In this document: one piece after another, positions 1 through 64,000 of the stretch | How the letters are laid out: the number at the start of each line of letters is the position of its first letter | Numbering within the stretch: the first letter of the stretch is position 1 | Sequence record: PP400778 | Reading direction: 5' to 3' (one strand) | DNA: 64,000 bases | From: Escherichia phage FL15 | Position numbers and translations under genes: made by a program | The notes under the pieces: model-generated | Database searches by the model: none | Seen by the model: only the letters and a program-made list of their open reading frames with translations | What the model was told of the DNA's origin: nothing

Positions 1-160
1 AGGCTGTAGCCATCTTTTTAGTGGTCAGTAATGGGAAACCCTTGCTTAAATCAATTCGCATCTCTGCGCCGAATTTAGAGAGCGTACCTACCCCCGTGCG
101 GTCTTCACGAGGCCAGCCATTATCAAGAACATCACGCAACAGTTTCAAATATTCTTTCAT
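1..160 (-). CDS. td: thymidylate synthase, 5' part only (C-terminus lies beyond window start)
   Basis: Minus-strand ORF from ATG at 160 reads [51 protein letters not shown], the conserved ThyA N-terminus; runs off the window edge. Confidence 0.85.
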
Positions 161-395
161 CCCACTTCCCCTTTTTCTTTGCTTTCTTACGCAGTTTGGC
201 TACTGTCTCGCTAATGTTAATAAAAATATCGTCTGGACCGAATACAGTAACAGGTCTTGATATATCGCTATTTTCTTGTACAGGAAACCATGACGCTTTC
301 GATTCATCATAGAGATATTGCAACCCGTAAAGATCTTCTGCTACTGCGTAGTTTTCATTGGTTGCCGGCCATAATCGAATAATACTGATTTTCAT
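132..395 (-). CDS. hypothetical small protein between frd and td
   Basis: ORF with internal ATG ([16 protein letters not shown]...), overlaps td start in another frame; no recognisable motif. Confidence 0.3.
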
Positions 396-488
396 TATTG
401 TTCCCGTCCGCAGTGTAAACACCGACTACCAGCAAACATCAAAGATTCACCACAATGTTTGCACTCATAATCTGTCAGAATTTTCATG

Positions 489-1070
489 TTACGCCTTCTT
501 ACGTTCTAAAATTTGTTCGCTGATCAGGTAATCATCAAGGAAGTAATTATGTTCTTCTTTGGTTACAAAGTCAAAATATAATTCCTGAATCATTTCCTTA
601 GAGATACCAACATCATATTCAAATGGATCGTTGATTCCTGAACGTTGAACATACGTTAACACAATACGATCCGCAAAGTCAACCGCTTTTTCAATCAGGG
701 AAGGTCCGCCGATAACACTTACCAAACCTTGCAATTTCTCTATGACTTCTAATAATTCCTTCAATCCACCATCATTAGTAATCGCGGTATACACATCTGG
801 TTGGTCGCCGTTTTTTGCTTTCGGTGCTGGCTTACTGGTATCGGTGCTAACAACCACATTCACACGACCTTCCAGTGCTTTAGGGAGACTTTCAAAGGTA
901 TTACGTCCCATTACAACCGCCGCAAGTTCAACATCTCCCATAGTGCGCATTTTAAAGTTTTCCATGTCCTTTTTAATTGGACGCCCCCAGGGTAAACCGC
1001 CTTTAAAACCAAAAGCCCAATTTTCATCTGACATTTTAGTGTCACCAATAGCAAATACACATTGAATCAT
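489..1070 (-). CDS. frd: dihydrofolate reductase
   Basis: 193 aa; GGLPWGRP, VVMGRNTFESLP and VIGGPSL motifs typical of DHFR; T4 frd position next to td. Confidence 0.9.
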   Translation of the reverse strand: MIQCVFAIGDTKMSDENWAFGFKGGLPWGRPIKKDMENFKMRTMGDVELAAVVMGRNTFESLPKALEGRVNVVVSTDTSKPAPKAKNGDQPDVYTAITNDGGLKELLEVIEKLQGLVSVIGGPSLIEKAVDFADRIVLTYVQRSGINDPFEYDVGISKEMIQELYFDFVTKEEHNYFLDDYLISEQILERKKA

Positions 1071-1085
1071 AATATAAATCTCCCA

Positions 1086-1414
1086 TCAAATCAGTTTGAA
1101 ATAGTTTTCGTTTACATTTTCTTCTGTGATTGCTGTCTTAAATTCTTGACCGTTATCCGGTGTGATGAAATAACGGTCAGAATAATCACGAAAACGTTTT
1201 AAGTGAGATACCCCAACATTAACACCATTTTCCCAAAAACGAAAGGTAATCATTTTTGGTTCATATCGATAGTCGCTGGTTAACACAGTACCATCCCCGC
1301 GACGGGCTTCATAAACCGTAATACATTCACGATTAGCGGCTTTAAGGCATTCTTCAATAGTGCCGCACGAGATAATACTTACTTTTTCATCTACGATTTG
1401 TTCTACAGTCCACA
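1086..1414 (-). CDS. hypothetical protein
   Basis: ORF; likely start at ATG 1414 (MWTVEQ...) preceded by AGAGAGGA SD; the longer track ORF would include the promoter -10. Confidence 0.55.
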
Positions 1415-1446
1415 TAATATCATCCTCTCTTTGTTTCGATATGTGC

Positions 1447-1475
1447 ATTATACACTATTGCGTTACGCTGTCAAC
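1447..1475 (-). promoter_or_regulatory. sigma70-type early promoter (TTGACA-17-TATAAT)
   Basis: Minus strand TTGACA (1470-1475), 17-nt spacer, TATAAT (1447-1452), followed by conserved leader ATCGAAACAAAGAGAGGA. Confidence 0.6.
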
Positions 1476-2642
1476 TCTTTTTCAAAAGATTTTACGATAT
1501 ACATGATGGTGCTCAATTCGGACGGCGCTACTGTCTCTGTGTAGCCATCCGGCATATCTTCTTTCGAGATATAGGAAGTTTTACCTTTCATTACTTCCTT
1601 GATTTTGTTCTCTAATTCTAAGATCTTTTGACCGTCTTGTAAAGTCAATTCATAAAAGATCTCATGATCGAACTTTGAAACACGAGATTGGTTTCTCATG
1701 CGCTCATGTGTTTCTTTGTTTGTTATTCCAAATTTCACGCCAACAAAGGAATCATTGTTGGTTAATTTCTGTATATAAAGAGTTCCTGTCTTTAATGCCT
1801 GATAACCATGCTTAGAACACAACGGGCAGCGTGTTCCGCGATTAACAAAATTATCAATAGTTACATCCCATTCATGGTTACGTTCGCATGTCAGAAGTAT
1901 TCTTGTTAATGCACCTTTCCACTTTCCTGAAATCCCAATAAATTTTAGTCTGTTGGTTTCGCATATTTTTTTCAATTTGTTTTAATCGGTCACTTTTTGT
2001 TATTGGTGCTGTTCCGCTACATTTGCGACACCGACGACCTAGTTTGAACTTATCATAACTTTGTTCGTAAATGTGATTATTAGGACACTCAAATTTAAGT
2101 TTAGTTTTTGTTCCTCTCCATTCCCCAATTATACCCAAAAATTTATAATCTCCTTTATTTTCATTTATATAAGATAAGGAATCTTCTTTATCATGCATCT
2201 TGCCCCCGTTACATAAAGGACATCTTGTTTTTTGATGAATGAAATCTGTATATGTTGGTTGGTATGTGTGTCCGTTTGTACAGTTCATAATGAGTCTTGT
2301 TCTGCTATTTTTATACTCCCCACCAACAAAACCAACAAATACATCGTTTGTTTCTTGTTTTATTCTTTCTATCACATTGTTTGGGTTTAATCTTTGAGAA
2401 TCAACCACACATTTCTTACACGAAACGTTTTTCCTGATATTTGCTAGAGTTGATGTGTATTCATGCTTGTTATTACATAATATAAGAGCTTTTGTTTTGA
2501 GACCAGACCATTCTCCAACAAACCCCATGAAAGAATAACCAACTTCCAAACATGAATTTTTTACAACATTTTCCCAATAGAAGGGAGTTTTCGTGTTTCC
2601 TTTTATTTCTATACTAATCTCATGTGCTTGACGTACTAACAT
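1463..2642 (-). CDS. protein with four tandem ~65-aa Cys/His zinc-ribbon-like repeats, interrupted by a frameshift in an A7 run (ORFs 1878..2642 and 1463..1975)
   Basis: Repeats G-[FI]-x-G-x-W-x-G-x-x-T-[KR]...C-x3-H...C-x2-C occur 3x in the upstream ORF and 1x in the overlapping downstream ORF; linker lengths match only if one A is removed from the A7 run (plus T7 at 1966-1972). Start ATG 2642 has a GGAGGA SD. Confidence 0.55.
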
Positions 2643-2672
2643 ATTTTTATCCTCCGTTGTTTCGATGATTGT

Positions 2673-2700
2673 ATTATACATTACCACATCAGCATGTCAA
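2673..2700 (-). promoter_or_regulatory. sigma70-type early promoter (TTGACA-16-TATAAT)
   Basis: Minus strand TTGACA (2695-2700) and TATAAT (2673-2678), then leader CATCGAAACAACGGAGGA upstream of ATG 2642. Confidence 0.55.
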
Positions 2701-2723
2701 TACATTTTCATAAAATTTTAGGC

Positions 2724-2754
2724 AATAAAAAAAGCCTTCCCGAAGGAAGGCTTT
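2724..2754 (-). terminator. intrinsic terminator downstream of gene 32
   Basis: Hairpin AAGCCTTCC-CGAA-GGAAGGCTT followed by a U-run on the minus strand, just after the gene 32 stop. Confidence 0.7.
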
Positions 2755-2762
2755 AAAATTCA

Positions 2763-3731
2763 TTACATCCCTAACAGAGCGTCAAGATCATCCAGATCAG
2801 AAGCGGAGGAAGTACCGCCACCCAGGTCCAGAGATGCCATCAGGTCATCAGCGGAAGAATCTAACGCCGTGCTAGCTGCGTTAATACCAACTACAGTGCT
2901 AGCTGCGGTAGTACCAGCGTCGAATGCATTCATCTGTGCGTCAAAATCATCAAGCTGGCTGTTAATCGCTGCCGCAGCACTGGAAGCCGCAGCACCAGCT
3001 ACCATAGAAACGCCCATAGTTTTCTTAAATTTGGTTTCCAGTTCATCGAACGGTTTAAACTGGCTAGGTGCTACAATCTCACTCAGATCAACCATGTTTT
3101 CCATCAGATATTTCTGATATGCTTCGTCTTCAATTTTCGGAAGCTGTGATTGCTGCATGAAACGAGAATCATCATAGTTCTGGTGTTTATCAACCTTCTT
3201 AGCTTTCAGGAGGAAGTTAGCACCGGAGAACACACAAGTTACATCTACCGGAACTTCGCCCATGTCGGTATTCACGTTCACCATTGCAACGATCTTATCA
3301 TAAATTTTCTGACCGAAGCGGAATTTGAATACCTTACCTTCATTTTCTGGTGCTTGAGGATCTTTCAGTACCAGAATGTTTGCGTAGTAAGACGCTTTAC
3401 GCTTAATCAGTTGCCATTCGGTTTTATCGGTATTGTACAAGTCTTTTTCGTTAATATATTTGCACACAGGGCAAGAATCAAAATCACCGTGGGTGCTGGA
3501 GCAGTTTTCCCAATACCATTTGCCATTAACTTTGAAGGAATGGTTTACCAGTTTCACAATCGGCAGACCGTCTTCTGTCTTAGACGGCAGGAAGCGAATC
3601 AGGGCTTCACCGTTACCTGCTGCATCAGTCTTAATCTTCCACTCTTTCGGATCTTCTTTGGAGAAACCGTTGCCACCTTTCAGTGCGGCCAGTTGAGCTT
3701 GCAGTCTGGAAGAATCTTGGCGTTTAAACAT
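2763..3731 (-). CDS. 32: single-stranded DNA-binding protein gp32
   Basis: Strong similarity to T4 gp32 ([28 protein letters not shown], acidic C-terminal tail); start at MFKRQ with AAGGAA SD. Confidence 0.95.
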
Positions 3732-3767
3732 ATTCACTATTCCTTCTTTTGATTAATTTACTAGACT

Positions 3768-3795
3768 ATTATACAGATTTAAATTTACTTGTCAA
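3768..3795 (-). promoter_or_regulatory. sigma70-type promoter upstream of gene 32
   Basis: Minus strand TTGACA (3790-3795), 16-nt spacer, TATAAT (3768-3773). Confidence 0.55.
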
Positions 3796-4472
3796 CTATT
3801 TGTTTCGGCTTTTAATTGAGATATTTCTTTACACTCTTTAACTACTTTAACAAATAATGCTCTTGCTTTTGCGGCGTCAATAACAAGTAGTTTCTTGTAC
3901 GCCTTCATTTTAACACTATAAGTTTGCCAAATCAAGTCTTTGGCTACCTTGTCGTGTTCGTCGATTATATTTAGAAAGCTATCTAACAACATAAACGACT
4001 CAAACGATATAATCCGATTTTGCAGTAGTTTAAAGATACCGCTAGTTTCGGTTGCGGGATTATATGTAATTAGCTCTTTAAGAGTAACCCCGCGTTTCTC
4101 TGAGAAGTATACAAGACTTTTAATGTCATCGTCAAATCGTGTTGCCGCATCAGTGATTTTACCGATGTACTCCATGTAAAACCCGTATGCGTCAACATCG
4201 GTGATTTCACCTACCCATGCATCGGTATTAGCTACCAGATTGCTTAGGAATAGGAAGTATAATTCTCTTAGATTGTACTTTTCCGCTAATTTTGCGAAAT
4301 AATACTTATCTCTGCGTTTATTGAATGCGGCATCAGACAACCGCATCCTCCAATTGTATTTTACGCAATCATAACGCCCGTTCATATGAGCTTTCATCAT
4401 GCAATATAACATATACACAGATTTAGCATTAATTCGCATATCTGGATCTGGAGGAAGACGGTTTCTGATCAT
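3792..4472 (-). CDS. 59: helicase-loading protein gp59
   Basis: 226 aa; matches T4 gp59 (GKSVY, HMNGRYD, KYNW.MR.SDAA, NLVAN.DAW, ISFE.F.LLDSFLNIID). Confidence 0.9.
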   Translation of the reverse strand: MIRNRLPPDPDMRINAKSVYMLYCMMKAHMNGRYDCVKYNWRMRLSDAAFNKRRDKYYFAKLAEKYNLRELYFLFLSNLVANTDAWVGEITDVDAYGFYMEYIGKITDAATRFDDDIKSLVYFSEKRGVTLKELITYNPATETSGIFKLLQNRIISFESFMLLDSFLNIIDEHDKVAKDLIWQTYSVKMKAYKKLLVIDAAKARALFVKVVKECKEISQLKAETNS

Positions 4473-4481
4473 ACATACCCC

Positions 4482-4736
4482 TTAAATATCGAGAGTGTTG
4501 GTCGGTTCGTCGATCACTCCCTTCCTGAGCGTTCTATTTACTATACATTCTTGTGTGATCTTGTCAATAATGGACACCGGAATATATTTCTGATAGTGAC
4601 CATATTCTATAGAGTTTTCCTCTACAAACTGAGTTGTCGCTTCAAGATAAGTCAATCCCTCTTCAACAACCAGTTTTTCGATTGCAAGACCGTTTGCTGT
4701 TTTATTCGCGGCTTTTACCGCATGTTCATTAAGCAT
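4482..4736 (-). CDS. 33: late transcription co-activator gp33
   Basis: Matches T4 gp33 (IEK.V.E.G.TYLEATT.F.EENSI, C-terminal NTLD); exact start ambiguous. Confidence 0.75.
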   Translation of the reverse strand: MLNEHAVKAANKTANGLAIEKLVVEEGLTYLEATTQFVEENSIEYGHYQKYIPVSIIDKITQECIVNRTLRKGVIDEPTNTLDI

Positions 4737-5004
4737 TGAACACCCGATCATAGAGTTCTACTGCTTCATCGCGTTCTGCTTCGAAGGTTTCGCGCTGTTG
4801 CTGGTGATACAGTTTAAACAGAATGCCCCACATTTTACCATCTACGCCTAATTCTTCTTTAGCACGCTGTTTGATCTCTTTGATCTTATCGCCGTATGCT
4901 TCTTGAATGGTTTTCTGATCGCTGGCTTCTTTAATCAGTTGTGCCAGGGTATTTCCGTGTACATTTTCGTCAAATACTACTTTTTCTTTTTTCTGTTCAG
5001 TCAT
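4729..5004 (-). CDS. dsbA: double-stranded DNA-binding protein DsbA
   Basis: 91 aa; matches T4 DsbA (FIKEASD, AKEELGVDGKM, VELYD.VF). Confidence 0.85.
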   Translation of the reverse strand: MTEQKKEKVVFDENVHGNTLAQLIKEASDQKTIQEAYGDKIKEIKQRAKEELGVDGKMWGILFKLYHQQQRETFEAERDEAVELYDRVFNA

Positions 5005-5008
5005 AATA

Positions 5009-5605
5009 TTAACCCTCTTTCGTCATTAATTGAAAACCACGTTCAGCTTTTGAAATTTCGCTAGGACTTAAATCGTCACCAACATATTCTAGCATCATTT
5101 CTCGGATAATGTCAAGTGCTTTTTCATCACCTGATTTTAACTCGAACTCAAGTTCATAGTGAGCCTCTCCCATTCTTTCGCCGACTTTGCAATAATAGAA
5201 AGTGTCTTTGCACATTTCCACTATAGCACCCTCAAGGTCAAGTGTCAATGACTTGCGGTATGTCATTACTTGCAATAAAGGAACGATAAGGTCGGAGTTT
5301 ACGCCTAGACTATCAACATAATGATAGAAATCATCCATTGTTGAAAAAGTAATTTCTTCTCGGTTGAAGAGTCCAGATTCACTATCACCTATTTTGACCA
5401 TGATCAATGATCTATTAACGTCAAGTCGAGCATAAATTCCTTTTCGACGCAGTGCATGATCTTCGGTATCATAATAAAATTCGTGTTTTAGAGTGTTAGC
5501 ACGATCTACTAGATTGTATCCGTCATACATTGCTACCCACAAATCACAGATTGTTTCGACGCCAATTTGTGAGTGTGCATAGTATTTTAATTCAAGTTCT
5601 TTCAT
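5009..5605 (-). CDS. CYTH-domain protein (triphosphate tunnel metalloenzyme family, YgiF N-domain-like)
   Basis: 198 aa; N-terminal ELELKY (ExExK), FYYDTEDHALRRKG...R, ELEFELKSGDEKAL and C-terminal SKAERGF all match CYTH signature positions. Confidence 0.75.
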   Translation of the reverse strand: MKELELKYYAHSQIGVETICDLWVAMYDGYNLVDRANTLKHEFYYDTEDHALRRKGIYARLDVNRSLIMVKIGDSESGLFNREEITFSTMDDFYHYVDSLGVNSDLIVPLLQVMTYRKSLTLDLEGAIVEMCKDTFYYCKVGERMGEAHYELEFELKSGDEKALDIIREMMLEYVGDDLSPSEISKAERGFQLMTKEG

Positions 5606-5615
5606 ATGTCAACCC

Positions 5616-6563
5616 TTAGAACTCACCAATTTTCTGCAACATTTTAACTAACGCATTTGTTACAAAATAGTTATAAATTTTACCGCGTGGCGCTGGTTTA
5701 GATTTTTCCCATGCTAACAAAATTTCATATTCGATGTTATCAGGAATAAATTCAAAATCAATAAGTTCGCGGTTTTCGTCAAAGCGTCGTGCTTCTTCCT
5801 CTGTCATCAAAGACTTTGGATCTTTGGCATCGAAAATTTGCTCTAACCATTTGGTTGCAATTGGTTTAGCTCGTTCTCCTTCCAGTCGTGAGATAATGAA
5901 ATCACTACGGCACTTGATCGAAGCTACACCGTCTTTTGCGTCACCCTTAACACATTTTACCATAAGGTCTTTGTAAGGGCTACCATATTTGCATTTCTTC
6001 CATGCTTTCTGTACTGGCGCCCACTGTTTCACATTTTTGTATTTGTGCAACTGTGTGTAGTCACCATCGCCGGAGTTGATCAGCACCTGGCGACCTTCGA
6101 CAGAAAACTTTTTAGTTAACACAGCGATTATATCATCCGCTTCAACTTTGTCAACCTTAATAACGTGATAAGGCATGTTCTCTTTAAACTCTTCGGTGAT
6201 CTTATTGATCGCAGCAAAAATCATCTCCCAATCACGCGGATCTGCGTCTCGTTTTTCCTTACGGTTGCGTTTATAGTAAGGTGCGATATCACGTCGCCAG
6301 TAACCTTTGCTTGAATCAAAGGCAAGTACCGTAATTGGGTATTGCTCTTTGAATTTTGTCATATTATAACGCATGGTGTCAAGGATAAGATGACGGATCA
6401 TGCCTTCATTAATAGGGTCTTCCGGTTTAAAGGTATGCGAGATAGTAGCAATCATAAGCTGCGACATATCAATCAAATGCACACCTTCCGGTAGTTTATC
6501 TTCTGGATCATCAAAGAAATCATTAAGTGTAGCGGTAGTTTTTGTAAACGGGTTATACGTCAT
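5616..6563 (-). CDS. rnh: RNase H / 5'-3' flap exonuclease
   Basis: 315 aa; matches T4 RNase H (GYWRRD, YYK.NR, VEADD.IAVL, SGDGD.TQLHKY.NVKQW, PRGKIY.YFV). Confidence 0.95.
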   Translation of the reverse strand: MTYNPFTKTTATLNDFFDDPEDKLPEGVHLIDMSQLMIATISHTFKPEDPINEGMIRHLILDTMRYNMTKFKEQYPITVLAFDSSKGYWRRDIAPYYKRNRKEKRDADPRDWEMIFAAINKITEEFKENMPYHVIKVDKVEADDIIAVLTKKFSVEGRQVLINSGDGDYTQLHKYKNVKQWAPVQKAWKKCKYGSPYKDLMVKCVKGDAKDGVASIKCRSDFIISRLEGERAKPIATKWLEQIFDAKDPKSLMTEEEARRFDENRELIDFEFIPDNIEYEILLAWEKSKPAPRGKIYNYFVTNALVKMLQKIGEF

Positions 6564-6565
6564 AA

Positions 6566-6751
6566 TTAAGTTCTCTCCACTCTCACAACAACATATTCGC
6601 CAAACGAGTTAGATACTTCACGATCATACCCGTACTTCTCCATAACTCGCAGAATTGCATTGTTTAGTTCTGCGCGAAAATAATTATAATCCTTATCAGG
6701 TATTCTGTCAACTATCCATTTTGCACCGTCTGACAAATCAACTTTAACCAT
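6566..6751 (-). CDS. hypothetical small protein
   Basis: 61-aa ORF with AAGAGGA SD, packed between the HNH gene and rnh. Confidence 0.55.
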   Translation of the reverse strand: MVKVDLSDGAKWIVDRIPDKDYNYFRAELNNAILRVMEKYGYDREVSNSFGEYVVVRVERT

Positions 6752-6757
6752 AATATA

Positions 6758-7321
6758 TCATCCTCTTTTTGGAAAATTTAAATAAGCATACTCGCCAACT
6801 ATTTCATGTGCTGCACGGTCATAAGCCTTAGCCGCCTCAACTTCTGTCTCAAAGTATCCTAGATGTATATTCTTTCGATTGATAACAATATACGCCTTCC
6901 ACGGCTTTTTCTTGCTTGGTGATAATGATACACCTTTATATTTGCTATGGCAAGCCTTTTTCTTTGAGACGTTAAACTGATTTTGCTGTTCGGTTGCTTC
7001 TCTCATGTTTGACGGTCTATTGTTAGTTTTGTCTTGGTCTATGTGATCTATTCGTTCAACCTGAGTACCATACTCTAAAAACCAGACAACTCTATGTACA
7101 AACAGATTAAGTTTATGACCATTGTTGTAAAATGTAAAGTATAAATATCCTTCTTTATGGAGACATACCCTTACCACATCACCTTTTTTGTATATGGACC
7201 CTTCTTTTCGGAATCCAGCAGCTACAGAATCCTTTAAATGGTATAATATTCCATCGACATGATAGAATCTACCTTTTATCGCTTTCTGTGTCTCGATATC
7301 CCAAAATTTTGTTTTTGCCAC
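6758..7321 (-). CDS. free-standing HNH homing endonuclease with AP2 DNA-binding domain
   Basis: HNH motif (HRVVWFLEYG...IDHID.DK.NNRPSNMREAT) and AP2-like YKGVS...WKAYI...HLGYFETEVEAAKAYD; likely GTG start with GAGGTG SD; paralog at 30558-31121. Confidence 0.8.
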   Translation of the reverse strand: MAKTKFWDIETQKAIKGRFYHVDGILYHLKDSVAAGFRKEGSIYKKGDVVRVCLHKEGYLYFTFYNNGHKLNLFVHRVVWFLEYGTQVERIDHIDQDKTNNRPSNMREATEQQNQFNVSKKKACHSKYKGVSLSPSKKKPWKAYIVINRKNIHLGYFETEVEAAKAYDRAAHEIVGEYAYLNFPKRG

Positions 7322-7373
7322 AACAAACACCTCACACAATAAATAATTTCATATTATAACAGGAGACCCAATA

Positions 7374-10300
7374 ATGGCAGATTTTTCTCAACATTTCAAG
7401 GCCACATTTGGCTTTGACGCTGGTAATGAAAAGGTCGTCAATGTAGCATACGCAGATAAAAACACATCAACGGATGCGGTCAACGTTGAATTTTTCAATT
7501 ACCATAATGGTATTACTCAGTATGACACAACTCGCGGTTATGATCAATACGGCACTACAATCTATCAAAACCGTCCGTATTATGCAAAAGAAGATATCGC
7601 AAAACCAGCAGGTGACTTTGACCCGACTAAATGGCAAGCACTGCGCACGGACCCACGTTGGGATTATGTTGCAGCAACTTCCGGCGATACTCCTTTAAAG
7701 TCCGGTGACTATATCGCAGCGGACTGTCAGTTTGCAAACTTGACATTCTCAATGCCTACTAATCCGGTAGAGGGCGACACTATAACAGTAAAAGATATCG
7801 GTGGCAAGTGTGGTGTTAACGAATTATCGTTCTTGAGTACAGGACATGAGTTTTACCATAATGGTAATGTGTATAACAGAAAATGGTATTGCACTACCCC
7901 GTATGCAATGAACTATTTCATCTTTGTTCGGAATCGTTGGCATGTTTATCAGACAGGAACAGAGCCACGCGGTGTGTACGCACAGCCAGCGATTGATGCT
8001 ATTCAAATGCAGAATGGTGATCAGGTATTTCGTCGTAGTTCGTTGGGTAATATTACCTTAGTGCTTCCTAAGTTTGCCAACAATGGCGACATGATCCAGA
8101 CTACAGACCTTGACGGATTAACCGCAACCAACCACGTTACGGTTAAAGTTCATGAGCACGCAGAAGAACAATCAATTGGCACGTCCGGTCTAAAAGAGAT
8201 TATCGGTAAGCGTAGCGGTCATGGTGTATTCATCTTTGACAAGACGGAAAACTTATGGCGTTTGTGGGATGGTGATCAGTCTGTTCGTCTTAAACCGATC
8301 ATCAATGACACTCGCTTGCAACCTAATAGCTATGTTTCTGTATTTGGTGGTCGTGATGTTACTCTGACGCTGCCGACCAATGTCGAGCCGGGTGATCGTA
8401 TTCAAGTTTCTATGCAGTATATGCACGGAAACCAGACTTGCCGAATCATTACCTCAGAAGAGGATACAAAAATCCTTATGCAGAAAAACATGGTTCAGTT
8501 TCCTAAGCGTAGCGAGTACCCATTCAATGGGACCGATACATGGACTGGAGTGTCTGAATTGTCTTTCAACGCTGCAAATGATTATGTACCTTATCTGGAG
8601 TTCTCTTATTCAGAAGGTGATGATGGTAAGAAATACTGGTTGGTGGCACATGCTCACCCGATTGTAGAACGAGTAGATCCGACTCGTAAAGATCGTGTTG
8701 GTGTAATTGCACTGGCTACCCAGGATGAAACAAACAAAAACCATGAAGATAATCCTAGCGACGAAGTTGCGGTGACTCCAAAGGTTCTGGCTAACAAAAC
8801 AGCCAACGAAACTCGACGCGGTATTGCTCGCATTGCGACTCAAGCGGAAACGCATCAAGATACTGGTTCCAGCTTCCTGGATGATGTTATCGTTACGCCT
8901 AAAAAGTTAAATGATTGTGTTGCTACCGAAGCCCGTCGTGGTGTAATGGAAATTGCAACTCAACATGAAACCAACGAAGGTTTAGACGATACTCGCGCAA
9001 TAACTCCTAAGAAGTTAGAAGAACGTCGCGCTTCCGAAGATCTCGCTGGTATTGCTGAAATTGTTCAGGTTGGCGGTAGTGCTGCCGCTCGACGTGGCGA
9101 AGCTGGTACAGGGATCTATAACATCAATGACCATGCTAAAATTGTTACGCCACAAAACATCAACGAAGTCAAGGCGACCGAAACTTCCCGTGGTGTTGGG
9201 TATCTGGCAACTGACGCGGAAGTGCAAGGGGCTACAGAATCAACCCCGCAAGATGCTTTACTAATCACGACTCGCACGCTAACGAAACGTACTGCTACCG
9301 AATCGCGTACTGGTATCGCTGAAATTGCAACTCAGGAAGAAACAAACTTAGGTCAAAGTGATAACCATATCATCACGCCTAAAAAGCTGCATACTCGCCG
9401 CGCAACGGAAACTTTACATGGTTTAGCAGAAATTGCAACCCAACCGGAGTTTGACGCAGGTCGTGACGATGCTCGCATTTCTACCCCATTGAAGATTAAA
9501 ACCTTCTTTGAGAATGCACAGCGTTTGAAAGTAGACCCGACTCAGGGGCTTAACCTTACTGGTGATTTGTGGCAAGGTATCATGATCAGCGGTCTGGATG
9601 CAACCGAAGACACAAAAGGTGTCGCTAAAGTTGCTACTACTCAGCTTACGGATGCTGGTCAAGATGATACTACAATCATCACTCCTAAAAAGCTGCAAGG
9701 CAAAAAGGCCACCGAAGGTAAAGAAGGTATTATCCGAGTTGGTACTCAAGCCGAAACCGTGGCTGGTGCACTGGCTAATGTAGCAATTTCTCCGAAGAAC
9801 TTCAAATATGTTGTTCAGACAGAGGATACATGGAAAGCAACCGAAGCACGTCGTGGTTTCTTGAAAGTTGCTACTCAGGAAAACTGTTTTGTTGGTGATA
9901 ATCTGCAAGGTTCTACTCAAGAACTAGGAAACTACCAGCATGACGGAATTGCTGTTACTCCGAAAGGATTAAACTACGCACTTGCTAATTTCTTACCTAA
10001 GATGGCAACCGCTCAGAATAGTTTGAAATTGGGTAACGTAGAGGCCGCTAAATGGGCGCGTAGAGACATTGACCAAATCATAGAGAGCAATTACACGTTT
10101 AATAAAAAAGTTAACGTGAAGGGCGATTTAGAGTGCTTAAAATCAGGTTCCTTTGAAACTCTGTCTGTGACTAAGAACTCGACCGATGTTCCGAGTAATG
10201 GTCATCTGGTGTTGGGTGAGCGTGGAGTTGACGGTCACACCGGAATTACTCTGCATGGCACAACCGCATCGGAAGGCATGAAAAACTCTTGGTCTATTAT

Positions 10301-11114
10301 CGTTGGTGGTACTGGAACAGCGCAAGTTGTTGATAGTGATGCTATCGCTTTCGGTAAAATCAATGATGGTGGAGTCGTTGAGCATTACGCCTTTGCTATG
10401 AAACACAATGGCGACGCGACAGCATATAGAGACTTTATTGCAGGTCGTAACCTGTATGCGAAACAAGGCGGTTTATACATTGTTGACCAGTCTAATCCGG
10501 CAATGACTCGTTCCTCAGATGGTATGCTGAATATCGGTCACGGTGGAAGTGTTAACATCAAGGCAGGTCATCAAACGTTAACTACAGAGATCGCCGGACA
10601 GAAATATCAGATCGTACACGCAGGAAACGCTGACGAAGTTCTTAACCGTCAGTTTGTTAAGAATGCTGGCGATACAATGGTCGGTAAGCTGACTATGGAT
10701 AATGCGCCTATTGTTTCTGTTAAGCATGAAGCTAGCGCGGAAACCGCTCCGGCAATCGGTAACATCGGTTTCTGGAATATGCGAGTTACTACCCAGAACA
10801 TCAAAGAAACTTATCCAGAGAAGAAAAACGGTACTCTGATGCAATGGGGTACTGACGCGGACGGGCTTACCCAGCTTTGGTCCCCTGATGGTACTCATAA
10901 ACATTATATCCGTTCCGGTACTGGTGGTCAATGGACCGCATGGGGTGAAATTTACACCAAACAGAACAAGCCTACCGCTCAGGAAATTGGGGCAGTGGTT
11001 GCCGAAGGTGGTTTGATGAACTCTATGACGGTTCGTGATTGGATCAAAGTTGGTAATGTTAAAATCATCGCCAATAATCTGACTCGTACCGTAGACTTTA
11101 TCTGGGAAGACTAA
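7374..11114 (+). CDS. 34: long tail fibre proximal subunit gp34
   Basis: 1246 aa; N-terminus and repeated ETRRGIARIATQ / PKKL motifs match T4 gp34; C-terminal NVKIIAN...VDFIWED. Confidence 0.95.
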   Translation: MADFSQHFKATFGFDAGNEKVVNVAYADKNTSTDAVNVEFFNYHNGITQYDTTRGYDQYGTTIYQNRPYYAKEDIAKPAGDFDPTKWQALRTDPRWDYVAATSGDTPLKSGDYIAADCQFANLTFSMPTNPVEGDTITVKDIGGKCGVNELSFLSTGHEFYHNGNVYNRKWYCTTPYAMNYFIFVRNRWHVYQTGTEPRGVYAQPAIDAIQMQNGDQVFRRSSLGNITLVLPKFANNGDMIQTTDLDGLTATNHVTVKVHEHAEEQSIGTSGLKEIIGKRSGHGVFIFDKTENLWRLWDGDQSVRLKPIINDTRLQPNSYVSVFGGRDVTLTLPTNVEPGDRIQVSMQYMHGNQTCRIITSEEDTKILMQKNMVQFPKRSEYPFNGTDTWTGVSELSFNAANDYVPYLEFSYSEGDDGKKYWLVAHAHPIVERVDPTRKDRVGVIALATQDETNKNHEDNPSDEVAVTPKVLANKTANETRRGIARIATQAETHQDTGSSFLDDVIVTPKKLNDCVATEARRGVMEIATQHETNEGLDDTRAITPKKLEERRASEDLAGIAEIVQVGGSAAARRGEAGTGIYNINDHAKIVTPQNINEVKATETSRGVGYLATDAEVQGATESTPQDALLITTRTLTKRTATESRTGIAEIATQEETNLGQSDNHIITPKKLHTRRATETLHGLAEIATQPEFDAGRDDARISTPLKIKTFFENAQRLKVDPTQGLNLTGDLWQGIMISGLDATEDTKGVAKVATTQLTDAGQDDTTIITPKKLQGKKATEGKEGIIRVGTQAETVAGALANVAISPKNFKYVVQTEDTWKATEARRGFLKVATQENCFVGDNLQGSTQELGNYQHDGIAVTPKGLNYALANFLPKMATAQNSLKLGNVEAAKWARRDIDQIIESNYTFNKKVNVKGDLECLKSGSFETLSVTKNSTDVPSNGHLVLGERGVDGHTGITLHGTTASEGMKNSWSIIVGGTGTAQVVDSDAIAFGKINDGGVVEHYAFAMKHNGDATAYRDFIAGRNLYAKQGGLYIVDQSNPAMTRSSDGMLNIGHGGSVNIKAGHQTLTTEIAGQKYQIVHAGNADEVLNRQFVKNAGDTMVGKLTMDNAPIVSVKHEASAETAPAIGNIGFWNMRVTTQNIKETYPEKKNGTLMQWGTDADGLTQLWSPDGTHKHYIRSGTGGQWTAWGEIYTKQNKPTAQEIGAVVAEGGLMNSMTVRDWIKVGNVKIIANNLTRTVDFIWED

Positions 11115-11119
11115 TTAAA

Positions 11120-11136
11120 GGGGGCGAAAGCCCCCC
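11120..11136 (+). terminator. GC-rich stem-loop after gene 34 (weak terminator or RNA stability element)
   Basis: GGGGGC-GAAA-GCCCCC hairpin; no clear U-run. Confidence 0.3.
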
Positions 11137-11148
11137 TATGGGGTTATT

Positions 11149-12288
11149 ATGACACAAGAGATAGAATTACGCAACACTGGAATTAAGTTTGCGCATTTCG
11201 ACGAAGACTCCGCGACATTTACAAGCATTTCAGAAAACAACTCTGTGATGTATAAGCTGGAAGTGCGCGGATCTAATGCGGATTCTACCAAACCAGCAAG
11301 AATTAGATTTAATGGAGTGGAGATCGTTGGCGCTGGCTATGAAAATGGCCTAAATTTTAAAGTTCTTACTCCAACTGGACAACTACACGAAGAAAAGGTA
11401 TTCTATGGTCGCGGTGCTGTTTTGGCAATGCGTGATTATCTTTCTTTGCTGAAAGGTGACTATATCATTGCGATGGTAACGCATGGAGAATTGTTTGCAG
11501 ACCCGATAAGTGATGTTGTATTTTCTAAGATGGGATCTGTATCATTCCCGAATCACATTTTGTTACAGCAAATGCCTCGTGTATCCTATGCAGCAATTTA
11601 TTCTACTAAAATGGGCAAAATTGTGTGCGAAGGGATGCAAGCAACGAACGGGGAAGGTCAAGATTCGTCTATACAGATCGAGAAAGTTTATGATACTATA
11701 GACGATCTTGCAATAACAGGAACACCACAACGATTTTTAGATTATCCGGTTGAATATGTTAGCGAAGATGCCGAACATTTCGAGCTAATACAATGGCATC
11801 ATGATGAGATCAGCGCACCACTTGAAGATTTTAACATAAAGGCAGGTGACAAACTATCAATATCCTTTGAATTGTTCCGTGATAGTGCCGCAGCCGCAGC
11901 CAACGTAACAGCGCGTTTCTATCACAACTACTTCACCGATGGACAATATAAAACTGGCGTTCGTTATAATGCCATCCAGAAAGATCAATGGGAAAAGTTT
12001 GAAGCCGTCTATACAGTACCGGAAGGAGTTGATAGTGTTACCACTGGTTGTATCAGATATCCAACCAACTCCAACGAAGGTGTTGTTAAGGTTAGAAACA
12101 TACTAATAACGCCGATTAGTGGAGTCGTCAAAACTACTGGTCCTACTTCCTTTGGTGTTAACGGTATTAGAACAACTCACATTCAGGATAACGGCAATTT
12201 CGATAACCCTGTTATGAGTCTTCTTAAATTACCTAGAGACAATAAACATATCACATCCAACAACTTTAAAGAGTTCGATGTTGATTAA
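11149..12288 (+). CDS. 35: long tail fibre hinge protein gp35
   Basis: 379 aa ORF between gp34 and gp36 on the late strand; size and position match T4 gp35 (372 aa). Confidence 0.8.
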   Translation: MTQEIELRNTGIKFAHFDEDSATFTSISENNSVMYKLEVRGSNADSTKPARIRFNGVEIVGAGYENGLNFKVLTPTGQLHEEKVFYGRGAVLAMRDYLSLLKGDYIIAMVTHGELFADPISDVVFSKMGSVSFPNHILLQQMPRVSYAAIYSTKMGKIVCEGMQATNGEGQDSSIQIEKVYDTIDDLAITGTPQRFLDYPVEYVSEDAEHFELIQWHHDEISAPLEDFNIKAGDKLSISFELFRDSAAAAANVTARFYHNYFTDGQYKTGVRYNAIQKDQWEKFEAVYTVPEGVDSVTTGCIRYPTNSNEGVVKVRNILITPISGVVKTTGPTSFGVNGIRTTHIQDNGNFDNPVMSLLKLPRDNKHITSNNFKEFDVD

Positions 12289-12299
12289 CATTTTTAACA

Positions 12300-12328
12300 A
12301 GCCGATCCTCGTGGTCGGCTTTATTTTT
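12300..12328 (+). terminator. intrinsic terminator after gene 35
   Basis: Hairpin AGCCGATCC-TCGT-GGTCGGCT followed by TTATTTTTTA; the same stem recurs at 23316 and 61868. Confidence 0.7.
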
Positions 12329-12450
12329 TATACAGTTGGTTAAAACATAACCAAAACGAAGAAAGATCTTTAGAATAATAGAAAATTTGTTTCGGTTAAA
12401 AAATAGTCAGTGCCTACGGCACGTCGCGAAGCGATATTTTGTTAACATTC

Positions 12451-12458
12451 TATAAATA
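12451..12458 (+). promoter_or_regulatory. T4-type late promoter core TATAAATA
   Basis: Exact TATAAATA about 34 nt upstream of the gene 36 start codon. Confidence 0.45.
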
Positions 12459-12491
12459 CTCGGAACTATAACTAATTTTTGAGGTTACTTT

Positions 12492-13982
12492 ATGGCAGAT
12501 TTGAAACATGGATCTACTGTAGGCGGATCTCCCATTTGGACGCAAGGAAACTTGACGATCCAACCAGCGGGCGATCAGCTTTTCTATAAAGGTCATAAAA
12601 TCTATACCGCTTTTGATAAACCTTCGGCTGCCGATTTTGATGCTGTTAGTGCATCTGAGGGTGGTACATTTCAGAAACTGGTCCATTTTGAGGAAGGTTT
12701 AAGCGTAGGTAGCGCATCCGGTGGAGAAACCAAAAAGAACGGGATCTTTAAAGGAAAGAGCGACGCTGCTAATTTTGACGGCGTAAGCTGGGGTTTGCAT
12801 TCATGGAAGTCAATCGGCTTTGTTAATGCCCGTGATGGCGTTATTATGGCGTATATTGACACCACAACGGGCGAATTTAAGTCTAAAGGGACTATCGAAG
12901 GGACAACCATTAAAGACACAGGTCAACGCGTCTATAGCCCTGTTAATAAACCAACGAATAATGATTTGGATTTAGTTTCCCGTCGCGGTGATACTCTCTC
13001 AGGAACGTATAATTTAAACACTGTCACTGTTAAACTATCGGTTGATTCGAAATTAATTGCAAGGGAACGTGATTTAATTAATTTTGATGCGACTAAGATC
13101 TATTATGGTAACGTTCTTGATACGTTGGTCTTCCGAAGTAAAGATGAGCCTACCATTTTTGTTAATGGCAAAGAAGGTCGTTTTTATCACACCAACAATA
13201 AACCGACTAAAGCCGATGTTGGACTAGGTAATGTCACCAATGATGCACAGGTTAAACGTGCTGGTGATATTATGGAAGGTAACTTGCAAGCTCCTAGAAT
13301 GTTGGCGACAAACGATCCTGCTGGTCCTAATGAATTGGTTCGTTTGAGCTACTTTGAGAAAAAATCAATGGTAGCAAATCCAACAATCATCGGAAACGTT
13401 GATTGGAACACTCTTATTAATCGCGGTATCTATCGTGTTGAAAATGCTGGGTCAGGTACTAATAAACCGTCTGATAGCTATTATAACGGCGTTTTGATGG
13501 TATATCGCCCAGAAGATGCGGTCGGTACTCGTCGAATTGTTCAGGTATACTATCCTGAATCTATTGATCATCCTATGTGCTGGCGTTCTTGTTCTAATGA
13601 ATCATGGACTGCATGGAACTATGTCGATCACCGTAAATTAGCCGATATTCGCTATGTTAACGTAACTGGCGATACCATGAGAGGTGCTTTGACAGTTCCC
13701 GCTGCAAACGGCGTTCGTACCGCAAAAGCTAACTATAATGGTGATAATTGCTACGCTGGACTTAATAGCTTAGATGGCACAGCAATGATTCATCGTGTTA
13801 GTGATATTAAAGCGCATGAGAAACTAGGCATCACACATGATTCTAAAATTATTTTCGTTAAATCACGCAACAATACTCAGGACACCGATACATTTGAATT
13901 ATACCACGAAGGGCATAAACCTACCCCTGCCGAAGTTGGCGCTGTTCCGCTTAATGCGGTAATTGATTTTGGTACTTTCTAA
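12492..13982 (+). CDS. 36: long tail fibre distal connector gp36 (enlarged, 496 aa)
   Basis: N-terminus MADLKHGSTVGGSPIWTQGN matches T4 gp36 (MADLKVGSTTGGSVIWHQGN); much longer than the 221-aa T4 protein. Confidence 0.8.
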   Translation: MADLKHGSTVGGSPIWTQGNLTIQPAGDQLFYKGHKIYTAFDKPSAADFDAVSASEGGTFQKLVHFEEGLSVGSASGGETKKNGIFKGKSDAANFDGVSWGLHSWKSIGFVNARDGVIMAYIDTTTGEFKSKGTIEGTTIKDTGQRVYSPVNKPTNNDLDLVSRRGDTLSGTYNLNTVTVKLSVDSKLIARERDLINFDATKIYYGNVLDTLVFRSKDEPTIFVNGKEGRFYHTNNKPTKADVGLGNVTNDAQVKRAGDIMEGNLQAPRMLATNDPAGPNELVRLSYFEKKSMVANPTIIGNVDWNTLINRGIYRVENAGSGTNKPSDSYYNGVLMVYRPEDAVGTRRIVQVYYPESIDHPMCWRSCSNESWTAWNYVDHRKLADIRYVNVTGDTMRGALTVPAANGVRTAKANYNGDNCYAGLNSLDGTAMIHRVSDIKAHEKLGITHDSKIIFVKSRNNTQDTDTFELYHEGHKPTPAEVGAVPLNAVIDFGTF

Positions 13983-13987
13983 TTCTA

Positions 13988-14010
13988 GCGGGGATTATCC
14001 CCGCTTTTCT
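13988..14010 (+). terminator. stem-loop / weak terminator after gene 36
   Basis: AGCGGGG-ATTAT-CCCCGCT hairpin followed by TTTT. Confidence 0.45.
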
Positions 14011-14049
14011 AAATAATATTATTCTAACAACCGTTAAGGATTTTATAAA

Positions 14050-16809
14050 ATGGCAGATTTACAGAGAATCCAATTTAAAAGAACAAGTACGGCAGGTCGC
14101 AAGCCGGATGCGAATATTCTAACTCCGGGTGAACTTGCTATTAACCTAGCGGATCGAAAACTATATACAAAAGATGACAGCAATAATGTAATTACTTTGG
14201 GACACTTTCGCGGTGAGTTGCCATCTGATGCAAATTTAGATAATTATGGACCTACTGGTAAATTTACTGGCGTTTGGTCTAAATCAAGTTCAACAAATGC
14301 GCAGCCAGCAAATAAATTCCCAGAAGCGAATGCTGTAGGTGTATTAGAAGTATTTGTGGCTGGTCAATTTGCTGGCAGTCAGCGTTATACTGTTAGATCT
14401 GGTAACGTTTATATCCGTTCTTTGTCTGCGAAATGGAATGGTGTAGATGGTCCATGGGGTCCGTGGCTCAATATTCAAAATGGCACACGTCCACTATCAA
14501 CTACACTAGACTTGAATACTTTAGGTGATGCTTCTCATTTTGGGTTATGGCGAAATAGTTCAAGTTCCATTGCATCATTTTCTCGAAATTACCCAGAAGA
14601 AGGTGGTCTCGCGCAAGGTCTTTTAGAAATTTATGAAGGTGGTAACTATTCTTGCACGCAACGTTATACTACCCGAATGGGTGTTGTATATGTTCGTTGT
14701 CTTGCAGGTGCATGGGATCCAGAAGCTCCGAATTGGGGACCGTGGCAACAAGTAGGTATGGTTACTCCCAGCACATTCTATGACGGGGATCTTAATAATT
14801 TTCGTTCTCCTGGCTTGTATAACATTTTAGGGACTGATGCCGTTATTAACCGTCCAGTTGCAGAAGGTGTTCCGGTTGAGATGACCGGATTGCTTGAGGT
14901 TAAACAGCGTGCTTCCGGTGGCGCTATTTTCCAACGTTTCACTACCGCAGGAACGGGTGCAACTACGCGATCTCGCGTGTTTGAACGTGCAATGACAAAT
15001 AATATCTGGGGAAATTGGTACGAAGTATATACGTCCTATTCTATGCCAATTACTTTGGGTATGGGTGGTGTTAAAACTCAATTAGCGGAGCTAGATTGGC
15101 AAACATTTGATTTTGTTCCTGGTAGTATGTTTAGCGTTCCTTTGAACAAAATAAAGAACATGCCAGCAAATATGAATTGGGGTACGATTGACGGAGACTT
15201 GGTTATGTTTTCTGTCGGTCCTAGCGAACACACTGGCACAGGACGTACTGTTCAGGTTTGGCGTGGTACTGTATCCCAGACAAACTACCGTTATTTTGTC
15301 GTTCGTGTGTTCGGTAATTCTGGAAATAGAACTTGCACAGTTCGCCGTGTTGTTCTTGAAGATGGATCACATACTTGGACTGCTCAACAAAACTTTAGGG
15401 GATTGTTGAATATCACTGCTGCTGTTAATCTTGGTGCTAATCAGAAAATTTCACTTGCTCCAGGAGCATATATTCAAGCCCCTGCTAGCGGTTCTGGTTC
15501 TAATACTTACGCGAATCAGAATACTACCATTGCACCATTATATCAGGCCATTGACGATTCAAATAAAAACCAGTTTGCGCCAATTGTTAAACAGAAAAAC
15601 ACTGTAACAAATATTACTATGGCTTCTGGTATGGATATTGCTAGTTCAGAATATCGTATCGTTGCTCAGGGTGATTTATCCGCTACTGGAACTACAGCCA
15701 CTGAATTAGCTACATGGCGTTTCTTGCCGTCTGGCCGATTCATGTCACAAAGCCGAGTTTATGCTGGCGCAGCATTCTTGAACACTGATGGTAACATTGC
15801 TGGTTCAATCTGGAAGAAATACAACGATGCAACCAATTTAGATGCTGCCTTGAATACTCGCCTAGGTAAAGGCGGTGATACGATGACAGGTCGGTTAACA
15901 ATCAATGCACCTAATGATTCTATCGTATTATCAACAACTGCTAGTAATTCTTTGCATATTCGCGGTGACATAGACGGGACTGGTAACTGGTATATTGGCA
16001 AGGGTGGTGCTGATAATGGATTAGCGTTCTATAGTTATGCTACTAATGCTGCTGTAAACATTACAAACGCGGGGGATATCGCTCTAAGTCCAAAAGGCAT
16101 CGAAATGACTCATGTCAATAACGTTCGATTCTATGTTCATGGTGAACGTTGGACTGCTAGCCAATCTGGAGGTTGGAACGACCAATGGGGATTAGAAGCT
16201 CCGATATTTGTTGACCACGGCTATGTTGGACCAGACAGTTATTATCCGATTATCAAAGGAAGAAGTTTAATCACCAATCAAGGATATACAACTGCCGTCG
16301 ATTTTGGTCTACGTCGTGTCCCTAACAATTGGGGGCAAGCAATTATTCGTGTTGGATCTGCGGAAAACTCGCCAGCGGCTGGTCATCCTCAAGCTGTATT
16401 CGAGTTCCATCATGATGGTACTTTCTATTCTCCAGGTAATGGTAACTTTAACGATGTGTATATTCGTTCCGATGGTCGTCTTAAGATTAATAAAAAAGAG
16501 CTAGAAAACGGAGCACTTGAAAAAGTATGTCGACTGAAAGTTTATATTTACGATAAAGTTAAGTCTATTAAAGACCGTAGTGTTATTAAACGTGAAGTTG
16601 GTATTATTGCTCAGGACCTTGAAAAGGAATTACCGGAAGCTGTATCTAAAGTTGAAGTTGATGGATCTGATGTTCTGACAATTTCTAACTCTGCAGTGAA
16701 TGCTCTTTTAATTAAGGCTATTCAGGAAATGAGTGAAGAAATTAAAGAATTGAAAACGCCTCTCTTTACTAAAATTGCTCGCAAAATTAGTAAATATTTT
16801 AAATTCTAA
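14050..16809 (+). CDS. 37: long tail fibre distal subunit gp37 with C-terminal intramolecular chaperone domain
   Basis: 919 aa; N-terminus MADLQRIQFKRTSTAGRKPDANILTPGELAINLADRKLYTKDDS matches gp37; C-terminal ~100 aa (GIIAQDLEKELPEAV...ISNSAVNALLIKAIQE) resembles S74-type intramolecular chaperone. Confidence 0.9.
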   Translation: MADLQRIQFKRTSTAGRKPDANILTPGELAINLADRKLYTKDDSNNVITLGHFRGELPSDANLDNYGPTGKFTGVWSKSSSTNAQPANKFPEANAVGVLEVFVAGQFAGSQRYTVRSGNVYIRSLSAKWNGVDGPWGPWLNIQNGTRPLSTTLDLNTLGDASHFGLWRNSSSSIASFSRNYPEEGGLAQGLLEIYEGGNYSCTQRYTTRMGVVYVRCLAGAWDPEAPNWGPWQQVGMVTPSTFYDGDLNNFRSPGLYNILGTDAVINRPVAEGVPVEMTGLLEVKQRASGGAIFQRFTTAGTGATTRSRVFERAMTNNIWGNWYEVYTSYSMPITLGMGGVKTQLAELDWQTFDFVPGSMFSVPLNKIKNMPANMNWGTIDGDLVMFSVGPSEHTGTGRTVQVWRGTVSQTNYRYFVVRVFGNSGNRTCTVRRVVLEDGSHTWTAQQNFRGLLNITAAVNLGANQKISLAPGAYIQAPASGSGSNTYANQNTTIAPLYQAIDDSNKNQFAPIVKQKNTVTNITMASGMDIASSEYRIVAQGDLSATGTTATELATWRFLPSGRFMSQSRVYAGAAFLNTDGNIAGSIWKKYNDATNLDAALNTRLGKGGDTMTGRLTINAPNDSIVLSTTASNSLHIRGDIDGTGNWYIGKGGADNGLAFYSYATNAAVNITNAGDIALSPKGIEMTHVNNVRFYVHGERWTASQSGGWNDQWGLEAPIFVDHGYVGPDSYYPIIKGRSLITNQGYTTAVDFGLRRVPNNWGQAIIRVGSAENSPAAGHPQAVFEFHHDGTFYSPGNGNFNDVYIRSDGRLKINKKELENGALEKVCRLKVYIYDKVKSIKDRSVIKREVGIIAQDLEKELPEAVSKVEVDGSDVLTISNSAVNALLIKAIQEMSEEIKELKTPLFTKIARKISKYFKF

Positions 16810-16813
16810 CAAC

Positions 16814-16832
16814 AAGGGGCTTTGCCCCCTTT
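16814..16832 (+). terminator. stem-loop after gene 37
   Basis: AAGGGGC-TTTG-CCCCCTT hairpin; weak U-run. Confidence 0.3.
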
Positions 16833-16844
16833 GGAGTATAAATT

Positions 16845-17627
16845 ATGGCAGTAGTTGGAGTTCCTGGCTGGATTGGAAGTTCAGCCGTAAATGAAACGGG
16901 TCAGCGCTGGATGAGTCAAGCGGCTGGTCAATTAAGATTGGGTGTTCCTTGCTGGATGAGTCAATTTTCAGGTCGCTCGCGAGAAATTATTCACACGCTT
17001 GGCGCAGACCATAACTTCAATGGTCAGTGGTTCCGTGATAGATGCTTTGAGGCAGGTAATGCACCTATAGTGTTTAATATTACCGGTGATTTAGTATCAT
17101 ATTCTAAAGATGTTCCTTTATTCTTCATGTACGGAGATACACCAAATGAATATGTTCAGTTGAATATACATGGCGTAACGATGTATGGTCGTGGCGGGAA
17201 TGGCGGTAGCAATGGTCCTGGATCAGCCGGGGGGCATTGTATTCAAAATGATATTGGTGGGAGACTAAGAATTAATAATGGTGGAGCTATTGCAGGTGGC
17301 GGTGGCGGTGGCGGTGGCGGGTATTATTCTCCTTTTTCACAAATGAGATTAACCTTTGGCGGTGGCGGTGGGCGTCCGTTTGGTGCGCCCGGCGGATCTA
17401 TTGATATGCAATCAGGCGCAACTGCTGGTACTCTTTATGCGCCCGGATCGGGGTCCGTGAACGGTGTCTATAATGGCGGAAGCGGTGGTGAGGTAGGTGC
17501 TGCGGGAGGTAGATGTAATATTCGTGGTCAAGGATCTGAATATAATGGCGGCGATTCTGGATATGCTGTTATAGGGTCTTCTCCAACGTGGCAAAATCGC
17601 GGAGCTATTTACGGACCGGCTGTTTAG
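16845..17627 (+). CDS. 38: T2-type receptor-binding adhesin gp38 (glycine-rich motifs)
   Basis: 260 aa; N-terminus [15 protein letters not shown] and multiple poly-Gly islands separating variable segments are the T2/T6-type gp38 architecture. Confidence 0.85.
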
Positions 17628-17690
17628 ATGTAATTATAAAAAGAATTAAGGAAACCTCCCACGGAAGGGAACTACTAAGGAGAAACGGCT

Positions 17691-17930
17691 ATGGTCTATA
17701 ATATCGTCATTGGTGCTTTGTCTAATTTCGGAATGAAACTATTGTCAAAGTTAATTAGTGAAAAGATGCTCACTAAAATTTTCTTCTATTGCGCTCGTCG
17801 TCTTGCGTCTTATACCAATACGCCAATTGATGATCGTTTTGTGGAAGAACTTTATAAGGAGTTTAATAAAGATCAGTCAGAAGATAGCAACGAGCAAGAT
17901 AAACCTAGTGATAGTCAACTACCTAAATAA
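17691..17930 (+). CDS. hypothetical small protein with hydrophobic N-terminus and acidic C-terminus
   Basis: 79-aa ORF with AAGGAG SD on the late strand between gp38 and holin t; no counterpart at this position in the T4 map as I recall it. Confidence 0.55.
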   Translation: MVYNIVIGALSNFGMKLLSKLISEKMLTKIFFYCARRLASYTNTPIDDRFVEELYKEFNKDQSEDSNEQDKPSDSQLPK

Positions 17931-17963
17931 GAGTACACTGTCATAGTTATCTTAGGGCATTAT

Positions 17964-18620
17964 ATGCAAGTTTCTGAAAAAGGGAAAGACTTTGCTATCT
18001 CAAATGTCCTGCGCGCTATTTTCACAACTAAAAGCACGGAGTTGCTCGTACTTCGTGTTTTTGCTGCCGTCGTGTTGTCCATATTGGCATTTGTCGTTTA
18101 TAGTAAAAACGAGTTATTTGCGCTTTATAAAGAGACTCGTTATGAGACTTATGCTCACATTCTCCAGGTAGAGAAAGACCGCAATTTTGATAATGCAGCA
18201 CAGGAGCAGTTACAGATAGTTCATGTGTCGGCTGATGCCGATTTTTCTGCTGTTTTTAGTTTTCGTCCGAAAAACCTAAACTATTTTGTTGATTTGGTGG
18301 CATATGAAGGAAAGCTACCGCATACAATCGATGAAAAAAATTTAGGCGGATTCCCTATCAATAAAACGAGTGAAGAATATCGTAGGCATCTTTTAGGTAA
18401 ATCATATTTTACCGATAAAGATTTCCAGTATATTCCATCAAGAGAAAAGAAATTAGAGAGTATCGATATAGGGTTTATGTATTCTTGTCCTATATTCAAT
18501 CTCGATAATGTCTATTCTGGTAGTATCGCCATTTCATGGAAGAATAAACCGGATATTGACATTGAGAATTTAGATACTCTTTGCAATCAATCTGCCAGAA
18601 TCCTCGGAAGGATTAGATAA
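17964..18620 (+). CDS. t: holin t
   Basis: 218 aa; matches T4 holin (LEQLQIVH.S.DADFSAV.SFRPKNLNYFVD..AYEGKLP, MYSCP.FNLDN.Y.G.I, ARILGR). Confidence 0.95.
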   Translation: MQVSEKGKDFAISNVLRAIFTTKSTELLVLRVFAAVVLSILAFVVYSKNELFALYKETRYETYAHILQVEKDRNFDNAAQEQLQIVHVSADADFSAVFSFRPKNLNYFVDLVAYEGKLPHTIDEKNLGGFPINKTSEEYRRHLLGKSYFTDKDFQYIPSREKKLESIDIGFMYSCPIFNLDNVYSGSIAISWKNKPDIDIENLDTLCNQSARILGRIR

Positions 18621-18626
18621 CTTAAA

Positions 18627-18659
18627 GGGGAAGCCTTTCGGCCTCCCCTTCTTTTTATT
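18627..18659. terminator. intrinsic terminator at the convergence of the late (+) and early (-) blocks
   Basis: Hairpin GGGGAAGCC-TTTC-GGCCTCCCC followed by TTCTTTTTATT on the plus strand. Confidence 0.65.
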
Positions 18660-18903
18660 GGGGCATAGAAGCCCCTGAATCACATTTTGACGCTGTATGA
18701 TGAAAACAGGTAGCGTACCAGTCATCTGCTTGTTTGTCTTCGTCAGAAAACGCGTAATTTCGTTGTGTGCCGTTTTCTACTTTGACCAGTGCAATAGCTG
18801 TTTCTGGAAGATCAATCAGTCGGACAAAATCACCATCTTCCCACTCTACACGAGCAATATCATATCCCATCTCAAAGTATACAATCGCTTGTTCTAATTT
18901 CAT
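18655..18903 (-). CDS. small protein, possibly DUF2829-like
   Basis: 82 aa; start ATG overlaps upstream stop (ATGA coupling); pattern A..Y...G..IAR.EW...................DDW resembles DUF2829 as I remember it. Confidence 0.5.
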   Translation of the reverse strand: MKLEQAIVYFEMGYDIARVEWEDGDFVRLIDLPETAIALVKVENGTQRNYAFSDEDKQADDWYATCFHHTASKCDSGASMPQ

Positions 18904-19223
18904 TCTGGAAACTTCCCGTAAACATTCTCTGCCAGCTTACGTGCATCTTTTACAATATCTTTCATGTAATGACTATAATTTTTAGCTAGATCAATGATGC
19001 AATCAACAAAGAAGTAATAGCGTCGCAGTGCTACCAGCTCAACATCTTCAAGATGACCATTTTCTCCAATCGCTGAAATATGTTTAAATTCCTTTCGGAT
19101 CGCGTCCATCGCTACATTAACTTCTTTTATAATATCTTTCGTATTATATGCACCTCGACTAATCAAAATTTTGGTTAGGTCTTCTGCTTTTTCGTGAAAG
19201 TTGTCAATTTCAAACTCGATCAT
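18900..19223 (-). CDS. hypothetical protein (paralog of 19338-19670)
   Basis: 107-aa ORF; C-terminal ...KDARKLAENVYGKF aligns with ...DEARIMTENIFGKF of the neighbour. Confidence 0.55.
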   Translation of the reverse strand: MIEFEIDNFHEKAEDLTKILISRGAYNTKDIIKEVNVAMDAIRKEFKHISAIGENGHLEDVELVALRRYYFFVDCIIDLAKNYSHYMKDIVKDARKLAENVYGKFPE

Positions 19224-19337
19224 AATCACCTCTCATAATTTCACTCTGTTGTGTCAACATTTTTTCGTGGTTTGCTAATTCTATACCTTGTAATAGCATA
19301 ACCAGTGCAATTTTCAATGATTCATCATCTTTCATAA

Positions 19338-19670
19338 TCAAAATTTACCGAAAATATTCTCTGTCATAATTCTTGCTTCGTCGATTATTTTCGTCATGTT
19401 CATGGTGTAGTTATGATCATTTAGTGCCTTAATGACAACGAGCAAGGAATCTAAAAACACTCGATACCGGGTATATTCTACGCTATTTGTGAATACCGAT
19501 GTTTTCTCTACTTTATCGATCAGATAGCCTAAAGCCGATAGCGCCTCGTTTACTTCCCTTGTTACTTTATCGGCGCTAAACAACACCGGATAAAGACGCG
19601 GTGTGATTAACCGCGCTGCCTCTTTCAATTCGGTAGCTTTCCATGATTCATATTTGTCATAGTTAAACAT
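19338..19670 (-). CDS. hypothetical protein (paralog of 18900-19223)
   Basis: 110-aa ORF with AAGGAG SD; shares C-terminal half with the neighbouring gene. Confidence 0.55.
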   Translation of the reverse strand: MFNYDKYESWKATELKEAARLITPRLYPVLFSADKVTREVNEALSALGYLIDKVEKTSVFTNSVEYTRYRVFLDSLLVVIKALNDHNYTMNMTKIIDEARIMTENIFGKF

Positions 19671-19682
19671 TGTATAATCTCC

Positions 19683-20015
19683 TTACAGATGAAAACCTGT
19701 TACGATCACCGCATCGATCATACCGCTAGGAATAAACGGTTCGCCCTCTTTTATTTCAACTTTGAATTGATGCCATTTCGCTAATACTTCTTCCGGTACA
19801 CCCAGCGATTCGGCGTCTGCTTTAGTTTCATCCATAATCCAACTAGGCTGCATGAGAGCATAGTTTACATAGTCCATTTCTGGGGTCATGTCATCAATGT
19901 TAATATATTTGCAGTTGACGCGTTTCAGAATTTCAAATTCTTTATTGTCAACCTGTACCATGTATAATTCAGTAGTTTCTGGAATCAGTTCCCACACAAT
20001 CAGTACATTTTTCAT
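19683..20015 (-). CDS. hypothetical protein
   Basis: 110-aa ORF, tightly packed in the early-gene run. Confidence 0.5.
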   Translation of the reverse strand: MKNVLIVWELIPETTELYMVQVDNKEFEILKRVNCKYINIDDMTPEMDYVNYALMQPSWIMDETKADAESLGVPEEVLAKWHQFKVEIKEGEPFIPSGMIDAVIVTGFHL

Positions 20016-20023
20016 AGTTCACC

Positions 20024-20392
20024 TCACTTAACAAAGATTTTCTTTAATGCTTTCAGGATCGTTGCTTCCGGTGCTTCTTCCGGTGGAGGAAGCAATTCTA
20101 CCACTTCCTCTTCCAACTCGATATAGTCTACCAGATATTCTACATAGAATGCAAGTGCTTCCATGAAATTAGATGCTACATCCGATTCACCACAAGCGCC
20201 TACATGCATTGTATAAACATCACTGCGATCAAGTTTGTGGATGCTTCCCAGATAGTTTCGGTTATACCAGACTTCCCACACTTTCAGCTTTCCGGTTTTG
20301 GTTGCTGTTTTATAATCGGTTTCGTAATGATGCAATTGACGTTGCAAATCATTGATAATAACACATTTTTCGTAATTGTTTTGAATTTCCAT
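20024..20392 (-). CDS. hypothetical protein
   Basis: 122-aa ORF with GAGGA SD. Confidence 0.5.
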   Translation of the reverse strand: MEIQNNYEKCVIINDLQRQLHHYETDYKTATKTGKLKVWEVWYNRNYLGSIHKLDRSDVYTMHVGACGESDVASNFMEALAFYVEYLVDYIELEEEVVELLPPPEEAPEATILKALKKIFVK

Positions 20393-20402
20393 GATGTAAT
20401 CC

Positions 20403-20594
20403 TCACTTATCGTTAAGAAGTTCTAAAACTTTCTGTCGTACTTTGTCAATATTAGTTGATTCAAAAACTGTACGGTATCCCCAGCTTTGACCGTATGATC
20501 GCGAGCAATCCCCATATCCCCATTGTTCAACCTGATAGTATTCAAGGAATGGGTGCTGCCGAACTATGATACCATCGCGATTAAAAATTACCAT
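20403..20594 (-). CDS. hypothetical small protein
   Basis: 63-aa ORF with GAGGA SD. Confidence 0.45.
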   Translation of the reverse strand: MVIFNRDGIIVRQHPFLEYYQVEQWGYGDCSRSYGQSWGYRTVFESTNIDKVRQKVLELLNDK

Positions 20595-20617
20595 AATATA
20601 ATCCTCACGTCAACAAC

Positions 20618-20905
20618 TTATTTTCGGTTGTGGTCACGATATGTTTTAAAATATCCCTCGTACCACGGTAAAATATCTGGATTTTTACCACTATACAGAC
20701 CTTTAACCATCATGTCAATAAGGCCATCTGGTGTTTGATAGTTTCCAGCTTTTATAAGCTCTCTGATTAAAATCTCTCTGTATATGTCTTTCGGATCTTC
20801 GTAATCAACTTGTATTGTGGTTGTTGTCTCGCTTAATTTGGTTTCTGGAGTATCTTGCATCGCCTTCCACCAATCTTTTGTAATCTTCATGTTATTGAAT
20901 TGCAT
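20618..20905 (-). CDS. hypothetical protein
   Basis: 95-aa ORF. Confidence 0.45.
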   Translation of the reverse strand: MQFNNMKITKDWWKAMQDTPETKLSETTTTIQVDYEDPKDIYREILIRELIKAGNYQTPDGLIDMMVKGLYSGKNPDILPWYEGYFKTYRDHNRK

Positions 20906-20916
20906 AATTTAACCTC

Positions 20917-21675
20917 TTACTTGCAAACGTATTGATCTACATCAATTGCTCCACCGAATGTAGGATGACGTTTTTCAAATCGAATAGTTCCGTCGTTTGG
21001 TTCGAAAACGGAGTATTCATATAGATCTTTCTTGCCAACATTCTTATAAAACCCGCCTTTAGTCATAACGGTTTCTTGTACGTTTGCTTTGTGTACGTTG
21101 TATTCATCAATGTATACAAAATCAACCATCTTCCCATTTTTAATGGTTACTTTAAGATCCCCTGGCTGGTTTCCATATTTTGCATACAGTGGAGCCTCTT
21201 TAATTTTTGTGGAAATTCCATCTTTCATACTCCACTCATAACGAACGGTGCATTGATAGGTAAAAGTTTCGACCTTCGGTTCTTCTACCACTTTTGCTTC
21301 CTGTTTCGGTTGTTCTTCTTCAACCTTCGCAGAAGTCTCTGAATCGCTTTCTGACGCGGTTTCTTCTTTAGGTAATACATTCATCAAGTTTTGGATTTGA
21401 GCGTTATATACAGCCTCCAGTGGCTGAATCTGCCCGATATTGATCATTGTATCACGAACAGTTTTATTCCAGTTTCGTTGCTCTTGTTTCAGAGACGGAT
21501 CAATCTTAACAGCCTTAACATACACCTCATGAAGTTTAGAGTCCAGTGCGGAGATAGACTCATTAGCACAAATAAACTTCTCTGATTTGGTAGTAGCTTT
21601 AGCGCAATCAAAGGACGCAGCGTTAGCACCGAAAGCAGTAGCAGAAAGAACGATAGCAGCGATAATGTTTTTCAT
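20917..21675 (-). CDS. secreted protein with N-terminal LprI-like (DUF1311) domain
   Basis: 252 aa; signal peptide MKNIIAAIVLSATAFGANA; then C-x10-E-x2-IC...LDSKLHEVY matching the DUF1311 Cys/Leu/Tyr pattern; Glu/Lys-rich linker; C-terminal domain unknown. Confidence 0.6.
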   Translation of the reverse strand: MKNIIAAIVLSATAFGANAASFDCAKATTKSEKFICANESISALDSKLHEVYVKAVKIDPSLKQEQRNWNKTVRDTMINIGQIQPLEAVYNAQIQNLMNVLPKEETASESDSETSAKVEEEQPKQEAKVVEEPKVETFTYQCTVRYEWSMKDGISTKIKEAPLYAKYGNQPGDLKVTIKNGKMVDFVYIDEYNVHKANVQETVMTKGGFYKNVGKKDLYEYSVFEPNDGTIRFEKRHPTFGGAIDVDQYVCK

Positions 21676-21699
21676 AATATATTCCTCAGTGTTTTGTCT

Positions 21700-21740
21700 T
21701 GATGGGAGTATCTTACTACTCCCTTAATCCGGTGTCAACT
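21700..21740 (-). promoter_or_regulatory. early promoter cassette with palindrome (PeSL-like)
   Basis: Minus strand GTTGAC (21734-21739), then palindrome GGGAGTA-N6-TACTCCC (21704-21723) enclosing a TAAGAT -10, upstream of ATG 21675. Confidence 0.5.
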
Positions 21741-21749
21741 ACTTTTAAA

Positions 21750-22010
21750 TTATTTTCGCCATTCACCGGAAACAATAAAGTTTGTAAAGTGATCGTGGTC
21801 CATGATAACGTCATTAAGTACCATATGCGGATATGCTTTAGTGTAATCACGTTTACGATCAGTCATCCAGCCAACGAAAGTTGGTGCAAAGTACGGTACA
21901 CCGTCAGACGATGCCATATTAAACCCTTTATCAACCATAAATGCAGCCGCCCTAAGATTTTTAATTGAAGTAGTGCGACTAATTTCAAAAACTTTATCGG
22001 TAAAATTCAT
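21750..22010 (-). CDS. hypothetical protein
   Basis: ORF; start at MNFTDK (ATG 22010) directly after the upstream stop. Confidence 0.5.
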   Translation of the reverse strand: MNFTDKVFEISRTTSIKNLRAAAFMVDKGFNMASSDGVPYFAPTFVGWMTDRKRDYTKAYPHMVLNDVIMDHDHFTNFIVSGEWRK

Positions 22011-22011
22011 T

Positions 22012-22221
22012 TTAAGCCCCCGCTCGTGCATTAATACGCATTTTCTGTATAGCCATGATCTGGTTTACTGCTTCTTCTTTACGTTCTTGCGTGATAATGT
22101 GACCAGATTCCGCAAACTCTCCAGCAACTTCTTCTACGATCTCGCGAACTTGAGAACGTCCAAAGATGCGGTTTCCTTCGTAGCTCATAAACTCTGTTAC
22201 TACTTGCTCGATAGATTTCAT
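22012..22221 (-). CDS. hypothetical small protein
   Basis: 69-aa ORF preceded by conserved leader AAAGGAGAATCAC. Confidence 0.5.
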   Translation of the reverse strand: MKSIEQVVTEFMSYEGNRIFGRSQVREIVEEVAGEFAESGHIITQERKEEAVNQIMAIQKMRINARAGA

Positions 22222-22244
22222 GTGATTCTCCTTTCGTTTGGTAT

Positions 22245-22280
22245 GGGAGTATCTTACTACTCCCTTATCTTTACGTCAAC
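22245..22280 (-). promoter_or_regulatory. early promoter cassette with palindrome (PeSL-like)
   Basis: GTTGAC (22275-22280) plus GGGAGTA-N6-TACTCCC palindrome (22245-22264), near-identical to the 21700 copy. Confidence 0.5.
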
Positions 22281-22286
22281 TAGTTT

Positions 22287-22529
22287 TTAGAAATTTTTCG
22301 CTTCTTCTTCGGTCATCATAACCGCGCATTCGTGCATAACTTTGAAAACCGGATCAATCATGTCGAATGCTTCGCGGGACAGTTTACGAGAAGCGATTTT
22401 GATTGCTTCTACGTCTTCTACTACAGGAACAAAAACAGTTTTCAGTTCGTCGAGGACGGCAGCTTCTTTTTCATTCAGGAAGATCCCAGCGTCGTACAGT
22501 GCAACTTCGATAACATTAACTTTAACCAT
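22287..22529 (-). CDS. hypothetical small protein
   Basis: 80-aa ORF with GGAGG SD. Confidence 0.5.
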   Translation of the reverse strand: MVKVNVIEVALYDAGIFLNEKEAAVLDELKTVFVPVVEDVEAIKIASRKLSREAFDMIDPVFKVMHECAVMMTEEEAKNF

Positions 22530-22559
22530 TTTATTTCCTCCAGTTCGTTTCGGTATGGG

Positions 22560-22592
22560 AGTATAATACTACCGATGACCTTTGGCGTCAAC
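22560..22592 (-). promoter_or_regulatory. early promoter cassette (PeSL-like, degenerate palindrome)
   Basis: GTTGAC (22587-22592), -10 TATTAT/TATACT inside GGGAGTATAATACTACC, conserved leader CCCATACCGAAAC. Confidence 0.45.
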
Positions 22593-22792
22593 TAGTTTTT
22601 TGTTATTTTCGTGAAATTTTTCGTCGCCTCATGTGCTTTTCGCTGGGCTTCTTGTTGTGCTTGCTGGCGTGCTGCCTCTTGCGATGTCATAACAGACGCA
22701 TTTGCAGCAGTTACAGCCGCGACCATCGCTGCGGTATTAGCATTTACCGTACATGCACTAGCCAGCAAAGCAATCGCAATCATTTTCTTCAT
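22592..22792 (-). CDS. small secreted protein (signal peptide)
   Basis: 66 aa; MKKMIAIALLASACTVNA signal-like N-terminus then Ala/Gln-rich mature part; AAAGGGGAA SD. Confidence 0.5.
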   Translation of the reverse strand: MKKMIAIALLASACTVNANTAAMVAAVTAANASVMTSQEAARQQAQQEAQRKAHEATKNFTKITKN

Positions 22793-22959
22793 AGTTTCCC
22801 CTTTAGGTTATCTTCGACCTTCACCCATTCCGCGTATTCTTGCGCGGCTACTTTCGGATTTAAGCCGTCTTCGTACATTGCTTCAAGTAATTCTTCGTCG
22901 GTGGGCTTATACCCTAGATAAGCCTCCACCTGATTTTTCCAAATTTTATACCAGTTCAT
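22789..22959 (-). CDS. hypothetical small protein
   Basis: ORF; start at MNWYKIWK abuts the upstream stop. Confidence 0.45.
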   Translation of the reverse strand: MNWYKIWKNQVEAYLGYKPTDEELLEAMYEDGLNPKVAAQEYAEWVKVEDNLKGKL

Positions 22960-22963
22960 ATTA

Positions 22964-23236
22964 TCACCAATCAAGAGCGCGTGTCTCTGCGTCTTCCCAT
23001 GCTTGATCCATAACAGCCTTGAAAACATATTCTAGAGTATCATCTTTAGAGAATCCGAAGACCTTAGACGGAATATCTTCAATTGCTACTCCCGCAACTT
23101 CTGCATTACGCGCTTGGCAATAATGCAACTCTAAGTTATCGAGATAGCGACCGCCTAATTTCTCCATATCATCCCAGCATTTCCAGTAACCTACTTTATC
23201 TGCAATTGCCAACACTTTGCTGTTTTCGTTGTTCAT
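22964..23236 (-). CDS. hypothetical protein
   Basis: ORF starting MNNENSKVLAIADKV with leader AAAGGAGAATCAAAG. Confidence 0.5.
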   Translation of the reverse strand: MNNENSKVLAIADKVGYWKCWDDMEKLGGRYLDNLELHYCQARNAEVAGVAIEDIPSKVFGFSKDDTLEYVFKAVMDQAWEDAETRALDW

Positions 23237-23267
23237 CTTTGATTCTCCTTTTGTTTGGTATGGGTGT

Positions 23268-23296
23268 ATTATGCAATGCTGGATTATGGAAGTCAA
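23268..23296 (-). promoter_or_regulatory. sigma70-type early promoter
   Basis: Minus strand TTGACT (23291-23296), 17-nt spacer, CATAAT; leader ACCCATACCAAAC...GGAGAATCA conserved with other cassettes. Confidence 0.45.
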
Positions 23297-23307
23297 ACAA
23301 CTTTTCA

Positions 23308-23337
23308 AATAAAAAAGCCGACCACAAGGATCGGCTT
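23308..23337 (-). terminator. intrinsic terminator
   Basis: Minus strand AGCCGATCC-TTGT-GGTCGGCT + TTTTTTATTT; same stem as the terminators at 12300 and 61868. Confidence 0.7.
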
Positions 23338-23346
23338 AATAGTCAG

Positions 23347-23742
23347 TTACTTACTAAATTTCTTTTTGGCTTCGTCTACTGCATGAGATGCCAGCACCGC
23401 TGCCGCATGTGCACTTTTATCTGTGTTGCATAGAACACCCAGATAAACATCACGCCAAAGTTTAATCATCTCGTAGATCATATCAATATCATTTTCTTGT
23501 TTGTTGGCGATGCTATTCGTCGTTATCTGGTAAGGCAACGGCTTGATCTGTACTGGTTCCGCCATCGGGCTAATCGGTTTCGGATCAGTCATAATAGGTG
23601 CTGTTGTTGGTGGTGTTTTCCATACACCATTATTCCACGGTTTAATCGTTGTATCGTAAAGTTTATAAGGATTTTTGTCTGGATTAACCATCCAGGCATG
23701 ATGAGTACCCAAACCATTTGAAGTAATGCGTCGTTCAGTCAT
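23347..23742 (-). CDS. hypothetical Pro-rich protein
   Basis: 131-aa ORF followed by a strong terminator. Confidence 0.5.
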   Translation of the reverse strand: MTERRITSNGLGTHHAWMVNPDKNPYKLYDTTIKPWNNGVWKTPPTTAPIMTDPKPISPMAEPVQIKPLPYQITTNSIANKQENDIDMIYEMIKLWRDVYLGVLCNTDKSAHAAAVLASHAVDEAKKKFSK

Positions 23743-23944
23743 ACTTTCCCTCCAAAAATTCTTTCATCAAATAGTCTATCGTTGCTCTGTGTTCTGGTGT
23801 GTTTGTTATCTCTGCTAACTTGTTCAGAGATTCAATAGTGATCCGGTTGGCTTCTTCCATAGTCTCAACGACCATCGGTACAATCTTTTTATTGTTGTAC
23901 ACGAAAGCCACATAACCGCCTTCTGGATATTCTTTCATAATCAA
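23735..23944 (-). CDS. hypothetical small protein
   Basis: 69-aa ORF immediately downstream of gene 52. Confidence 0.5.
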   Translation of the reverse strand: MIMKEYPEGGYVAFVYNNKKIVPMVVETMEEANRITIESLNKLAEITNTPEHRATIDYLMKEFLEGKYD

Positions 23945-25287
23945 CCCTTCTTAAGTTCTTTAAGATCTTTCTTATATTCCTTCATTGCGGTCGTCTTTGT
24001 CCAATACTCATATTCACTATGATGTTTATCGGCATCTTTGACCAGTCGATCATACTCTTCTTGAGTAACGCTATACAATGGCATAGAAACTAGCTTATCG
24101 GCGTATGGACGCAGTTTTTCATGTCCATTGATGGATTGCATTACCTCGGCCTTTTTCTTTCCCTGTAGCTCGATTTCGCCCTTAATTACAAGGTCGATAA
24201 ATTCAGCTTTAGCCATTGCATAATTGTATGCTTCCAGTGTTTCCGCTTGCATCAATTCAATGCGTTTATCGACATACCCTAATCGGATTTCGACGAATCG
24301 ACGGATCAGATCGCTCGCTTTCTCGAATACTTCAACTAAACCACGTTCATTAACCACTACGATATTCTGGGCTACTAACTGCGTTAGTTTAAAATCCTTC
24401 ATGATTTGCTCATGTCGAGCGGATTCATCTTCGCTTTTGAAATAATCGCGTTTCAGTGTTACTTCAAATCTGAATCCGTCCTTAGAGCAACGGTCATTAT
24501 ACGATACAATCAGATCTTTTTCTTCCAGTGCATCAAGTACCGCTACATATTCTTCACGGTCGAACTTATAAGGAACTTCTGATATTGTCAGCTTAGTCTT
24601 GCCGTTTAGTTCATATGTACCCTCAAGAATCACACCATCGCGATCATCTCGCGGGATAACTTTACCCGTGAATTTCGGGAATTGAACACTAGGTTCTTCA
24701 TCCAGTTTTCCGGCAAGTGCTAGCTCTGTGCATTCAATGAGGCTTTCCAGTGAATGCGGTAAAATGTCAGTTTTATACCCTGTAGCAATACCACTAATAC
24801 CATTAGCCAATACCATTGGCACAACTGGCAAGTAGAACGCTGGCGGGATGTGTTCCAGATCTTCGTGCTTGGGTGCGCAATTCATATCTTTATAGATTTT
24901 AAAGAAGTTTTCATGCACGCGAGCAAAGATATAACGTGCCGCACCTGCTTTCTGGACTAAACGTGATCCGAAGTTACCTTGACCGTCAAGCAGTGGAGTA
25001 TTATTGCTCCATGTATTCGCCATAAGTGATCCGGCTTCTACGGCATTAGTTTCCCCGTGGTGATAACCCAACTCGGCAACACCAGATCCAATATCTGCCA
25101 TCTTACGGAATTTCTTACGGTCGCCTTTACTCTTTTGCAAAGCACATTCCATAACAAAGCGTTGCACTGGTTTAAGCCCATCTACTAATTGAGGAATCCC
25201 GCGTTCCTCGGCAGAATAGATCGCATATTCCTTAGCTTCATTATGTACAATGCTTTCAAGGCTGCGGTAAGTAACTGATTTATTCAT
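23941..25287 (-). CDS. 52: DNA topoisomerase II medium subunit gp52
   Basis: Matches T4 gp52 (NEA..YA.Y..E.R.IP...DG.KPVQRFV, LGYHHGE, LLDGQGNFGSR, RYIFARV, PPAFYLP, TGY.T.ILPHS); start at 25287 or 25302. Confidence 0.9.
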   Translation of the reverse strand: MNKSVTYRSLESIVHNEAKEYAIYSAEERGIPQLVDGLKPVQRFVMECALQKSKGDRKKFRKMADIGSGVAELGYHHGETNAVEAGSLMANTWSNNTPLLDGQGNFGSRLVQKAGAARYIFARVHENFFKIYKDMNCAPKHEDLEHIPPAFYLPVVPMVLANGISGIATGYKTDILPHSLESLIECTELALAGKLDEEPSVQFPKFTGKVIPRDDRDGVILEGTYELNGKTKLTISEVPYKFDREEYVAVLDALEEKDLIVSYNDRCSKDGFRFEVTLKRDYFKSEDESARHEQIMKDFKLTQLVAQNIVVVNERGLVEVFEKASDLIRRFVEIRLGYVDKRIELMQAETLEAYNYAMAKAEFIDLVIKGEIELQGKKKAEVMQSINGHEKLRPYADKLVSMPLYSVTQEEYDRLVKDADKHHSEYEYWTKTTAMKEYKKDLKELKKG

Positions 25288-25294
25288 CTTCACC

Positions 25295-25657
25295 TCATAC
25301 ACGCTTACAAATCACATTCTTTACTTTATCAGATTTATCAGCCCAATCCAATAGCCATTTTAACGGAAGGATTGACACAATAAACGGGGCAGCAATCAAA
25401 GCAAACATGATACACCTGATAATCAGGAAAACGCAAGTGACAAAACTAGCGATAGTGATCCCGACAAAACAAAATACCATAGAAAACAGAGTAATGATAT
25501 AGAAAGGCCAGAATACCCACTCCCGCATCTTAACGCCTTTGTATTCTCTGAATTGCTTAAAATCTACAAACAACTCTCGGATAGACGCGTACAGGACAGA
25601 AAAATCATCTTTCATTGCTCTGAATGAGCAATCTTCTATTTTAGAATGACCTAGCAT
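25295..25657 (-). CDS. hypothetical membrane protein (two predicted TM helices)
   Basis: 120 aa; two long hydrophobic stretches (WVFWPFYIITLFSMVFCFVGITIASFV, FLIIRCIMFALIAAPFIVSILP). Confidence 0.5.
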   Translation of the reverse strand: MLGHSKIEDCSFRAMKDDFSVLYASIRELFVDFKQFREYKGVKMREWVFWPFYIITLFSMVFCFVGITIASFVTCVFLIIRCIMFALIAAPFIVSILPLKWLLDWADKSDKVKNVICKRV

Positions 25658-25659
25658 TA

Positions 25660-25953
25660 TTAACCGCCTTTAACCATTGATACAGGAATTGTTTTCTGAT
25701 TTGTGTATAAGTGGCCTACTTCAATTTTTTCTTGAATCACCACGACGTTACAATATCCACTGTCTTTAAGTTTTCTGATAATGACTCGCTTTTGTTCGTC
25801 GGTGATAGGATTGACTGTTCTCACCAATTCACCGCAAATAATAGCACCATCTTTACAATTACCAGTAACTTTCATGCTACGACCGTGAACAACAACCACG
25901 TCACCGTAAATCACATTTTCGTCGTCGTATTTGGTAATAACCGTGACCGTCAT
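25660..25953 (-). CDS. hypothetical protein
   Basis: 97-aa ORF. Confidence 0.45.
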   Translation of the reverse strand: MTVTVITKYDDENVIYGDVVVVHGRSMKVTGNCKDGAIICGELVRTVNPITDEQKRVIIRKLKDSGYCNVVVIQEKIEVGHLYTNQKTIPVSMVKGG

Positions 25954-25998
25954 AATGTATTCCCTCTAAGAAAGGCCGCGCAAAGCGGCCTATGTTGA

Positions 25999-26331
25999 TT
26001 ATTGTTCTACAGTATAACCGTTGTTTTCAAGCCATGCAATAACAATCTTTTCGCCAATTTCATCGAGCATTTCATCAGCGCCATATTCTTTAATGAAAGT
26101 CGATGGATCATTATTGCTTACTACGTGCTGGATCACAACATGTTCAGGAATTGCGTCTAGTAGTTCGCTATGATCATACTCATTAACGATATCTTCAACA
26201 CTAACATTATTAACCAAATCAACATCATCCATAGTCACAGTAACGCGACCGGACGGACGCAATGAATATTGGCTACTTTCAACTTCAACATGTGCACTTT
26301 CGCAAGTAACTTTCATATCAACCATAATCAA
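25999..26331 (-). CDS. hypothetical acidic protein
   Basis: 110-aa ORF downstream of rIIB, followed by a GGCCGC-GCAAA-GCGGCC stem-loop. Confidence 0.45.
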   Translation of the reverse strand: MIMVDMKVTCESAHVEVESSQYSLRPSGRVTVTMDDVDLVNNVSVEDIVNEYDHSELLDAIPEHVVIQHVVSNNDPSTFIKEYGADEMLDEIGEKIVIAWLENNGYTVEQ

Positions 26332-26339
26332 TTCCTCTG

Positions 26340-27341
26340 TTAGTAATGGCTAAAACCTTCGGTCACATCTTCAACCACATAGTAACGATGACAGCGCATT
26401 TTGGCATTTGCATAATCTTTCGGGATACTTACAACGTGACGCGGATCAACTTTGCATTTAATGATTCGGCCTCGTCCACCGCCATAGTGCGGAATATAGT
26501 GTTTCGCTGCAACGTGGAGGCCATTAGAGCAAGTGCGATCATCATCTGGGTCCACGTCTTTACGCTTCATTTTAACCGTGCGACCTGGGCTATTATCAAA
26601 CGTATGCGTAAAGAAATCTTTATAATCAACATCAACACGTTTCCATGCATAGAAACAACCATCTTCCACGATCTCAATGTCGTTGTGCTCTAAGAAGTCA
26701 AATAGACGATCTACGGCCTTACGGCTAGGGTTTTTCTTGCACTTCTCAAAGAAGTTCAGATAGTGCGTATATGGCTTATTCTCTTTAATCGACTCCACAA
26801 CTCGACGAGTCAGATTATTATCAAGAACAATATTATGATAATACACAATACCATTTTCGATACGGAAAGCGCCGTGATAATATACTTCAACCGCTTTCTT
26901 AATGTCAATCAGCGTAATTGCTTTAATAAAATCATTCTGCTTAATTGCTTCCAGTGCTTCATTAAAGTTAACATGTGATGGATCAGCAGTATAAACAATG
27001 TCACCACATGTAATAGTAATAAACTTAGTTGAGGCTATGGCTACGATTTTTGAGGAAGTAGTCACGGGCTTTTTTGCGCGTTCACCGCCTTTTCCTTTAC
27101 TGGTTTTACGGCGTGCTTTACGTTTTTCTAGTGCCTTGCGACCTTCCGCTACTGCGTCTTTCTGAATCAGTAATACACGGGAGGCAGTACGACGAGATAC
27201 CCCAAATGCTGCCGCAAGTGCTTCGCGGGTAGTAAACTTACCTTCGCCCCACTGTTTAGCCAGTTTGATTTGTTTTTCAGAATCCAGGCATTGAACGTTA
27301 CGGTCAGAGACGGTGATTTTTGCTTTAGTCATAGTATTCAT
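26340..27341 (-). CDS. rIIB: rIIB protein
   Basis: 333 aa; C-terminal two-thirds match T4 rIIB (SRLFDFL..NDIEI.EDG.FYAWK, FDNSPG..VKM.R..V, CS.GLHV, PRDVVSIP.DY..AKMR); N-terminal region carries an HTH. Confidence 0.9.
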   Translation of the reverse strand: MNTMTKAKITVSDRNVQCLDSEKQIKLAKQWGEGKFTTREALAAAFGVSRRTASRVLLIQKDAVAEGRKALEKRKARRKTSKGKGGERAKKPVTTSSKIVAIASTKFITITCGDIVYTADPSHVNFNEALEAIKQNDFIKAITLIDIKKAVEVYYHGAFRIENGIVYYHNIVLDNNLTRRVVESIKENKPYTHYLNFFEKCKKNPSRKAVDRLFDFLEHNDIEIVEDGCFYAWKRVDVDYKDFFTHTFDNSPGRTVKMKRKDVDPDDDRTCSNGLHVAAKHYIPHYGGGRGRIIKCKVDPRHVVSIPKDYANAKMRCHRYYVVEDVTEGFSHY

Positions 27342-27394
27342 TCCTCTATTAGTTGGGCGACTATCGCCGCCCGATTCACATCATTATACCAGAA

Positions 27395-27526
27395 TTATTT
27401 TGCTTCCACAACCTTGCGGATTGTGCGGTCTGATACATTATAGATTCGTGCCAGTTCGCCTTTAGTCAAGCCGCGAGCGTATTGTTTACGGATGGTTTCT
27501 TTCTGGATAGCGGTCAGTTTAGTCAT
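27395..27526 (-). CDS. small helix-turn-helix protein (43 aa) between rIIA and rIIB
   Basis: ATG 27526 with AAGAGGTGA SD; MTKLTAIQKETIRKQYARGLTKGELARIYNVSDRTIRKVVEAK has a resolvase/IS-type HTH pattern; stop at 27395; a GGGCG...CGCCC stem-loop follows. Confidence 0.55.
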   Translation of the reverse strand: MTKLTAIQKETIRKQYARGLTKGELARIYNVSDRTIRKVVEAK

Positions 27527-27537
27527 AATATCACCTC

Positions 27538-29646
27538 TTAAAATTTAACATTCTTAACCAGTTTCATAAAGTCTTGTGCGCGTTTGTCGTTATGCAGAAT
27601 ACGATACCAGTTATCTACAATATCATACAGTAACGGGCTATTCTCTTTAAACTTCGCACAAACTGCTTTAATTCGTTCGTTTGCTGCCGTGAATTTTTCA
27701 TCACAGATCTTTTTAGTTTCTTCGTCCATAATCCAACGAGTATGAAGGAGTAACTTGGAAACCTCTTTATTATAATGACGACCGTACAGTCTGTCAATAA
27801 ATTCTGGAACACAGCGTTCTAGTTCATCGTCATGAAACAACATAGTGATCACACCCAGATATTCGCCATACCCCAGATGATTGGTCTTAACCTTCTTAGC
27901 CAGACCAGCCAGCTTACCGCGAACAAATTCTAGCGCACATTCCAATTGTTCGTCAACGAGATATTTTTGTGTCTCGTTACGAGTAATAATATACTTTGTT
28001 ACCCCGAAGTAGTCAAGCGCCGTGTGTAATGTATTTTCACTATAGATCGATTTACGACTACGGCTTTCGAATGCATCACCTACGCGGAACATGTGCAAGC
28101 CGGATAACTCGCGAATCTCTGCCGCTTTCATGTGATGGCTGGTTTTATGCCAACTGTCACCAATCTTTTCCATAATATACACGTTAGGCAGCTTAGGAGT
28201 CGCTTCACGTTGTGTACGCTCGGTCTTCTCCGGTTTAACTGCTTTAGCACGCAGATCATCGGCCTCAGACACTTTAATCACGGTCATTTCAGAATCATCA
28301 TAATACTGTTTGATGTACTCGAAAGTCTCCATATGTTTTTCGTTGCGCTGACGGAACACAAGTACCTTTTTATTGATGCCGTATTCCTGGACCATACCGT
28401 TAAGAGTCAGTGCACGCAGTTTCGGTTTATCGGTATCATCAATAAGACACGTAATATCTTCTTTATGCATCCATACAAAATGCGTAATGTTGTATTGACT
28501 GCTAACGAAAGCAGGGCGCAATTTACTGATTGTGTGACGAGTACGATACAGAGTATACACTTGACCTTCTACGTCATTAGGCGAATCTTTACCCGCATTC
28601 ACAAACTTATTATAGATTGCTACCGGATCGTCCCATTGCCCGACCTTACCCATCTTGCTAATAATATTGCGTTGAGTCGATGAATACTCGCTCATAAATT
28701 GCGCAAGTTTACGCTCTGTTTTAATGTTGGCGATCTTTTCTTTAACCTTTTCCAACATCATTTCATTTATTTCTGCAATACGTTTTTCGATGTTTGCTTT
28801 AGTCTCAATTGACAAGTGAACTTCTTCACGCGATGGCATCAGGTCCAGATCACCCAACTCAAAATTAATGTAAATGGTCTGGTGCTGGCGGTTTACAGCT
28901 TCTAACCATGTTCCGCGAACATATTCATACGGGATCGGATACTGGATCTTACCCATGATTGCATATACTACATAGGAATCGTTATCACGCCCATTGCAAA
29001 CATAATAATTATCAAAGCTAGGGAAATAATTAATTTCGATTGCATTGATATTAGGTTTGTGTTCCCCAAAATGACGAAGTACAAATTGTGCTTCTCGATG
29101 CCATGTCTGAATGTCTTTTTCTTTCACCGGAATAGTGATTTTCAGACCATTGTCTTCATAGGTCGGTTCGTCGAAAATCTGCACCATTTTCGGCATAGAG
29201 TTTTGCACAAATGCCGTAAAGCCATAAGCGCGACCATTGTAATAGTTTACGATTGTAAAGGTGTCAGTGTAGCTATAAGCAGATTTCGCACCTAAACCAA
29301 AAGATCCGATATAATCATTAGTTTGGTCTTTTGTTGATTCAAAGTAAACCGTAAACAGTTGTTCTAATTCTTTCTTAGACGGAATACCCGTACCATAATC
29401 ACGCACAGAGAAATAAGGTTCAATTGCGGTAGGCAAATGAATATCAAACGGACGATCTAAGGTTCCGGCTTCTTTGTGAGTGTCGGTAGCATTGCACGAA
29501 TACTCACGGACGCAAGCACGCTCACAATATTGATAAGTGTTCTTAGAAAGCACCATAAAAGCCTTGCTACTTGCTTTCAGAGAAAAATCAACCTCACCGC
29601 TCAAGTCACTGCCAAATACTTCTTCATTATCAATATGCATTTTCAT
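27538..29646 (-). CDS. rIIA: rIIA protein
   Basis: 702 aa; N-terminal region (GEVDF.LKASSKAF.VLS.N.YQ, SCNA.D.HK.AGTLD.PF..HLP.AIEPY) matches T4 rIIA; adjacent to rIIB. Confidence 0.9.
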   Translation of the reverse strand: MKMHIDNEEVFGSDLSGEVDFSLKASSKAFMVLSKNTYQYCERACVREYSCNATDTHKEAGTLDRPFDIHLPTAIEPYFSVRDYGTGIPSKKELEQLFTVYFESTKDQTNDYIGSFGLGAKSAYSYTDTFTIVNYYNGRAYGFTAFVQNSMPKMVQIFDEPTYEDNGLKITIPVKEKDIQTWHREAQFVLRHFGEHKPNINAIEINYFPSFDNYYVCNGRDNDSYVVYAIMGKIQYPIPYEYVRGTWLEAVNRQHQTIYINFELGDLDLMPSREEVHLSIETKANIEKRIAEINEMMLEKVKEKIANIKTERKLAQFMSEYSSTQRNIISKMGKVGQWDDPVAIYNKFVNAGKDSPNDVEGQVYTLYRTRHTISKLRPAFVSSQYNITHFVWMHKEDITCLIDDTDKPKLRALTLNGMVQEYGINKKVLVFRQRNEKHMETFEYIKQYYDDSEMTVIKVSEADDLRAKAVKPEKTERTQREATPKLPNVYIMEKIGDSWHKTSHHMKAAEIRELSGLHMFRVGDAFESRSRKSIYSENTLHTALDYFGVTKYIITRNETQKYLVDEQLECALEFVRGKLAGLAKKVKTNHLGYGEYLGVITMLFHDDELERCVPEFIDRLYGRHYNKEVSKLLLHTRWIMDEETKKICDEKFTAANERIKAVCAKFKENSPLLYDIVDNWYRILHNDKRAQDFMKLVKNVKF

Positions 29647-29660
29647 AATATAATCCTCAC

Positions 29661-29918
29661 TTAATTAAAATCTTCTTTGTCCATCTCTGCGTAGATTACA
29701 TCCCACGCCCATAAATCAATAAACGAATTATATGTCACGGTGCAATCGTTGTCAATCACTTCTTTCGCATATTTCTTGATGTTTTCGTAGGCAACTTGCG
29801 GATCAATTTTGTGTTTACGAAGGTGTGCATATTCATACCTCAAACATTTCATAAACAGGTCCATCGATTTCTTTTCTCGATGACACTTGGCGATCAGAAA
29901 ATCAAAACTTCGACTCAT
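29661..29918 (-). CDS. hypothetical protein (rIIA.1 position)
   Basis: 85-aa ORF with AAGGAG SD. Confidence 0.5.
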   Translation of the reverse strand: MSRSFDFLIAKCHREKKSMDLFMKCLRYEYAHLRKHKIDPQVAYENIKKYAKEVIDNDCTVTYNSFIDLWAWDVIYAEMDKEDFN

Positions 29919-29928
29919 TTTCTACTCC

Positions 29929-30123
29929 TTATACATTTTCAATCACCCATTGCAGATGGGCTTCTGCGTCAACCAGTTCAGCGCGGCTTTTCTCTAAGCA
30001 CTTGCTGTATTCTTTACGTTCCCAATCAGCAATTTTGTTTTTCAGGACTTCTTCATAGTAAGCAATTACGCCTTTCAGGTCTGAAACTTTACGGCTTGCC
30101 AATTCGATGTAATGGTTACGCAT
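29929..30123 (-). CDS. hypothetical small protein
   Basis: 64-aa ORF with leader TTAGGAGAATCAAAAT. Confidence 0.5.
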   Translation of the reverse strand: MRNHYIELASRKVSDLKGVIAYYEEVLKNKIADWERKEYSKCLEKSRAELVDAEAHLQWVIENV

Positions 30124-30155
30124 TTTGATTCTCCTAAGTGGTATCTCGTTTCGAT

Positions 30156-30191
30156 GGGGACATTATGATATATCCCCGATCCAGTGTCAAC
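30156..30191 (-). promoter_or_regulatory. early promoter cassette with palindrome (PeSL-like)
   Basis: Minus strand TTGACA (30185-30190), 17-nt spacer, CATAAT; palindrome GGGGATATATCATAATGTCCCC encloses the -10. Confidence 0.5.
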
Positions 30192-30199
30192 AACTTTTT

Positions 30200-30499
30200 T
30201 TAATCTTTTTTCAGTGCGTCCATTACTCGCTCTGCGATCAGTTCTCGTAAGCACTGATAACCATGATATTTGATGGCAATGTCACGCAGATCATTAACCA
30301 GTTCCCGTACTTCATGGTCTTTCAGATCGTCTCTGTATTTCGATTTAATCGTATCTTTAGGTGGATTGCGGATAACCTGAAAACCTTGTTCTGCAATCAC
30401 TGCGGCTTCTCGCTGGCGTTCATGCTGTACTGTATTTTTGATCAGGTCTACTTCCATGAACTTTGTCATACTCATCATCATGTTATTCTTTTTGATCAT
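30200..30499 (-). CDS. hypothetical protein
   Basis: 99-aa ORF with GAGGA SD. Confidence 0.5.
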   Translation of the reverse strand: MIKKNNMMMSMTKFMEVDLIKNTVQHERQREAAVIAEQGFQVIRNPPKDTIKSKYRDDLKDHEVRELVNDLRDIAIKYHGYQCLRELIAERVMDALKKD

Positions 30500-30533
30500 T
30501 ATTCAATCCTCATAAAAGAAAAGGGAGACTCCC

Positions 30534-30561
30534 ATTATAGAGAATCTCCCTTGTATGTCAA
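30534..30561 (-). promoter_or_regulatory. sigma70-type early promoter (TTGACA-16-TATAAT)
   Basis: Minus strand TTGACA (30556-30561) and TATAAT (30534-30539) with GGGAGA...TCTCCC inverted repeats around the -10. Confidence 0.5.
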
Positions 30562-31121
30562 CTAAAATTTAAAGATGCAAACTCCCCGTGATGAATTTTT
30601 GCATATTCATCATATGCTCTAGCGGCTTCCTCCTGAGTAGCAAACGATCCTATGTATTTTCTGTATCCGTTTATCCTTATTTGTGCTTGCCACGGTCTTT
30701 TGCTAGATCCTTTGCGATGAGTAACACCATTATATATGCTCGTGCACCCGTCCATTTTCTTTTTATTGTACATGTTTTGTTGTTGTGTTGCCTCCCGTAA
30801 ATTTGGTGGATTGTTGTTTTCTGGATTCCCGTCTATGTGGTCTATTACCTTAACCTGTGTTCCATATTCAAGAAACCAGACAATTCTATGTACAAGATAT
30901 GTAGATGTTCTCTTTTTAACCTTATTGTAAACATCTATTGCCAAATGACCGTAATTTAACTTTTTTGTTTTTACTTTATCACCGACTCGGTAGAAATATC
31001 CCTCTGGTAGACCATTAAAAGACGGACTATTTGTTTTGTGATATAGAACACCTTCCGTGTGTTCAAATCTGCGTTTTAATTCCTCTTGAATTTCAGTATT
31101 CCAAAATTTCGCACTTTTCAT
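30558..31121 (-). CDS. free-standing HNH homing endonuclease with AP2 domain (paralog of 6758-7321)
   Basis: 187 aa; LVHRIVWFLEYGTQVKVIDHIDGNPENNNPPNLREATQQQN and YNGVTH...WQAQIRINGYRKYIGSFATQEEAARAYD; begins 1 nt after the gp39 stop. Confidence 0.8.
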   Translation of the reverse strand: MKSAKFWNTEIQEELKRRFEHTEGVLYHKTNSPSFNGLPEGYFYRVGDKVKTKKLNYGHLAIDVYNKVKKRTSTYLVHRIVWFLEYGTQVKVIDHIDGNPENNNPPNLREATQQQNMYNKKKMDGCTSIYNGVTHRKGSSKRPWQAQIRINGYRKYIGSFATQEEAARAYDEYAKIHHGEFASLNFS

Positions 31122-31122
31122 A

Positions 31123-32946
31123 TTATGACGCCATCCATGCCTTCCTCATGTCTGAATCTTCACTATAGAGCAAATCGAATAGCTCTTTATAGTTTTCCGG
31201 TAACGTGATGATTTCCATTACAGGATCGTTGATCACGCGATGATAATCTGATTCTGTAAGCGATGCTAACCCTTTGATATATCGAATGCTATAACCTTTG
31301 ATATTATCTCGGTCGTTCTCAAAATCTTCTAGGTCATAATACCATCGAACATCATCACCTTTCTTTGGTTCCGCAATGATAATAGGTGTTTTGATAAACC
31401 GGATTCGTCCATATTCGAACAATTCAGGCCAACGAGCAAAGAAAGAGATCAGACTAGGTTTAATAGACCCGATCCCGTCAGTATCAGCGTCGGTCATAAT
31501 CGCAATATTTTTGTATTGCATAACTTCCAATGCATCAACACCAAATTGCAAGCCTGTGATCGCCATGATGTTAAAAATTTCGGCGTTCTTAACGATCTTT
31601 GCCTCCGGTTGTTCCCACGTTGTAAGAGTTTTGCCTCGCAACGGGAAACCTCCATGTAAATCTTGATCACGTACAGAGATCAGATAGTTGATCGCGGAAT
31701 CACCTTCCGTCAAAAACAGGGTAGTTTCTGCGTCAGTTCCAATAAGGTTAGCTTTAACGTGTTTTGCCACCTTAGCCCGTTTCGCTGCCTTTGCTGCCTT
31801 AGTCGCTGCCGCTTTATCTGCTGCCTCTTTGCGTGCCAGGACTACAGCAATAATAGGCATGATAATGTTTTCTTTCTTCGCAATGACTTTAGCCAGCTTT
31901 TTAAAATCCAGATCAATGTGTCGCTTGATATCACCAGTTGGGTTAGTCAAGCGTTCTTTTGTTTGTGAATCAAAACGAAGGTTTGGCAATTCACGAACAA
32001 TAAGAATACAGGTCAATCCAGACTTAACCGCAGCTTTAGTAACATCAACCTTATATTCTTTCTTGATTCGTTTTACAATCTCTTCACAAAGATCATCTGT
32101 CACGTAGTCTACGTGTGTTCCCCCGTTTTTGGTAAACAGACCATTAGCAAAGGATACTGATTTAAAACCTTCTCCCTCGACCGCAGGAACTAGGGCAAGT
32201 GAAAAGTTTTTATCTTCAATGACAAACGGATTATCATTGTATAGTTTAGCATAATCCTTGAACTTACTAACAATACGTTTACCATTAAACTTAAACGTGA
32301 TCTTAGGAAATATTACGCTCAATGATTGCAGACGATCATGAACAATATCTAAAACAGAGTTGTCCATCATATAACCTTCGAAGTGGTCGAAGTCTGGGCA
32401 AAATGTAACCTTTGTTCCCTTCAATTTTGATGGTTTCGATGACCATGTGATATTTTCAGCACCGTTTGTACATTGAACGGTCATTTCTGTTTCGCCGTCA
32501 CAGGTCACACCAGTAAACCAATCGCTAAAGAAATTTGATAACGACGACCCAACACCGTTCATCCCTTGCGTTAATCGATTGGTATCATCAAAGTTAGACC
32601 CTGCTTTTGTTCGTGTCCATGCGGCTACAGGTTGCGGAATCTGCGTACCCTCTGGGGTAGTAACCATATGTTGAGGAATACCGCGACCATTGTCTGTTAC
32701 CGTAACAATATTGTTTTGGATATCGACGCTAATCACATTGGCAAATTCAAAATTAGTGCGAATCGCCTCGTCTACAGAGTTGTCGATGATCTCATCAATG
32801 ATTTTAACCAGTCCAGGAACGTATGAAATTTTTGTCCACTTACCGAACAGGAAACGTTGATGTTCTTCGTAAGTTGTTGATCCTATATACATTCCTGCAC
32901 GCTTAAGGACATGCTCACGATCAGATAAAATGCGAAACTCACTCAT
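31123..32946 (-). CDS. 39: DNA topoisomerase II large subunit, fused gp39+gp60 form
   Basis: 607 aa; GyrB-like ATPase (SDREHV.KRAGMYIGS, IDEIIDNSVDE, DNGRGIP) through TOPRIM (LFLTEGDSA, IMTDADTDG) to the gp60-like C-terminus (WPELFE.GRIRF.KTP, IRYIKGL) in one uninterrupted ORF. Confidence 0.9.
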   Translation of the reverse strand: MSEFRILSDREHVLKRAGMYIGSTTYEEHQRFLFGKWTKISYVPGLVKIIDEIIDNSVDEAIRTNFEFANVISVDIQNNIVTVTDNGRGIPQHMVTTPEGTQIPQPVAAWTRTKAGSNFDDTNRLTQGMNGVGSSLSNFFSDWFTGVTCDGETEMTVQCTNGAENITWSSKPSKLKGTKVTFCPDFDHFEGYMMDNSVLDIVHDRLQSLSVIFPKITFKFNGKRIVSKFKDYAKLYNDNPFVIEDKNFSLALVPAVEGEGFKSVSFANGLFTKNGGTHVDYVTDDLCEEIVKRIKKEYKVDVTKAAVKSGLTCILIVRELPNLRFDSQTKERLTNPTGDIKRHIDLDFKKLAKVIAKKENIIMPIIAVVLARKEAADKAAATKAAKAAKRAKVAKHVKANLIGTDAETTLFLTEGDSAINYLISVRDQDLHGGFPLRGKTLTTWEQPEAKIVKNAEIFNIMAITGLQFGVDALEVMQYKNIAIMTDADTDGIGSIKPSLISFFARWPELFEYGRIRFIKTPIIIAEPKKGDDVRWYYDLEDFENDRDNIKGYSIRYIKGLASLTESDYHRVINDPVMEIITLPENYKELFDLLYSEDSDMRKAWMAS

Positions 32947-33045
32947 TATTAAACCTCTTCATAACATAACCATAACTTACTGCAACCGCCACAAAGACGG
33001 CTGCAACAATCATATTAAAAATTGAGTGATTGTCAAGTATATGAC

Positions 33046-33219
33046 TCATGACACGCGCACATTTTTATCATAGTACCCGCCATTAATCCCGCGCGGGGCA
33101 GTCAATCCCTGTTTGCATTCTTTACCGCATTCAGGGCATTCTGCCTTTTCACGCTCGGAAATTTTGCGGATTTTCTGAAATTGACCGTGTTCTTCACAAG
33201 AATAATCGTATAATGGCAT
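33046..33219 (-). CDS. FmdB-family zinc-ribbon protein
   Basis: 57 aa from ATG 33219: MPLYDYSCEEHGQF...CPECGK with two CxxC pairs; AAGGGG SD. Confidence 0.6.
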   Translation of the reverse strand: MPLYDYSCEEHGQFQKIRKISEREKAECPECGKECKQGLTAPRGINGGYYDKNVRVS

Positions 33220-33220
33220 A

Positions 33221-33889
33221 TTATCCCCTTTGTTTCTTAACTGAATTTGGATCTGGATTTTCTGGTAGGTCTTCCAGACCCATAGCATAACGTTGTGCAT
33301 AGATTAGCATAAGAATATCGCGAGCGCAATCATGAATTGCATCATGTGCGATAAAACCATCTAGCGTACCCATTGGTAACGGACACTCACACATCCCGCG
33401 ATGCATCAATGTACGCTCAATGGCGGTGCGAACATCTCGGATATTCCAGAATCGCACAGGTTCAAGGCTGAACGTCTCTCGTGTATTGTGTGCACGGCGG
33501 ATCATATCAACTAGTAACGGAATATCAAACGCATTACCGCGTGACCACATTACGGATTTAACCGGATCTACCCCTACGGCTTCACAGAATGCGTTAAAAC
33601 GCGCTAAACCTTCTTTAGTTGATACTTCCGTACCATTTGTGATTAATTGCTTTCTCATGCCTTCTGAGGCGGTATTCTTCCACCATTCAACTACACCATG
33701 ATCAAACACCCTTACACCTTTCTGGGAAGGAATATCAAATTTTACCAGAAAGGAATTGTCAACCAGTTCTTTAAATGTAGGTGGGTTGTGCGGATCTTCT
33801 TTAAATCCGATTGCCGCCATATTGATCACCGCCCCATCAGGCGGATAACCTAAACTTTCAAAGTCAATCATTAAATCCACTGGAAGCAT
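33221..33889 (-). CDS. dexA: exonuclease A (DnaQ-like 3'-5' exonuclease)
   Basis: Matches T4 DexA (IDFE..G, KFD..SQKG, WWKN, FD.PLLVD.IR, LEP.RFWN.RD.RT, CPLP.GTLDGF.AHD.IHDCA.DILM..YA.RYAMGLED). Confidence 0.9.
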   Translation of the reverse strand: MLPVDLMIDFESLGYPPDGAVINMAAIGFKEDPHNPPTFKELVDNSFLVKFDIPSQKGVRVFDHGVVEWWKNTASEGMRKQLITNGTEVSTKEGLARFNAFCEAVGVDPVKSVMWSRGNAFDIPLLVDMIRRAHNTRETFSLEPVRFWNIRDVRTAIERTLMHRGMCECPLPMGTLDGFIAHDAIHDCARDILMLIYAQRYAMGLEDLPENPDPNSVKKQRG

Positions 33890-33890
33890 T

Positions 33891-34133
33891 TTAAATATCC
33901 TCCGCGATATGCCGGAACAACTCCAGATCGTTTTTATCCAGAATGAAACCGCTACAATCAATAATCCCGTTACCGTAATTATCGGTTAACAGTCGTTCCG
34001 TTGCCATGTATGCGCGTACTTTGTTGTTAAAATTCATTACATGTTGTGCATAGTCACAATGAATCTTTTGACGGTTCCACGCGACAATTGATTGTAGATG
34101 TATTACATTAGCCACATTATCAATAACAACCAT
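33891..34133 (-). CDS. hypothetical protein
   Basis: 80-aa ORF abutting dexA. Confidence 0.45.
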   Translation of the reverse strand: MVVIDNVANVIHLQSIVAWNRQKIHCDYAQHVMNFNNKVRAYMATERLLTDNYGNGIIDCSGFILDKNDLELFRHIAEDI

Positions 34134-34134
34134 A

Positions 34135-34302
34135 TCAAAACCCTCGCTTAGTGAAATGCTCGATCATTTTATTGATACATGCAGCTTCACTATCGCCGGA
34201 CACGTTCCAGCCGTATAGACCCCATCTAAAGCACATGGTAACAGTTCCATTGTGACGGCTTACCGTCACATCATTAAATTCTGGGATACTTCGCATAATC
34301 AT
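34135..34302 (-). CDS. hypothetical small protein (55 aa)
   Basis: Below the ORF-track cutoff; ATG 34302 with GAGGA SD; exactly fills the gap between dda and the 33891-34133 ORF. Confidence 0.4.
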   Translation of the reverse strand: MIMRSIPEFNDVTVSRHNGTVTMCFRWGLYGWNVSGDSEAACINKMIEHFTKRGF

Positions 34303-34312
34303 AATAATTTCC

Positions 34313-35704
34313 TCAAATATAGTCTACTCGATACCGCGCACGGGTAACACCCACATATAATAACTGCATTGCCAATTCAAAGTCAACATTGTCTGTACAC
34401 ATGCAAGGAGTATACAGGAACACGCGGTCTACGCTGATCCCTTGTGACTTATGAATGGTGCAAGCTGGTAATGCTTTTACATTCAAGAACATACGCTTCA
34501 TCGTCCAGAATGAATCCCAATCTGGTTTAAATTTTGGATTCTCTTTCTTCATTTCGCGATATTGTCCGGCGACCGTATTCAGATAGATAGAGAAAATGTT
34601 CTTCTGACGTTGTTCTGTCAGAATGTTGATTTCTACTAAATCTGGTTTATCTGTAGTGATTCCGACTGCATCTAAACCGACTTTCTGATTTAGGATTTCT
34701 TTGTCTTCGTCATCATCGACGCTTTCCACTTTCAGAGTATATCCTAAAACTGGTTGCGGATCTACCCCCGTGCAACGTAATGTAAATTCACGCGGGATGA
34801 CCTCTTTAACTCGGATCATCTCACCATTGTTAAAAATAACATTGGGAATCTTCTTCCCGCGTTCATCTCGCAGATATTCGATCAATGGTTCCTGAGTAAC
34901 CAGAATTTCATCTACAATCACTGGTTCATCGGTGTTATAAACGCGCTTACGCACAATTTCATTTAGTTTTTCGACGCTCTTGTTAGTGTAGGCCAGAATA
35001 CGGTTTTCTAGAAGGTCTTCCGGCGTTTTAACGGTTTCGAAATAATGCTTCATAAACTCCGGCAGAGTTGAGCTATGGAATACACCCTCGTTACCGCACT
35101 GCTTTTCGAATACCCATTTACCATTACGGACAGCGGTCGCCACATCAATTATTGGCGCATTAGATCGTTTAATCTCTGTAAGTTCTACATTCTGAAACCT
35201 TTCATCGGTGAAGAAAGGAGAGATCGACGTTGCACCGCCCGGATCAACTGGTCGTAACTGGTACAGATCACCCACGGCAATAATAACAATTCGACCGTTG
35301 ATACTCTTCATGAGAATATCAAATAGTTTCTTATCGACCATACTCGCTTCATCAACAATGATGATCTGAACATCATCTAGCTTAGGAGTATCTTTTTGCT
35401 CAAATACTTGAGTATCTTCATAGTTGGTCGGGTTTAGTCGCAGTAGTGCATGTAAAGTAAATGCTTGACGACCTACCGCTTTACTCAAAACTTTTTTAGC
35501 CTGGTGGGTAGGCGTTGCCAAAACCACACCAGTTACACCACGGCGGACCATTTCCTGAACAATGAATTTCATCATTGCGGTTTTACCAGTACCCGCCGCA
35601 CCACGGACAGTTGTATGCTTCTTTTGTTCAATGCGTTTCATTAGAACATCAAAAGCATGTTTTTGCCCGTCTGTTAACATATCGAAAGTTAATACTCTGC
35701 TCAT
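34313..35704 (-). CDS. dda: Dda DNA helicase (SF1)
   Basis: 463 aa; Walker A GAAGTGKT, VDEASMV, EIKRSNAPIIDVATAVRNGKW, TIHKSQG, LYVGVTRAR match T4 Dda. Confidence 0.95.
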   Translation of the reverse strand: MSRVLTFDMLTDGQKHAFDVLMKRIEQKKHTTVRGAAGTGKTAMMKFIVQEMVRRGVTGVVLATPTHQAKKVLSKAVGRQAFTLHALLRLNPTNYEDTQVFEQKDTPKLDDVQIIIVDEASMVDKKLFDILMKSINGRIVIIAVGDLYQLRPVDPGGATSISPFFTDERFQNVELTEIKRSNAPIIDVATAVRNGKWVFEKQCGNEGVFHSSTLPEFMKHYFETVKTPEDLLENRILAYTNKSVEKLNEIVRKRVYNTDEPVIVDEILVTQEPLIEYLRDERGKKIPNVIFNNGEMIRVKEVIPREFTLRCTGVDPQPVLGYTLKVESVDDDEDKEILNQKVGLDAVGITTDKPDLVEINILTEQRQKNIFSIYLNTVAGQYREMKKENPKFKPDWDSFWTMKRMFLNVKALPACTIHKSQGISVDRVFLYTPCMCTDNVDFELAMQLLYVGVTRARYRVDYI

Positions 35705-36018
35705 TATCCTAAAATCCTCACCTTGCGAACACAGATAGTATTGAGTTCTCGCCGTACCCGTTCTTTTTCATATTCAGGAATTTTATATTCGATACCATCC
35801 CGAACAATTTCAGAAGACCGGATTATGCCAAATTTTCGTTTAGGTACAACCTTGTATTTCGGTTCACCCGCCAATAGACTCTCACAATAATCTATCTGAT
35901 CACACATTGACGCTAACGCAGCATCATGTGTTTCGCAAGTTAGGACGCGACCTTTCGCGTCCACTGAGTATTGAAAGAATCCGTCTTTATCACGATAACA
36001 TACAGCAAATACATGCAT
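35704..36018 (-). CDS. hypothetical protein
   Basis: 104-aa ORF. Confidence 0.45.
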   Translation of the reverse strand: MHVFAVCYRDKDGFFQYSVDAKGRVLTCETHDAALASMCDQIDYCESLLAGEPKYKVVPKRKFGIIRSSEIVRDGIEYKIPEYEKERVRRELNTICVRKVRILG

Positions 36019-36773
36019 TATAAACCTACCTTCGCTTTCATCAATTCAATCCACGACGCATCAATCGGAAGCCCGTATTTCACGCGTTCTTTTTGTGCTG
36101 GCGTTAAGTTCTCATACTTAGAAAGAGATTCAATCAAAACGCTGGTATATTTTAGCACGATTTCGGTATTGTTTGCAATAGCCTTAAGTTTTTCTTCTTT
36201 CTTGTTGATTTCGCTAAGTGCTTGCTTGAGATCTGCAATTTTCTGATAACGTTCTTCCATACGGAAGAGAGTATTTTTAATCGCTCGCTCGGCTGCCTCT
36301 GCTTTCTCCGGTTCGTTGTGCTTTTTGTGGCGCTCGATTGCTAATTTCTTTTCTTCGATTGCCATTTCCTGATTTTTGATGCGATTCTCGTTAAGTTCGA
36401 TCCACTCGATGTACTTCGCACGTAGGGCAATTTCATCATCAGAAAGTTTACCGTTAGTTCCTAGTTCTTGGATCTCTTTAAGAGATTCGATAGTGTGATT
36501 GCCACGGAAAGAATTATATTTCAGTTTAACCGGAATTACATTGCCATCAACATATCCCAGATTGCAATCAATGCGCTCTAAGGAGAGTCCGTCATCACCT
36601 TCACCGAAAGCCTCACCTGAATAGGCGCAATGAGTCTGACGGTAAATGTTACGCACAGTGACTAAGCTCATAGAGAAGTCTTTGTTGCGACGTGAAGCGC
36701 CAGCCATGATAGAGTTCAGACGGAAAACAACCAGCGCCAATTCTTCGTTAGATTTAAAAGCAAACAGTTTCAT
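36018..36773 (-). CDS. hypothetical protein with coiled-coil C-terminal half
   Basis: 251-aa ORF, leader AAGGAGAATCAATT; Glu/Lys-rich heptad-like C-terminus; in the T4 srd/mod region but identity not established. Confidence 0.5.
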   Translation of the reverse strand: MKLFAFKSNEELALVVFRLNSIMAGASRRNKDFSMSLVTVRNIYRQTHCAYSGEAFGEGDDGLSLERIDCNLGYVDGNVIPVKLKYNSFRGNHTIESLKEIQELGTNGKLSDDEIALRAKYIEWIELNENRIKNQEMAIEEKKLAIERHKKHNEPEKAEAAERAIKNTLFRMEERYQKIADLKQALSEINKKEEKLKAIANNTEIVLKYTSVLIESLSKYENLTPAQKERVKYGLPIDASWIELMKAKVGL

Positions 36774-36834
36774 AATTGATTCTCCTTAGTTGGTATGGGT
36801 GTATTATTGTCTATCTGGTTTGTGCTGTCAACAC

Positions 36835-37338
36835 TTAAATTAAAGAAAATTTGTAAATCTCTATCAGATCGCCATTACACGCGTAAACTTCCTCGATCTC
36901 ATCAAGGATCATGGTCGTCCCTGTCTTGTATATGCACTCGCGCTCATCTGCCAACATAGCATACAAAGACAGTCGAGTAGTCGGATTGTCATACTCTTTA
37001 GACACCACTCGGTCAATAGCATGTTCGTAATAATTCATGCAAGGCTTGGTAGGTTTTATTGCAATAATCTTTCCTGTTGCATAAACATCGGTTGCAAAGT
37101 CCTCTGCTGTTGATTGCAGTGGCGTAAAGCTCATAGGACGCTCTACAACGAAAGAATCACCAACAATTAAGGTATCCAGCTTACGGCCTTCTCTTTTGCT
37201 CACACCGCGATACAAGGCTTCATGATGCACTAACCGCTCAGTCTTTTCAATCAATCCATTAAGGATCGACATATCGATATTTTCTTTAGAGTTCATCACC
37301 TCATCAATGATGTTAAGTTCTTCTGGTGTAAATTGCAT
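36835..37338 (-). CDS. hypothetical protein, possible ADP-ribosyltransferase-like (ModA/ModB position)
   Basis: 167 aa; YRG, S-T-x and E-x-E-like elements in the expected order; weak. Confidence 0.4.
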   Translation of the reverse strand: MQFTPEELNIIDEVMNSKENIDMSILNGLIEKTERLVHHEALYRGVSKREGRKLDTLIVGDSFVVERPMSFTPLQSTAEDFATDVYATGKIIAIKPTKPCMNYYEHAIDRVVSKEYDNPTTRLSLYAMLADERECIYKTGTTMILDEIEEVYACNGDLIEIYKFSLI

Positions 37339-37340
37339 AA

Positions 37341-37371
37341 TAAAAAAGCCTCCAATCTTTCGACGGGAGGC
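37341..37371 (-). terminator. intrinsic terminator after gene 56
   Basis: Minus strand GCCTCCC-loop-GGAGGC hairpin followed by TTTTTTATT. Confidence 0.55.
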
Positions 37372-37400
37372 ATAATAAAACCATGATAGAGTAGTGTCAA
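37372..37400 (-). promoter_or_regulatory. sigma70-type early promoter
   Basis: Minus strand TTGACA (37395-37400), 17-nt spacer, TATTAT (37372-37377), overlapping the terminator. Confidence 0.45.
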
Positions 37401-37407
37401 CTAATTT

Positions 37408-37932
37408 TTAGTAGCCGCGTTCTTGACGGGCGAAGTTTTCAGCATTTTTCAGATAGTACAGAATAAAGAGTTCTTGAGCGTCAATACCCAGCGGGATCAT
37501 CTTTGACAGAATGAAGTGGATCGCGTCCACAAATTCAAATTTCACTTCAAGCTGATCTTCTGGTGACAGTTCAGAGAATTTACGCGCTCGCGCTTCCCCG
37601 TGGTTCTTTTTCCACATTTTCCAGATTGCACTTGCATCTTTACCATTGGACATTCCACCCAGCGATGTGTAAAGCTCTCGTGTTTCGTCTGCGATAGCGT
37701 CATCCATCCGTTGCATCCAATCCAGCATTTCACCGCAAGTCTCTAGCTTAGTTGGATTTGGGACCCAATCAAATTTTTCGGATAGTGCAACCTGCAAACC
37801 AGTTTGCATTTCTAGCATCACCTGAAACGGATCTTTACCTTCTGCAATCGCGTGATGATATGCGGCGATAGCCGCGTTAATATCTTTTTCGTTAACCAGA
37901 CCAGCACAAGAATTAAATTCTGACATATTCAC
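37408..37932 (-). CDS. 56: dCTP pyrophosphatase gp56 (MazG-like)
   Basis: 174 aa; matches T4 gp56 (KDP.QVML.MQ, KLET.G.M..WM, ASA.WKKWK, SPEDQLE.KFE.VD..HF.L, LYYLKN.ENFARQ.RGY). Confidence 0.9.
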   Translation of the reverse strand: MNMSEFNSCAGLVNEKDINAAIAAYHHAIAEGKDPFQVMLEMQTGLQVALSEKFDWVPNPTKLETCGEMLDWMQRMDDAIADETRELYTSLGGMSNGKDASAIWKMWKKNHGEARARKFSELSPEDQLEVKFEFVDAIHFILSKMIPLGIDAQELFILYYLKNAENFARQERGY

Positions 37933-37940
37933 CTCATTAA

Positions 37941-38969
37941 TTAAAATTTACAATATTTCATAAACCGCATTTTAGCCATCAGACCTTGTACGGTGTTCTC
38001 TTTGATATATTCCATGATCTGGTCGCGTGTAGCGCCCTCGTCCTGAATCATGGCGTTAACGTCTTTAGAATGCCACGGGCAACGGTCCCACAATACAATC
38101 TTTTCCCCTGCATTGATAAACTTTTCCAGTCGGTGCATTGTATCGGCAGACCGTGGTTCCGCATCAAGTACAAACACTCGCTGATCAGGGAAAGGAATTT
38201 CATCTAATCCCAAAGTACCGCCAGTAATTGCACACCCGTTATCAATAAACAATGAATCGATCGGACCTTCTAAGAAATACACTGGCCTACTCGGATCGGC
38301 GCGTTCAAGACCATAGACCTTACTCGCTAACTCATGAGTTTTAATCGTCATATATTTGGTCTTTCCGTAATCCTTTCTCAATGCTCGCCCCTGAATGGAT
38401 TCTATCTTGTTCTCGCGGTTAAAGATAGGAATCACTAAACGCGGTTCAGGTTGTGGATTCTTGAAAGTATCAGCCTTAATGTGATTTGCTACCTTTTGCC
38501 ATTCTCTCGTGAAATACAGAAGATACCATTTATCGTGGGGAATGCAACGATCACTGACATACTTTATTATAGGATGATTAGCCGGAAGAGTATCTAATCT
38601 CTCGCAGAAAGGCAATGTTTGCACTTTCTTAATCTCCGGCTTTTCTACCTTTTTCAGTGGCTTGAACGTGGTGTTCTTGTGGTCGCCTTGTTCCTTCCGT
38701 CGTTCCATAAGCCATTCCCTGAATAGGTCCGGCTTATACTGTTTAAGAAATTCACCTAACGGCTGATTGTAGTTACAGTTGAAACAGCCGCAACGCAAAC
38801 TATCCTTATAGGTATAGATACGGAATCGCGCTTGAGTATGATTTTTCTTTGAGTCACCGCAGATCGGACAACTACAGACCAGCGTAAATGAGCTAGTATG
38901 CAACCGTTTAAAATTTCGTTCGCCGTATATGGCTTTTTCCGCTATTTCATAATCTGCGTAGTAAATCAT
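37941..38969 (-). CDS. 61: DNA primase gp61
   Basis: 342 aa; N-terminal zinc ribbon CSCPICGDSKKN...CGCFNC and TOPRIM-like core; T4 position next to gene 41 region. Confidence 0.9.
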   Translation of the reverse strand: MIYYADYEIAEKAIYGERNFKRLHTSSFTLVCSCPICGDSKKNHTQARFRIYTYKDSLRCGCFNCNYNQPLGEFLKQYKPDLFREWLMERRKEQGDHKNTTFKPLKKVEKPEIKKVQTLPFCERLDTLPANHPIIKYVSDRCIPHDKWYLLYFTREWQKVANHIKADTFKNPQPEPRLVIPIFNRENKIESIQGRALRKDYGKTKYMTIKTHELASKVYGLERADPSRPVYFLEGPIDSLFIDNGCAITGGTLGLDEIPFPDQRVFVLDAEPRSADTMHRLEKFINAGEKIVLWDRCPWHSKDVNAMIQDEGATRDQIMEYIKENTVQGLMAKMRFMKYCKF

Positions 38970-38978
38970 AATAACCTC

Positions 38979-39182
38979 TTATAGCTCAAATTTCATGAAA
39001 GTTCCTACACTTTCATTTTCATTCTCTCCGTTTTCATCTAAGCCAAATTTGTAGACACTACCATCTGGCGATGTGTAAGAGAATACACGAAAACGGCCTA
39101 CCGGATCAAGTTCTGTAAATTCATATTCTTTTCCGGCTTCAAAAAGTGCATATGTGCTTTTAAGACATTTCATCGTAATCAT
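38979..39182 (-). CDS. hypothetical small protein
   Basis: 67-aa ORF; ATG overlaps the upstream stop (ATGA). Confidence 0.5.
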   Translation of the reverse strand: MITMKCLKSTYALFEAGKEYEFTELDPVGRFRVFSYTSPDGSVYKFGLDENGENENESVGTFMKFEL

Positions 39183-39322
39183 TTAAGCGCCACCGATAAC
39201 AGAATGAGAACTACACCAACATACATTGTGATCTCGGATAACTTTTCTGTTTTTGTTTTGTGTCCAGATAATCCGAAAACAACAACACCGATAATAGCGG
39301 ACAGCAAGCCAACGATAAACAT
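39179..39322 (-). CDS. small membrane protein (47 aa, two hydrophobic segments)
   Basis: Below track cutoff; MFIVGLLSAIIGVVVFGLSGHKTKTEKLSEITMYVGVVLILLSVALK; stop overlaps next start (ATGA). Confidence 0.4.
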   Translation of the reverse strand: MFIVGLLSAIIGVVVFGLSGHKTKTEKLSEITMYVGVVLILLSVALK

Positions 39323-39329
39323 GATGATA

Positions 39330-39506
39330 CTAAGCACCGTCTTTCTCCTTTTTGCGTTTTTCTTTACCCGCTACACTAGGTCCACGATTGGTAATAGATC
39401 CGCTCGTTTCACCTGCTGCGATCTTCTCAGGATTGCCGCCAGCATCGCCAGCGGTCATATCTTCTTTGAGTTTATTTTCTTCAACAAACTGTTTAAATCC
39501 AATCAT
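39330..39506 (-). CDS. hypothetical small protein (58 aa)
   Basis: Below track cutoff; ATG overlaps the stop of the 39503-39787 ORF (ATGA); basic C-terminus. Confidence 0.4.
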   Translation of the reverse strand: MIGFKQFVEENKLKEDMTAGDAGGNPEKIAAGETSGSITNRGPSVAGKEKRKKEKDGA

Positions 39507-39787
39507 AGAATAATCTCTTTCAGTAAGTCAACAATCTGGTCTTTCGTCAGTTTATCCTGATCCTCTACAATCTTGATAACACAAGCATTAACATCTTTTC
39601 GAGTCACGCGGGAGATCGTTTTAATACGATGAAACGGTTCGTAGAAATATACTGCTTCATTATAGGTCGCAGCAATTTTTTGACGCATTTGATCTTTATC
39701 GGCCATAAAAACAATTGCAATTTTCGGATCTACACCAGCCACATCATAAAGTTCGGCGACTCCCCAGCGTCCTCCCGGTTCAATCAT
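39503..39787 (-). CDS. hypothetical protein
   Basis: 94-aa ORF; a 30-aa ORF in another frame ends on its ATG, so a frameshifted longer gene cannot be excluded. Confidence 0.45.
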   Translation of the reverse strand: MIEPGGRWGVAELYDVAGVDPKIAIVFMADKDQMRQKIAATYNEAVYFYEPFHRIKTISRVTRKDVNACVIKIVEDQDKLTKDQIVDLLKEIIL

Positions 39788-39906
39788 CCCAGCGTGTTTA
39801 CCGTTAATAAAGATAAGATGTCTCCGTTATTTGCGGTTTTAAATGCTACATCTTCCGGCGTAATCATATTCTTCATAATATCGTCTCCTTAGAGTTTCAT
39901 TATAGA

Positions 39907-40542
39907 TCAAGCGAACGTAGAAAGCAAATGTTTTGTTTCTTTCAGTTGTCGTTCAAGATCTTTGCGTTTCTCTTTAAGTTGCATTTTAGCATTATTTCGC
40001 TGTTTTTCAACATCTTTATCAATATGCTTAGTCCAATTATCAATATCAGAATAAGTTGGCATACCCAATTCTAGACCTAATGCGGTTGGATACAGGGTAA
40101 CAGTCCATAAACCGCTAATCTTCTTAAATAGGTCTGTGTGTAGTGTACTATCTACATCTTCCGGTGTCAACTCTTTTTCTTCTTTCAGTGGTGGGATCTC
40201 GTCATATGGTTCCAGTGCATTTACTTTAATATCAGATACCTCATCAAAGAATCCGCGTACATCCGCAGGAAATACACAAGCAATTTCCCAACCGTGATCA
40301 CGCAGAGAAGTAATATTTTTCACTCCCCCACCATGTGTGATGATTGATGTGACATTGCCATCAAGGTCCACCGAATTTACGAGAAATGGCTTATCGTCTG
40401 TCAGATCATTATAAAACTGTGCTTCGGCTGTAGTCATCTCCAGAAACAGATCTCGGATCGGACGACCATCCGGTGCGTTACCTTCCTTGAGAGTATAAAA
40501 GCGACTTACGATCCATTTTGGCGGTAAAGCATTAGCAATCAT
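39907..40542 (-). CDS. hypothetical protein
   Basis: 211-aa ORF between gene 41 and the small-ORF chain. Confidence 0.5.
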   Translation of the reverse strand: MIANALPPKWIVSRFYTLKEGNAPDGRPIRDLFLEMTTAEAQFYNDLTDDKPFLVNSVDLDGNVTSIITHGGGVKNITSLRDHGWEIACVFPADVRGFFDEVSDIKVNALEPYDEIPPLKEEKELTPEDVDSTLHTDLFKKISGLWTVTLYPTALGLELGMPTYSDIDNWTKHIDKDVEKQRNNAKMQLKEKRKDLERQLKETKHLLSTFA

Positions 40543-40592
40543 GTTATATCTCCTATCAAATCATTCACCAGCGCCCCGCAGGGCGCATTTTA

Positions 40593-42005
40593 TTAGAAAG
40601 TCATGTTATTTGCTAGCTCGTCGAGTTTTTCTCGTTTCTCGGCTTGCTGTGCGCTTTGTGGTTTAACTTGTGCGTTCTCCTGATCTGCGATCTGGTTTGG
40701 TACTTCATACCAACGCTGATTGCCTTTCTTCACACCAACGTTAAACCGTGAATAATAGTTCTTATCACCGTAACGAGACTTGATCTGCTTCATGAGTTGG
40801 ACGCCCATTTTAGCCAGGTCTTCGGTTTCGATAACACCCAACATAAAATCTGCTGTAGCCGGAAGACCTGCTGATTCAGCGGTATCACTCATGTTAAGGT
40901 CGGAAGCATCCCAACCAGCACGGGTAGTCTGTGCCGCAGTCCAACCAACAACATCCCACTTAACAAAAAAACCTCGCAGTTCTTCCGCAATCGCCTTAAC
41001 TAGTGTGTAACTATTTTCAGAGTATACACGCAAGCGAGACGATGCGCAAATCCCCAGATAGTCAACAATCACAACATCAGGTTTAAACTGTTTCTTGAGT
41101 CGCAATTCATTCATTAACGCCTCAAAGTGATTGGAGTTCGCGCCACCAGTCGGATACTGCTTGATCATCAATTTTCCAACCGGACGATCTCCGATCTTCT
41201 TATTCTTAACACGCTTCATACGTGCGGAATATTCCGCAAAAGAAACATTACCATTATCCAATTCATCTAATGTAATGTCAAGCAAGTTTGCGTCGATACG
41301 TTTGGCTACGACATGCTCTGCCATCTCCATTGAGATATACAATACATCATAACCACATTCCATATAATCCGCAGCAAGAGAACACAATCCAAGCGATTTA
41401 CCAACATTTACACCAGCAAGCAACACATTTAGCGTTTTTCTTTCCGCACCTCCTTTCGTGATTTTATTCAACATCGGCAGCTTAAACGGGATCTTATTCG
41501 CCTTAGTCTGATATAGCAAGAATCGTTTTTCAAAGTCATTAAACCAGTCATGACCTACATCAGAATCAAACGTAATGGATAGTGCTTCCTGCATGATCTC
41601 AGGAATAGCACCCTCACTCGGCAATTTCTTATTCTGTTTCTCTTTTGGTAGTTGTGCGTTCGCCTGAATCTCTAGCGCCCGTGACATTGCATTGTACATA
41701 GCACGGTCACGAATAAATTTTTCGGTTTCCTTCATTAACCAATCAAGGTCTTCCGGTGTATTCTCCAGCGAATCGAGAAGAGTTTTAGCCCCTTCATATG
41801 TTGTCTGATTGCCTCTCTCCTTGTCTAAAGCAATCTGTAATGCAGTTGGCGTAGGAATATTGGAATATTCGTCTACGTGCTTTTTAATCAGCTTATAAAT
41901 CAGTTTTTCTTCGTCTTCGGTGAAGTAGTCCGCTTTAAGGTGAGGCCATACATTCGTAAAGAATGCGCCATTGTAAATCAACTGTGAAAAGATAGTTTTA
42001 ATCAT
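40593..42005 (-). CDS. 41: replicative DNA helicase gp41 (DnaB-like)
   Basis: 470 aa; Walker A GVNVGKS, DnaB-type motifs, matches T4 gp41. Confidence 0.95.
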   Translation of the reverse strand: MIKTIFSQLIYNGAFFTNVWPHLKADYFTEDEEKLIYKLIKKHVDEYSNIPTPTALQIALDKERGNQTTYEGAKTLLDSLENTPEDLDWLMKETEKFIRDRAMYNAMSRALEIQANAQLPKEKQNKKLPSEGAIPEIMQEALSITFDSDVGHDWFNDFEKRFLLYQTKANKIPFKLPMLNKITKGGAERKTLNVLLAGVNVGKSLGLCSLAADYMECGYDVLYISMEMAEHVVAKRIDANLLDITLDELDNGNVSFAEYSARMKRVKNKKIGDRPVGKLMIKQYPTGGANSNHFEALMNELRLKKQFKPDVVIVDYLGICASSRLRVYSENSYTLVKAIAEELRGFFVKWDVVGWTAAQTTRAGWDASDLNMSDTAESAGLPATADFMLGVIETEDLAKMGVQLMKQIKSRYGDKNYYSRFNVGVKKGNQRWYEVPNQIADQENAQVKPQSAQQAEKREKLDELANNMTF

Positions 42006-42319
42006 ACATAGCCCCCAACTACACGCATAACAAAGGTCTTGAGTTTATACCAGAAAGTTTCTTTTTTCAACTTTTCTTCTGCTTCTTTGATCTGCGCGGT
42101 TAACGCCTTAATGACGTGTGGATATACCACATCACGATCTGACGGCGTGGAGTAGTCGACCACAATACCTTTAGTGTCTGGATCGTATTCAACATTATGA
42201 ATATAGACAATATGATGTTCTCCCTCTTCATCAACAATTATCAGTTCCTGGATAACTGTCTTCATTGCTTCTTGAATCAAGCTGTGTGCTTCTTCTAAAC
42301 TTGTTGGTTTCTTATCCAT
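42002..42319 (-). CDS. 40: hypothetical protein at the gp40 position
   Basis: 105-aa ORF between uvsX and 41, the position of T4 gene 40; call is positional only. Confidence 0.4.
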   Translation of the reverse strand: MDKKPTSLEEAHSLIQEAMKTVIQELIIVDEEGEHHIVYIHNVEYDPDTKGIVVDYSTPSDRDVVYPHVIKALTAQIKEAEEKLKKETFWYKLKTFVMRVVGGYV

Positions 42320-42341
42320 AATATAATCCTCTCTAGATATG

Positions 42342-42366
42342 AAAAAGGGGCATGTAGCCCCTTTAC
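42342..42366 (-). terminator. intrinsic terminator after uvsX
   Basis: Minus strand AAAGGGGC-TACAT-GCCCCTTT followed by TTCAT; plus strand has AAAAA upstream of the stem. Confidence 0.55.
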
Positions 42367-42374
42367 TACCATTG

Positions 42375-43445
42375 TTATGCTAACATATCTTCGATTTCTT
42401 TGTCAACTGCTTCGTCGCTGATCACTTGCCCCAGCTTATAATGATCGTTGATTGCTTCGTTAAACTTATCGTTTGTCAGAAGTGGTTTCCAGAACTCAAT
42501 GCTATTGGTTTCTTTAGCACGGAACTTGCGTTCTTCGGTTTCCATCTCTCCGGTCTCGGTATTTAGGATTGAACGGGAATACCAGCCGTTTGACGGTTTC
42601 ACCACCCAGCCTAACTCTACAGCCAATTCCAGCAAGCCGGAATAAGGATCGATGCCACCGCTAAATGTTACGCTAATCGGGAACTTCGATTTTTCTTTAA
42701 CGGTTCGTGATTTTTCCGCATTCAGGATAAAATCATAACCAGTAATTTCGGTTCCTTCTTTCTGCTGACGACGACCAATAATGAAAACTTCATTGGCTGA
42801 ATACATCGCGCCCGTACCGCCGGACATAACGGTCTTACTAAACATTTCTTGCGTTTCGTAAGTGTGGTTAATAGCGATGCACGGGATATCATTCATAGTC
42901 AGATACGGCGTAACCATACGGAACAAGCCTTTAAGTGCTTTCGCTCGCGTCATATCCTGTGCGGATTTCTCATTAATCGCGTCTTCAACTTCTTTTTTAC
43001 TTGCTAAGTTACCGATTGAGTCAATAAAGATGATCACTTTATCTTCACGGGTAATTTGCTCAAGCTGGTTCATGATTTCAAATTTAAATTCTTCGATGTT
43101 CTTGATTGGAACATGCACCACGCGATCAGGATCTACACCCATAGATTCAAGATAAGCGGGTGTAATACCGAACTCAGAATCAAAGAACAAACACGCCGCA
43201 TCAGGATTCTGTTTCATGTATGCACTAACACAAGTTAATCCCATGTTTGATTTAAAGTGCTTAGACGGACCAGCAAAGAAAATCAGACCAGATTGAAAGC
43301 CTTTTTTAAGATCACCTGAAAACGCAATATTCAGCATCGGGATCTTAGTGCGAGTATTTGTTTTTTCGTTAAAGAAGCTGGATTTAGACAGTACCGCAGT
43401 AGTTTTCAGGGTAGAGTTCTTTTTCAGTTTTTCCAGTACAGACAT
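42375..43445 (-). CDS. uvsX: UvsX recombinase (RecA-like)
   Basis: 356 aa; matches T4 UvsX (RTKIPM.NIA.SG, FFDSEFGITPAYL.SMGVDP.RV.H, FIDS.GNLASKKE.EDA, CIAINHTYETQEMFSKTVM.GGTG). Confidence 0.95.
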   Translation of the reverse strand: MSVLEKLKKNSTLKTTAVLSKSSFFNEKTNTRTKIPMLNIAFSGDLKKGFQSGLIFFAGPSKHFKSNMGLTCVSAYMKQNPDAACLFFDSEFGITPAYLESMGVDPDRVVHVPIKNIEEFKFEIMNQLEQITREDKVIIFIDSIGNLASKKEVEDAINEKSAQDMTRAKALKGLFRMVTPYLTMNDIPCIAINHTYETQEMFSKTVMSGGTGAMYSANEVFIIGRRQQKEGTEITGYDFILNAEKSRTVKEKSKFPISVTFSGGIDPYSGLLELAVELGWVVKPSNGWYSRSILNTETGEMETEERKFRAKETNSIEFWKPLLTNDKFNEAINDHYKLGQVISDEAVDKEIEDMLA

Positions 43446-43456
43446 TATTAATACCT

Positions 43457-43684
43457 CTATTCAGTTAATCCGTAATACTTTAATTGCTTCATTGTTATTC
43501 GATCTTTGTAGTGCTCTTGAATTAACTTTTTCATCGCATCAACATCGATCGTCACAAATACTTCGTTGCTGTGATTTCCGTGAACTTTCTTGAAATGCTC
43601 TATGCCTTCCTCACGTTCACGTTTAATCTTTTCAATTTCTCTCATAGTATATTTCTCACGTTGGCGGGTATCGTCACCCAACAC
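43457..43684 (-). CDS. hypothetical protein (occupies the T4 imm/42/beta-gt interval)
   Basis: 75-aa hydrophilic ORF; start uncertain; not similar to Imm, gp42 or beta-gt. Confidence 0.4.
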   Translation of the reverse strand: MLGDDTRQREKYTMREIEKIKREREEGIEHFKKVHGNHSNEVFVTIDVDAMKKLIQEHYKDRITMKQLKYYGLTE

Positions 43685-43706
43685 CCGCCATTATACACAC
43701 TTTATC

Positions 43707-46385
43707 TTAAATGTCAAACAGGTCTGTAAGAGATGCCACTTTTTCATATTGCAGCTTTGCAGCCGTGGTAATGTTCTCCAGTGGTTTGACGAAAGTCTTA
43801 TTAAACAACAAAGGCCAGTCTAACCACTTTAACACCTTTGATTCAATTTCTGGAGGAATACGAGTACCGGACAACCAACCAAAACAGATTTCTCCAAACG
43901 GATTTCGATCTTTCAGCGGTACAATCATAACCTTCTCGCCTTCACGAATCGGATCTAGTCCGAATTTTCGAGCATTACGATTATAACACAATACACTCTT
44001 AACCGCATACGGACAACCCTTAATCGGATACCCGTTTGAATCGCTGTATTTCTGTAGGTTGTTTGCAGATGATACCGCAGCAACATCAAGATAGTCAAGT
44101 TTTCTAAATTCTTGCTCAAAAATACCGTAGTATTCCTGCAACGACTCTTCACCTTCCTGCAACATACGGCGAATACATTCTTTCAGTGATTTCTGACATG
44201 CTTTAGGGGTGGAGCTACGTTGCGTTTCCAAGCCCATGATTTTTAGCTTAGGTTCAGCAAAGCGCGTTCCTTCCATATCCCAAACATTAAGAGCATAACG
44301 CTTTTTACCAGTCCAGAATCCACCGATACCCGCAGATTTCAATGGAGGACCAGCAATTGCCTCACGGTCCATAAACATCAAGTGCTCATAGTTGTTCATG
44401 TACTCGCATAACTCGCGATATCCCTTGTCGATAATAGGTTCCATTCGATGTTTACCGAAATTATCAAGGAAGTCAACAAGTTTTTCGGTATCGTCGAAAC
44501 GGTCTTCCCCGCCAACCTTATCAACAACATTGTTAACCAGCACATAAACGGAGTCAGTATCACAATAACGAACATATGCAAAATCGGTTGTTCCACAAAG
44601 CTCGTTTAAGTATTCATTAATCTTACGCTCAATCCACTGAATTGCAAGCTGACCAAACAAGGTGATCGCACTAGCGTTACGGAGATCATAAAAACGGAAT
44701 TTAGGATTCCCCAACGCACCATAAAGGGAGTTGATCAAAACTTTACGAGAAAGCTGGTTTGTATTGCACAAGATCGACTCGTCTTTACATTCTTCCAGCA
44801 ATTTCTCTAAGGCATCTTTACTTAATTCAGAAAGCATCGATTTAAACGCTTCATCAAAGTCGTGACGCACTTCAACGCTATAGTTAATGGTTCCTCCATA
44901 AACATGATTTTCATCGTGTAGAATCGCTTTACAGAGTTCAGCATTGCGATCACATGCCAACATCATGTTTTTGTACTGCTTACGCTGATCGAATACCTTT
45001 TTAATCTCAATCGGTACGATACCGTGAATATCTTTTCTATACATCCATCCGTTAGGCGAGCAAGAATACTCATCACTCGGACGTGGTGCAGTTTTATTGA
45101 TATACTCGTGCATCGGTGCAGCATCAAAAGATCCAGCGATTGTTTCAGGCGAAATATTAACCTGTCGAATAATAGATGGGTACAGACTTGTTAAGTCAAA
45201 GCTCATCATCCAACGGTAAGCATTCGGCACAGGTTCTTTTACGAATGCGCCTGGATACGTCTGCTTAGGCTGTATCTTATTTTCCGGTACTACTTTACCC
45301 TCAGCTTTCAGAGATCCGAAGATAATAGCATCCCACACTTTCATCGGGTTATAAACATGGTTAAATTTAATCTTTGCATAGAAACATAGACTATACACCA
45401 GATCGATAAATCCACGCTTTTTATCAATCGCCAGAACACGATCAACGTCGCCGATGTTATAATCGATGTAAAGTTGATGGTTGTCATCACGCAATTTCTT
45501 TAACGGACCATCATAATCAACCTTACCGATTCCTGTCTCATATTCAGCAACATAATCTAATGCATATGTTGGTTGAGTCGTAAAGCTAAATTTCTTGTAC
45601 AGGTCAATATAATCAAGGCTTTCGATCCCCATGATCGTAAATGCTTCACGCTCGTTGCCAAAATCATCCTGTGAGATTCGGGATTTAATCTTACCGCACG
45701 GGCTTAGACGGTTAGCGGTTCTACTTCCGAACTTATTACTGATACGTTTAATGATATATGGAATATCGAATGTTTCTGTGTTCCAGCCAGTGAAACCAAC
45801 GGGTCGGTTTTCCTCAAAGAATCGGATGTATTCTAACAGCAATTCATCTTCTGTGTCATAGACGTTATAAACAACGCGCTCTACAATATCAGGTCGAAGA
45901 ATAGACTTGCTAGATTCCCAGATTTCACAGTTTTTTCCTTTCAAATCAAATACAAAGAAACGATCATGTACGGAATCATAATGCGTAATTGCATCGATAG
46001 GATATTTCGCTTCTTCTGGTTTAGGAAATTCTGGGGCAGTGACCTCGATATCAACCCATGCTACACGGATTTTATTTCGGTCATATCGAATCTCGCCTTT
46101 ATACGTATCAGACAGATAGGAGATGATAAAATCATCCATCCCTAGCGCCTCTTGCCCCATTTCTCCCATCTTTTTACGCCATTTGTTGGCCTCGTTCATA
46201 GAGGGGAATTTTTTAGCAATGCAAGGCTTGCCATAGATATCTTTATAATTCGTAACCATACCAGGCGCGGCATGATGAAATAAAGTTGGCGTATATTCAA
46301 CGTAACGCTCTTGTTCTTGTCCAGCATCATCAATATAACGCTCGTAGATCTTATCACCTACTCGCTCACATGACAGAAAATACAT
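43707..46385 (-). CDS. 43: DNA polymerase gp43 (family B)
   Basis: Start MYFLSCERVGDKIYERYID (AAGGAG SD); exo and pol motifs (FD.E, YNI.DV, SLYPSII, DTDS, KKRYA) match T4 gp43. Confidence 0.95.
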   Translation of the reverse strand: MYFLSCERVGDKIYERYIDDAGQEQERYVEYTPTLFHHAAPGMVTNYKDIYGKPCIAKKFPSMNEANKWRKKMGEMGQEALGMDDFIISYLSDTYKGEIRYDRNKIRVAWVDIEVTAPEFPKPEEAKYPIDAITHYDSVHDRFFVFDLKGKNCEIWESSKSILRPDIVERVVYNVYDTEDELLLEYIRFFEENRPVGFTGWNTETFDIPYIIKRISNKFGSRTANRLSPCGKIKSRISQDDFGNEREAFTIMGIESLDYIDLYKKFSFTTQPTYALDYVAEYETGIGKVDYDGPLKKLRDDNHQLYIDYNIGDVDRVLAIDKKRGFIDLVYSLCFYAKIKFNHVYNPMKVWDAIIFGSLKAEGKVVPENKIQPKQTYPGAFVKEPVPNAYRWMMSFDLTSLYPSIIRQVNISPETIAGSFDAAPMHEYINKTAPRPSDEYSCSPNGWMYRKDIHGIVPIEIKKVFDQRKQYKNMMLACDRNAELCKAILHDENHVYGGTINYSVEVRHDFDEAFKSMLSELSKDALEKLLEECKDESILCNTNQLSRKVLINSLYGALGNPKFRFYDLRNASAITLFGQLAIQWIERKINEYLNELCGTTDFAYVRYCDTDSVYVLVNNVVDKVGGEDRFDDTEKLVDFLDNFGKHRMEPIIDKGYRELCEYMNNYEHLMFMDREAIAGPPLKSAGIGGFWTGKKRYALNVWDMEGTRFAEPKLKIMGLETQRSSTPKACQKSLKECIRRMLQEGEESLQEYYGIFEQEFRKLDYLDVAAVSSANNLQKYSDSNGYPIKGCPYAVKSVLCYNRNARKFGLDPIREGEKVMIVPLKDRNPFGEICFGWLSGTRIPPEIESKVLKWLDWPLLFNKTFVKPLENITTAAKLQYEKVASLTDLFDI

Positions 46386-46417
46386 AATATAAACTCCTTC
46401 ACTTACGAAAGACACTC

Positions 46418-46446
46418 ATTATAGGGGAATCGACTTAGTTTGTCAA
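46418..46446 (-). promoter_or_regulatory. sigma70-type promoter upstream of gene 43
   Basis: Minus strand TTGACA (46441-46446), 17-nt spacer, TATAAT (46418-46423). Confidence 0.55.
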
Positions 46447-46467
46447 TACCCCTATCCCATCAGTATC

Positions 46468-46830
46468 TTATCGCCCGATCTGATATTTCTCGATCAGCGT
46501 CCACTCTTCTTTCTGTTTGAAAGACAATACACGGAAATTATTAACTTCGGTAGTTTCAAAATCACTATCAATCAGGGTACACAGATTCCACTGCGCCAGA
46601 AGTTTTGCAATGTTATTACGGCGTAATTCATCTTCCCACGTCATTTTAACACTACGACCATCTAATTTCAACAACTCCTTGAAATGAACGATGTAATAGC
46701 GCCCTTTCTTCTGGAGAATATGACAAGACTGATACAGCGTCTTGTCTCGATTGTTGGCAATGCCGCAGCGGGTTAAAGTTTCCTTAATTTTAAGGAAGTT
46801 TTCAGGACTAATCAAATTAATTTCAATCAT
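46468..46830 (-). CDS. regA: translational repressor RegA
   Basis: 120 aa; MIEINLISPENFLKIKETLTRCGIANNRDKTLYQSCHILQKKGRYYIVHFKE matches T4 RegA almost residue for residue. Confidence 0.95.
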   Translation of the reverse strand: MIEINLISPENFLKIKETLTRCGIANNRDKTLYQSCHILQKKGRYYIVHFKELLKLDGRSVKMTWEDELRRNNIAKLLAQWNLCTLIDSDFETTEVNNFRVLSFKQKEEWTLIEKYQIGR

Positions 46831-46831
46831 T

Positions 46832-47410
46832 TTACCACCTTTCTATAATCTTTTTAAGTCGTTTCCTTTCTGTCTGATTCTTAGTAACACCCGCCAAAAG
46901 TTCATCGGTCGCATACGGTTTAATGTGCTTCAATAACTTGTCCATATATCCCTTTTCATTAGCCAAATCGAGATAAAACCGGGCGTCATCCATATTTACA
47001 CAATATGCTTTCGCCACTGCCATTAAAACCAATTTTTGGTCCAATTCTTCTGTTAGTTTAGCCCATTTACCGTATCGTTTCCCCTTAGAAATACTCTGTA
47101 AGAGATAATCAAAATGCATTTGATCTGGGAGGCCATGACCGATTAAATTCATCACATACGCGCTATATAGGCAATCTGCGTGCTGGGAAAGAGCGGTGTT
47201 AATCCATCTCTGGTTATATGCAGAATTGTTTCCCACATTAACGCGCTGTTTATCTAAGGTGATATGATCCATCAGAGCAAATAATGCATTGTCGGTTTTC
47301 TCGGTGAATGTATCCGCTAATTCAGACACCTTTTCCCAATCACGAGAGCGCCATGCAATTTCATGCTCGTTTAATTGTGTATCATCTTCACCGAAAAATT
47401 GACCTAACAT
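46832..47410 (-). CDS. 62: clamp-loader small subunit gp62
   Basis: 192 aa; matches T4 gp62 (QLNEH..AW.S.DW, Y.MNLIG.GL, KGKRYGKWAKL, QLKK). Confidence 0.9.
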   Translation of the reverse strand: MLGQFFGEDDTQLNEHEIAWRSRDWEKVSELADTFTEKTDNALFALMDHITLDKQRVNVGNNSAYNQRWINTALSQHADCLYSAYVMNLIGHGLPDQMHFDYLLQSISKGKRYGKWAKLTEELDQKLVLMAVAKAYCVNMDDARFYLDLANEKGYMDKLLKHIKPYATDELLAGVTKNQTERKRLKKIIERW

Positions 47411-48384
47411 TATACGAACTCCAATTCAACCATTAATTGCATTAACAAAAAGACAATGTGAATCTCTTTATCAGCCGCGTGTGCAAACATCTGATTATTT
47501 TCACCGATAATCTCAGTGAGACGAATAATAGAAGCTGGCTTAACTTGAGTATACAACTCATTATAAAGTTTCTTGACAAATTGAGCGTATGTATTGGTAT
47601 ATCGCGGCGCAAGTTTACGCACATTAGCAAACTGTTTAGTTTTAAGTGCTTCCACCACATCGGTTACTTCGGTATTGCTACTTTCGATAACCATGCTCAA
47701 TACGCCAGCATCAATTTTACCATGTTTAGCGTAGCGGTCCAAAAGTTTCATTACGCGTCGGAAGTCTGGGAAGTTCTGTTTAACCAGTTCCGCTAATACG
47801 CGCATTTCTTCTACTGGCACACCTTCTTTATCAAGAATTGCTTTACACCGGACGATCATTTCTTTCATCATGCGAAGCTGATCATCTTTAGTCGGAGATC
47901 CAAACGTTATGGGGTCAAATCGAGATCGTAACGCTGGGATAATACCTTCTAGATCGTTTGCTGTGATAATGAATGTCACATTGTTTGAGTATGCCTCAGA
48001 GAAACTACGCAAGTGTCTTTGAGCGTCAGCCAACCCCGCTCGGTCATACTCATCGATAATAACAACTTTGCCTTTTTCTCTTTTTTCTTCATCGAGTGAT
48101 ACACTCTGCGCAAAGCGTGTAATCTCATCGCGGATAAAATCAATCTTACAATCTGCGCCGTTAACAAACAGATAATCAACACCCACATCTTCGCAAAGCG
48201 CCTTAGCAACGGTTGTTTTACCAGTACCCGGCGATGGGCTATGCAGGATCATAGAAGGGATTCGGCCTTGCTTAACAATCTGCGCGAAGATCTTTTTATC
48301 TGCTTCCGGCAGAATACATTCAGAAATTGATTTCGGACGGTATTTCTGTTCCCACTGAAACTCATTTTCATTAACACTCAGCAT
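47410..48384 (-). CDS. 44: clamp-loader large subunit gp44 (AAA+)
   Basis: Start MLSVNEN with GAGGTG SD; Walker A SPGTGKTT, DEYD, SRFD; overlaps gp62 start (ATGA). Confidence 0.95.
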   Translation of the reverse strand: MLSVNENEFQWEQKYRPKSISECILPEADKKIFAQIVKQGRIPSMILHSPSPGTGKTTVAKALCEDVGVDYLFVNGADCKIDFIRDEITRFAQSVSLDEEKREKGKVVIIDEYDRAGLADAQRHLRSFSEAYSNNVTFIITANDLEGIIPALRSRFDPITFGSPTKDDQLRMMKEMIVRCKAILDKEGVPVEEMRVLAELVKQNFPDFRRVMKLLDRYAKHGKIDAGVLSMVIESSNTEVTDVVEALKTKQFANVRKLAPRYTNTYAQFVKKLYNELYTQVKPASIIRLTEIIGENNQMFAHAADKEIHIVFLLMQLMVELEFV

Positions 48385-48417
48385 ATAATCACCTCTCACA
48401 AATTACATCATTAAAAC

Positions 48418-48438
48418 GGGGAGTATTTTATACTCCCC
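48418..48438 (-). promoter_or_regulatory. intergenic stem-loop between genes 45 and 44 sharing the GGGAGTA palindrome
   Basis: GGGGAGTA-TTTTA-TACTCCCC; same arms as the palindromes in the 21700 and 22245 promoter cassettes; loop reads TATAAAATA on the minus strand. Confidence 0.4.
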
Positions 48439-48450
48439 ACAAACATTATA

Positions 48451-49137
48451 TTAGTCGGTGTAGCTGGAGTCAAGGTCACACGCGATCATATAAGATACGG
48501 TTTCACTTGCCAGCCATACAGCCTTACGGCGAGTGAAGCTCAGTTTGTAATCGCCGAAGTCAGTAGCAACCAGTTTCATGTTATCTTTACGAATAAAGAA
48601 ATGGAAGTCTGCGGTTCCGGTATATTCGCCCATATCAAGACAAAACATCTCATTAGGATTATTTTTGTCAATCTCTTCCCAACCTTTGATCATCAGACGA
48701 CCATCAATCGGAAGAAATTCAAGGCGATCCACTTTAAGCTGATTGCTCATTTTCATAAGCTGTTTCAGATCGTCGTTGCTCAGTTCGTAATCTACATCGC
48801 TTGCAGGTGGAGTAACTCGGCCTTTCGGTGATACGATAGCAGCAGCACTAGCACCAGGATAATTAATTTTCAGACGATCATTAGACACACGAATGTTTCC
48901 GGTGCGGTTATCAACCGTAATATCTGCTTCATCGCCCACCAGATTCAGAATGCCCAAGAAAGAGTTAAGATCATAGATCCCAATTTCGTGTTCCAGTTCT
49001 TGATTCAGAGTCGCTTCACCATATACAACGTTTGTCATGTTTTTGGTGATCAGGACGTTTCCTTTTTTCAGGATGATACCTGGGTTAATAGCGGAAAAGT
49101 TTTTCAGGATAGCAATGGTTTCTTTAGTCAGTTTCAT
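48451..49137 (-). CDS. 45: sliding clamp gp45
   Basis: 228 aa; matches T4 gp45 (LKNF..IN.GI.LK, IYDLN.FLGIL.LV); AAAGGTGA SD. Confidence 0.95.
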   Translation of the reverse strand: MKLTKETIAILKNFSAINPGIILKKGNVLITKNMTNVVYGEATLNQELEHEIGIYDLNSFLGILNLVGDEADITVDNRTGNIRVSNDRLKINYPGASAAAIVSPKGRVTPPASDVDYELSNDDLKQLMKMSNQLKVDRLEFLPIDGRLMIKGWEEIDKNNPNEMFCLDMGEYTGTADFHFFIRKDNMKLVATDFGDYKLSFTRRKAVWLASETVSYMIACDLDSSYTD

Positions 49138-49167
49138 CAAATCACCTTTATCATGTTAATCAATTAA

Positions 49168-49545
49168 TTACGGGTTTACTTCGTGCTCATTTTGAATCTT
49201 TAGCATTCTTTCGATAAATTTTTTCTCGGCTTCCTTGTCGGATGAGTGAGTATACTTCAATCCAATGTAAGCTGTCAAGTATTGTTGCAGAGCATAGACA
49301 GTAACAGGATTCTTTGCGGTCTTTTTGCCGTCGAGATATACCAGATCACCACGAACATCAAACGCAAGTTTACGACGAATCACATCATCAACAAATTTAT
49401 CTAGGACAAAATACCACTCAATACATTCTATCCCGTGACGGTAGTTCATTACATCATTATCTTTGATATAGTCAAACGGAATATGACATAATTTACGATT
49501 TTGTAGGATGAATAGCATTTGTTCTTTTAAGCTCATACGTTTCAT
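49168..49545 (-). CDS. hypothetical protein at the rpbA position
   Basis: ORF downstream of gene 45; start at MKRMSLKEQ; identity with RpbA not verified. Confidence 0.45.
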   Translation of the reverse strand: MKRMSLKEQMLFILQNRKLCHIPFDYIKDNDVMNYRHGIECIEWYFVLDKFVDDVIRRKLAFDVRGDLVYLDGKKTAKNPVTVYALQQYLTAYIGLKYTHSSDKEAEKKFIERMLKIQNEHEVNP

Positions 49546-49549
49546 TCTA

Positions 49550-49927
49550 TCACTTCCCATCAGCAATTGCGATCAGACGAGTTACTACTACGCTAGCGGC
49601 TTCAATCAGCAGTTCATCAGTGTCAATCTGATAACCCTTTTCGAGAATATCTTTACCTCGAATAGTTTTAGCGCCTTTAGCAATTGAATCATCGTAATAC
49701 TTGCGCATTGCCGCGATCCATTCTTTTTGCACCATATCATCAATATGAGCGTACAGTTCAAAGCGTGCTTGCTGCGGGATAACCTTCATTTTAGCTTTCT
49801 CGCTTTCTGGCATTTGTAGTACCCACGCTTTACGGATCTTGTTCATTGCTCGGTCAAATTCGAGACTGGTTTTCTTGTTCTGAATGTCTGCTACAGTAAT
49901 TTTAGCCAGGTTTGCGGAAGTAGTCAT
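49550..49927 (-). CDS. hypothetical protein
   Basis: ORF from ATG 49927 (MTTSANLAK...) with GGAG SD. Confidence 0.5.
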   Translation of the reverse strand: MTTSANLAKITVADIQNKKTSLEFDRAMNKIRKAWVLQMPESEKAKMKVIPQQARFELYAHIDDMVQKEWIAAMRKYYDDSIAKGAKTIRGKDILEKGYQIDTDELLIEAASVVVTRLIAIADGK

Positions 49928-49958
49928 AATATTAATCTCCAAAAATAAAATCAGTATA

Positions 49959-50189
49959 TCACGTTCTAAAGTTTGTTGCAACCCCAGCATCAGGGTAATC
50001 AAGTTTATCAAAGTTGGGGACCAGCATAAACTCATGATGACGACAAGACAACATTTTTGTTATGTCTGCATCGCTGTATATGCTGTTTTTCATGTCCCCC
50101 ATACTAACTACATATTCTTCACCGGAATATAGATTGATTAAGGTATACAATTCTAACTCCGGCTGCGTTACTCTGTCAAATGTTAACAT
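49959..50189 (-). CDS. hypothetical small protein
   Basis: 76-aa ORF overlapping the gene 46 stop. Confidence 0.45.
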   Translation of the reverse strand: MLTFDRVTQPELELYTLINLYSGEEYVVSMGDMKNSIYSDADITKMLSCRHHEFMLVPNFDKLDYPDAGVATNFRT

Positions 50190-51858
50190 TCATTTCAGTG
50201 AATCGCCCACGTTTAACCATCTTGAGATGACGGCTAAAATCATCAGGGTTATGGCCACGATGGCTGATAATATACACGTTATCATCTAACTTGTCAATGA
50301 TGGAATCAAGTGCTTTTACGCCCTGAACGTCCGTAGCCCCATCATAAATTTCGTCGAGTACCAACAAAGAAATATTAGTACCAGATACTTTACCAGCAAC
50401 ATCACGCCATGTAAAGAGCATCGCAAGGTCAATACGTGCTTTTTCGCCTTGACTGAATGATGTATACGAAAACGATTCCCGCCCCCGTGATTTGATTGTT
50501 TCGTTAAACTCTTCATCTAGCGTAAAGATATAATCCGCTTCCATGATATCAAGATAATACGCAATCCGATCATTGAAATATGGAATATATTTCTTGACGA
50601 TAGACGCCTTAACACCGGAATCCTTCAACATTTCTGTTACAAATCCACGGTGATATTTTTCAAGAACTAGCTTTGATTTTTCATTAGTAATCTCTACCAG
50701 TTCGTGTTCCAGTTTAGCAAGTTCTTCGGAATTGTCAACCCTTTCTTTTTGTAATTCCTGAATTGCTTTCTGGATCTGTTTAGCCCGACCTACAGATGCC
50801 GTTAAATTCGCTCTCTGTGACTCTATAGCGCGTTTAATTTCCAAGACCTTAGTTTGTGCTGTCTGGAAAGAATTGGCCTTCTCCGCGTATTCTACGCGTT
50901 TCTCGTCAATCAGAGACAGTTTATGTTCTGCTTGTGCTTTTTGTTCGCGTACAGCTTGATCATTACCTTGAATAATCGGTTGTGTGCACGTAGGACAGAC
51001 CCCGCCTTTCTCATGCATATGAATAACACGGTCAAAGTTCTGGATCTGCGCACCAATCTGAGCAATAGCAGTATTGATTTTAGTCAATGCCGCGCTAGGA
51101 TCTTCCGGCATAACAACCGACAATAGCTCATCTGTCAAGCGTGTTTCTTCCGCTTTAAATGCTTTAGCGGATTCTACTTCTTTCTCGTACATATTCTGCA
51201 AACGCTGTAGATTCTCGGCACTAGCCTTGCTAGCGTCCTCTATGTACTTTTTATGAGTATTGATTTGTTGCTGAACGTGATTAGCTTTCATTTCCTGCAT
51301 TTGGATATTCTGGGTTATCTCGCGCACATACGCTTTATTCAGTTTATCCATTTCGCCTAGCGTAGCAATATCAAGCAAATCCTCGACCAGCTTACGGCGA
51401 CCCGCTGCCGGAAGACTCATAAACGGAACATAACCAGCAGTGCCTAAAACAACGATCTGTTTAAAGCTGGCTAGGTTCATGCCTATGATACCTTCAAAAT
51501 ATTCCTGAAAGTCTTTGGTGCTTGCGCTCTCGTCGATCTTTTGACCGTCGCGATGCACTTCGAATACTTCCGGTTTTTGACCACGTTTGATATAAAACTC
51601 TTTCCCGTCCAGTTCAAACCAGACTTCGACTAACAGTTTCTTTTTGTTGACGCTGTTAATCAATTGGCCTTTCTTGATACTACGAAACGGTTTACCGAAC
51701 AACACAAAGCAAAGCGCCTCGATCATTGTTGATTTACCAGCACCGTTAACACCAGTGATTAGTGTCTTTTTGAATCCGTCTAGCTGAATCTCTACAGGTT
51801 CAGCACCCACGCTCATTATATTTTGATAGCGCAAGGTTTTAAAATTTAACTTTGCCAT
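50176..51858 (-). CDS. 46: recombination nuclease subunit gp46 (Rad50/SbcC-like ATPase)
   Basis: Start MAKLNFKTLRYQNIMSVG; Walker A GVNGAGKST, central coiled coil with CPTC hook, C-terminal FTLDEEFNETIKSRGRE.FSY.SFS.GEKARID and LLVLDE match T4 gp46. Confidence 0.95.
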   Translation of the reverse strand: MAKLNFKTLRYQNIMSVGAEPVEIQLDGFKKTLITGVNGAGKSTMIEALCFVLFGKPFRSIKKGQLINSVNKKKLLVEVWFELDGKEFYIKRGQKPEVFEVHRDGQKIDESASTKDFQEYFEGIIGMNLASFKQIVVLGTAGYVPFMSLPAAGRRKLVEDLLDIATLGEMDKLNKAYVREITQNIQMQEMKANHVQQQINTHKKYIEDASKASAENLQRLQNMYEKEVESAKAFKAEETRLTDELLSVVMPEDPSAALTKINTAIAQIGAQIQNFDRVIHMHEKGGVCPTCTQPIIQGNDQAVREQKAQAEHKLSLIDEKRVEYAEKANSFQTAQTKVLEIKRAIESQRANLTASVGRAKQIQKAIQELQKERVDNSEELAKLEHELVEITNEKSKLVLEKYHRGFVTEMLKDSGVKASIVKKYIPYFNDRIAYYLDIMEADYIFTLDEEFNETIKSRGRESFSYTSFSQGEKARIDLAMLFTWRDVAGKVSGTNISLLVLDEIYDGATDVQGVKALDSIIDKLDDNVYIISHRGHNPDDFSRHLKMVKRGRFTEMNVNI

Positions 51859-52102
51859 TAATCCACTCCGCAATCACACATTCCATAATATTAAATGCTA
51901 ACACATCTTCATCAATGTTGTAAACACTTGCCGCCTTCACTTTAACTAATGTGTCTCTGCGATCTGGCAACATGATCACATAATCCAGTGTCGCAGGATC
52001 ATATGTCATAAAGGGATCAACATAAATCCCTTTATTCAATGCCAGATATTCGCGAAGACCTTCTATAACCCTGTGTCTAAGGTAGGTCATCGATAGAATC
52101 AT
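51839..52102 (-). CDS. hypothetical protein
   Basis: 87-aa ORF between genes 47 and 46. Confidence 0.45.
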   Translation of the reverse strand: MILSMTYLRHRVIEGLREYLALNKGIYVDPFMTYDPATLDYVIMLPDRRDTLVKVKAASVYNIDEDVLAFNIMECVIAEWINGKVKF

Positions 52103-52671
52103 TTTAGTTTATGTTCCTCTAAAAATTCTTCAATTTCACCTTGCAGGTCTTCCGCTTGCTGTTCCAGAATATCGCGAAATTCACCTACAGTCAAGCGGTA
52201 ATCACATTTCACCAGTCGATGCGGGAGAATATACCCTTTATACATTGTCTCTGACGCTTCCAGGAATACCCCACTATGCATGACAGAGATCCAACCTGTT
52301 AACGTCAATGGAGTATTCGGAAAATAATACTTGCTGGATTGTTTCCACTGTACGAAAGCACCATATACAATCGGATTATATTCACCAACCACACTCTTAA
52401 TAATGGATTCTACTTTGTCTTTTACAAAGTCGCCAATGTCCATAGTTACCATCAAATCCTGTGGATGAATCACTTTAAGGTAACGACGATAACCGTCATC
52501 ATACCACATCTTAACCACTGGCTGACCCCACATTTTAGCAATACTCGCTTTCAGATAGCCATAGATCGGATTCTTGCAATGTGATTGTTTTAGTGTGTAT
52601 GTGTGCACCAATTTAATAAAATGTTCCATTACCAACAAATCAGAATCAGCCGCGACCATAGTCGTATTCAT
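52099..52671 (-). CDS. hypothetical protein
   Basis: ORF; start at MNTTMVAADSD with GAGGAA SD. Confidence 0.5.
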   Translation of the reverse strand: MNTTMVAADSDLLVMEHFIKLVHTYTLKQSHCKNPIYGYLKASIAKMWGQPVVKMWYDDGYRRYLKVIHPQDLMVTMDIGDFVKDKVESIIKSVVGEYNPIVYGAFVQWKQSSKYYFPNTPLTLTGWISVMHSGVFLEASETMYKGYILPHRLVKCDYRLTVGEFRDILEQQAEDLQGEIEEFLEEHKLK

Positions 52672-52963
52672 AATATGTTCCTCGTTCAATCTCATATTGT
52701 TTCAGGTCTTCTAAAAGTTCATCCACTGCTTGTTTCAGTACATGACGCAGCGTAAAGTAATAGCTTTCATCAAATTCTATTTCCGCGCGAGGAATAGAGC
52801 GAAACTTACACTTAACGGTAGTATCAGTGAGTCGCTTTTCGACCATCATCCGAACTTCTTCATGCTCTTTGGAATACCATACATCAACGGAGATCCCCTT
52901 ACGTCGAGCAAACATAGGCAATGCCTCATTAAATTCCATTACCTTTTGTGCAAGTGTTTTCAT
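52646..52963 (-). CDS. hypothetical protein
   Basis: 105-aa ORF. Confidence 0.45.
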   Translation of the reverse strand: MKTLAQKVMEFNEALPMFARRKGISVDVWYSKEHEEVRMMVEKRLTDTTVKCKFRSIPRAEIEFDESYYFTLRHVLKQAVDELLEDLKQYEIERGTYYEYDYGRG

Positions 52964-53223
52964 CGTACAGACCCCATAGATCCACGCGCAATAACATTCT
53001 GGGTAATATCAGCAACCTTACGGGATACGATGTTTGTTAGCCCCTCTTTGGTGATATTTTCACGATCAAATGGGATTTCGTCATGAGTCCACAAACCATA
53101 GTTAGATCGAAATGATAGCATATACTGACCATCTCGCACAACCTCAAATACATGGATCTTAGTGAATTTCGATAAACCTTCGTTGATTTCTTTCAATGCA
53201 TTAGTAATCATAACAACCTCCAA
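52960..53223 (-). CDS. hypothetical protein
   Basis: 87-aa ORF downstream of a promoter/stem-loop cassette. Confidence 0.5.
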   Translation of the reverse strand: MEVVMITNALKEINEGLSKFTKIHVFEVVRDGQYMLSFRSNYGLWTHDEIPFDRENITKEGLTNIVSRKVADITQNVIARGSMGSVR

Positions 53224-53236
53224 TCAATTTTTAGAG

Positions 53237-53265
53237 AGTATAACGGGGATTTCTCCCCGCGTCAA
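53237..53265 (-). promoter_or_regulatory. early promoter with stem-loop in the spacer (PeSL-like)
   Basis: Minus strand TTGACG (53260-53265), spacer containing CGGGGA-GAAA-TCCCCG hairpin, TATACT (53237-53242). Confidence 0.5.
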
Positions 53266-54291
53266 CTAACTTTTTGCGCTATTTACCTCGGCTAAAAGTT
53301 CATCAGAAATACGCTTGACCGCCGCAAGTTCTTCCGGTTCTAGGTTTTGTTCTTCCAGATATTCATATACCATCTGAATAGTGCTTTTAACTTCAATAAC
53401 ACCTGTTTCCTGTGATGCGCTACTCTCCAGTTTATGGACCACTTTTAGCTTGTGTACAACGGCCTCTAACGCGCTTTCTAACTTAGTTAACCCATTATCA
53501 GCAACCGTTGCAATAAGACGCACACTAAGCCCCTTAAAGCGTTCTACATCGATTTTATCATCTGACGGGTAAGTGATACGCACATGATAAGTTTTGTCAT
53601 TCTGGATAAACTCTTTTTTGTGTGTATCGGTATCGAATACCCAAAACCCACGCGGATCGTTTTCGTCACCCGCCGTTAGTGTGTATGGTGTACCGATATA
53701 CGTTACATTACCGCCATCGCTGATAGTATGAAAATGACCGGAAAACACTTCACGGTATTTCTTGAGGAAGTCCGCGCTATAACCTTCGGATTTTAGCCCT
53801 TTATAGAAATAGTAACCGGACAATTCCCAATGGCCTACACAATATTCGCTGAATGAGTTTTGAATAAACTCTAAAATCTCTGATTTATTGTCATCACAAA
53901 ACCACGGGAACAGATCAAATGATACACCATCAAAGGTAACTGTTTCCGGTTTATCGATAACCTTAATGCAATCATACTGGCTTAACACTTCACGCGGTGC
54001 GTTAGGCTGGATCTTGTTTCGTTTAAACATATCATGATTCCCGACCGTGATATAACAAGTAATTCCAGCCTCTTCCAGTAATGGGATGACCTTAGTACGG
54101 TTAAATTTCATGGTTTCATGGGTAATTGCTTTTCGGCAATCAAACCAATCCCCTGTTTGAATCCATGTCTTAATATTATGCTCTTTGGAGTATTCAACCG
54201 CTTTCTTGATGGTATCAAGAATATACTCATGCACCCACGGATCATCGCCACCGATACCAGTATGCAGATCACCTAAAAGCAAAATTTTCAT
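53266..54291 (-). CDS. 47: recombination nuclease subunit gp47 (Mre11/SbcD-like)
   Basis: 341 aa; phosphoesterase motifs (GDLH, GDWFD, GNHD, GHWE, GHFH) in Mre11 order. Confidence 0.95.
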   Translation of the reverse strand: MKILLLGDLHTGIGGDDPWVHEYILDTIKKAVEYSKEHNIKTWIQTGDWFDCRKAITHETMKFNRTKVIPLLEEAGITCYITVGNHDMFKRNKIQPNAPREVLSQYDCIKVIDKPETVTFDGVSFDLFPWFCDDNKSEILEFIQNSFSEYCVGHWELSGYYFYKGLKSEGYSADFLKKYREVFSGHFHTISDGGNVTYIGTPYTLTAGDENDPRGFWVFDTDTHKKEFIQNDKTYHVRITYPSDDKIDVERFKGLSVRLIATVADNGLTKLESALEAVVHKLKVVHKLESSASQETGVIEVKSTIQMVYEYLEEQNLEPEELAAVKRISDELLAEVNSAKS

Positions 54292-54333
54292 AGTCTCTTC
54301 CTCTCTTCGTTTTCGATGCTCTCACTATATCAC

Positions 54334-54359
54334 AGAAAAATAAAAAGGGAAACCCCTTT
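54334..54359 (-). terminator. intrinsic terminator
   Basis: Minus strand AAAGGG-GTTT-CCCTTT followed by TTATTTTTC, between the 54382 ORF and gene 47. Confidence 0.6.
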
Positions 54360-54381
54360 CAGAGTCTCCCTTATAAAGCCA

Positions 54382-54669
54382 TTACAGCATACTTAATACC
54401 GTTTGCCGTGTACTAATCCACATAGCAGAAAGCAGTTCTGGTGTGTGTGGCTGTTTGTAGATATCACGTAATTTTCCGATAGCGTAGATATACGCATCAC
54501 GATTATCATCGATGATAGCTTGTTCAGCCCACCGCTTAAGGCGTGCAATCTCTCGCGAGTTCTTACGCAAGATCTTTTCCGCTTTCTTAGCGGCTTTAGC
54601 CTCTAGTTCTGCTTGTACTTTGTCTACTTCATTCACTGCAATCTGGTCATGCTGTTCATCGTAAGTCAT
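54382..54669 (-). CDS. hypothetical protein
   Basis: 95-aa ORF. Confidence 0.45.
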   Translation of the reverse strand: MTYDEQHDQIAVNEVDKVQAELEAKAAKKAEKILRKNSREIARLKRWAEQAIIDDNRDAYIYAIGKLRDIYKQPHTPELLSAMWISTRQTVLSML

Positions 54670-54670
54670 G

Positions 54671-54904
54671 TTATTTTCCTTCTGGGATATAGTCGATGAT
54701 TAAAGAAAATTCATCTTCTGATACATTATAGCTATGTGAGATTGTACCCGTAAAGACCTCAAGATCCGGTGATTTGATATTGCACGGATCGATAATCACC
54801 GGAACGCCGCAATCTCTCAAAAATAATTTGGCGAAATACGGCACGAGGTCAGTTTCAAACTCTGCTTCTTCCAGCAAACGGGAAATGTTAATTTTCAATC
54901 TCAT
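54671..54904 (-). CDS. hypothetical protein
   Basis: 77-aa ORF directly downstream of gene 55. Confidence 0.45.
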
Positions 54905-55421
54905 AAAATTGGTCCAGGCTAGGCAATTCCTCGGTCAATACATCTTCAACCTTTGGCGCTTTCGGTTTATTGACCGATTCCTCGTAGTTGTTGATTTTAT
55001 CGTAAATGTCCTGTATGAATGCCTCATCAGCAATCTGGCACATATCAGCGTCGCGTTCGTCATATACATGATGCACAAAATATTTGTATTTTGCGGCTGT
55101 CGCTGTTCTCTCTTTTTTAATGCGCTGTACAAAAGCATTAAAGCACGCTTGCGTGATGTAAGCATGAGGATTTTTATACTTTGTCTCGTCAAAATTAATC
55201 AAACCCTTGACCGCCGCTTCGATTCCGTCGTCGATCATTTCTTCGCGCCATGTTTGACTATAACCAGAAAAGTTAAAACGACGTGATAGATTTTTAGAGA
55301 TTTGCATAATTGCTAGGCCGATTTGATCGCTCATTGGAACTTGCCGACCTTGTGCTGCAATTTGTTGTTTCCAACGGCAAATTTCTTCGTAAAGCTCTTT
55401 ATTGTTTACATAATCAGACAC
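54888..55421 (-). CDS. 55: late-transcription sigma factor gp55
   Basis: 177 aa; [66 protein letters not shown] match T4 gp55; GTG start with GAGGGTG SD. Confidence 0.95.
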
Positions 55422-55461
55422 TTCGCACCCTCGCTATTATTTAGGAAATAACCCTTTCGGG

Positions 55462-56931
55462 CTATTCCCCATTACCATTATACTTTCTTTGCTTAGTTAT
55501 CCACACTCTAACCATCTCTACAGATTCACCGTCAGACGGATCAAGAGTTTTTCCTTTTTTCTTCATGCGGTACTTAAATCCGTTAAATCTTGCATTCTCT
55601 TGCTCGTTAAAGTCGAACATCTTTTTAAATGATTTTCGCCCTTTACGCTCACCACATTCTAGCGGAATCATTCGGTCTGTTATTACATTGGCATTAGGTA
55701 GAAACGTTTTTAGATAATCCACCAACGCCCAATCAGGAACATATAGATTAACATTCTCCTTGCTCTCGTTGTCTCTCAGGTTACAACGCAAACATAATTG
55801 AAATGCTGGTTCCAGATAATCAGACACATGACGCGCTTTCAAAAACTCGTTTGTCGGGAGATCACAACTATTAGCAAGACCTTTTAAAATATCAATCTCC
55901 CATCGTTGAGGGTTAAAGCTGAACATCACAGCAACATTTTTATGATGAATGTAAGAGTTAAGACCATAAGATCCGTAAGGTATCCGCTCACCAATACCAT
56001 TTGTACACGCTTCACGGTCCCGATTCACGGTATAAATGAAGTCATCGCCACATTCATTTTTAACCATATCAACAAGACGTTCAAAGGTATTGTTTGTTTC
56101 TGACTGGTGACGCGACCATCGTTCAGAGTCCGTCATAAGGATGATATTAACTCTATCTGTATTTTTATACTCTTTGAAATATAGTCTGGATTCTAGCGCA
56201 CTCGGAACAAAATCGCAATTTGCATAGTATCGTAGATACTTCCCACTATATGTATCAAAGAGATTTGCACATGCTATCGTAACCTTTTTAAAGTCTCCCC
56301 ACGTACCGTGTTTGTTATCGTTCAAGAAAACAATTTTCGACCCATTCTTCCGGTGTCCTTCGTTATGTTTTACCATAACGTTGATTTTCTTCTCTAATAA
56401 CGCCTCATAAAGCCCTCTAAGAGAAGAATCGATCATATCAGTACCATCCTTTGCACTTTCTATCTTTTCTTTGATAGCGGCCTTCTCAGAGTCTTTTAGA
56501 ACTAAGTTCTGTAGGCATTCCGATTCGTCGGCGATTGGTTCGCAATGCTTCGTGATAAGTTCAAGATTAGACTTAAACGGATACTCATTAAATTCAACCA
56601 GTTGAGGAACTTCATCAATGTAAAGAGCATATTCACCAAAAATTTTTGAACGTTCCATATTAGATAACGCTGTATGTGTAATGAATATCACATCAGCACC
56701 GTCTTTAACTGATTGCATTATCGACGCTTGCACTGTCTTAAGGCTTCTTAGTCGTGTGCTATCAATCAAGACAGCACGACCACCCATTCTTTTAAACTTA
56801 TTGTAAGATTGTTCACTTAAAACACGAGATGGCGAAGCAATAACCGCTTTTTCTTTTGTCTCTAGGACGTGGGAAAGTATAGCATCAGTTTTCCCCGCCG
56901 CTGGCAATGCGATTAATGTTTCAATCTTCAT
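55462..56931 (-). CDS. P-loop NTPase of unknown function (489 aa)
   Basis: N-terminal Walker A-like LPAAGKT and Walker B-like ALYIDEV; large Cys/Trp/Tyr-rich C-terminal region without recognisable motifs; sits where T4 has alpha-gt. Confidence 0.6.
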   Translation of the reverse strand: MKIETLIALPAAGKTDAILSHVLETKEKAVIASPSRVLSEQSYNKFKRMGGRAVLIDSTRLRSLKTVQASIMQSVKDGADVIFITHTALSNMERSKIFGEYALYIDEVPQLVEFNEYPFKSNLELITKHCEPIADESECLQNLVLKDSEKAAIKEKIESAKDGTDMIDSSLRGLYEALLEKKINVMVKHNEGHRKNGSKIVFLNDNKHGTWGDFKKVTIACANLFDTYSGKYLRYYANCDFVPSALESRLYFKEYKNTDRVNIILMTDSERWSRHQSETNNTFERLVDMVKNECGDDFIYTVNRDREACTNGIGERIPYGSYGLNSYIHHKNVAVMFSFNPQRWEIDILKGLANSCDLPTNEFLKARHVSDYLEPAFQLCLRCNLRDNESKENVNLYVPDWALVDYLKTFLPNANVITDRMIPLECGERKGRKSFKKMFDFNEQENARFNGFKYRMKKKGKTLDPSDGESVEMVRVWITKQRKYNGNGE

Positions 56932-57218
56932 TAGAAACCCTTACGTCGTGCTTTCTGGCATTTCTTGATCATTTTATCAGAAATTTCTCGCTTAGGTGCA
57001 ATCTCTTTCACACCGAAAGCACTAATGCCAAATTCAGAGAGAATATATTCAACCAACAATTCACGCACACGAGCTTTACCGATATTCACGCCGTTATTTT
57101 TCAGATATGTCTGGCCTTCGACTTGCATCAGATCTAAATCTGCGTCGGTAATATTGATTTCTTCCATGCGCCCAAATCGAGAATAAACCATGTGTGCGAT
57201 TGCATTGTGTACTAACAT
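56931..57218 (-). CDS. hypothetical protein
   Basis: ORF; start MLVHNAIAH with GAGGA SD; stop overlaps the NTPase start. Confidence 0.5.
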   Translation of the reverse strand: MLVHNAIAHMVYSRFGRMEEINITDADLDLMQVEGQTYLKNNGVNIGKARVRELLVEYILSEFGISAFGVKEIAPKREISDKMIKKCQKARRKGF

Positions 57219-57240
57219 AATATATTCCTCACTCAAGAAT

Positions 57241-57399
57241 TACTTAATGATACTTACTTTACCAGATCCATGACAATGAGCGCAACACCCATCACCACGC
57301 AATCCTGTTCCGTTACAGTGTTTACACTTCTTCAACGGTAAAGCCATTATAGCAAATAAAGCAATAATGAACACCGAAACTAAATTCTCAATAATCATA
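57241..57399 (-). CDS. 52-aa membrane-anchored mini-protein with two CxxCxGxG (DnaJ-type) zinc-finger motifs
   Basis: Below track cutoff; MIIENLVSVFIIALFAIMALPLKKCKHCNGTGLRGDGCCAHCHGSGKVSIIK; GAGGG SD; overlaps the nrdH 3' end. Confidence 0.4.
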
Positions 57400-57657
57400 A
57401 ATCGCCCTCAGTTCTTTATAGCCTCCAATGTGCTCGTTGTCAATGAATATCTGGGGGTATACAAACCGGAGGCTCTTTGAGTTTAGCCTCCCCGCCAGTT
57501 CTTCAATCATATCACGGTCGGGAATAATGTCAACCCCGACCTGCTTGAATACTGGTTTAAGTGTATACGGAATACCCAGATCATCCAGTAGCTTCATTGC
57601 ACTAATACAACCATAACAATGATAAGCCTCTTTCGGTATACCGTATATCTCGATCAT
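57388..57657 (-). CDS. nrdH: NrdH-like glutaredoxin
   Basis: 89 aa; thioredoxin-fold pattern with CYGC redox motif near the N-terminus; T4 nrdH position. Confidence 0.8.
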   Translation of the reverse strand: MIEIYGIPKEAYHCYGCISAMKLLDDLGIPYTLKPVFKQVGVDIIPDRDMIEELAGRLNSKSLRFVYPQIFIDNEHIGGYKELRAIYDY

Positions 57658-58138
57658 TTCTCAGCCTTTAATCTTTCTAGTTCTTCTTCCAGTTCCTTAA
57701 TGCGCTTCTCGCGTTCAATATCACGTTGGATCTTAGTGGCGAATACTCGTTTAAACTGATTATAGTCATCAATTTTAAATACTTCCTCTTCACCGTATCG
57801 ACGTACAGAAACTTCGTAGTTGTTGAAAAATTGTTCCAACATTGCATCAGTGGTCAGTTCTGCCGATACCACTTTAAAATGACGTTCTTCTGATTGCAAA
57901 AACCAGTTGTGCGCGTATTCCCGTACATCATCAACATTGCGGCAGGTGTATACCGTGCCATCAATTTCAATCGCAGAAACATAATCAACATCCGATGCAT
58001 GGTGATCAAATGCGATAACTTTAAATGGACGGTCGCCTATAAACTCTGCTATTGCATCATTTACAACGCTAAAGTTTGCAAAATCTTCTCTCGTTTTCTT
58101 ATCTTTCCACTGATAGGTCACGCCAGCAACAAACATAT
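57654..58138 (-). CDS. member of tandem paralog family (WxD N-domain + coiled-coil tail)
   Basis: Start MFVAGVTYQWKDKK (GAGGA SD); N-domain aligns with neighbours (TYxW+D ... DRPF ... IEIDG ... +FF.EV); Glu/Lys-rich C-terminus. Confidence 0.6.
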
Positions 58139-58962
58139 TACCATCCTCGCTCTTTACCAATCAAAAATTCAACTTCACGACGTTTAATGTCTTCTTGAAG
58201 GTCTTTAATCTTCTGTCGGTCTTGCATGATTTCATCCATCTTGTCAAGTGCCGCAATGAAATCATCGAAACGTTCAAAGGTTTTACCTTCATTTGCTTCG
58301 CCAAATTTAACCATTGTCAGGCCGTAACGACTACTAAACAGACGTTTCAACTGTCCAACGATTTTAGAATCAGTGGTTATAACTTCCAATTCTTCTACTT
58401 CACGAAAGAATTTTCTATCAGAATCAATAAACCAGCTAGTTCCTTTATGGTCTCTATCTTCGGTTGCGCTCATTAGAGTATGGTCTTTACCATCAATTTC
58501 AATTACATCAATTTGCCCACATGGACTAACATTTTTAACAGTAAAAGGTCTATAATTTATTGCTCGTGCAATAACATAATTAAGGTTAGATACGTTTTCA
58601 GCATAATGACAGAAGTCGGTCATAGCATTCGCATCTTTCCAAGTATAAGTTTTACCAACTTCCCATTTCTGGGGAACTTCTTCAACTTCACGAAAGAATT
58701 TTCTATCGAATGGACTAAAGAAATATGTTGCAGTCCAAATGTCTTTTCCTGTAGCAGTTTTCGCCGTATGATAAACACCGTCTAGCTCTATTGCATCAAT
58801 CCAACCGTTACTCTCGATCTCGATGATGGTAAATGGCTTGTCACCAATAGCTGCACTGATATCGCTGTTAAGTGGAGAAAGAACACCTTCTCCGTTAGTA
58901 ATAAACTCAGTTTTAGCGTTTTCATCTCTCCAAGTGTAAGTTTTACCAATTTCCCATTTCAT
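58138..58962 (-). CDS. member of tandem paralog family carrying two N-domain copies
   Basis: 274 aa; MKWEIGKTYTWRD...DRKFFREVEE repeated as KWEVGKTYTWKD...DRKFFREVEE, then a helical tail. Confidence 0.65.
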   Translation of the reverse strand: MKWEIGKTYTWRDENAKTEFITNGEGVLSPLNSDISAAIGDKPFTIIEIESNGWIDAIELDGVYHTAKTATGKDIWTATYFFSPFDRKFFREVEEVPQKWEVGKTYTWKDANAMTDFCHYAENVSNLNYVIARAINYRPFTVKNVSPCGQIDVIEIDGKDHTLMSATEDRDHKGTSWFIDSDRKFFREVEELEVITTDSKIVGQLKRLFSSRYGLTMVKFGEANEGKTFERFDDFIAALDKMDEIMQDRQKIKDLQEDIKRREVEFLIGKERGW

Positions 58963-58974
58963 AATATATTCCCC

Positions 58975-59440
58975 TTAACCGATTTTATCAAGTTCGTTTA
59001 ATGCTTTCTCAGCTTCCTGTATAGCTTGCACTCTTTCCGGCATTTTGTCAAGAAAATCTTTCAACTCTTCAAAACTGGAGATATGACGCAAGGCGTTAGC
59101 ACCGATAGCCGCATGTGATTTGCATTCAAAGCGGATTTTATAATTATCCATCGCCAATTTGAGAAGATCAATTAATTTAGATTCTTCTGGAATAATAATT
59201 TCTTCAAATCTGCTACGGTCATGATCCAGAAACCAACAAGATAGACCTACATCGGTTGAACTCATATAAGTTCCATCATGAAGATAAACAGACCGCACGT
59301 ATCCTTTTTTTCGCATCAACCGACGCAACTTTAAACGGTAATCGCAGATATTTCAAATAATCAACATCATACCATTTAAAAAATTGGTTTGCATCTTTTA
59401 CATCTTTCCACGCATAGGTCTTACCAGCTTCCCATTTCAT
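58975..59440 (-). pseudogene. member of tandem paralog family interrupted by a frameshift at an A7 run
   Basis: N-domain start MKWEAGKTYAWKD (ATG 59440) is in a different frame from the rest (58975-59328); frames join at the A7 run (plus T7 59305-59311) and would be continuous with one fewer A. Confidence 0.55.
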
Positions 59441-59444
59441 AATA

Positions 59445-59972
59445 TCATCTCTCATTTTTGATACGTGATTCTAATTGGATCATACGGTCGCGCGTTTGTT
59501 TGTATTCTCGGATAGCACCGATCCGGCTAGGCATACCATCCAGTACGCTCTTAATACCTTCTAGGGTAGTAATTTTGGCAATGCTATTATGTAACCCCAT
59601 CTTATCGATCAACTGAATGTCGTAGGCTTCCATAAGCAGACCCAGGCGTTCTAAAGTTAGGTCTTCTTCTTTTTCTTCCGAATCTGGAATCTTAGGTTCA
59701 ATAGCAACTTCGGTAAAGAAACGACGCTCACCCGACCAAAACCACACACCGGAACAGCCAATAGGGGATTCTTTTAACGTCATAGAGTCGAAATTACTAC
59801 CAATAATAGTAATTTCTCTAACATCACCATCATCGTCAAGGTCTTCTACCCTAAACGGGCGACCAGCCAACAAGTCAACAATACATCTGTTAATAGACGA
59901 CGAAAATTTAGTAAGTTCGGCTTTCGACGCTTCGCATTCAATCTTGTAAGTTTTACCAACTTCCCATTCCAT
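59445..59972 (-). CDS. member of tandem paralog family
   Basis: Start MEWEVGKTYK with GAGGTG SD; same N-domain and helical C-terminal tail. Confidence 0.65.
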   Translation of the reverse strand: MEWEVGKTYKIECEASKAELTKFSSSINRCIVDLLAGRPFRVEDLDDDGDVREITIIGSNFDSMTLKESPIGCSGVWFWSGERRFFTEVAIEPKIPDSEEKEEDLTLERLGLLMEAYDIQLIDKMGLHNSIAKITTLEGIKSVLDGMPSRIGAIREYKQTRDRMIQLESRIKNER

Positions 59973-59982
59973 AATAATCACC

Positions 59983-60486
59983 TCAAATAATTTTCACTGG
60001 AATACTATTAACAATCTTGTATTGTACTTGATTGTCAGACCCCCGCCACGGCTTCTTCGTTGGCATATCTTTAATATAACGCCCATCGATGAACATGTCA
60101 ACTGATTCTACAATTTTTCTTTGCTCATCATTCAATTGGTCAAGGGTATAACCGGACCATAGCCAAATATCTTTATTTGGCATCCATGATTTTACTTCAT
60201 CGATGATCCGCTGTACACCCTTTAAATTGCGTTTATACAGTGGATCGCCACCTAAGAATGTTAGCCCCTGAATAAAATCAGGTCTAAGCAGATCCAGAAT
60301 CAATCCCATTGTATCATCGGTGAATGGTTCCCCGTTCTTAGGATTGAGTAGACTAGCATTAAAGCAACCATCACATGCGTGTGAACATCCGGTAACGTAA
60401 AGGGAGACTCTCACTCCCTCACCGTTAACCATATCACAATCTTTAATATCGGCATAGCGTAGTTTGCCGTATGTATCAGAACTCAT
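59983..60486 (-). CDS. nrdG: anaerobic ribonucleotide reductase activating protein NrdG (radical SAM)
   Basis: CxxxCxxC radical-SAM cluster (CSHACDGCFN), GGDPL, WLWSGY, WRGS.NQ match T4 NrdG. Confidence 0.9.
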   Translation of the reverse strand: MSSDTYGKLRYADIKDCDMVNGEGVRVSLYVTGCSHACDGCFNASLLNPKNGEPFTDDTMGLILDLLRPDFIQGLTFLGGDPLYKRNLKGVQRIIDEVKSWMPNKDIWLWSGYTLDQLNDEQRKIVESVDMFIDGRYIKDMPTKKPWRGSDNQVQYKIVNSIPVKII

Positions 60487-60628
60487 ATTCAATTACCCCG
60501 AACTCGTTTACAATCTGCGCTTTATAGTAACCACCGCGAGATGCTAATAGATAAGCTGGGCTTAGGTATTCGTATTCACGGATTTCTACTTGTGCGTTTT
60601 CAGTTTCCCAAATCAGTAAAGTCCACAT
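60476..60628 (-). CDS. hypothetical small protein (50 aa)
   Basis: ATG 60628 (MWTLLIW...) preceded by conserved leader CAGGAGAATCAAAT; the longer track ORF would include the promoter. Confidence 0.45.
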   Translation of the reverse strand: MWTLLIWETENAQVEIREYEYLSPAYLLASRGGYYKAQIVNEFGVIEYEF

Positions 60629-60670
60629 ATTTGATTCTCCTGTAAAGTTGTATCTCGTCTTGATGAATAT

Positions 60671-60699
60671 AGTATAGGGGATCGCGAGATCCCCGTCAA
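60671..60699 (-). promoter_or_regulatory. early promoter with perfect palindrome in the spacer (PeSL-like)
   Basis: Minus strand TTGACG (60694-60699), spacer GGGGATC-GCGA-GATCCCC, TATACT (60671-60676). Confidence 0.5.
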
Positions 60700-60703
60700 G
60701 CAT

Positions 60704-61231
60704 TTATTTTAAATTTTTTCGAATGTATTCAGACCATTCCTTCCCTGTCATTTCGGACCCATTCTGGAAACTGAAATATTCATACGGCATCGAGTCAAGA
60801 TAAAACAGGATCATACATCGCGCCATATAATACCAATCACGATTAAAGTAAACTACGTTATCACCAGTACCATCAACCCCTTTATCATAACCATCGCGGG
60901 TACGGGCGACCCATTGAATAGTATCATTTTTCTCGCGGATCGTAACAGGTTCCCAATATCCAGCACATCCAGCATGACCACACGAACAAGTCAGGAAATA
61001 TTGACCTTTTGCTTTGTTGTCATCCCATTCACGATGGATTGGTTCGATCTCGTGAAACAGTGCTAAGCAATCATGATTATGCAACACTGGCTTACCATCA
61101 ATCAATGCATGGAATGTATACAAACGACCAGTAGACAAATAGCTATCCTCACGCTCAACCAGTTCAATAGCAATCTTTTTAGCTCGTTCTTTGTGTCGTT
61201 GTGCTTTACGCTTACGGTTTAATGATTTCAT
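60704..61231 (-). CDS. hypothetical protein
   Basis: ORF; start MKSLNRKRKAQRH with GAGGTG SD; basic N-terminus, Cys/His-rich middle. Confidence 0.5.
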   Translation of the reverse strand: MKSLNRKRKAQRHKERAKKIAIELVEREDSYLSTGRLYTFHALIDGKPVLHNHDCLALFHEIEPIHREWDDNKAKGQYFLTCSCGHAGCAGYWEPVTIREKNDTIQWVARTRDGYDKGVDGTGDNVVYFNRDWYYMARCMILFYLDSMPYEYFSFQNGSEMTGKEWSEYIRKNLK

Positions 61232-61248
61232 ATTCACCTCACACATTA

Positions 61249-61794
61249 TCAAAGGTCGCGATATAGTACATTATGAAAATGAGAACTTGCATTACCAATA
61301 TTGTAGATAATAAATTCTTCATCCGGCGCTTGCGCTACAAATTGAGTATGAGCAACCGCCACAACCTTAAAAATACGATCCGTGATCTTGTGTTTAATTT
61401 CGGCTCCTACTTCCATAGGAACATATTCATGTGTTTCTGTTTCAGTCGCAAAACAGCCATCTTCTTCATAAGCACGAACAAATCGATCGCAATCAGTACG
61501 CTTAACAAATTCAAGAGTATACAATTCTCGTGAATTGTCGGTATAGACTAATACAGAATTATTCTGATAGCGAATCACATACAGGTTATTATCATCGTCA
61601 ATTACGCAAAAGCTACGGATTTGTGTTCCTTCGCCTTTACTCCAGCAGATATTAACCACCGTTCCTCTAATAAAAAAACTTTCCTTTAAATTAAAACTAG
61701 TCAATGTGCTAGCGTGCATTTTAACAACAACACCATCGCCAATTTCCAGTTTACGAAGTTTAACTTCTTTGCTCAGTACACAAAACATCATCAT
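61249..61794 (-). CDS. hypothetical protein
   Basis: 181-aa ORF downstream of a strong promoter. Confidence 0.5.
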   Translation of the reverse strand: MMMFCVLSKEVKLRKLEIGDGVVVKMHASTLTSFNLKESFFIRGTVVNICWSKGEGTQIRSFCVIDDDNNLYVIRYQNNSVLVYTDNSRELYTLEFVKRTDCDRFVRAYEEDGCFATETETHEYVPMEVGAEIKHKITDRIFKVVAVAHTQFVAQAPDEEFIIYNIGNASSHFHNVLYRDL

Positions 61795-61823
61795 GTTGTC
61801 CTCTCGTTGTTTTCGATGTGAGC

Positions 61824-61851
61824 ATTATACATGAGCTAATCATGTTGTCAA
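61824..61851 (-). promoter_or_regulatory. sigma70-type early promoter (TTGACA-16-TATAAT)
   Basis: Minus strand TTGACA (61846-61851), TATAAT (61824-61829), leader CATCGAAAACAACGAGAGGA. Confidence 0.6.
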
Positions 61852-61862
61852 CACCCCAAAAC

Positions 61863-61894
61863 GAAAAAGCCGACCCTTTCGGATCGGCTAAAAA
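61863..61894 (-). terminator. intrinsic terminator after nrdD
   Basis: AGCCGATCC-GAAA-GGGTCGGCT hairpin flanked by A/T runs on both sides; third copy of this conserved stem. Confidence 0.7.
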
Positions 61895-63757
61895 TTACAT
61901 GTGCTTAACGCGGTTTACCATCTCGGAGTGTTTCCCGTGGTTAAATGGACGCAGATCAACAGATCCAAGATATCCACTAACGCGACGGATAACATTCATC
62001 TTTTCCAGATTGTCATTACCGCAATCAGGGCAAACAAAACCAGACTCGGTCGCTCTCATTTCCTTATTAGATCCGCATACATGACATACATCAGAAGGAG
62101 TATTAACACCGAAGTAGTGCAATTTATCCATTGCATAGTCTACTACAGTTTCAAGACCTTTCAGGTTGTTTTTCATGTCTGGGAACTCAACATAAGAGAT
62201 CATGCCACCGGACGCCAGCCAGTGATAATCTTTCTCAAAGTCGATTTTCTCAAATGGTGTGACTTTCCGGTCTACGTCAAGGTGGAATGAGTTGGTGTAC
62301 CAGTCTTTATCGGTAGCACCCTTAACAATACCAAATTGCTCTCGATCCAGTCGATTAAATCGATAGCAAAGGCTCTCGGCTGGCGTACCGTAAAGACTAA
62401 ACCCAAGTCCGGTTTCATCCTTCCATTTTTCAGTATAATGACGCAAGATCTTAAGAATATGTTTACCGTATCGCTGCGCATCTTCCGAATCAAACGGATG
62501 AACACCAAACAGGACGCTCAATACCTCATGTAAACCAATATATCCAAGAGAGATACTAGCGCGACCATCTTTCAACACTTCCAAAATTTCATCGTTTTGA
62601 TGAATACGGAAAAATGCACCTTCTGTATACAGCACCGGAGCAACATTGGCTTTAGCCCCTTTTAAAGCGTCTACGCGACTCATGAGCGCATCAAAGCAAA
62701 TAGGCATACGATTAGCTAGCTCTTGTTCGAATAGCTCAATTCTGCGCATTACAGACGCTTTACCAGCACGACGAGCGGCAATAAGGGCAATACGCGGAAG
62801 ATTCAGAGTCACAACACCTAAGTTATTACGTCCGTCTAATACTTCCTCGCCTTTCTCATTATGCCACACACCCAGGAAGCTACGACAACCCATCGGGCTA
62901 ACCGGAACACTAGATCCAGTGATACTACGGTTATTCTTCGCAGAGATATAATCAGGGTAAAGACGCTTACTAGAACATTCCAATGCAAGTTGCTTAATGT
63001 CGTAGTTCGGATCTTCCGGTTTAAGGTTTAATCCTTCTTCTAAGAACATCACCAGCTTAGGAAACACCGGAGTGATACCATCTTTACCTAAACCTTTAGT
63101 TCGAACGTTCAGGATCGCTTTCTGAATCAGTTTTTCTTCCCAGCTAGTACCCATACCAAATGTTAAAGTCACAAAAGGTGTTTGACCGTTGGTGGAGAAC
63201 AAAGTGTTGATTTCATATTCCAACGCTTGATACCCGTCTAGCGTTTCTTTTTCTGTCTTCTCTTGTGCATAGAGAGTATCCGCTTTGATTCCGTAGGTTT
63301 CGGCATCAGCAAGGTGTTTATGATATGTTTTCTTAACATACGGTGCTAACACCTGGTCGATGTTTGCAATTGTGGTCCCGCCATATTGATGACTTGCCAC
63401 CTGTGCGATAATTTGAGCGGTTACAGCACATGCAACACCGATCGATTTAGGACTTTCGATTTGTGCGCTACCCAATTTAAAACCATTCTCTAACATGTCT
63501 TTGAGATTAACAAGACAGCAGTTAGTAAACGGCATAGCGGGTGCATAATCCATATCATGATAATGAATATCACCGTCTACATGCGCTTTATAGATGTGCT
63601 CAGGTAACACGGTTTTAGCAATCTGTTTAGACACAGCGCCAGCAATCAGATCTCGACGTGTCGGGAATGTTCGCGCGTCTTTGTTCGCGTTCTCTTTACT
63701 TACTTCGTTTTCTTTACCCGTTGCGATCTCTGTAATGTCTTTGATTAGTTTTTCCAT
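61895..63757 (-). CDS. nrdD: anaerobic ribonucleoside-triphosphate reductase NrdD
   Basis: 620 aa, uninterrupted; C-terminal CxxC...CPDCG zinc site and glycyl-radical region (RVSGYLG) typical of class III RNR; AGGTGA SD. Confidence 0.95.
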   Translation of the reverse strand: MEKLIKDITEIATGKENEVSKENANKDARTFPTRRDLIAGAVSKQIAKTVLPEHIYKAHVDGDIHYHDMDYAPAMPFTNCCLVNLKDMLENGFKLGSAQIESPKSIGVACAVTAQIIAQVASHQYGGTTIANIDQVLAPYVKKTYHKHLADAETYGIKADTLYAQEKTEKETLDGYQALEYEINTLFSTNGQTPFVTLTFGMGTSWEEKLIQKAILNVRTKGLGKDGITPVFPKLVMFLEEGLNLKPEDPNYDIKQLALECSSKRLYPDYISAKNNRSITGSSVPVSPMGCRSFLGVWHNEKGEEVLDGRNNLGVVTLNLPRIALIAARRAGKASVMRRIELFEQELANRMPICFDALMSRVDALKGAKANVAPVLYTEGAFFRIHQNDEILEVLKDGRASISLGYIGLHEVLSVLFGVHPFDSEDAQRYGKHILKILRHYTEKWKDETGLGFSLYGTPAESLCYRFNRLDREQFGIVKGATDKDWYTNSFHLDVDRKVTPFEKIDFEKDYHWLASGGMISYVEFPDMKNNLKGLETVVDYAMDKLHYFGVNTPSDVCHVCGSNKEMRATESGFVCPDCGNDNLEKMNVIRRVSGYLGSVDLRPFNHGKHSEMVNRVKHM

Positions 63758-63769
63758 TGTATCACCTAT

Positions 63770-63790
63770 GAAAAAGCGGGATTTCTCCCG
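63770..63790 (-). terminator. stem-loop / terminator immediately upstream of nrdD
   Basis: Minus strand AGCGGGAG-AAAT-CCCGCT followed by TTTTTC, about 15 nt before the nrdD SD. Confidence 0.45.
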
Positions 63791-63802
63791 CTCGTTGATA
63801 GT

Positions 63803-64000
63803 TATTTTACCAGTTCTGCTAATTCTTTTTCCGCCGCTTCCAGTTCAGCTTTCAGTTGTTTGATCTCTTGTCGCTTCTTATTAGCGGCTTCCTGCTTACT
63901 ATTTCGGATAATCTGATCTAGATATGAATCCCACTCCTGAATATTTTTGATAATGTAACCGTCAACATTAATTGGTCGGAGATTTAGTACAGCTTCCAGT
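63803..64000 (-). CDS. 3' end of a gene whose start lies beyond the window end
   Basis: Open frame on the minus strand to the window edge, ending ...KQLKAELEAAEKELAELVK; not in the ORF track because no start is in the window. Confidence 0.35.

Follow-up and report, generated by a model that had tools for sequence, protein, structure and literature searches.

Near the start of a 64,000-nucleotide stretch of the genome of Escherichia phage FL15 (record PP400778; hereafter the window), two overlapping reading frames share between them a series of zinc-finger repeats and a nuclease-like C-terminus, and a run of seven adenines lies where they overlap. This raises the question of whether one gene or two is present and, in the former case, whether the interruption is a real mutation, an error in the sequence or an arrangement used for expression. 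The source, a T4-type coliphage similar to RB49, belongs to the genus Krischvirus, and the genes around the locus are arranged, all on the minus strand, in the order frd, a small gene, the endonuclease gene under study, gene 32 and gene 59. Compared to phage AV108 the window was ~97% identical overall with a mosaic pattern, and no identical record was present in the phage collection.

The interrupted reading frame

With the minus strand as the coding strand, the ORFs 2642..1878 and 1975..1463 were recognized as a single split gene (Table 1). The upstream frame is open over 1878..2687 (-) and has an ATG at 2642 with the GGAGGA of the upstream cassette (2655..2650) located seven bases 5' of it; if read instead from the ATG at 2681, this frame gives the FL15 protein XAO14293.1 without any difference. 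According to the preliminary description, the two frames could be rejoined by dropping one A of the A7 run (T7 on the plus strand), and both the run and the repair were confirmed exactly: removal of one A produced an ORF of 392 aa, identical to AV108 WPK33403.1 and GoldenSnicker WWD12779.1 and present without any change in nine contigs. The presence of a single gene rather than two, as well as the identity of this gene, are well supported. Inspection of the downstream frame found neither an ATG ahead of the catalytic motifs nor a Shine-Dalgarno sequence ahead of its TTG, so independent translation of 1463..1975 is unlikely and not expected.

Table 1. Positions of the interrupted gene, its predicted domains and its flanking elements in the window
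Feature	Position	Strand	Details
Gene 32 intrinsic terminator	2731..2754	-	10-bp stem followed by a T run (terminator scan); directly upstream of the cassette
Upstream promoter cassette	2639..2720	-	sigma-70 TTGACA-16-TATAAT 2700..2673, ATCGAAACAA leader, GGAGGA 2655..2650
Upstream frame, current state	1878..2642	-	254 aa: zinc-finger modules 1-3, 29 out-of-frame residues (NMRNQQ...DMRT), stop
CapR-type zinc-finger module 1	2409..2525	-	G40..C78; candidate ligands C56, H60, C75, C78
CapR-type zinc-finger module 2	2211..2333	-	G104..C144
CapR-type zinc-finger module 3	2019..2135	-	G170..C208
Frameshift site, A7 on coding strand (T7 on plus strand)	1966..1972	-	codons K225/I226; from alignment with relatives
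Downstream frame	1463..1975	-	module 4, nuclease domain, stop codon
CapR-type zinc-finger module 4	1817..1936	-	G236..C275; also modeled by AlphaFold
Predicted T5orf172/MUG113-type nuclease domain, GIY-YIG superfamily	1466..1795	-	residues ~283-392
Downstream promoter cassette	1412..1494	-	perfect TTGACA-16-TATAAT 1474..1447; next gene 1448..1086

An intact 1179-nt CDS was found at the same place in all six relatives: AV108, GoldenSnicker, G37-3, GEC-3S, Makalu_001 and Skers. Five of them have A6 at the frameshift site, while G37-3 has an A7 which is in frame and was created by a G-to-A change. The extra A is the sole difference between the window and both AV108 and GoldenSnicker across the 1179-nt gene; the remaining relatives differ by 5-20 substitutions and have the same gap as well. 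The frameshift is private to the FL15 genome. The protein cluster listing contained no record of the truncated product other than that of FL15, the truncated products had no exact match in the gene-position index, and the exact A6/A7 junction patterns had no match in viral_contigs or metagenome_contigs. Apart from the added A the gene matches intact copies at every base, so the frameshift is very recent. In the AlphaFold model the affected pair K225/I226 is placed inside the helix opening module 4 and not in a disordered linker. Another AV108 gene, WPK33494 (1179 nt, just past the window edge), was considered as a paralogue and rejected, as it is not paralogous. In annotation, the two ORFs should be joined into one frameshifted endonuclease gene, representing either a pseudogene or a sequence error that needs correction.

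Zinc-finger array and predicted nuclease domain

The repaired protein matched the Pfam CapR homology domain PF21817 in four separate stretches (E 7.7e-29, 100.1 bits against a curated gathering score of 24.2), overlapped by matches to the treble-clef zinc finger DUF4379, and it also matched PHROG 681 'endonuclease' at 1.9e-100; the GEC-3S and Makalu_001 orthologues are named 'CapR homology domain-containing protein' in UniRef. Any two of the four modules show 25-35% identity; they recur every 64 to 66 residues and share the pattern G-[FI]-x-G...C-x3-H...C-x2-C, in which the G, G, C, H, C and C positions are invariant. Four candidate metal ligands (C-x3-H...C-x2-C) are present in each of the four modules, for which zinc and DNA binding are predicted, and the Cys positions are mostly invariant or nearly so over 44 homologues. 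A full-length homologue with 94% identity was modeled by AlphaFold (pLDDT 91.9, pTM 0.44), which gave four equivalent modules, each made of a helix, three strands and a short helix, ahead of a strand-strand-helix-strand-helix domain; a pTM this low fits a beads-on-a-string arrangement of the modeled units. The four repeats noticed at the outset are real, as shown by the fourfold PF21817 match, their pairwise identity and the equivalent modeled modules, and their distribution, with three in the upstream ORF and one in the downstream ORF, is as first described; their spacing, initially described as a constant 25 aa, was 25 twice between the CxxC and the next G-[FI]-x-G, but 27 in the third case. 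No tandem repeat was detectable within the gene at the DNA level. The four fingers are old duplications, in contrast to the nearly identical fingers of the W115 allele described below.

The C-terminal domain was compared with the T5orf172 and MUG113 profiles (PF10544 and PF13455) at their curated cut-offs. The window's own domain scored below the cut-off with MUG113 (E 0.089, 13.8 bits against 22.3), and its link to the family is suggested by its homologues and its predicted fold. The homologue P0035, with 35% identity over the full length, passed the T5orf172 cut-off of 20 with 23.2 bits, and among 17 homologous C-termini ten matched T5orf172 and 12 matched MUG113, with best E values of 1.5e-5 and 2.4e-5, respectively. 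Invariant across the homologues are Y289, K303-F-G-I (303-306), R314, E344 and the G-x-T-E-T at 366-370. The 170-aa downstream ORF of the window itself was modeled by AlphaFold with a pLDDT of 94.2, and the C-terminal domain is predicted to have the three-stranded sheet packed on helices of the GIY-YIG fold; in the model of the full-length homologue, Y289 is in the strand 286-295, R314 in the helix 311-321 and E344 in the helix 337-350. Judging from their order and topology in the model, these three residues would be equivalent to Y6, R27 and E75 of I-TevI. The preliminary description had suspected a degenerate GIY-YIG core: the superfamily was supported by the homologue profiles and the fold, but not the degeneracy, since the nuclease core looks intact.

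Taken by homology, the gene is a free-standing, putatively mobile homing endonuclease of an RB49-like Krischvirus coliphage. By analogy with CapR, the four tandem CapR-type modules would read the DNA target, which the C-terminal T5orf172-type domain with its GIY-YIG fold would then cut. For this protein and for the Krischvirus alleles alike, zinc and DNA binding, nuclease activity and homing are predictions from homology.

Origin of the extra adenine

We lean slightly toward the A7 being a genuine, very recent replication-slippage mutation in a dispensable selfish gene. With the change from A6 to A7 at the start of module 4, translation would leave three fingers with 29 nonsense residues appended; rare slippage aside, neither module 4 nor the nuclease would be produced, and the element would be nuclease-dead in FL15. 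The FL15 annotation carries the same truncated product with its nonsense tail (XAO14293.1). A sequencing or assembly artefact, by which the phage would truly have A6 and an intact gene and the extra A would come from consensus building, has a considerable probability, although below even. It is favored by the gene being otherwise identical to intact copies at 1179 of 1179 positions, by the truncated product being recorded nowhere except in FL15, and by three other private changes in the window. Another A6-to-A7 change, at 59305-59311, splits the gene 59455..58975 (-) into ORFs of 59 and 117 aa; removal of one base gave 154/154 identity to AV108 WPK33486, a conserved gene with no known function, and TB34, Delraymugoa, Aragogtheria and SAP are identical to this 154-aa gene save for the gap. 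The remaining two are intergenic: at 12324-12329 the window has T6 against T5 in the eight best relatives, and at 49941-49945 it has A5 against A4 in AV108 and FL20. All four private homopolymer changes are of +1, which is also compatible with over-calling of homopolymers.

Against the artefact stands the sequencing platform: consensus errors in 7-base homopolymers are uncommon with Illumina MiSeq. The FL15 genome was obtained by Illumina MiSeq (2x250) with CLC assembly (PMC12032242). Furthermore, phage FL20 from the same study and pipeline appeared clean: in a comparison with the window and AV108 over ~48 kb, 462 runs of at least four bases were identical in all three, and only three homopolymer changes were private to FL20, none of them obviously gene-breaking. 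This indicates that the pipeline is not error-prone and that run-length changes of this kind, which FL20 has as well, are normal variation; together, the platform and the clean FL20 weaken the artefact explanation. In addition, an independent Logan contig (P0068 and P0066) contains a Skers-like allele split by a +1 A in another A6 run, corresponding to the T6 run 2228-2233 of the window; the contig is short, and the split frame ends with the tail ...HQKNKMSFM. Its split together with that in FL15 indicates that homopolymer frameshifts recur in the endonuclease gene, whose A6 runs were struck independently at least twice, an illustration of selfish-gene decay. Frequent frameshifts have been described in the T5orf172 endonuclease family (PMC10448857, PMC8096241).

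In contrast to the private runs, the C6 run at 11131-11136 is probably common to G37-3 and FL20, the matches of which cover an equal length. The frameshifted 154-aa gene is a member of a group of tandem paralogous genes at 58138-59981 (-), each starting with MKWE[IAV]GKTY...; the array had no Pfam match, and one of its members (274 aa) appears internally duplicated.

Besides pseudogene and sequencing error, the preliminary description had left room for slippage-dependent expression. Programmed or tolerated recoding would give a full-length nuclease from A7 either by +1 ribosomal slippage (tRNA-Lys on A-AAA-AAU) or by the polymerase dropping an A, with the frameshift acting as a throttle on a toxic nuclease. 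A +1 shift on GAA-AAA-AAU would indeed restore the wild-type ...QIEK-ICETN exactly, slippage is known to occur at runs of A, and the expression of homing endonucleases is generally kept low (PMC2988022). However, the out-of-frame arrangement is conserved in none of the relatives, all six being in frame, including G37-3 with its A7; the run has just seven bases against the approximately nine or more of an A/T run expected for polymerase slippage, and the codon in the A site, AAU, is neither a stop nor rare. Inspection of the sequence upstream of the slippery A7 found no Shine-Dalgarno-like element, and the 86 nt downstream of it folded no better than shuffles (z = +0.59). Because no relative is out of frame and the stimulatory signals are absent, slippage-dependent expression is disfavored: programmed slippage is unlikely and the absence of programmed recoding well supported, which leaves the recoding explanation as a whole very improbable.

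The real product might also be the truncated protein itself, domesticated as a three-finger, nuclease-free site-specific DNA binder which would act as a repressor like CapR or as a target-site shield. CapR offers a precedent, being a stand-alone DNA-binding domain derived from such endonucleases that represses a promoter (PMC8096241), and the truncated ORF retains both a strong promoter and a Shine-Dalgarno sequence. Such domestication is hardly credible given zero substitutions relative to intact alleles, and hence no adaptive changes, a tail of 29 out-of-frame residues, a truncation which in the model severs the helix opening module 4, and a truncated state known from one record only. A combination of both ideas, in which the A7 is real and the strong early promoter yields a stand-alone three-finger CapR-like binder with traces of nuclease made by +1 slippage on A-AAA-AAU, is likewise highly improbable; if true, it would be a snapshot of the first step by which a homing endonuclease turns into a repressor with sequence specificity or a shield of the target site, the kind of origin that has been proposed for CapR. 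The finding matters little beyond correct annotation; two by-products, the recurrent hits in A6 runs and the allelic series described below, are of mild interest for work on mobile elements of T4-type phages.

The variable locus and comparison with known systems

The interval between gene 32 and the frd-adjacent gene is variable among the relatives. It is empty in JSE, contains an unrelated 110-aa ORF in G5211, and contains both a G5211-type ORF and the endonuclease gene in Makalu_001. Seven records carry the FL15-type allele, in all cases between gene 32 and the frd-adjacent gene. The allele of W115 encodes 338 aa with three fingers nearly identical to one another (L010 1664-2680), which is a recent tandem duplication, and that of RB49 encodes 485 aa with five fingers (L011 3164-4621). 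Variable presence beside an essential gene (gene 32), a mark of free-standing homing endonucleases, was therefore observed. At the DNA level, the similarity between alleles extends from the left flank through the nuclease domain to ~1777-1795 and resumes at ~2616-2640, from the start codon into gene 32, while it was undetectable between the finger arrays (~1796-2615). In agreement with this, the last ~70 residues are almost identical between proteins that are otherwise 40-55% identical. The Krischvirus gene 32/frd locus thus has zero, three, four or five fingers, with a constant nuclease, swapped arrays and duplicated early-promoter flanks, and this allelic series is a convenient natural system for studying how finger arrays determine the target specificity of T5orf172 endonucleases.

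The locus is flanked by two promoter cassettes. The upstream one follows the gene 32 terminator, also annotated in GEC-3S, G37-3 and Makalu_001, and serves the endonuclease gene, while the downstream one serves the next gene, its -35 hexamer being made up of the Leu-Thr codons that close the endonuclease gene. Both perfect promoters carry ATCGAAACAA after them, with promoter and leader together covering 2700..2657 and 1474..1431, and no occurrence of this combined motif is expected by chance. The upstream cassette is a ~83-bp repeat of 1412-1494, and the copies are 72-75% identical across genomes. Empty and filled alleles differ exactly between the two promoter copies, and the lone promoter at the empty JSE site matches the upstream copy. 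Recombination between the ~83-bp promoter repeats would remove or exchange the bracketed gene.

Cassettes of this kind are known as PeSL (promoter-early stem-loop) and mediate modular shuffling in phages of the RB49 group (Arbiol et al., 2010, PMC2839356). The likeness consists in a strong sigma-70 promoter and a terminator stem-loop bracketing a variable gene (PMC2839356); PeSL shuffling, however, is passive and accepts any cargo, while the cargo here, itself a putative endonuclease, might drive its own spread. The gene 32/frd locus is not discussed in the PeSL paper (PMC2839356). As a series of swapped-finger alleles at a PeSL-bracketed site by gene 32, the locus is tidy and unsurprising. 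Elsewhere in the window, a third copy of the promoter plus leader (TTGACA-16-TATAAT-6-ATCGAAA) with two mismatches was found at 61808-61851 (-), the only other one in the 64 kb, and may be a further PeSL-type cassette. A separate free-standing endonuclease gene with HNH_3 and AP2 domains (Pfam E 1.6e-12 and 3.6e-08) is located at 6758-7339 (-), with the RNase H region on one side and the long tail fibre gene on the other, and AV108 lacks it at this position; the combination of HNH and AP2 domains in phage homing endonucleases has been discussed by Barth et al. (PMC10448857).

The gene is an object of a known kind, a CapR/T5orf172 putative homing endonuclease, whose intact copies are already deposited and named. 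According to Barth et al. (2023, PMC10448857), zinc fingers of the CapR, DUF723 or DUF4397 type occur singly or in multiple copies in most T5orf172 endonuclease genes, and the closest in architecture are the T5orf172 endonucleases gp121, gp130, gp165 and gp174 of phage ICP1 and Orf141 of T5, with the same repeated CapR-type fingers at the N-terminus and T5orf172 at the C-terminus. The signatures shared with these genes include variable presence, domain shuffling, variation in repeat number, essential genes as neighbors and frequent frameshifts; the homing of the ICP1 genes lacks experimental demonstration (PMC10448857). The differences are in the host lineage, here an RB49-like T4-type coliphage (RB49 is absent from the main text of Barth et al., PMC10448857), and in the finger ligands, which are C-x3-H...C-x2-C in the FL15 gene and CxxC...CxC in CapR.

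CapR itself, after which PF21817 was named, comes from the Vibrio cholerae satellite PLE, where it represses the capsid operon; its cysteines are required for DNA binding (Netter et al., 2021, PMC8096241), and it resembles the N-termini of ICP1 proteins that end in T5orf172 and were proposed as homing endonucleases (PMC8096241). It shares the zinc-finger DNA-binding module with the FL15 gene product, but is a single stand-alone repressor domain without a nuclease, in contrast to the four modules fused to a nuclease in the latter.

Among T4 genes, the seg group likewise consists of free-standing genes of the GIY-YIG superfamily, in particular segG, which adjoins gene 32, with the promoter of the downstream gene embedded in the coding region (PMC2988022), and the embedded promoter of the FL15 gene recalls both the seg and the mob genes of T4 (PMC2988022). 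The possibility that the FL15 gene occupies the slot of segG was rejected, since segG is found upstream of gene 32, with gene 59 as its other neighbor (PMC2988022), while the FL15 gene is downstream of gene 32. The domain order is also reversed, Seg proteins having a canonical N-terminal GIY-YIG and C-terminal DNA binding, and the FL15 gene a T5orf172-type nuclease at its C-terminus. Finally, the FL15 endonuclease gene has an early-type consensus promoter, in contrast to the T4 endonuclease genes, none of which has one (PMC2988022).

Follow-up and report, generated by a model that had tools for sequence, protein, structure and literature searches.

The 187-aa open reading frame HEG1 is very likely a free-standing HNH-AP2 homing endonuclease gene that has spread horizontally among Krischvirus phages into the spacer between a conserved 61-aa ORF and the tail-fiber gene 34. 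The stretch of DNA analyzed here (64,000 nt of Escherichia phage FL15, record PP400778, referred to as the window) is an RB49-like genome of the genus Krischvirus, and its best match is phage vB_EcoM_G37-3 (97.7% identity). The class to which HEG1 belongs is already known, and several GenBank records already call the gene "homing endonuclease" (the fragment in phage FL20 is annotated as "putative homing endonuclease RB16 2"). It is the site between the 61-aa ORF and gene 34 that is new, and no paper was found that describes an insertion of HEG1 there. The coordinates of the features are collected in Table 1.

Table 1. Features of the HEG1 and HEG2 loci in the window.
Feature	Coordinates	Strand	Basis
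HEG1, 187-aa CDS with HNH_3 and AP2 domains, very likely a free-standing homing endonuclease gene	6758..7321	minus	ORF list, sequence, Pfam, active-site alignment
GAGG Shine-Dalgarno sequence of HEG1, 8 nt 5' of the GTG	7330..7333	minus	read from sequence
Conserved 61-aa ORF that follows HEG1 and precedes rnh	6566..6751	minus	ORF list, sequence, relatives
Replacement segment, 591 nt	6770..7360	none	junction comparison
AATAAATA, probable gene 34 late promoter, A-variant of TATAAATA, 28 nt before the ATG	7338..7345	plus	homology with non-carriers
Exact TATAAATA within HEG1, in antisense orientation, 226 nt upstream of the gene 34 ATG	7140..7147	plus	motif counts, allele comparison
TGTTATAAT, candidate extended -10 element of the sigma-70 type, facing HEG1	7353..7361	minus	consensus scan, 10/12 matches with TG
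23-nt patch in gene 34 (nt 77-99), two haplotypes with 12 differences	7450..7472	plus	haplotype counts
HEG2, paralogous HNH_3 + AP2 gene directly downstream of gene 39	30558..31121	minus	Pfam, protein comparison, junction alignment
Diverged patch next to HEG2, within the last codons of gene 39 (13 of 27 nt differ)	31129..31155	minus	junction alignment

HEG1 probably starts at a GTG at 7321, whereas the program's ORF listing runs on to a TTG at 7339, and an identical 564-nt CDS is annotated in four related records (G37-3, pEJ01, ELT4, and PTE-Eco09). Within one polypeptide, an N-terminal HNH domain is followed by a C-terminal AP2 domain, and the gene stands free between two conserved ORFs. Both domains, which the preliminary description had read from the letters alone, score above their Pfam cut-offs: HNH_3 with E = 1.6e-12 (47.3 bits, the cut-off being 24.8; the match spans residues 80-121 in the 193-aa frame) and AP2 with E = 3.6e-8 (a marginal 34.0 bits against 33.3). 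Although the AP2 score barely exceeds the cut-off, the match to plant AP2/ERF structures is clear, as the C-terminal 60 residues (approximately 123-186) match WRI1, ERF096, TEM1, and AtERF1 in a phmmer search (E = 3e-8 to 2e-5). The closest solved nuclease domain by sequence is that of the SPO1 enzyme I-HmuI (PDB 1u3e; E = 4e-4 with full-length HEG1 and 2e-3 with its N-terminal part), which is a nicking enzyme. In the alignment, D92-H93, N105, and N114 of HEG1 line up with the D-H...N...N active-site residues D74-H75, N87, and N96 of I-HmuI, and the nuclease active site of HEG1 therefore looks intact and of the I-HmuI type. In the I-HmuI structure, the catalytic histidine, the adjacent aspartate, and the two asparagines reportedly fill the roles of an H-N-N variant of the motif. 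I-HmuI differs from HEG1 in being intron-encoded and in carrying a C-terminal DNA-binding helix-turn-helix module instead of AP2, and the identity between the two is low.

Matches to the HEG1 family are present in 2041 phage records, and the next-best tblastn match after the eight carrier records has 51% identity. In IMG/VR, neither a protein-pattern scan nor the exact junction pattern returned close relatives or a donor lineage of HEG1. Hairpins hide the ribosome-binding site in some T4 endonuclease genes; for HEG1 such a masking hairpin was rejected, as the fold of 7280-7348 (minus strand) is at the level of shuffled sequences (z = -0.04).

The insertion site was delimited by comparing the junctions of 7 carrier and 10 non-carrier phages after anchored extraction. 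In all 10 non-carriers the native spacer between the 61-aa ORF and gene 34 (ATG at 7374) is 74 nt long, and in all 7 carriers the same 591 nt take the place of 43 nt (GTTTCTATCAAGCCTYATTTTATAAATATGAACATACTATAAA) of that spacer, with identical junctions. Of this replacement segment, 6770-7337 is unique insert, and the remainder (7338-7360) is a diverged homologue of the native promoter-to-Shine-Dalgarno stretch, in which every carrier departs from the native sequence at 7 of the 23 positions. On the left, the junction falls immediately 5' of the Shine-Dalgarno sequence of the 61-aa ORF, and the HEG1 frame enters the native sequence by 12 nt, so that its last three codons and stop (6769..6758, AAA AGA GGA TGA) are native. 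The end of the HEG1 frame thus overlaps this Shine-Dalgarno sequence (AGAGGA), which the insertion leaves unchanged. Apart from a 5' leader of approximately 40 nt, the cassette consists of little more than the reading frame. Its neighborhood had been described as the junction of rnh and gene 34, which is right for the gene 34 side only, because the 61-aa ORF separates HEG1 from rnh (5616..6563).

It was observed that HEG1 is present in 8 of 58 related Krischvirus records (G37-3, pEJ01, PTE-Eco09, KFS-EC with two records, ELT4, PHB13, and FL20) and absent from the other 50; in RB49, Phi1, and JSE the site is empty. The insert is identical in the window, G37-3, pEJ01, and PTE-Eco09 and shows one (KFS-EC) or two (ELT4) differences in 622 positions, which amounts to 99.7-100% identity among these six phages, with the ORF intact and no or one amino-acid change. 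The flanks of the same genomes (1200 nt on each side) differ by 1.7-5.1%, right up to the junction. By flank similarity the carriers do not form a clade: the mean flank distance among them (2.4-3.7%) is not below the distance between carriers and non-carriers, and for five of the seven carriers the nearest relative by flank is a non-carrier. In FL20 and PHB13 the HEG1 copies are frameshifted and more diverged (97.9%). A ninth carrier was found in the metagenome contig MAVA01000153.1 (1250 nt, locus L024), which holds the 5' end of HEG1 with the same right junction; it is approximately 89% identical to the window and contains many single-base indels, which are probably sequencing errors. A gene that is patchily distributed, near-invariant in diverged backgrounds, and decaying in some lineages has the population signature expected of a homing endonuclease gene. 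The preliminary description had taken HEG1 for a mobile homing-type gene and had pointed to the site in relatives with and without the insert as the place to look; the gene is far from shared by all of them (50 of 58 lack it), and the identical junctions of the carriers and the near-identical insert favor mobility.

A history in which HEG1 is ancestral at the site and was deleted from most RB49-like phages is highly improbable, even though presence and absence by themselves give no direction and loss does occur, as the two visibly decaying copies indicate. Non-carriers hold 20 nt (GTTTCTATCAAGCCTYATTT) that carriers lack, so that a simple deletion cannot convert one allele to the other and a history of loss only does not fit. 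Likewise speaking against it are the near identity of the insert in backgrounds that are 2-5% apart up to the junction, the scatter of the carriers among the non-carriers by flank similarity, and the base composition of the insert (G+C of 35.5%, compared to 40.6% for the window), which is also below that of its neighbors.

HEG1 might also encode a protein that is not a homing enzyme at all, namely an AP2 DNA-binding regulator or a weapon against competing phages or host DNA, and have spread by ordinary recombination and selection. This is quite improbable. AP2 is a sequence-specific DNA-binding domain, the gene is located on a bidirectional promoter region, and phage homing endonucleases can reportedly act in virus-virus competition (PMC11620839); such a role would, however, supplement homing and not substitute for it. 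Moreover, the HNH catalytic residues are intact, the two natural frameshift alleles mean that the protein is dispensable, 50 of the 58 relatives live without it, and super-Mendelian spread predicts just such a pattern, in which a near-identical insert sits within diverged flanks.

The window contains a second gene of the same kind, HEG2, which had been proposed as a paralog in the preliminary description and bears this out: it likewise encodes 187 aa with the same two domains, and the two proteins share 46% identity (E = 6e-48). HEG1 is about 46-51% identical to other Krischvirus HNH-AP2 genes, and no third copy of it was found within the 64-kb window by tblastn. The HEG2 site is polymorphic among the relatives in the same manner as the HEG1 site, with the gene in 8 of the 58 records (JSE with two records, G5211, LF73P4, pEJ01, kvi, W115, and G37-3). 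The diverged patch at the end of gene 39 is matched by exactly these 8 carriers and not by 49 records, with an intermediate form in JEP8, and the HEG2 stop codon, too, lies in native sequence at the junction.

HEG1 and HEG2 thus each adjoin a short stretch with many substitutions in a neighbor that is conserved elsewhere, and a resistant target that was co-converted with the gene would look like this. On account of these patches beside both genes, the recognition region of HEG1 is most likely the native spacer and late-promoter stretch, which in carriers is interrupted and substituted. The patch at nt 77-99 of gene 34 is a second candidate for a target or an immunity site. Here the window has haplotype A (TACGCAGATAAAAACACATCAACG), which differs from haplotype B (TTGGCTGATAAGAATGTCAACACC) in a way that leaves four of the 12 differing positions silent. 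Haplotype A was found in all 8 carrier records and in the metagenome contig (9/9 carriers), as well as in 13 non-carrier records; haplotype B was found in 36 records, all without HEG1, and one record is intermediate. Among the phages without HEG1, RB49 has haplotype B and JSE has haplotype A. The association of HEG1 with haplotype A has a Fisher p of approximately 1e-4 with relatedness uncontrolled, and it could be plain linkage. The patch was initially considered as a unique hallmark of HEG1, and this was dropped because dense variable patches are common in the mosaic gene 34: 36 windows of 25 nt with at least 8 variable sites occur in approximately 6 kb of flanks. It is therefore notable only as being cleanly two-state and fully linked to HEG1. 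The intermediate record is that of the non-carrier Ec_Makalu_002 (H138), whose patch is 94.4% identical to haplotype A over 71 nt and might show how haplotypes A and B are related. On the left side, only three of the seven carriers have carrier-private alleles (at -103, -99, and -93 nt), which is weakly compatible with co-conversion tracts of variable length, and past approximately 130 nt into gene 34 the carriers have no common haplotype.

The complete linkage of HEG1 to haplotype A in 9 of 9 carriers would also be seen if the cassette were a passive passenger that is linked to a favored gene 34 allele or is mobilized in trans by another nuclease. Tail-fiber genes are mosaic and under selection (PMC2993671), and MobE is known to mobilize a defunct endonuclease gene in trans (PMC2790892). 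Passive carriage is nonetheless extremely improbable: haplotype A is common without HEG1 (13 records), the carriers have no common haplotype deeper in gene 34, and the ORF is intact in six phages with no or one amino-acid change, where a passenger should have decayed.

Position -13 of the late promoter is poorly conserved in RB49-type phages and can be A or T (Nolan 2006, PMC1524935), and a late promoter was accordingly defined as TATAAATA or, for the RB49 type, (A/T)ATAAATA, placed 20-55 nt upstream of a late gene on its coding strand. In all 10 non-carriers, TATAAATA precedes the gene 34 ATG by 28 nt, and carriers have AATAAATA at exactly that distance, which by this definition is a T4-type late promoter with a predicted gene 34 transcript start at about 7351. 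The stretch after the motif reads ATTT-CATA-T-TATAA-C in carriers versus TGAA-CATA-C-TATAA-A in non-carriers. In the RB49 record no late promoter is annotated ahead of gene 34 and hardly any in the rest of the genome; as this annotation could not settle the question, the RB49 late region was scanned instead, and in its structural-gene region AATAAATA was found 37-55 nt before gene 20, uvsW.1, and inh. Since A or T is accepted at -13 (PMC1524935) and AATAAATA also precedes these RB49 genes, the gene 34 late promoter is most probably still in place, and HEG1 would have been inserted just upstream of it and not over it. The insertion thus probably keeps the signals of both neighbors, with the Shine-Dalgarno sequence of the 61-aa ORF untouched and the late promoter at its native spacing in the form of AATAAATA. 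The reading of a mobile gene in a promoter region, given in the preliminary description, is supported, but the description had overlooked AATAAATA and with it the probable retention of the promoter.

The copy of TATAAATA inside HEG1 that the preliminary description had pointed out as a late-promoter core is an exact one, and it is kept in all 8 HEG1 copies. Exact TATAAATA occurs twice in the 64-kb window versus 5.7 copies expected, and (A/T)ATAAATA occurs three times on both strands together versus 12.5 expected from shuffles. All three copies (at 7140, 7338, and 12451) are on the plus strand in the tail-fiber gene block, the last lying 33 nt before the next tail-fiber ORF. One-mismatch variants of TATAAATA are depleted in the whole window as well (74 versus 122). 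No plus-strand terminator-like site was found between the internal motif and gene 34, and in RB49 a few late-promoter motifs lie 250-360 nt upstream of genes. Because the motif is avoided elsewhere and gp55-dependent recognition requires little besides it, the internal TATAAATA may fire as an extra late promoter; the resulting gene 34 transcript would have a long leader, complementary to the endonuclease mRNA over its first 180 nt.

On the opposite strand, carriers have TGTTATAAT where non-carriers have TTTTATAGT, and it is the right-junction substitutions that make the change. As a candidate early promoter, TGTTATAAT would serve HEG1, the 61-aa ORF, and rnh, and HEG1 is probably expressed early, from this improved extended -10 element created at the right junction. 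Taken further, the whole cassette might be adapted to the bidirectional promoter: AATAAATA would be a replacement late promoter, the internal TATAAATA would boost gene 34 late while silencing the endonuclease in antisense, the improved early -10 would serve HEG1 and the rnh operon, and the gene 34 late-promoter region itself would be the recognition site. This combination is rather unlikely; if true, homing would rewrite the regulation of a tail-fiber gene.

The class of HNH-AP2 homing endonuclease genes was reportedly described by Magnani et al. in 2004. In T4-related phages, one such gene has been tabulated for RB49, two for JSE, three for RB43, and six for RB16 (PMC2993671 Table 5; PMC1524935). 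The genes of RB49 (ORF040c), JSE, RB16, and RB43 have the same arrangement as HEG1, with an N-terminal HNH_3 and a C-terminal AP2 domain (Nolan et al. 2006; Petrov et al. 2010). They occur in the same phage group and are, like HEG1, free-standing between conserved genes and unevenly spread among close relatives. HEG1 differs from these catalogued genes in its site, which is empty in the three genomes catalogued in 2010 (RB49, Phi1, and JSE). A mapped cleavage site for an HNH-AP2 enzyme of a T4-type phage was not found in the literature. The closest functional model, adopted here as a working model, is T4 MobE, likewise encoded by a free-standing HNH gene, which occupies the short spacer separating the conserved genes nrdA and nrdB. 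In the recipient phage, MobE introduces a nick into one strand of the neighboring gene, within its 5' part, and it is inherited together with flanking markers (PMC2790892). MobE lacks both an AP2 domain and its own promoter and is transcribed together with nrdA, whereas HEG1 seems to be served by an extended -10 element of its own, and the late gene next to it is transcribed divergently. T4 SegF and SegG are also free-standing genes between conserved genes; they cut the endonuclease-lacking relative at some distance from where the gene is inserted, with co-conversion of flanking polymorphisms (cited in PMC2993671). In contrast to HEG1, they belong to the GIY-YIG family and make double-strand cuts.

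By analogy to these systems, homing would begin in a cell co-infected by a carrier and a non-carrier, with the early expression of HEG1. The AP2 domain together with the N-terminal region would then bind a site in the non-carrier allele, and the HNH domain, acting like that of I-HmuI or MobE, would nick one strand or cut; a nick may turn into a break at a replication fork. Recombination-dependent repair would finally copy HEG1 and nearby markers from the carrier genome.

Two insertion sites are added to those catalogued for HNH-AP2 genes in T4-type phages, the well-delimited one of HEG1 and that of HEG2 beside gene 39, and HEG1 illustrates how such a gene can settle on a compact bidirectional promoter without disabling either neighbor. 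With natural carrier, non-carrier, and decayed alleles as well as candidate targets at hand, it may be an easy system for the first biochemistry on a phage HNH-AP2 enzyme. The practical value is modest, and no concept is changed.

Some other loci vary among these phages. In FL20, pEJ01, ELT4, 011D4, G2494, and kvi, genes 32 and 59 have between them a 198-aa ORF that overlaps the end of gene 59 (at about 713-1309 of loci L004, L005, L007, L009, L013, and L015), and some records call it an HNH or homing endonuclease; the window (3738-3791), RB49, and JSE have only a short spacer there. In T4, this position is the site of segG. In the rIIA-39 region, a small indel polymorphism concerns a 65-aa ORF (RB49p004), which is present in RB49, kvi, KFS-EC, and TB34 (L020, 817-1011) between the counterparts of the window ORFs 29929-30123 and 30200-30499 and is missing from the window (approximately 30124-30199) and JSE. 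Between dsbA and rnh, the window encodes a 198-aa CYTH-domain protein (5009-5605, minus strand; Pfam E = 3.9e-6) that is kept in all relatives examined (ORF244c in RB49); its annotation as two separate ORFs in G2494 suggests that it is disrupted there.

Follow-up and report, generated by a model that had tools for sequence, protein, structure and literature searches.

One stem at three transcription-unit boundaries of Escherichia phage FL15: probable members of a known family of terminator cassettes

The sequence considered here is a 64,000-nt stretch of Escherichia phage FL15 (PP400778), which we refer to as the window. Three short hairpins with the same stem are found in it, each located just downstream of a gene. 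Hairpin 1 follows gene 35, which encodes the proximal connector of the long tail fibre; hairpin 2 follows an ORFan; and hairpin 3 follows nrdD, which encodes the large subunit of the anaerobic ribonucleotide reductase. The genes, hairpins, T-tracts and promoters at the three sites are as follows; all hairpins were identified by sequence, fold and a terminator scan.

11149-12288, + strand: gene 35 (gp35, long tail fibre proximal connector; PHROG 1154, E=2e-126; annotated gp35 in phi1)
12300-12320, + strand: hairpin 1, AGCCGATCC-TCGT-GGTCGGCT
12321-12329, + strand: T-tract of terminator 1, TTATTTTTT
12451-12458, + strand: T4-type late promoter TATAAATA for gene 36, 33 nt upstream of the ATG at 12492
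23347-23742, - strand: ORFan, homologue of phi1 ORF267 (PHROG 15644, to which no function is assigned)
23336-23316, - strand: hairpin 2, AGCCGATCC-TTGT-GGTCGGCT
23306-23315, - strand: T-tract of terminator 2, TTTTTATTTG (also given as TTTTTATTT)
23296-23268, - strand: near-consensus sigma-70-type early promoter of site 2 (TTGACT, 17-nt spacer, CATAAT)
23240-23269 and 22223-22252, - strand: 30-nt promoter/5'-UTR repeat of family D17, a crossover site by junction mapping
61895-63757, - strand: nrdD (Pfam NRDD, E=2e-175; phi1 annotation)
61889-61868, - strand: hairpin 3, AGCCGATCC-GAAAG-GGTCGGCT
61858-61867, - strand: T-tract of terminator 3, TTTTCGTTTT
61851-61824, - strand: sigma-70 early promoter of site 3 (TTGACA, 16-nt spacer, TATAAT), matching the consensus at 12/12 positions

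An earlier note on this DNA had described a near-identical stem, with the loop alone differing, at 12300 (+), 23316 (-) and 61868 (-), downstream of gene 35, the ORF at 23347-23742 and nrdD. The sequence and a pattern search bear out the first part of this description, and PHROG and Pfam matches the second. The identity of gp36 was likewise confirmed; the remaining neighbouring genes belong to PHROGs of unknown function, and their homologues are called ORF266 and ORF055 in phi1. All three hairpins are oriented with the gene that they follow, beginning 11 nt (gene 35), 10 nt (the ORF267 homologue) or 5 nt (nrdD) after its stop codon. When written as a gapped pattern, the stem has three matches in the window, with 0.00 expected from 100 dinucleotide-preserving shuffles; no further copy with two or fewer mismatches was found there.

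The palindrome is imperfect. In all three copies the arms are unequal, with 9 nt in the 5' arm and 8 nt in the 3' arm. Sites 1 and 2 fold into a hairpin with a tetraloop, in which a bulged U separates 7 bp from the 2 bp next to the loop. At site 3, one extra G gives nine continuous pairs, i.e., the structure is AGCCGATCC-GAAA-GGGTCGGCT, with 9 bp including a U.G wobble and a GAAA loop of the GNRA type. Hairpins in the intergenic regions of T4 often have UUCG or GNRA loops. The folding energies for sites 1, 2 and 3 are -12.8, -12.7 and -16.5 kcal/mol, respectively, with z-scores of -4.0 to -5.3 relative to shuffled sequences. Outside the stem and the T-tract, almost no sequence is shared among the three copies. 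We also considered a special role for Dam methylation of GATC in the stem, and rejected it: GATC is over-represented in the window as a whole (350 occurrences vs 253 +/- 13 in shuffles), and a related fourth copy of the hairpin, described below, has no GATC.

Each hairpin has the anatomy of an intrinsic terminator. All three combine a stable GC-rich hairpin with a T-tract on the coding strand and a position shortly after a stop codon, and all three are detected by a simple terminator scan. Under strict criteria, the window has only seven strong canonical terminators, of which hairpins 1-3 are three. The antisense strand has a comparable fold at each site but no T-tract, and the terminators are thus predicted to work in one direction. 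Depositors have annotated terminators at the orthologues of site 1 in TB34, GEC-3S, G2494, Makalu_002 and G2248, of site 2 in TB34 and G2248, and of site 3 in TB34 and Makalu_002. An Rfam search with the hairpin gave no match, and a search of the literature for Term-seq, 3'-end or reporter data on these three hairpins found none. The resemblance to canonical intrinsic terminators of E. coli and T4 is close, encompassing a GC-rich stem of 8-9 bp, a loop of 4-5 nt, a U-tract and a position just past the stop codon. They differ from canonical terminators in nothing essential; the one peculiarity is that three sites reuse a single stem with the same bulge or wobble.

From this anatomy, we infer that transcription does terminate at the three hairpins. 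Once RNA polymerase had transcribed the GC-rich inverted repeat followed by the U-tract, a 9-bp hairpin would form within the exit channel, and the transcript would be released because its rU:dA hybrid is weak. The hairpin at the 3' end may also protect the mRNA from 3' exonucleases. Each hairpin would close one transcription unit shortly after its stop codon, upstream of the next promoter.

The next promoter is a late one at site 1 and an early one at sites 2 and 3. The late promoter motif TATAAATA has two copies in the 64 kb, the second at 7140, ahead of gene 34; the motif is rarer in the window than expected (2 vs 5.7). The copy before gene 36 is kept in a divergent relative (contig L109). 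Since this late promoter precedes gene 36, hairpin 1 divides two late transcription units, genes 34-35 and genes 36-37. No sigma-70 promoter was found at site 1, where the late motif is the only promoter. At sites 2 and 3, sigma-70 promoters begin 19 nt and 16 nt downstream of the hairpin, respectively, and are followed by GGAG or GAGG and then the ATG of the downstream gene, which at site 3 is the ORF at 61249-61794, the homologue of phi1 ORF055. The hairpins at these sites mark the boundaries between ORF267 and ORF266 and between nrdD and ORF055. Because termination acts on the core polymerase, the same module could serve the late transcripts of site 1 as well as the early sigma-70 transcripts of the other two sites.

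The arrangement at sites 2 and 3 has been described before. Arbiol et al. (2010; PMC2839356) reported that phi1 and RB49 have ~50 "promoter-early stem-loop" (PeSL) cassettes per genome, each combining a near-consensus sigma-70 promoter and an AT-rich region with a stable terminator stem-loop, a Shine-Dalgarno (SD) sequence and a start codon. They distinguish five subclasses by the position of the stem-loop, one of which has the stem-loop upstream of the -35 box, and name nrdD as PeSL-associated (PMC2839356). They also report that the termination efficiency of one PeSL stem-loop, which is not one of hairpins 1-3, is close to that of rrnB T1, and that ORFans are shuffled through PeSL recombination (PMC2839356). 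Comeau et al. (2014; PMC4122927) added that the typical RB49/phi1 PeSL stem has the form Gn-loop-Cn, which is frequent and non-obligatory, and described degraded "half" PeSLs.

Sites 2 and 3 match the PeSL subclass with the stem-loop upstream of the -35 box, since a sigma-70 promoter follows the hairpin. They have the promoter, the stem-loop position, the SD sequence and the start codon of such a cassette, and their downstream ORFs fall into PHROGs of unknown function, PeSLs being found mostly ahead of ORFans. The ~100-bp repeat similarity seen among PeSLs is also present, in repeat families D5 and D17 at site 2 and in an alignment of both sites with six other cassettes. In that alignment, homology runs over the T-tract, an A-rich region, TTGACA, a 17-nt spacer, TATAAT, CATCGAAAC, the SD sequence and the ATG; despite this downstream homology, the stems differ between sites 2/3 and the six aligned cassettes. 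Further points of likeness to the phi1/RB49 PeSLs are that the loci are orthologous and belong to the same genus, that the cassettes are repeated genome-wide, that sites 2 and 3 are associated with an ORFan and with nrdD, and that genes have been gained and lost by recombination at the site 2 cassette (see below). There are also differences. First, the stem is of the AGCC...GGCT type (AGCCGATCC/GGTCGGCT), unlike the typical Gn-loop-Cn. Second, hairpin 1 is followed by a late promoter, with no sigma-70 promoter; site 1 is therefore a plain terminator and not a PeSL by definition. It is possibly a "half" cassette, comparable to the degraded "half" PeSLs of PMC4122927. Third, recombination junctions lie in the promoter/5'-UTR part rather than in this hairpin, and sites 1 and 3 have undergone no shuffling in the genomes compared.

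The earlier note had called for a genome-wide search for the stem. We extended the search from the window to the complete RB49 genome (OZ035808), joined from four stretches. As in the window, there are three exact copies in the whole RB49 genome; a single IMG/VR contig likewise carries three. A fourth, compensatory member of the family lies at RB49 130590-130614 (-), outside the window, between vs.6 and nrdC.11, with the sequence AGCCAATCC-GAAAAG-GGTTGGCT-TTTTCGTTTT; it is present in phi1 too (L127, about 1694, -). Compared with site 3, the fourth copy has a like type of loop and an identical TTTTCGTTTT tail, and its stem carries a compensatory change from G-C to A-U. No consensus sigma-70 promoter was found after the fourth copy.

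Other stems are also reused. RB49 has 27 strong terminators, and the outer AGCC...GGCT stem occurs in 12 of them. A second stem, AGCCGTCC...GGGCGGCT, has one copy on each strand of RB49, and one of the two copies precedes a late promoter. Tails, too, are common to pairs of terminators: site 3 and the fourth copy, sites 1 and 2, and the terminators T13392 and T152954. In the window, GGGAGTA-loop-TACTCCC occurs three times (21704-21723, 22245-22264 and 48419-48437; 0 expected), and these stems overlap the -10 boxes of promoters on the minus strand, as in the classical form of a PeSL. The arm AAGGGAGAnTCT is found in two terminators of the window (30521-30552 and 54345-54372, -). Since these other stems are reused as well, stem reuse is a general trait of the cassette family, with the three exact copies as its tightest subgroup.

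The stem sequence is not exclusive to Krischvirus, since it is found in unrelated phages as well. Scanning IMG/VR with the stem pattern returned 101 matches in 99 stretches, seven of them in Krischvirus-type contigs. The remaining matches are in GC-rich coding DNA or unrelated terminators, and a T-tract accompanies 38 of the 101. Marine T4-like contigs, otherwise unrelated, carry an identical 22-nt hairpin with the GAAAG loop, followed by a T-tract. The unrelated contigs with the stem include L029, L033, L050 and L055, as well as L063, a 14-kb contig in which the stem occurs twice, 2.1 kb apart, each time followed by a T-tract and an SD sequence. Wide spread of the stem as a mobile module was rejected, given that only seven of the IMG/VR matches are of Krischvirus type. 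An origin from the host was likewise rejected: when hairpin 3 was used as a BLAST query, none of 5,426 complete E. coli genomes gave a match.

How did three sites come to have the same stem? Three terminators might have arisen independently and converged on a particularly good hairpin. The generic occurrence of the outer AGCC...GGCT stem among RB49 terminators fits such convergence, as does the use of the exact stem as a terminator by unrelated IMG/VR phages. Nonetheless, chance alone would give no match in the window, the imperfection of a 9-nt arm facing an 8-nt arm is unlikely to have been selected three times for stability, and the tails shared by pairs of terminators point to duplication. 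We therefore consider convergence very unlikely. The identical 17-nt stems share one non-Watson-Crick position and belong to a graded family of related terminators, which argues that the copies are not independent. The earlier note had favoured a non-independent origin, and its view is supported by the absence of expected chance matches, the shared imperfection and the graded family. It is from the stem, the imperfection and the family that we infer common descent.

The three sites are conserved among relatives. The region of site 1 is 93-96% identical to 58 Krischvirus records (RB49, phi1, JSE, ECD7, GEC-3S and relatives, which are T4-type coliphages), and the window itself is of this genus. 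To compare the stem with its surroundings, we chose loci by anchors in the upstream coding sequence rather than by a match to the stem. The loci were from the window, phi1, RB49, TB34, Skers, KFS-EC, 011D4, ECD7, Makalu_002, G2248, FL37, a 150-kb IMG/VR contig and a 169-kb metagenome contig; all relatives but one are 90-98% identical. Variable columns numbered 0/51 in the stem, 4/13 in the loop and 53/318 in the flank (p=3.5e-4, a flank-anchored value that ignores phylogeny). The stem is intact at all three sites in every anchored locus that covers them, while the loop varies between TCGT and ATGT at site 1 and among TTGT, GTGT and TAGT at site 2. The length of the T-tract at site 2 also differs between relatives. 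Similarly, queries of 31-32 nt spanning each hairpin differ at no more than one position from the 58 GenBank Krischvirus records; the one-mismatch BLAST variants that we inspected differ in the loop or in the length of the T-tract, and none of them in the stem.

Scans of IMG/VR with gp35 and NrdD yielded one divergent contig, L109, which covers site 1 only. Its gp35 is 84% identical and its flanks are 68-78% identical, and it has the exact stem; the stem, including the bulged U/U.G position, is thus unchanged at site 1 in a lineage whose flanks have diverged by 22-32%. A metagenome scan with gp36 found a single close relative. No divergent lineage spanning sites 2 and 3 was found in the IMG/VR scans (gp35, NrdD) or the metagenome scan (gp36). 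Other T4-like genera, whose NrdD is about 64% identical, have a terminator after nrdD with an unrelated stem.

Such invariance raises the possibility, put forward in the earlier note, that the stem is a common recognition site for a protein or an RNase. The stem would then be bound in a sequence-specific manner by an RNA-binding protein or RNase of the phage or the host, with the bulged U or U.G as the key feature, and would coordinate the 3'-end processing or stability of three transcripts that belong to different temporal classes. In keeping with this idea, none of the 17 bases of the stem, the non-Watson-Crick position among them, differs between the three sites, in any relative examined or in the divergent lineage; the loops and flanks drift while the stem stays fixed; and the three sites themselves show no compensatory change. 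Several observations speak against it: (i) the loops differ between sites (pyrimidine-rich NNGT vs GAAA) and drift within sites; (ii) the fourth copy preserves the structure by a double compensatory change; (iii) homologous cassettes carry unrelated stems; (iv) a stem of 9 bp is too short for RNase III, whose T7-type sites consist of about 20 bp of double-stranded RNA, often with an internal loop and with no requirement for a U-tract; (v) there is no Rfam match; and (vi) the same 22-nt hairpin serves as a terminator in the unrelated marine T4-like contigs. A recognition site of this kind is, in our judgement, decidedly unlikely, and the proposal gains no positive support from the comparison. 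There is a similarly small chance that the stem is held constant beyond what hairpin stability requires, either by a factor of the phage or the host that reads the exact helix and thereby links termination, 3'-end processing or mRNA stability in early and late units, or by homogenising gene conversion. Taken together, the invariant stem, the compensatory fourth copy and the presence of other stems in homologous cassettes favour selection on structure over sequence-specific binding.

Another terminator of the genus shows the same kind of change as the fourth copy. An apparent pair of orthologous terminators, at 2731-2754 (-) in the window (AGCCTTCC/GGAAGGCT) and at 54216-54235 (-) in RB49 OZ035808 (AGCCTCCC/GGGAGGCT), differs by a compensatory pair and has an identical TTTTTATTGCC tail; orthology here is deduced from the tail and the promoter. 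From this pair, it would seem that other terminators of the genus evolve by compensation.

We next consider the boundaries of the cassettes. In seven to eight comparisons with relatives, using identity in 200-nt bins, neither indel breakpoints nor steps in divergence were found at sites 1 and 3, and no gain or loss of neighbouring genes was seen there. Site 2 differs. There, immediately past the hairpin in the downstream direction, the similarity to ECD7 and to contig L084 breaks off sharply. ECD7 lacks positions 22253-23239 of the window (~1 kb, four small ORFs), and the crossover lies inside the 30-nt repeat; in L084, an extra ORFan and another stem-loop promoter are inserted at the same 30-nt repeat. 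In a further contig, L133, the start region after the SD sequence of the site 2 cassette is different. The exchange at site 2 is modular shuffling of the PeSL type in the promoter/5'-UTR, and the gene upstream keeps its AGCCGATCC hairpin. The site 2 cassette offers a clean case of PeSL-mediated gene gain and loss, in which the crossover could be placed within a 30-nt repeat. The cassette boundary that the earlier note had sought is accordingly present as a junction downstream of the hairpin at site 2, and absent at sites 1 and 3.

Indel and mosaic breakpoints relative to seven relatives also recur elsewhere in the window, at or near sigma-70 promoters (30135-30561, 21751, 22019, 22300, 22802, 34130-34187, 37920-37932 and 42333); the breakpoint at 30561 coincides with a -35 box. 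This distribution is consistent with PeSL-mediated shuffling.

The hairpin could instead be an autonomous mobile element, similar to a MITE or a REP, that inserts downstream of genes. It is indeed a short palindromic repeat found at distant sites and on both strands, and unrelated contig L063 has the stem twice within 2 kb. The resemblance to the REP/BIME sequences of enterobacteria lies in being a repeated imperfect palindrome at the 3' ends of genes. REP/BIME palindromes can stabilise mRNA or attenuate transcription. REPs have hundreds of copies, sequence conserved past the stem, specific binding proteins and no U-tract. Unlike REPs, the hairpin described here has three or four copies, unconserved flanks, a U-tract and no occurrence in E. 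coli. Past the stem and T-tract, the copies have neither sequence in common nor terminal repeats or a target duplication; there is no presence/absence polymorphism, all three copies being present in every relative; each genome has only three exact copies (three or four in the family), with none in the E. coli genomes; and indel breakpoints do not fall on the hairpins. We regard an autonomous element as extremely unlikely. The mobile terminator module suggested in the earlier note survives in part: sites 2 and 3 are in PeSL cassettes, and genes have been gained and lost at the site 2 junction in ECD7 and L084, but the crossover is in the promoter/5'-UTR repeat, sites 1 and 3 show no indel, and the copies share only the stem and the T-tract.

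The explanation that we consider likely, with good confidence, is that the hairpins are intrinsic terminators, paralogous members of a PeSL-type cassette family, and are kept by selection on the hairpin. The three sites would have a stem in common because they are paralogous copies within the repeated terminator and terminator-promoter cassettes of the genus. Copies would have been spread or homogenised by recombination and then preserved by selection on the hairpin. The presence of one stem in early and late units, together with the compensatory fourth copy, suggests that terminators have been duplicated among cassettes in the same way as promoters. The finding is real but not new: this is an ordinary family of terminators, and cassettes of this kind have been known since 2010. 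Its value lies mostly in annotation, where it marks three transcription-unit boundaries and confirms that the window has terminator and terminator-promoter cassettes of the RB49/phi1 type.

Three further features of the window are described here in their own right. A hairpin of the form G5C-GAAA-GC5 (11116-11138) fills the 34 nt that separate genes 34 and 35; lacking a T-tract on the + strand, it does not qualify as a canonical terminator. A sharply bounded intergenic repeat of ~99 nt, TTGGTTAAAACATAACCAAAACGAAGAAAGATCTTTAGAA...GTGCCTACGGCACGTCGCGAAGCGAT (12336-12434, +), lies downstream of terminator 1 and upstream of the late promoter of gene 36. Each of the 58 Krischvirus records has this repeat at four places in the genome, and the rest of the phage collection lacks it. 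One RB49 copy, with 97% identity, lies ahead of gene 3, and two degenerate copies are arranged in tandem downstream of hoc. The repeat has no Rfam match and a fold z-score of only -2.3; its core is kept in the divergent contig L109. Lastly, 58608-59977 contains four copies of a 69-nt repeat (family D1), 67-74% identical and 290-530 nt apart, which resemble conserved 5' ends of paralogous minus-strand genes forming a small family.

Follow-up and report, generated by a model that had tools for sequence, protein, structure and literature searches.

The genes 36, 37 and 38 of Escherichia phage FL15 almost certainly encode the host-recognition end of a Krischvirus (RB49-like) long tail fibre, of the T6 type and binding to Tsx. 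They lie in a stretch of 64 kb, referred to as the window, and the proteins predicted from it are exact matches to gp36 (XAO14304.1, labelled 'tail connector protein' in GenBank), gp37 (XAO14305.1) and gp38 (XAO14306.1, 'adhesin protein') of FL15, without any difference at the protein level. The open reading frames, the domains, the conserved catalytic and docking residues, the identity with the FL15 proteins and the mosaic ancestry of the locus come from the sequence analysis reported here; the Tsx dependence of FL15, the auto-cleavage and docking geometry of the Salmonella phage S16 fibre and the role of the hypervariable loops are taken from the literature. The module, its cleavage site, the adhesin architecture and the Tsx receptor have already been described for FL15 or its close relatives, and the locus illustrates a portable host-range cassette, which is relevant to fibre-swap engineering for phage therapy. 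The positions of the individual features are collected in Table 1.

Table 1 Features of the gene 36–37–38 module of FL15 (positions are those of the window)
Feature	Position	Strand	Basis or detail
T4-type late-promoter box TATAAATA	12451..12458	+	34 nt 5' of gp36 start
gp36, proximal part of the distal half-fibre	12492..13982	+	ORF, 496 aa; just upstream of the gp37-gp38 stretch
GC-rich hairpin followed by UUUU, 36-37 intergenic region	13987..14005	+	MFE -14.3 kcal/mol, z = -4.2
gp37, distal long-tail-fibre subunit precursor	14050..16809	+	ORF, 919 aa, 100.3 kDa
gp37 N-terminal adaptor, residues 1-51, Krischvirus sub-lineage version	14050..14202	+	alignment
Two tandem duplicated domains, gp37 residues 56-140 and 146-240	14215..14769	+	score 154 in a local alignment; z = 29.9 relative to shuffled sequences
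gp37 trimerisation region, residues 630-687	15937..16110	+	Pfam PF20744 gp37_trimer, E = 8.6e-06, 26.1 bits (cut-off 21.7)
D802-V-Y-I-R806 codons, last strand of mature gp37, predicted gp38 docking surface	16453..16467	+	sequence
Intramolecular chaperone, S807-F919, 113 aa, 12.8 kDa, last part of gp37	16468..16806	+	Pfam Peptidase_S74
gp38, monomeric tip adhesin	16845..17627	+	ORF, 260 aa, 26.4 kDa
gp38 N-terminal attachment domain, residues 1-41, tryptophan prongs W9/W22/W37	16845..16967	+	Gp38_N
Glycine-rich motif/hypervariable segment region, gp38 residues about 115-244	17187..17576	+	Gly runs and alignment

gp37 matches PHROG 1699, 'long tail fiber protein distal subunit' (E = 3.9e-164); its identity to the gp37 of RB14 is 79.5 % and to that of KMB43 75 %, and it is the sole member of its 90 % identity cluster. 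The gp37 and gp38 ORFs occupy precisely the stretch, 14050-17627, to which the preliminary description assigned them. It had proposed that gp37 ends in a domain of about 100 residues resembling self-cleaving intramolecular chaperones. Such a domain is present at the extreme C-terminus, downstream of the gp37_trimer region, but it comprises 113 residues: with E = 5.2e-11 and 43.1 bits (cut-off 22), the Peptidase_S74 profile (PF13884) matches gp37 residues 807-865 from its position 1 to position 57 of 58. The domain opens with the motif S807-D-G-R-L-K812 (S-D-x-R-x-K), in which we take S807 and K812 to be the catalytic Ser-Lys dyad known from work on endosialidase chaperones. The serine and the lysine expected of such a chaperone are present and, together with D808 and R810, are invariant in an alignment of gp37 from FL15, RB14, T6, T2, kvi, RB49 and S16. 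A profile of the gp37 chaperone alignment retrieved the solved structures 6F45_A (2.6e-54), 8JOV (9e-09), 7DC3 (3e-07) and 3GUD (0.005), and the released chaperone chain of 3GUD, which starts with SDERHK, begins at the serine aligned to S807. Peptidase_S74 chaperones, including those of endosialidases, the GA-1 neck appendage (3GUD) and MYRF (7DC3), have in common with gp37 the S-D-x-R-x-K motif, the cleavage (predicted for gp37) N-terminal to the serine and the location at the C-terminus of a trimeric fibre or beta-helix; however, chaperones of the 3GUD/7DC3 type are distant in sequence (profile E = 3e-07 to 5e-03) and follow other passenger domains.

Cleavage of gp37 is predicted to occur between R806 and S807 and would generate an 87.5-kDa mature form and a 12.8-kDa fragment. 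The identical site, DVYIR^SDGRLKI, has been discussed for the fPS phages, which carry related Tequatrovirus fibres, on the basis of an alignment with the S16 cleavage site, and autoproteolytic release is established for the S16 homologue (PMC7917993). RB49-like gp37 proteins have likewise been described as bearing a chaperone that cleaves itself off and as being capped by gp38 (PMC9569957). The fibre end of S16 (PDB 6F45), with its trimeric gp37, auto-cleaved 113-residue chaperone and single gp38 cap, has the architecture predicted for FL15. In contrast, the two phages differ in the chaperone region (only 27-31 % identical), in gp38 (only 45-50 % identical) and in the cleavage context, which is DLNVS^SD in S16 and DVYIR^SD in FL15; furthermore, the S16 receptor is OmpC. 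The GenBank entry of FL15 gp37 carries the label 'hypothetical protein', and neither the chaperone domain nor the mosaic ancestry is annotated there. The protein is clearly a distal fibre subunit with a Peptidase_S74 chaperone, and its annotation can be amended on these grounds.

Gene 38 follows immediately 3' of the chaperone-ending gene 37, the gap between the gp37 stop codon and the gp38 start measuring 35 nt. Its product matches Pfam GP38 (PF05268; E = 2.2e-70, 237.4 bits, cut-off 25), PHROG 2056 (E = 3.5e-110) and, with residues 1-41, Gp38_N (PF21721; E = 2.1e-20, 72.9 bits, cut-off 25), and the families matched are exclusively those of adhesins. These scores, like that of the Peptidase_S74 match, greatly exceed what chance would give. 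Amongst solved structures, gp38 matches the receptor-binding domain of PP01 gp38 (PDB 9V85; 2e-77) and aligns over its full length to the crystal structure of S16 gp38 (6F45_D; E = 6.6e-47). Glycine accounts for 63 of the 260 residues (24 %), with twelve runs of at least two glycines, among them one of nine (151-159) and one of five (172-176) residues. In an alignment of the T6-type adhesins with those of kvi, T2 and S16, the glycine columns stay constant and the segments between them vary. Because of the end-to-end alignments to 6F45_D and 9V85, residues about 115-244 are predicted to form a polyglycine-II sandwich with Tsx-binding loops; S16 gp38 combines tryptophan prongs, a beta-helix and a polyglycine-II sandwich, an architecture that FL15 gp38 appears to share. 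W9, W22 and W37 are invariant among the nine adhesins aligned, S16 included, and in S16 these three conserved tryptophans anchor the adhesin to the tip of gp37 (PMC6851490).

Two further proposals of the preliminary description, that gp38 alternates poly-Gly motifs with variable segments and that it binds the fibre tip, agree with these findings: the former with the GP38 and Gp38_N matches and the glycine content, the latter with the retention of the three tryptophans and of the glycine-rich/hypervariable architecture and with the full-length alignment to 6F45_D. The designation of the adhesin as T2-type is right only as to class. T2 also has an adhesin-capped fibre, and its gp37 ends in NVYIR-SDIRLK and a chaperone domain; however, T2 gp38 is only 51 % identical to that of FL15 with unrelated hypervariable segments, T2 gp37 is much longer (4026-nt gene) and the T2 receptors are FadL and OmpF. 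The FL15 adhesin is instead of the T6/RB14 type (89-94 % identical).

The receptor, which had been left to assays on mutant hosts, is already published for FL15 and is Tsx (PMC12032242). Deletion of tsx in the host prevents the plating of FL15, a Krischvirus (Lutz et al. 2025, npj Viruses; PMC12032242), and FL15 is listed with the phages that, on the tsx mutant alone, cease to plate or do so with a loss of more than 3 logs (PMC12032242); this evidence is efficiency of plating on a deletion mutant rather than direct binding, and leaves room for a co-receptor. FL15 gp38 is 98 % identical to that of FL04, 94 % to RB14, 93 % to WilhelmHis/Bas35 and 89 % to T6. In the loop region V206I is the sole difference from FL04, and the segments are close to those of T6, RB14 and WilhelmHis. 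Tsx dependence has been published for FL04, WilhelmHis, T6, RB14 and RB5, with complementation in the case of WilhelmHis/Bas35, and T6-like adhesins including those of RB14 and RB5 use Tsx (PMC3157838). Judged by its T6-type hypervariable segments and its Tsx-dependent relatives, gp38 belongs to the Tsx-specific T6-like subgroup.

In the mechanism that we propose, genes 36, 37 and 38 would be transcribed late, probably from TATAAATA at 12451, and gp37 would be produced as a 100-kDa precursor in which the 113-residue Peptidase_S74 domain drives the trimerisation and folding of the shaft. The chaperone would then excise itself between R806 and S807 by means of the presumed S807/K812 dyad, baring a flat trimeric gp37 tip that ends in DVYIR. 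A single gp38 monomer would plug into this tip via its N-terminal three-helix domain and W9/W22/W37, whereby the loops of the polyglycine-II sandwich would face the cell and bind the nucleoside channel Tsx.

The gene found at this position in T4, also gene 38, specifies an assembly chaperone (PMC6851490; PMC12892980), and by analogy gp38 could be a folding chaperone that leaves the fibre, with the C-terminus of gp37 binding the receptor. This reading has next to no probability in view of the matches of gp38 to PF05268 and PF21721 (E = 2e-70 and 2e-20) and to the solved adhesins 6F45_D and 9V85. Moreover, gp37 ends in an apparently cleavable Peptidase_S74 domain, and a search of PDB sequences with gp37 (E <= 0.01) returned 6F45_A as the sole match and nothing resembling the needle tip of T4 gp37. 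Scarcely more credible is a chaperone retained as a non-cleaving folding remnant, with gp38 attached elsewhere; S807, D808, R810 and K812 are all conserved, and the released 3GUD chain begins exactly at the aligned serine.

A less remote, though still unlikely, alternative accepts the module as described and adds a second receptor (LPS core, O-antigen or OmpA) that contributes to the host range via gp38 or via lateral domains of gp37 or gp36. RB49-like phages can bind O-antigens and OmpA through gp38 (PMC9569957), but the RB49-type gp38 of the O-antigen study is a different, displaced gene. A few loop changes confer extra specificities on some close T6-like adhesins: PST, which also recognises OmpA and LPS, and fPS-65, whose gp38 is 94.6 % identical to that of FL15 and which requires LPS inner-core heptoses in Yersinia, possess T6-like adhesins and yet depend on OmpA/LPS or LPS heptoses, respectively. 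Identical Gp38 proteins are associated with different ECOR infection patterns (Fig. 3 legend, PMC12032242), although post-adsorption defences can also yield such differences, and the duplicated domains of gp37 look globular. Set against these points is the loss or reduction by more than 3 logs of FL15 plating through the tsx mutation alone. More doubtful still is the idea that lateral low-affinity glycan sites in the duplicated domains of the N-terminal third of gp37 (residues 56-240), in the recently imported shaft segment (about 350-650) and in the 275 extra residues of gp36 help to set the host range beside the gp38 loops. If this were true, the lateral sites would help the fibre to pass or exploit the O-antigen before gp38 reaches Tsx, and the Tequatrovirus-identical tracts (99-100 %) would represent an adaptive shuffling of secondary specificities and not neutral mosaicism.

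The preferred T6-type, Tsx-binding fibre end is a composite of two genera. The first 51 residues of gp37 are presumed to join gp36; this Krischvirus adaptor is fused directly to a T6/RB14-like body, without the 63 further N-terminal residues found in RB14 and T6. Positions 14050-14349 share 99 % identity with KMB43 and FL04, compared with about 70 % for RB14 and T6. The duplicated domains come next, and PHROG 4618 covers gp37 residues 72-296. Along the shaft, at about 15100-16000 (+ strand), identity in segments of 300 nt amounts to 99.3-99.7 % with RB14 and 98.7-100 % with WilhelmHis, and between about 15400 and 15850 identity to the Krischvirus members KMB43 and FL04 is only about 40 %. Of the 191 records retrieved by megablast with 15100-16050, a single one carries the name Krischvirus; the best matches listed are coliphage genomes of 160-170 kb, headed by Paracelsus at 98.1 %. 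By its sequence identity the segment 15100..16000 is of Tequatrovirus origin in a Krischvirus backbone. A T6-type gp37 body together with gp38 has been placed on a Krischvirus gp36/gp37 adaptor, and the junctions of this cassette fall at gp37 codons about 45-55 and just past the gp38 stop codon. The tracts of 99-100 % identity to RB14 and WilhelmHis indicate that exchange between Krischvirus and Tequatrovirus is recent and ongoing. Inter-genus exchange at the tail-fibre locus is already a known process, to which the fine-scale mosaic is the one addition made here.

FL15 shares with the Tequatrovirus group of T6, RB14, RB5 and WilhelmHis a gp38 with nearly the same hypervariable segments, the DVYIR^SDxRLK site, the chaperone domain and the use of Tsx. 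Full-length gp37 has 78-80 % identity to its counterparts in RB14 and WilhelmHis, and some tracts reach 99-100 % at the nucleotide level. Unlike in FL15, the backbone of this group is that of another genus and the gp36 partner measures 216 rather than 496 residues. RB49, the type Krischvirus, resembles FL15 in gp34, gp35, gp36, Dc5 and the holin (92-98 % nucleotide identity) and in the chaperone-domain end of gp37 (65 % identical over 128 aa), whereas the gp37 body is unrelated and no gene 38 lies between gene 37 and dc5. RB49 carries its displaced g38 homologue at a distant locus (PMC3157838); tblastn detected no second gp38 homologue within the 64-kb window of FL15.

gp36 is covered in full (residues 1-496 of 496) by PHROG 16472, 'tail fiber protein', and also matches phrog_1425, 'hinge connector ... 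distal connector' (E = 3e-54). It had been described as unusually long, which is accurate relative to T4; yet 496 residues are the standard length in the genus, as in RB49, kvi, FL04 and KMB43, whose gp36 proteins are 94-98 % identical to that of FL15. The T-even gp36 proteins (216-221 aa) can be aligned only to residues 1-78 and 251-294. A sequence search of gp36 against PDB chains gave chance-level matches only (E >= 0.25), and a single-sequence AlphaFold2 model intended to place the 275 extra residues was unusable (mean pLDDT 28.9, pTM 0.16). gp36 residues 286-385 and gp37 residues 241-335 were considered as further copies of the duplicated gp37 domain; these tests were not significant (z -0.7 to 2.9), and the notion that the long gp36 bears a recognisable copy was therefore dropped. 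A Pfam scan of both segments at E <= 10 returned nothing meaningful, and an NCBIfam scan of gp36, gp37, gp38 and Dc5 matched no family.

Exact matches to TATAAATA occur only twice in the window, the other being at 7140, upstream of gp34. The box at 12451 is the probable start of a late 36-37-38 transcript, a role suggested by what is known of T4 late promoters. Hairpins 3' of gp37 and gp38 were rejected as terminators, their folding being no better than that of shuffled sequences (z = -1.0 and +0.8, respectively). Only the hairpin after gp36 stands out, with 0 of 200 shuffles folding equally well, and it resembles a terminator or a stem-loop that stabilises RNA. Downstream of the module a Dc5-like ORF separates gene 38 from the holin gene t, a further difference from the T6/RB14 group.

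The gp37–gp38 module, receptor included, is already known for FL15, and what the present analysis adds is the fine mosaic ancestry of the locus, a refinement of a known process. Genes 34 to t form a single co-oriented block in the ORF list, and the PHROGs assignments for the fibre locus are consistent with those of Pfam. By exact-sequence look-up gp36, gp37 and gp38 are XAO14304.1, XAO14305.1 and XAO14306.1 of FL15 (100 %); the 90 % cluster holding gp37 has no other member. At this locus, then, the window belongs to FL15 or to a phage that cannot be told apart from it. The preliminary description had proposed a T2-type host-range module, and its limits coincide exactly with the gp37 and gp38 ORFs; the observation is confirmed and its interpretation supported.

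Features of the fibre locus and its surroundings, with the closest relatives of successive tracts
Feature	Position	Strand	Remarks
TATAAATA box	7140-7147	+	upstream of gp34
gp34	7374-11114	+	1246-aa ORF
gp35	11149-12288	+	379-aa ORF
Terminator-like hairpin	12299-12321		after gp35
TATAAATA box	12451-12458	+	34 nt upstream of gp36
gp36	12492-13982	+	496-aa ORF
Stable hairpin, then U-run	13987-14005		after gp36; z = -4.2
gp37	14050-16809	+	919-aa ORF
gp38	16845-17627	+	260-aa ORF, 26.4 kDa
Dc5-like ORF	17691-17930	+	79 aa
Holin t	17964-18620	+	Pfam Phage_holin_T
Tract	14050-15100		KMB43 97-99 %
Tract	15100-15550		RB14 99.3-99.7 %
Tract	15400-16000		WilhelmHis 98.7-100 %
Tract	~15400-15850		KMB43, FL04 and T6 all just ~40 %
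Tract	16000-16450		KMB43, FL04, RB14, WilhelmHis and T6 70-85 %; MIZ4 and MIZ5 96 %
Tract	16450-17050		chaperone domain and gp38 N-terminus; 94-99 % to all compared but T6 (87-93 %)
Tract	17050-17499		KMB43 and FL04 97-98 %
Duplicated gp37 domain	14215-14769	+	gp37 residues 56-140 and 146-240
Leftward small ORFs	18655-20905	-	63-122 aa
Adjacent 110-aa ORFs	19338-19670, 19683-20015	-	within the leftward series
252-aa ORF	20917-21675	-

The T4 late-promoter box TATAAATA occurs in exact form only twice in the 64-kb window, both times on the plus strand. Given the box 5' of gp36 and the hairpins that follow gp35 and gp36, genes 36, 37 and 38 therefore probably constitute a single late transcription unit. 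As a separate observation, the box count lies below that of shuffled sequence (2 versus a mean of 5.7).

The mosaic is framed by Krischvirus-type sequence, which extends to about 14177-14212 and resumes at 17637, and the intervening 14212-17617 aligns almost without gaps to Tequatrovirus RB14 at 88.3 % (blastn). Further along the genome, LF73P4, kvi and JSE, all Krischvirus, match window positions 30000-50000 at 98.3-98.5 % identity. At the protein level, gp37 residues 1-51 form an adaptor of a Krischvirus sub-lineage, common to KMB43 and FL04, which is joined at HFRGELP to a T6/RB14-type body, with 63 residues of RB14 and T6 left out. Scanning with sliding 300-nt windows, the last of which ends at 17499, resolves the locus into tracts with different closest relatives (see table). 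A megablast search with 15100-16050 returned 191 records, a single one of them named Krischvirus; among the best matches listed are coliphage genomes of 160-170 kb, with Paracelsus at the top (98.1 %). Judged from these alignments, the patchwork indicates recent recombination between members of the two genera, Krischvirus and Tequatrovirus. The genera are separated by DNA modification, Tequatrovirus carrying glucosylated hydroxymethylcytosine and Krischvirus plain cytosine; together with this difference, stretches of 99-100 % identity to Tequatrovirus (RB14, WilhelmHis) at 15100-16000 in a Krischvirus backbone imply recent co-infection and recombination across the divide. Because recombinational shuffling at the long-tail-fibre locus is well documented (PMC3157838), the FL15 mosaic refines the picture without changing it.

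The glycine-rich adhesin architecture ascribed to gp38 is borne out by matches to Pfam GP38 (E = 2.2e-70) and Gp38_N (E = 2.1e-20), and by a glycine content of 24 %, including uninterrupted runs of nine (residues 151-159) and five (172-176). Along its whole length the protein is alignable to S16 gp38 as solved by crystallography (6F45_D, E = 6.6e-47); a further structural match is the PP01 gp38 receptor-binding domain (9V85, E = 2e-77). Residues W9, W22 and W37 are constant across nine aligned adhesins; the equivalent tryptophans of S16 gp38 sit at the apices of three N-terminal helices and fit pockets on the gp37 trimer (PMC6851490). In the same alignment the glycine columns are invariant and the segments between them differ sharply among T6-type, kvi, T2 and S16 adhesins. 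Identity to gp38 is 98 % for FL04 and KMB43, 94 % for RB14, 93 % for WilhelmHis, 89 % for T6, 86 % for kvi, 51 % for T2 and 45-50 % for S16. Five substitutions separate it from FL04 gp38 (V15A, S42A, N73S, A74T and V206I), of which only V206I falls within the loop region. No second gp38 homologue was found in the 64-kb window.

The check on receptor mutants that had been suggested is answered for FL15 in published work. Lutz et al. spotted phages, including five Krischvirus isolates with FL15 among them, on MG1655 deletion mutants, and FL04, FL15, FL23 and FL44 recognised Tsx as receptor (Lutz et al. 2025, PMC12032242); for FL15 the answer is thus Tsx. OmpA is the receptor of FL20, a close relative of FL15. 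T6, RB14 and RB5 carry T6-like adhesins with Tsx as receptor (PMC3157838), and the tsx dependence of WilhelmHis/Bas35 was established with complementation (PMC8594841). Two caveats apply: minor changes in the loops can extend recognition to OmpA or LPS, for which PST is the example (PMC3157838), and fPS-65, whose gp38 is 94.6 % identical to that of the window, requires LPS heptoses in Yersinia (PMC7917993).

The C-terminal chaperone domain proposed for gp37 is present, with Pfam Peptidase_S74 (‘chaperone of endosialidase’) matching residues 807-865 (E = 5.2e-11, 43.1 bits, cut-off 22) and gp37_trimer assigned to residues 630-687; the domain spans S807-F919, 113 residues as against the ~100 first estimated. 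The Peptidase_S74 match begins with the motif S807-D-G-R-L-K812. When the last 139 residues of seven gp37s (window, RB14, T6, T2, kvi, RB49 and S16) were aligned, the invariant positions were the motif's Ser, Asp, Arg and Lys together with the G..AQ, LP and later AL..A motifs; both catalytic residues, Ser and Lys, are thus kept in all seven. A profile of the alignment matched four solved structures: S16 gp37 (6F45_A, 2.6e-54), a tail fibre (8JOV, 9e-09), the MYRF auto-processing domain (7DC3, 3e-07) and the released chaperone of the GA-1 neck appendage (3GUD, 5e-03). The 3GUD chain opens with SDERHK, and its initial Ser falls in the column of S807. For T2 gp37, processing at the C-terminus is reported to have been described in 1986 (Drexler, Riede and Henning). 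Auto-cleavage of S16 gp37 at DLNVS^SDRRIKK removes 113 residues, and cleavage after Arg has been predicted for the Tequatrovirus fPS fibres at DVYIR^SDGRLKI (Salem et al. 2021, PMC7917993). The window gp37 reads NDVYIR^SDGRLKINK at the predicted site, and the cleavage that we infer here would split the precursor of 100.3 kDa into mature gp37 of 87.5 kDa, residues 1-806, and a chaperone of 12.8 kDa.

In RB49 (NC_005066, 8718-11939) a different gp37 of 979 aa, which also ends in a chaperone domain, is followed directly by dc5 and t, whereas the window carries gp38 between gp37 and dc5 (14050-17930). RB49 g38 is displaced to a distant genome locus (PMC3157838), and the position of the adhesin gene varies among Krischvirus members. 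The Dc5-like ORF is 96 % identical to RB49 Dc5, which fills the usual g38 slot; the window carries both genes. The N-terminus of the Dc5-like protein is hydrophobic and its tail acidic, and it matches PHROG 402 (unknown function).

Upstream, gp36 matches Phage_T4_gp36 weakly and under the Pfam cut-off. It is longer than the 216-221-aa gp36 of T6, RB14 and S16, with which only residues 1-78 and 251-294 are alignable, but its length, previously called unusual, is the genus norm: the gp36 proteins of RB49, kvi, FL04 and KMB43 each have 496 aa and are 94-98 % identical to it. Residues 66-133 of gp35 resemble an ILEI domain at a sub-threshold level (Pfam E = 0.0011, 19.8 bits, cut-off 27). Within gp37 a domain of ~85 aa is duplicated in tandem (z = 30); neither the similar-looking gp37 241-335 nor gp36 286-385 is significantly related to it in sequence.

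Downstream of the holin lies a series of small leftward ORFs, two of 110 aa side by side, all hypothetical in related Krischvirus annotations. The 252-aa ORF beyond them, whose N-terminus resembles a signal peptide (MKNIIAAIVLSATAFGANA) and whose centre is rich in Lys and Glu, is kept in KMB43, kvi and RB49 under the label ‘hypothetical protein’.
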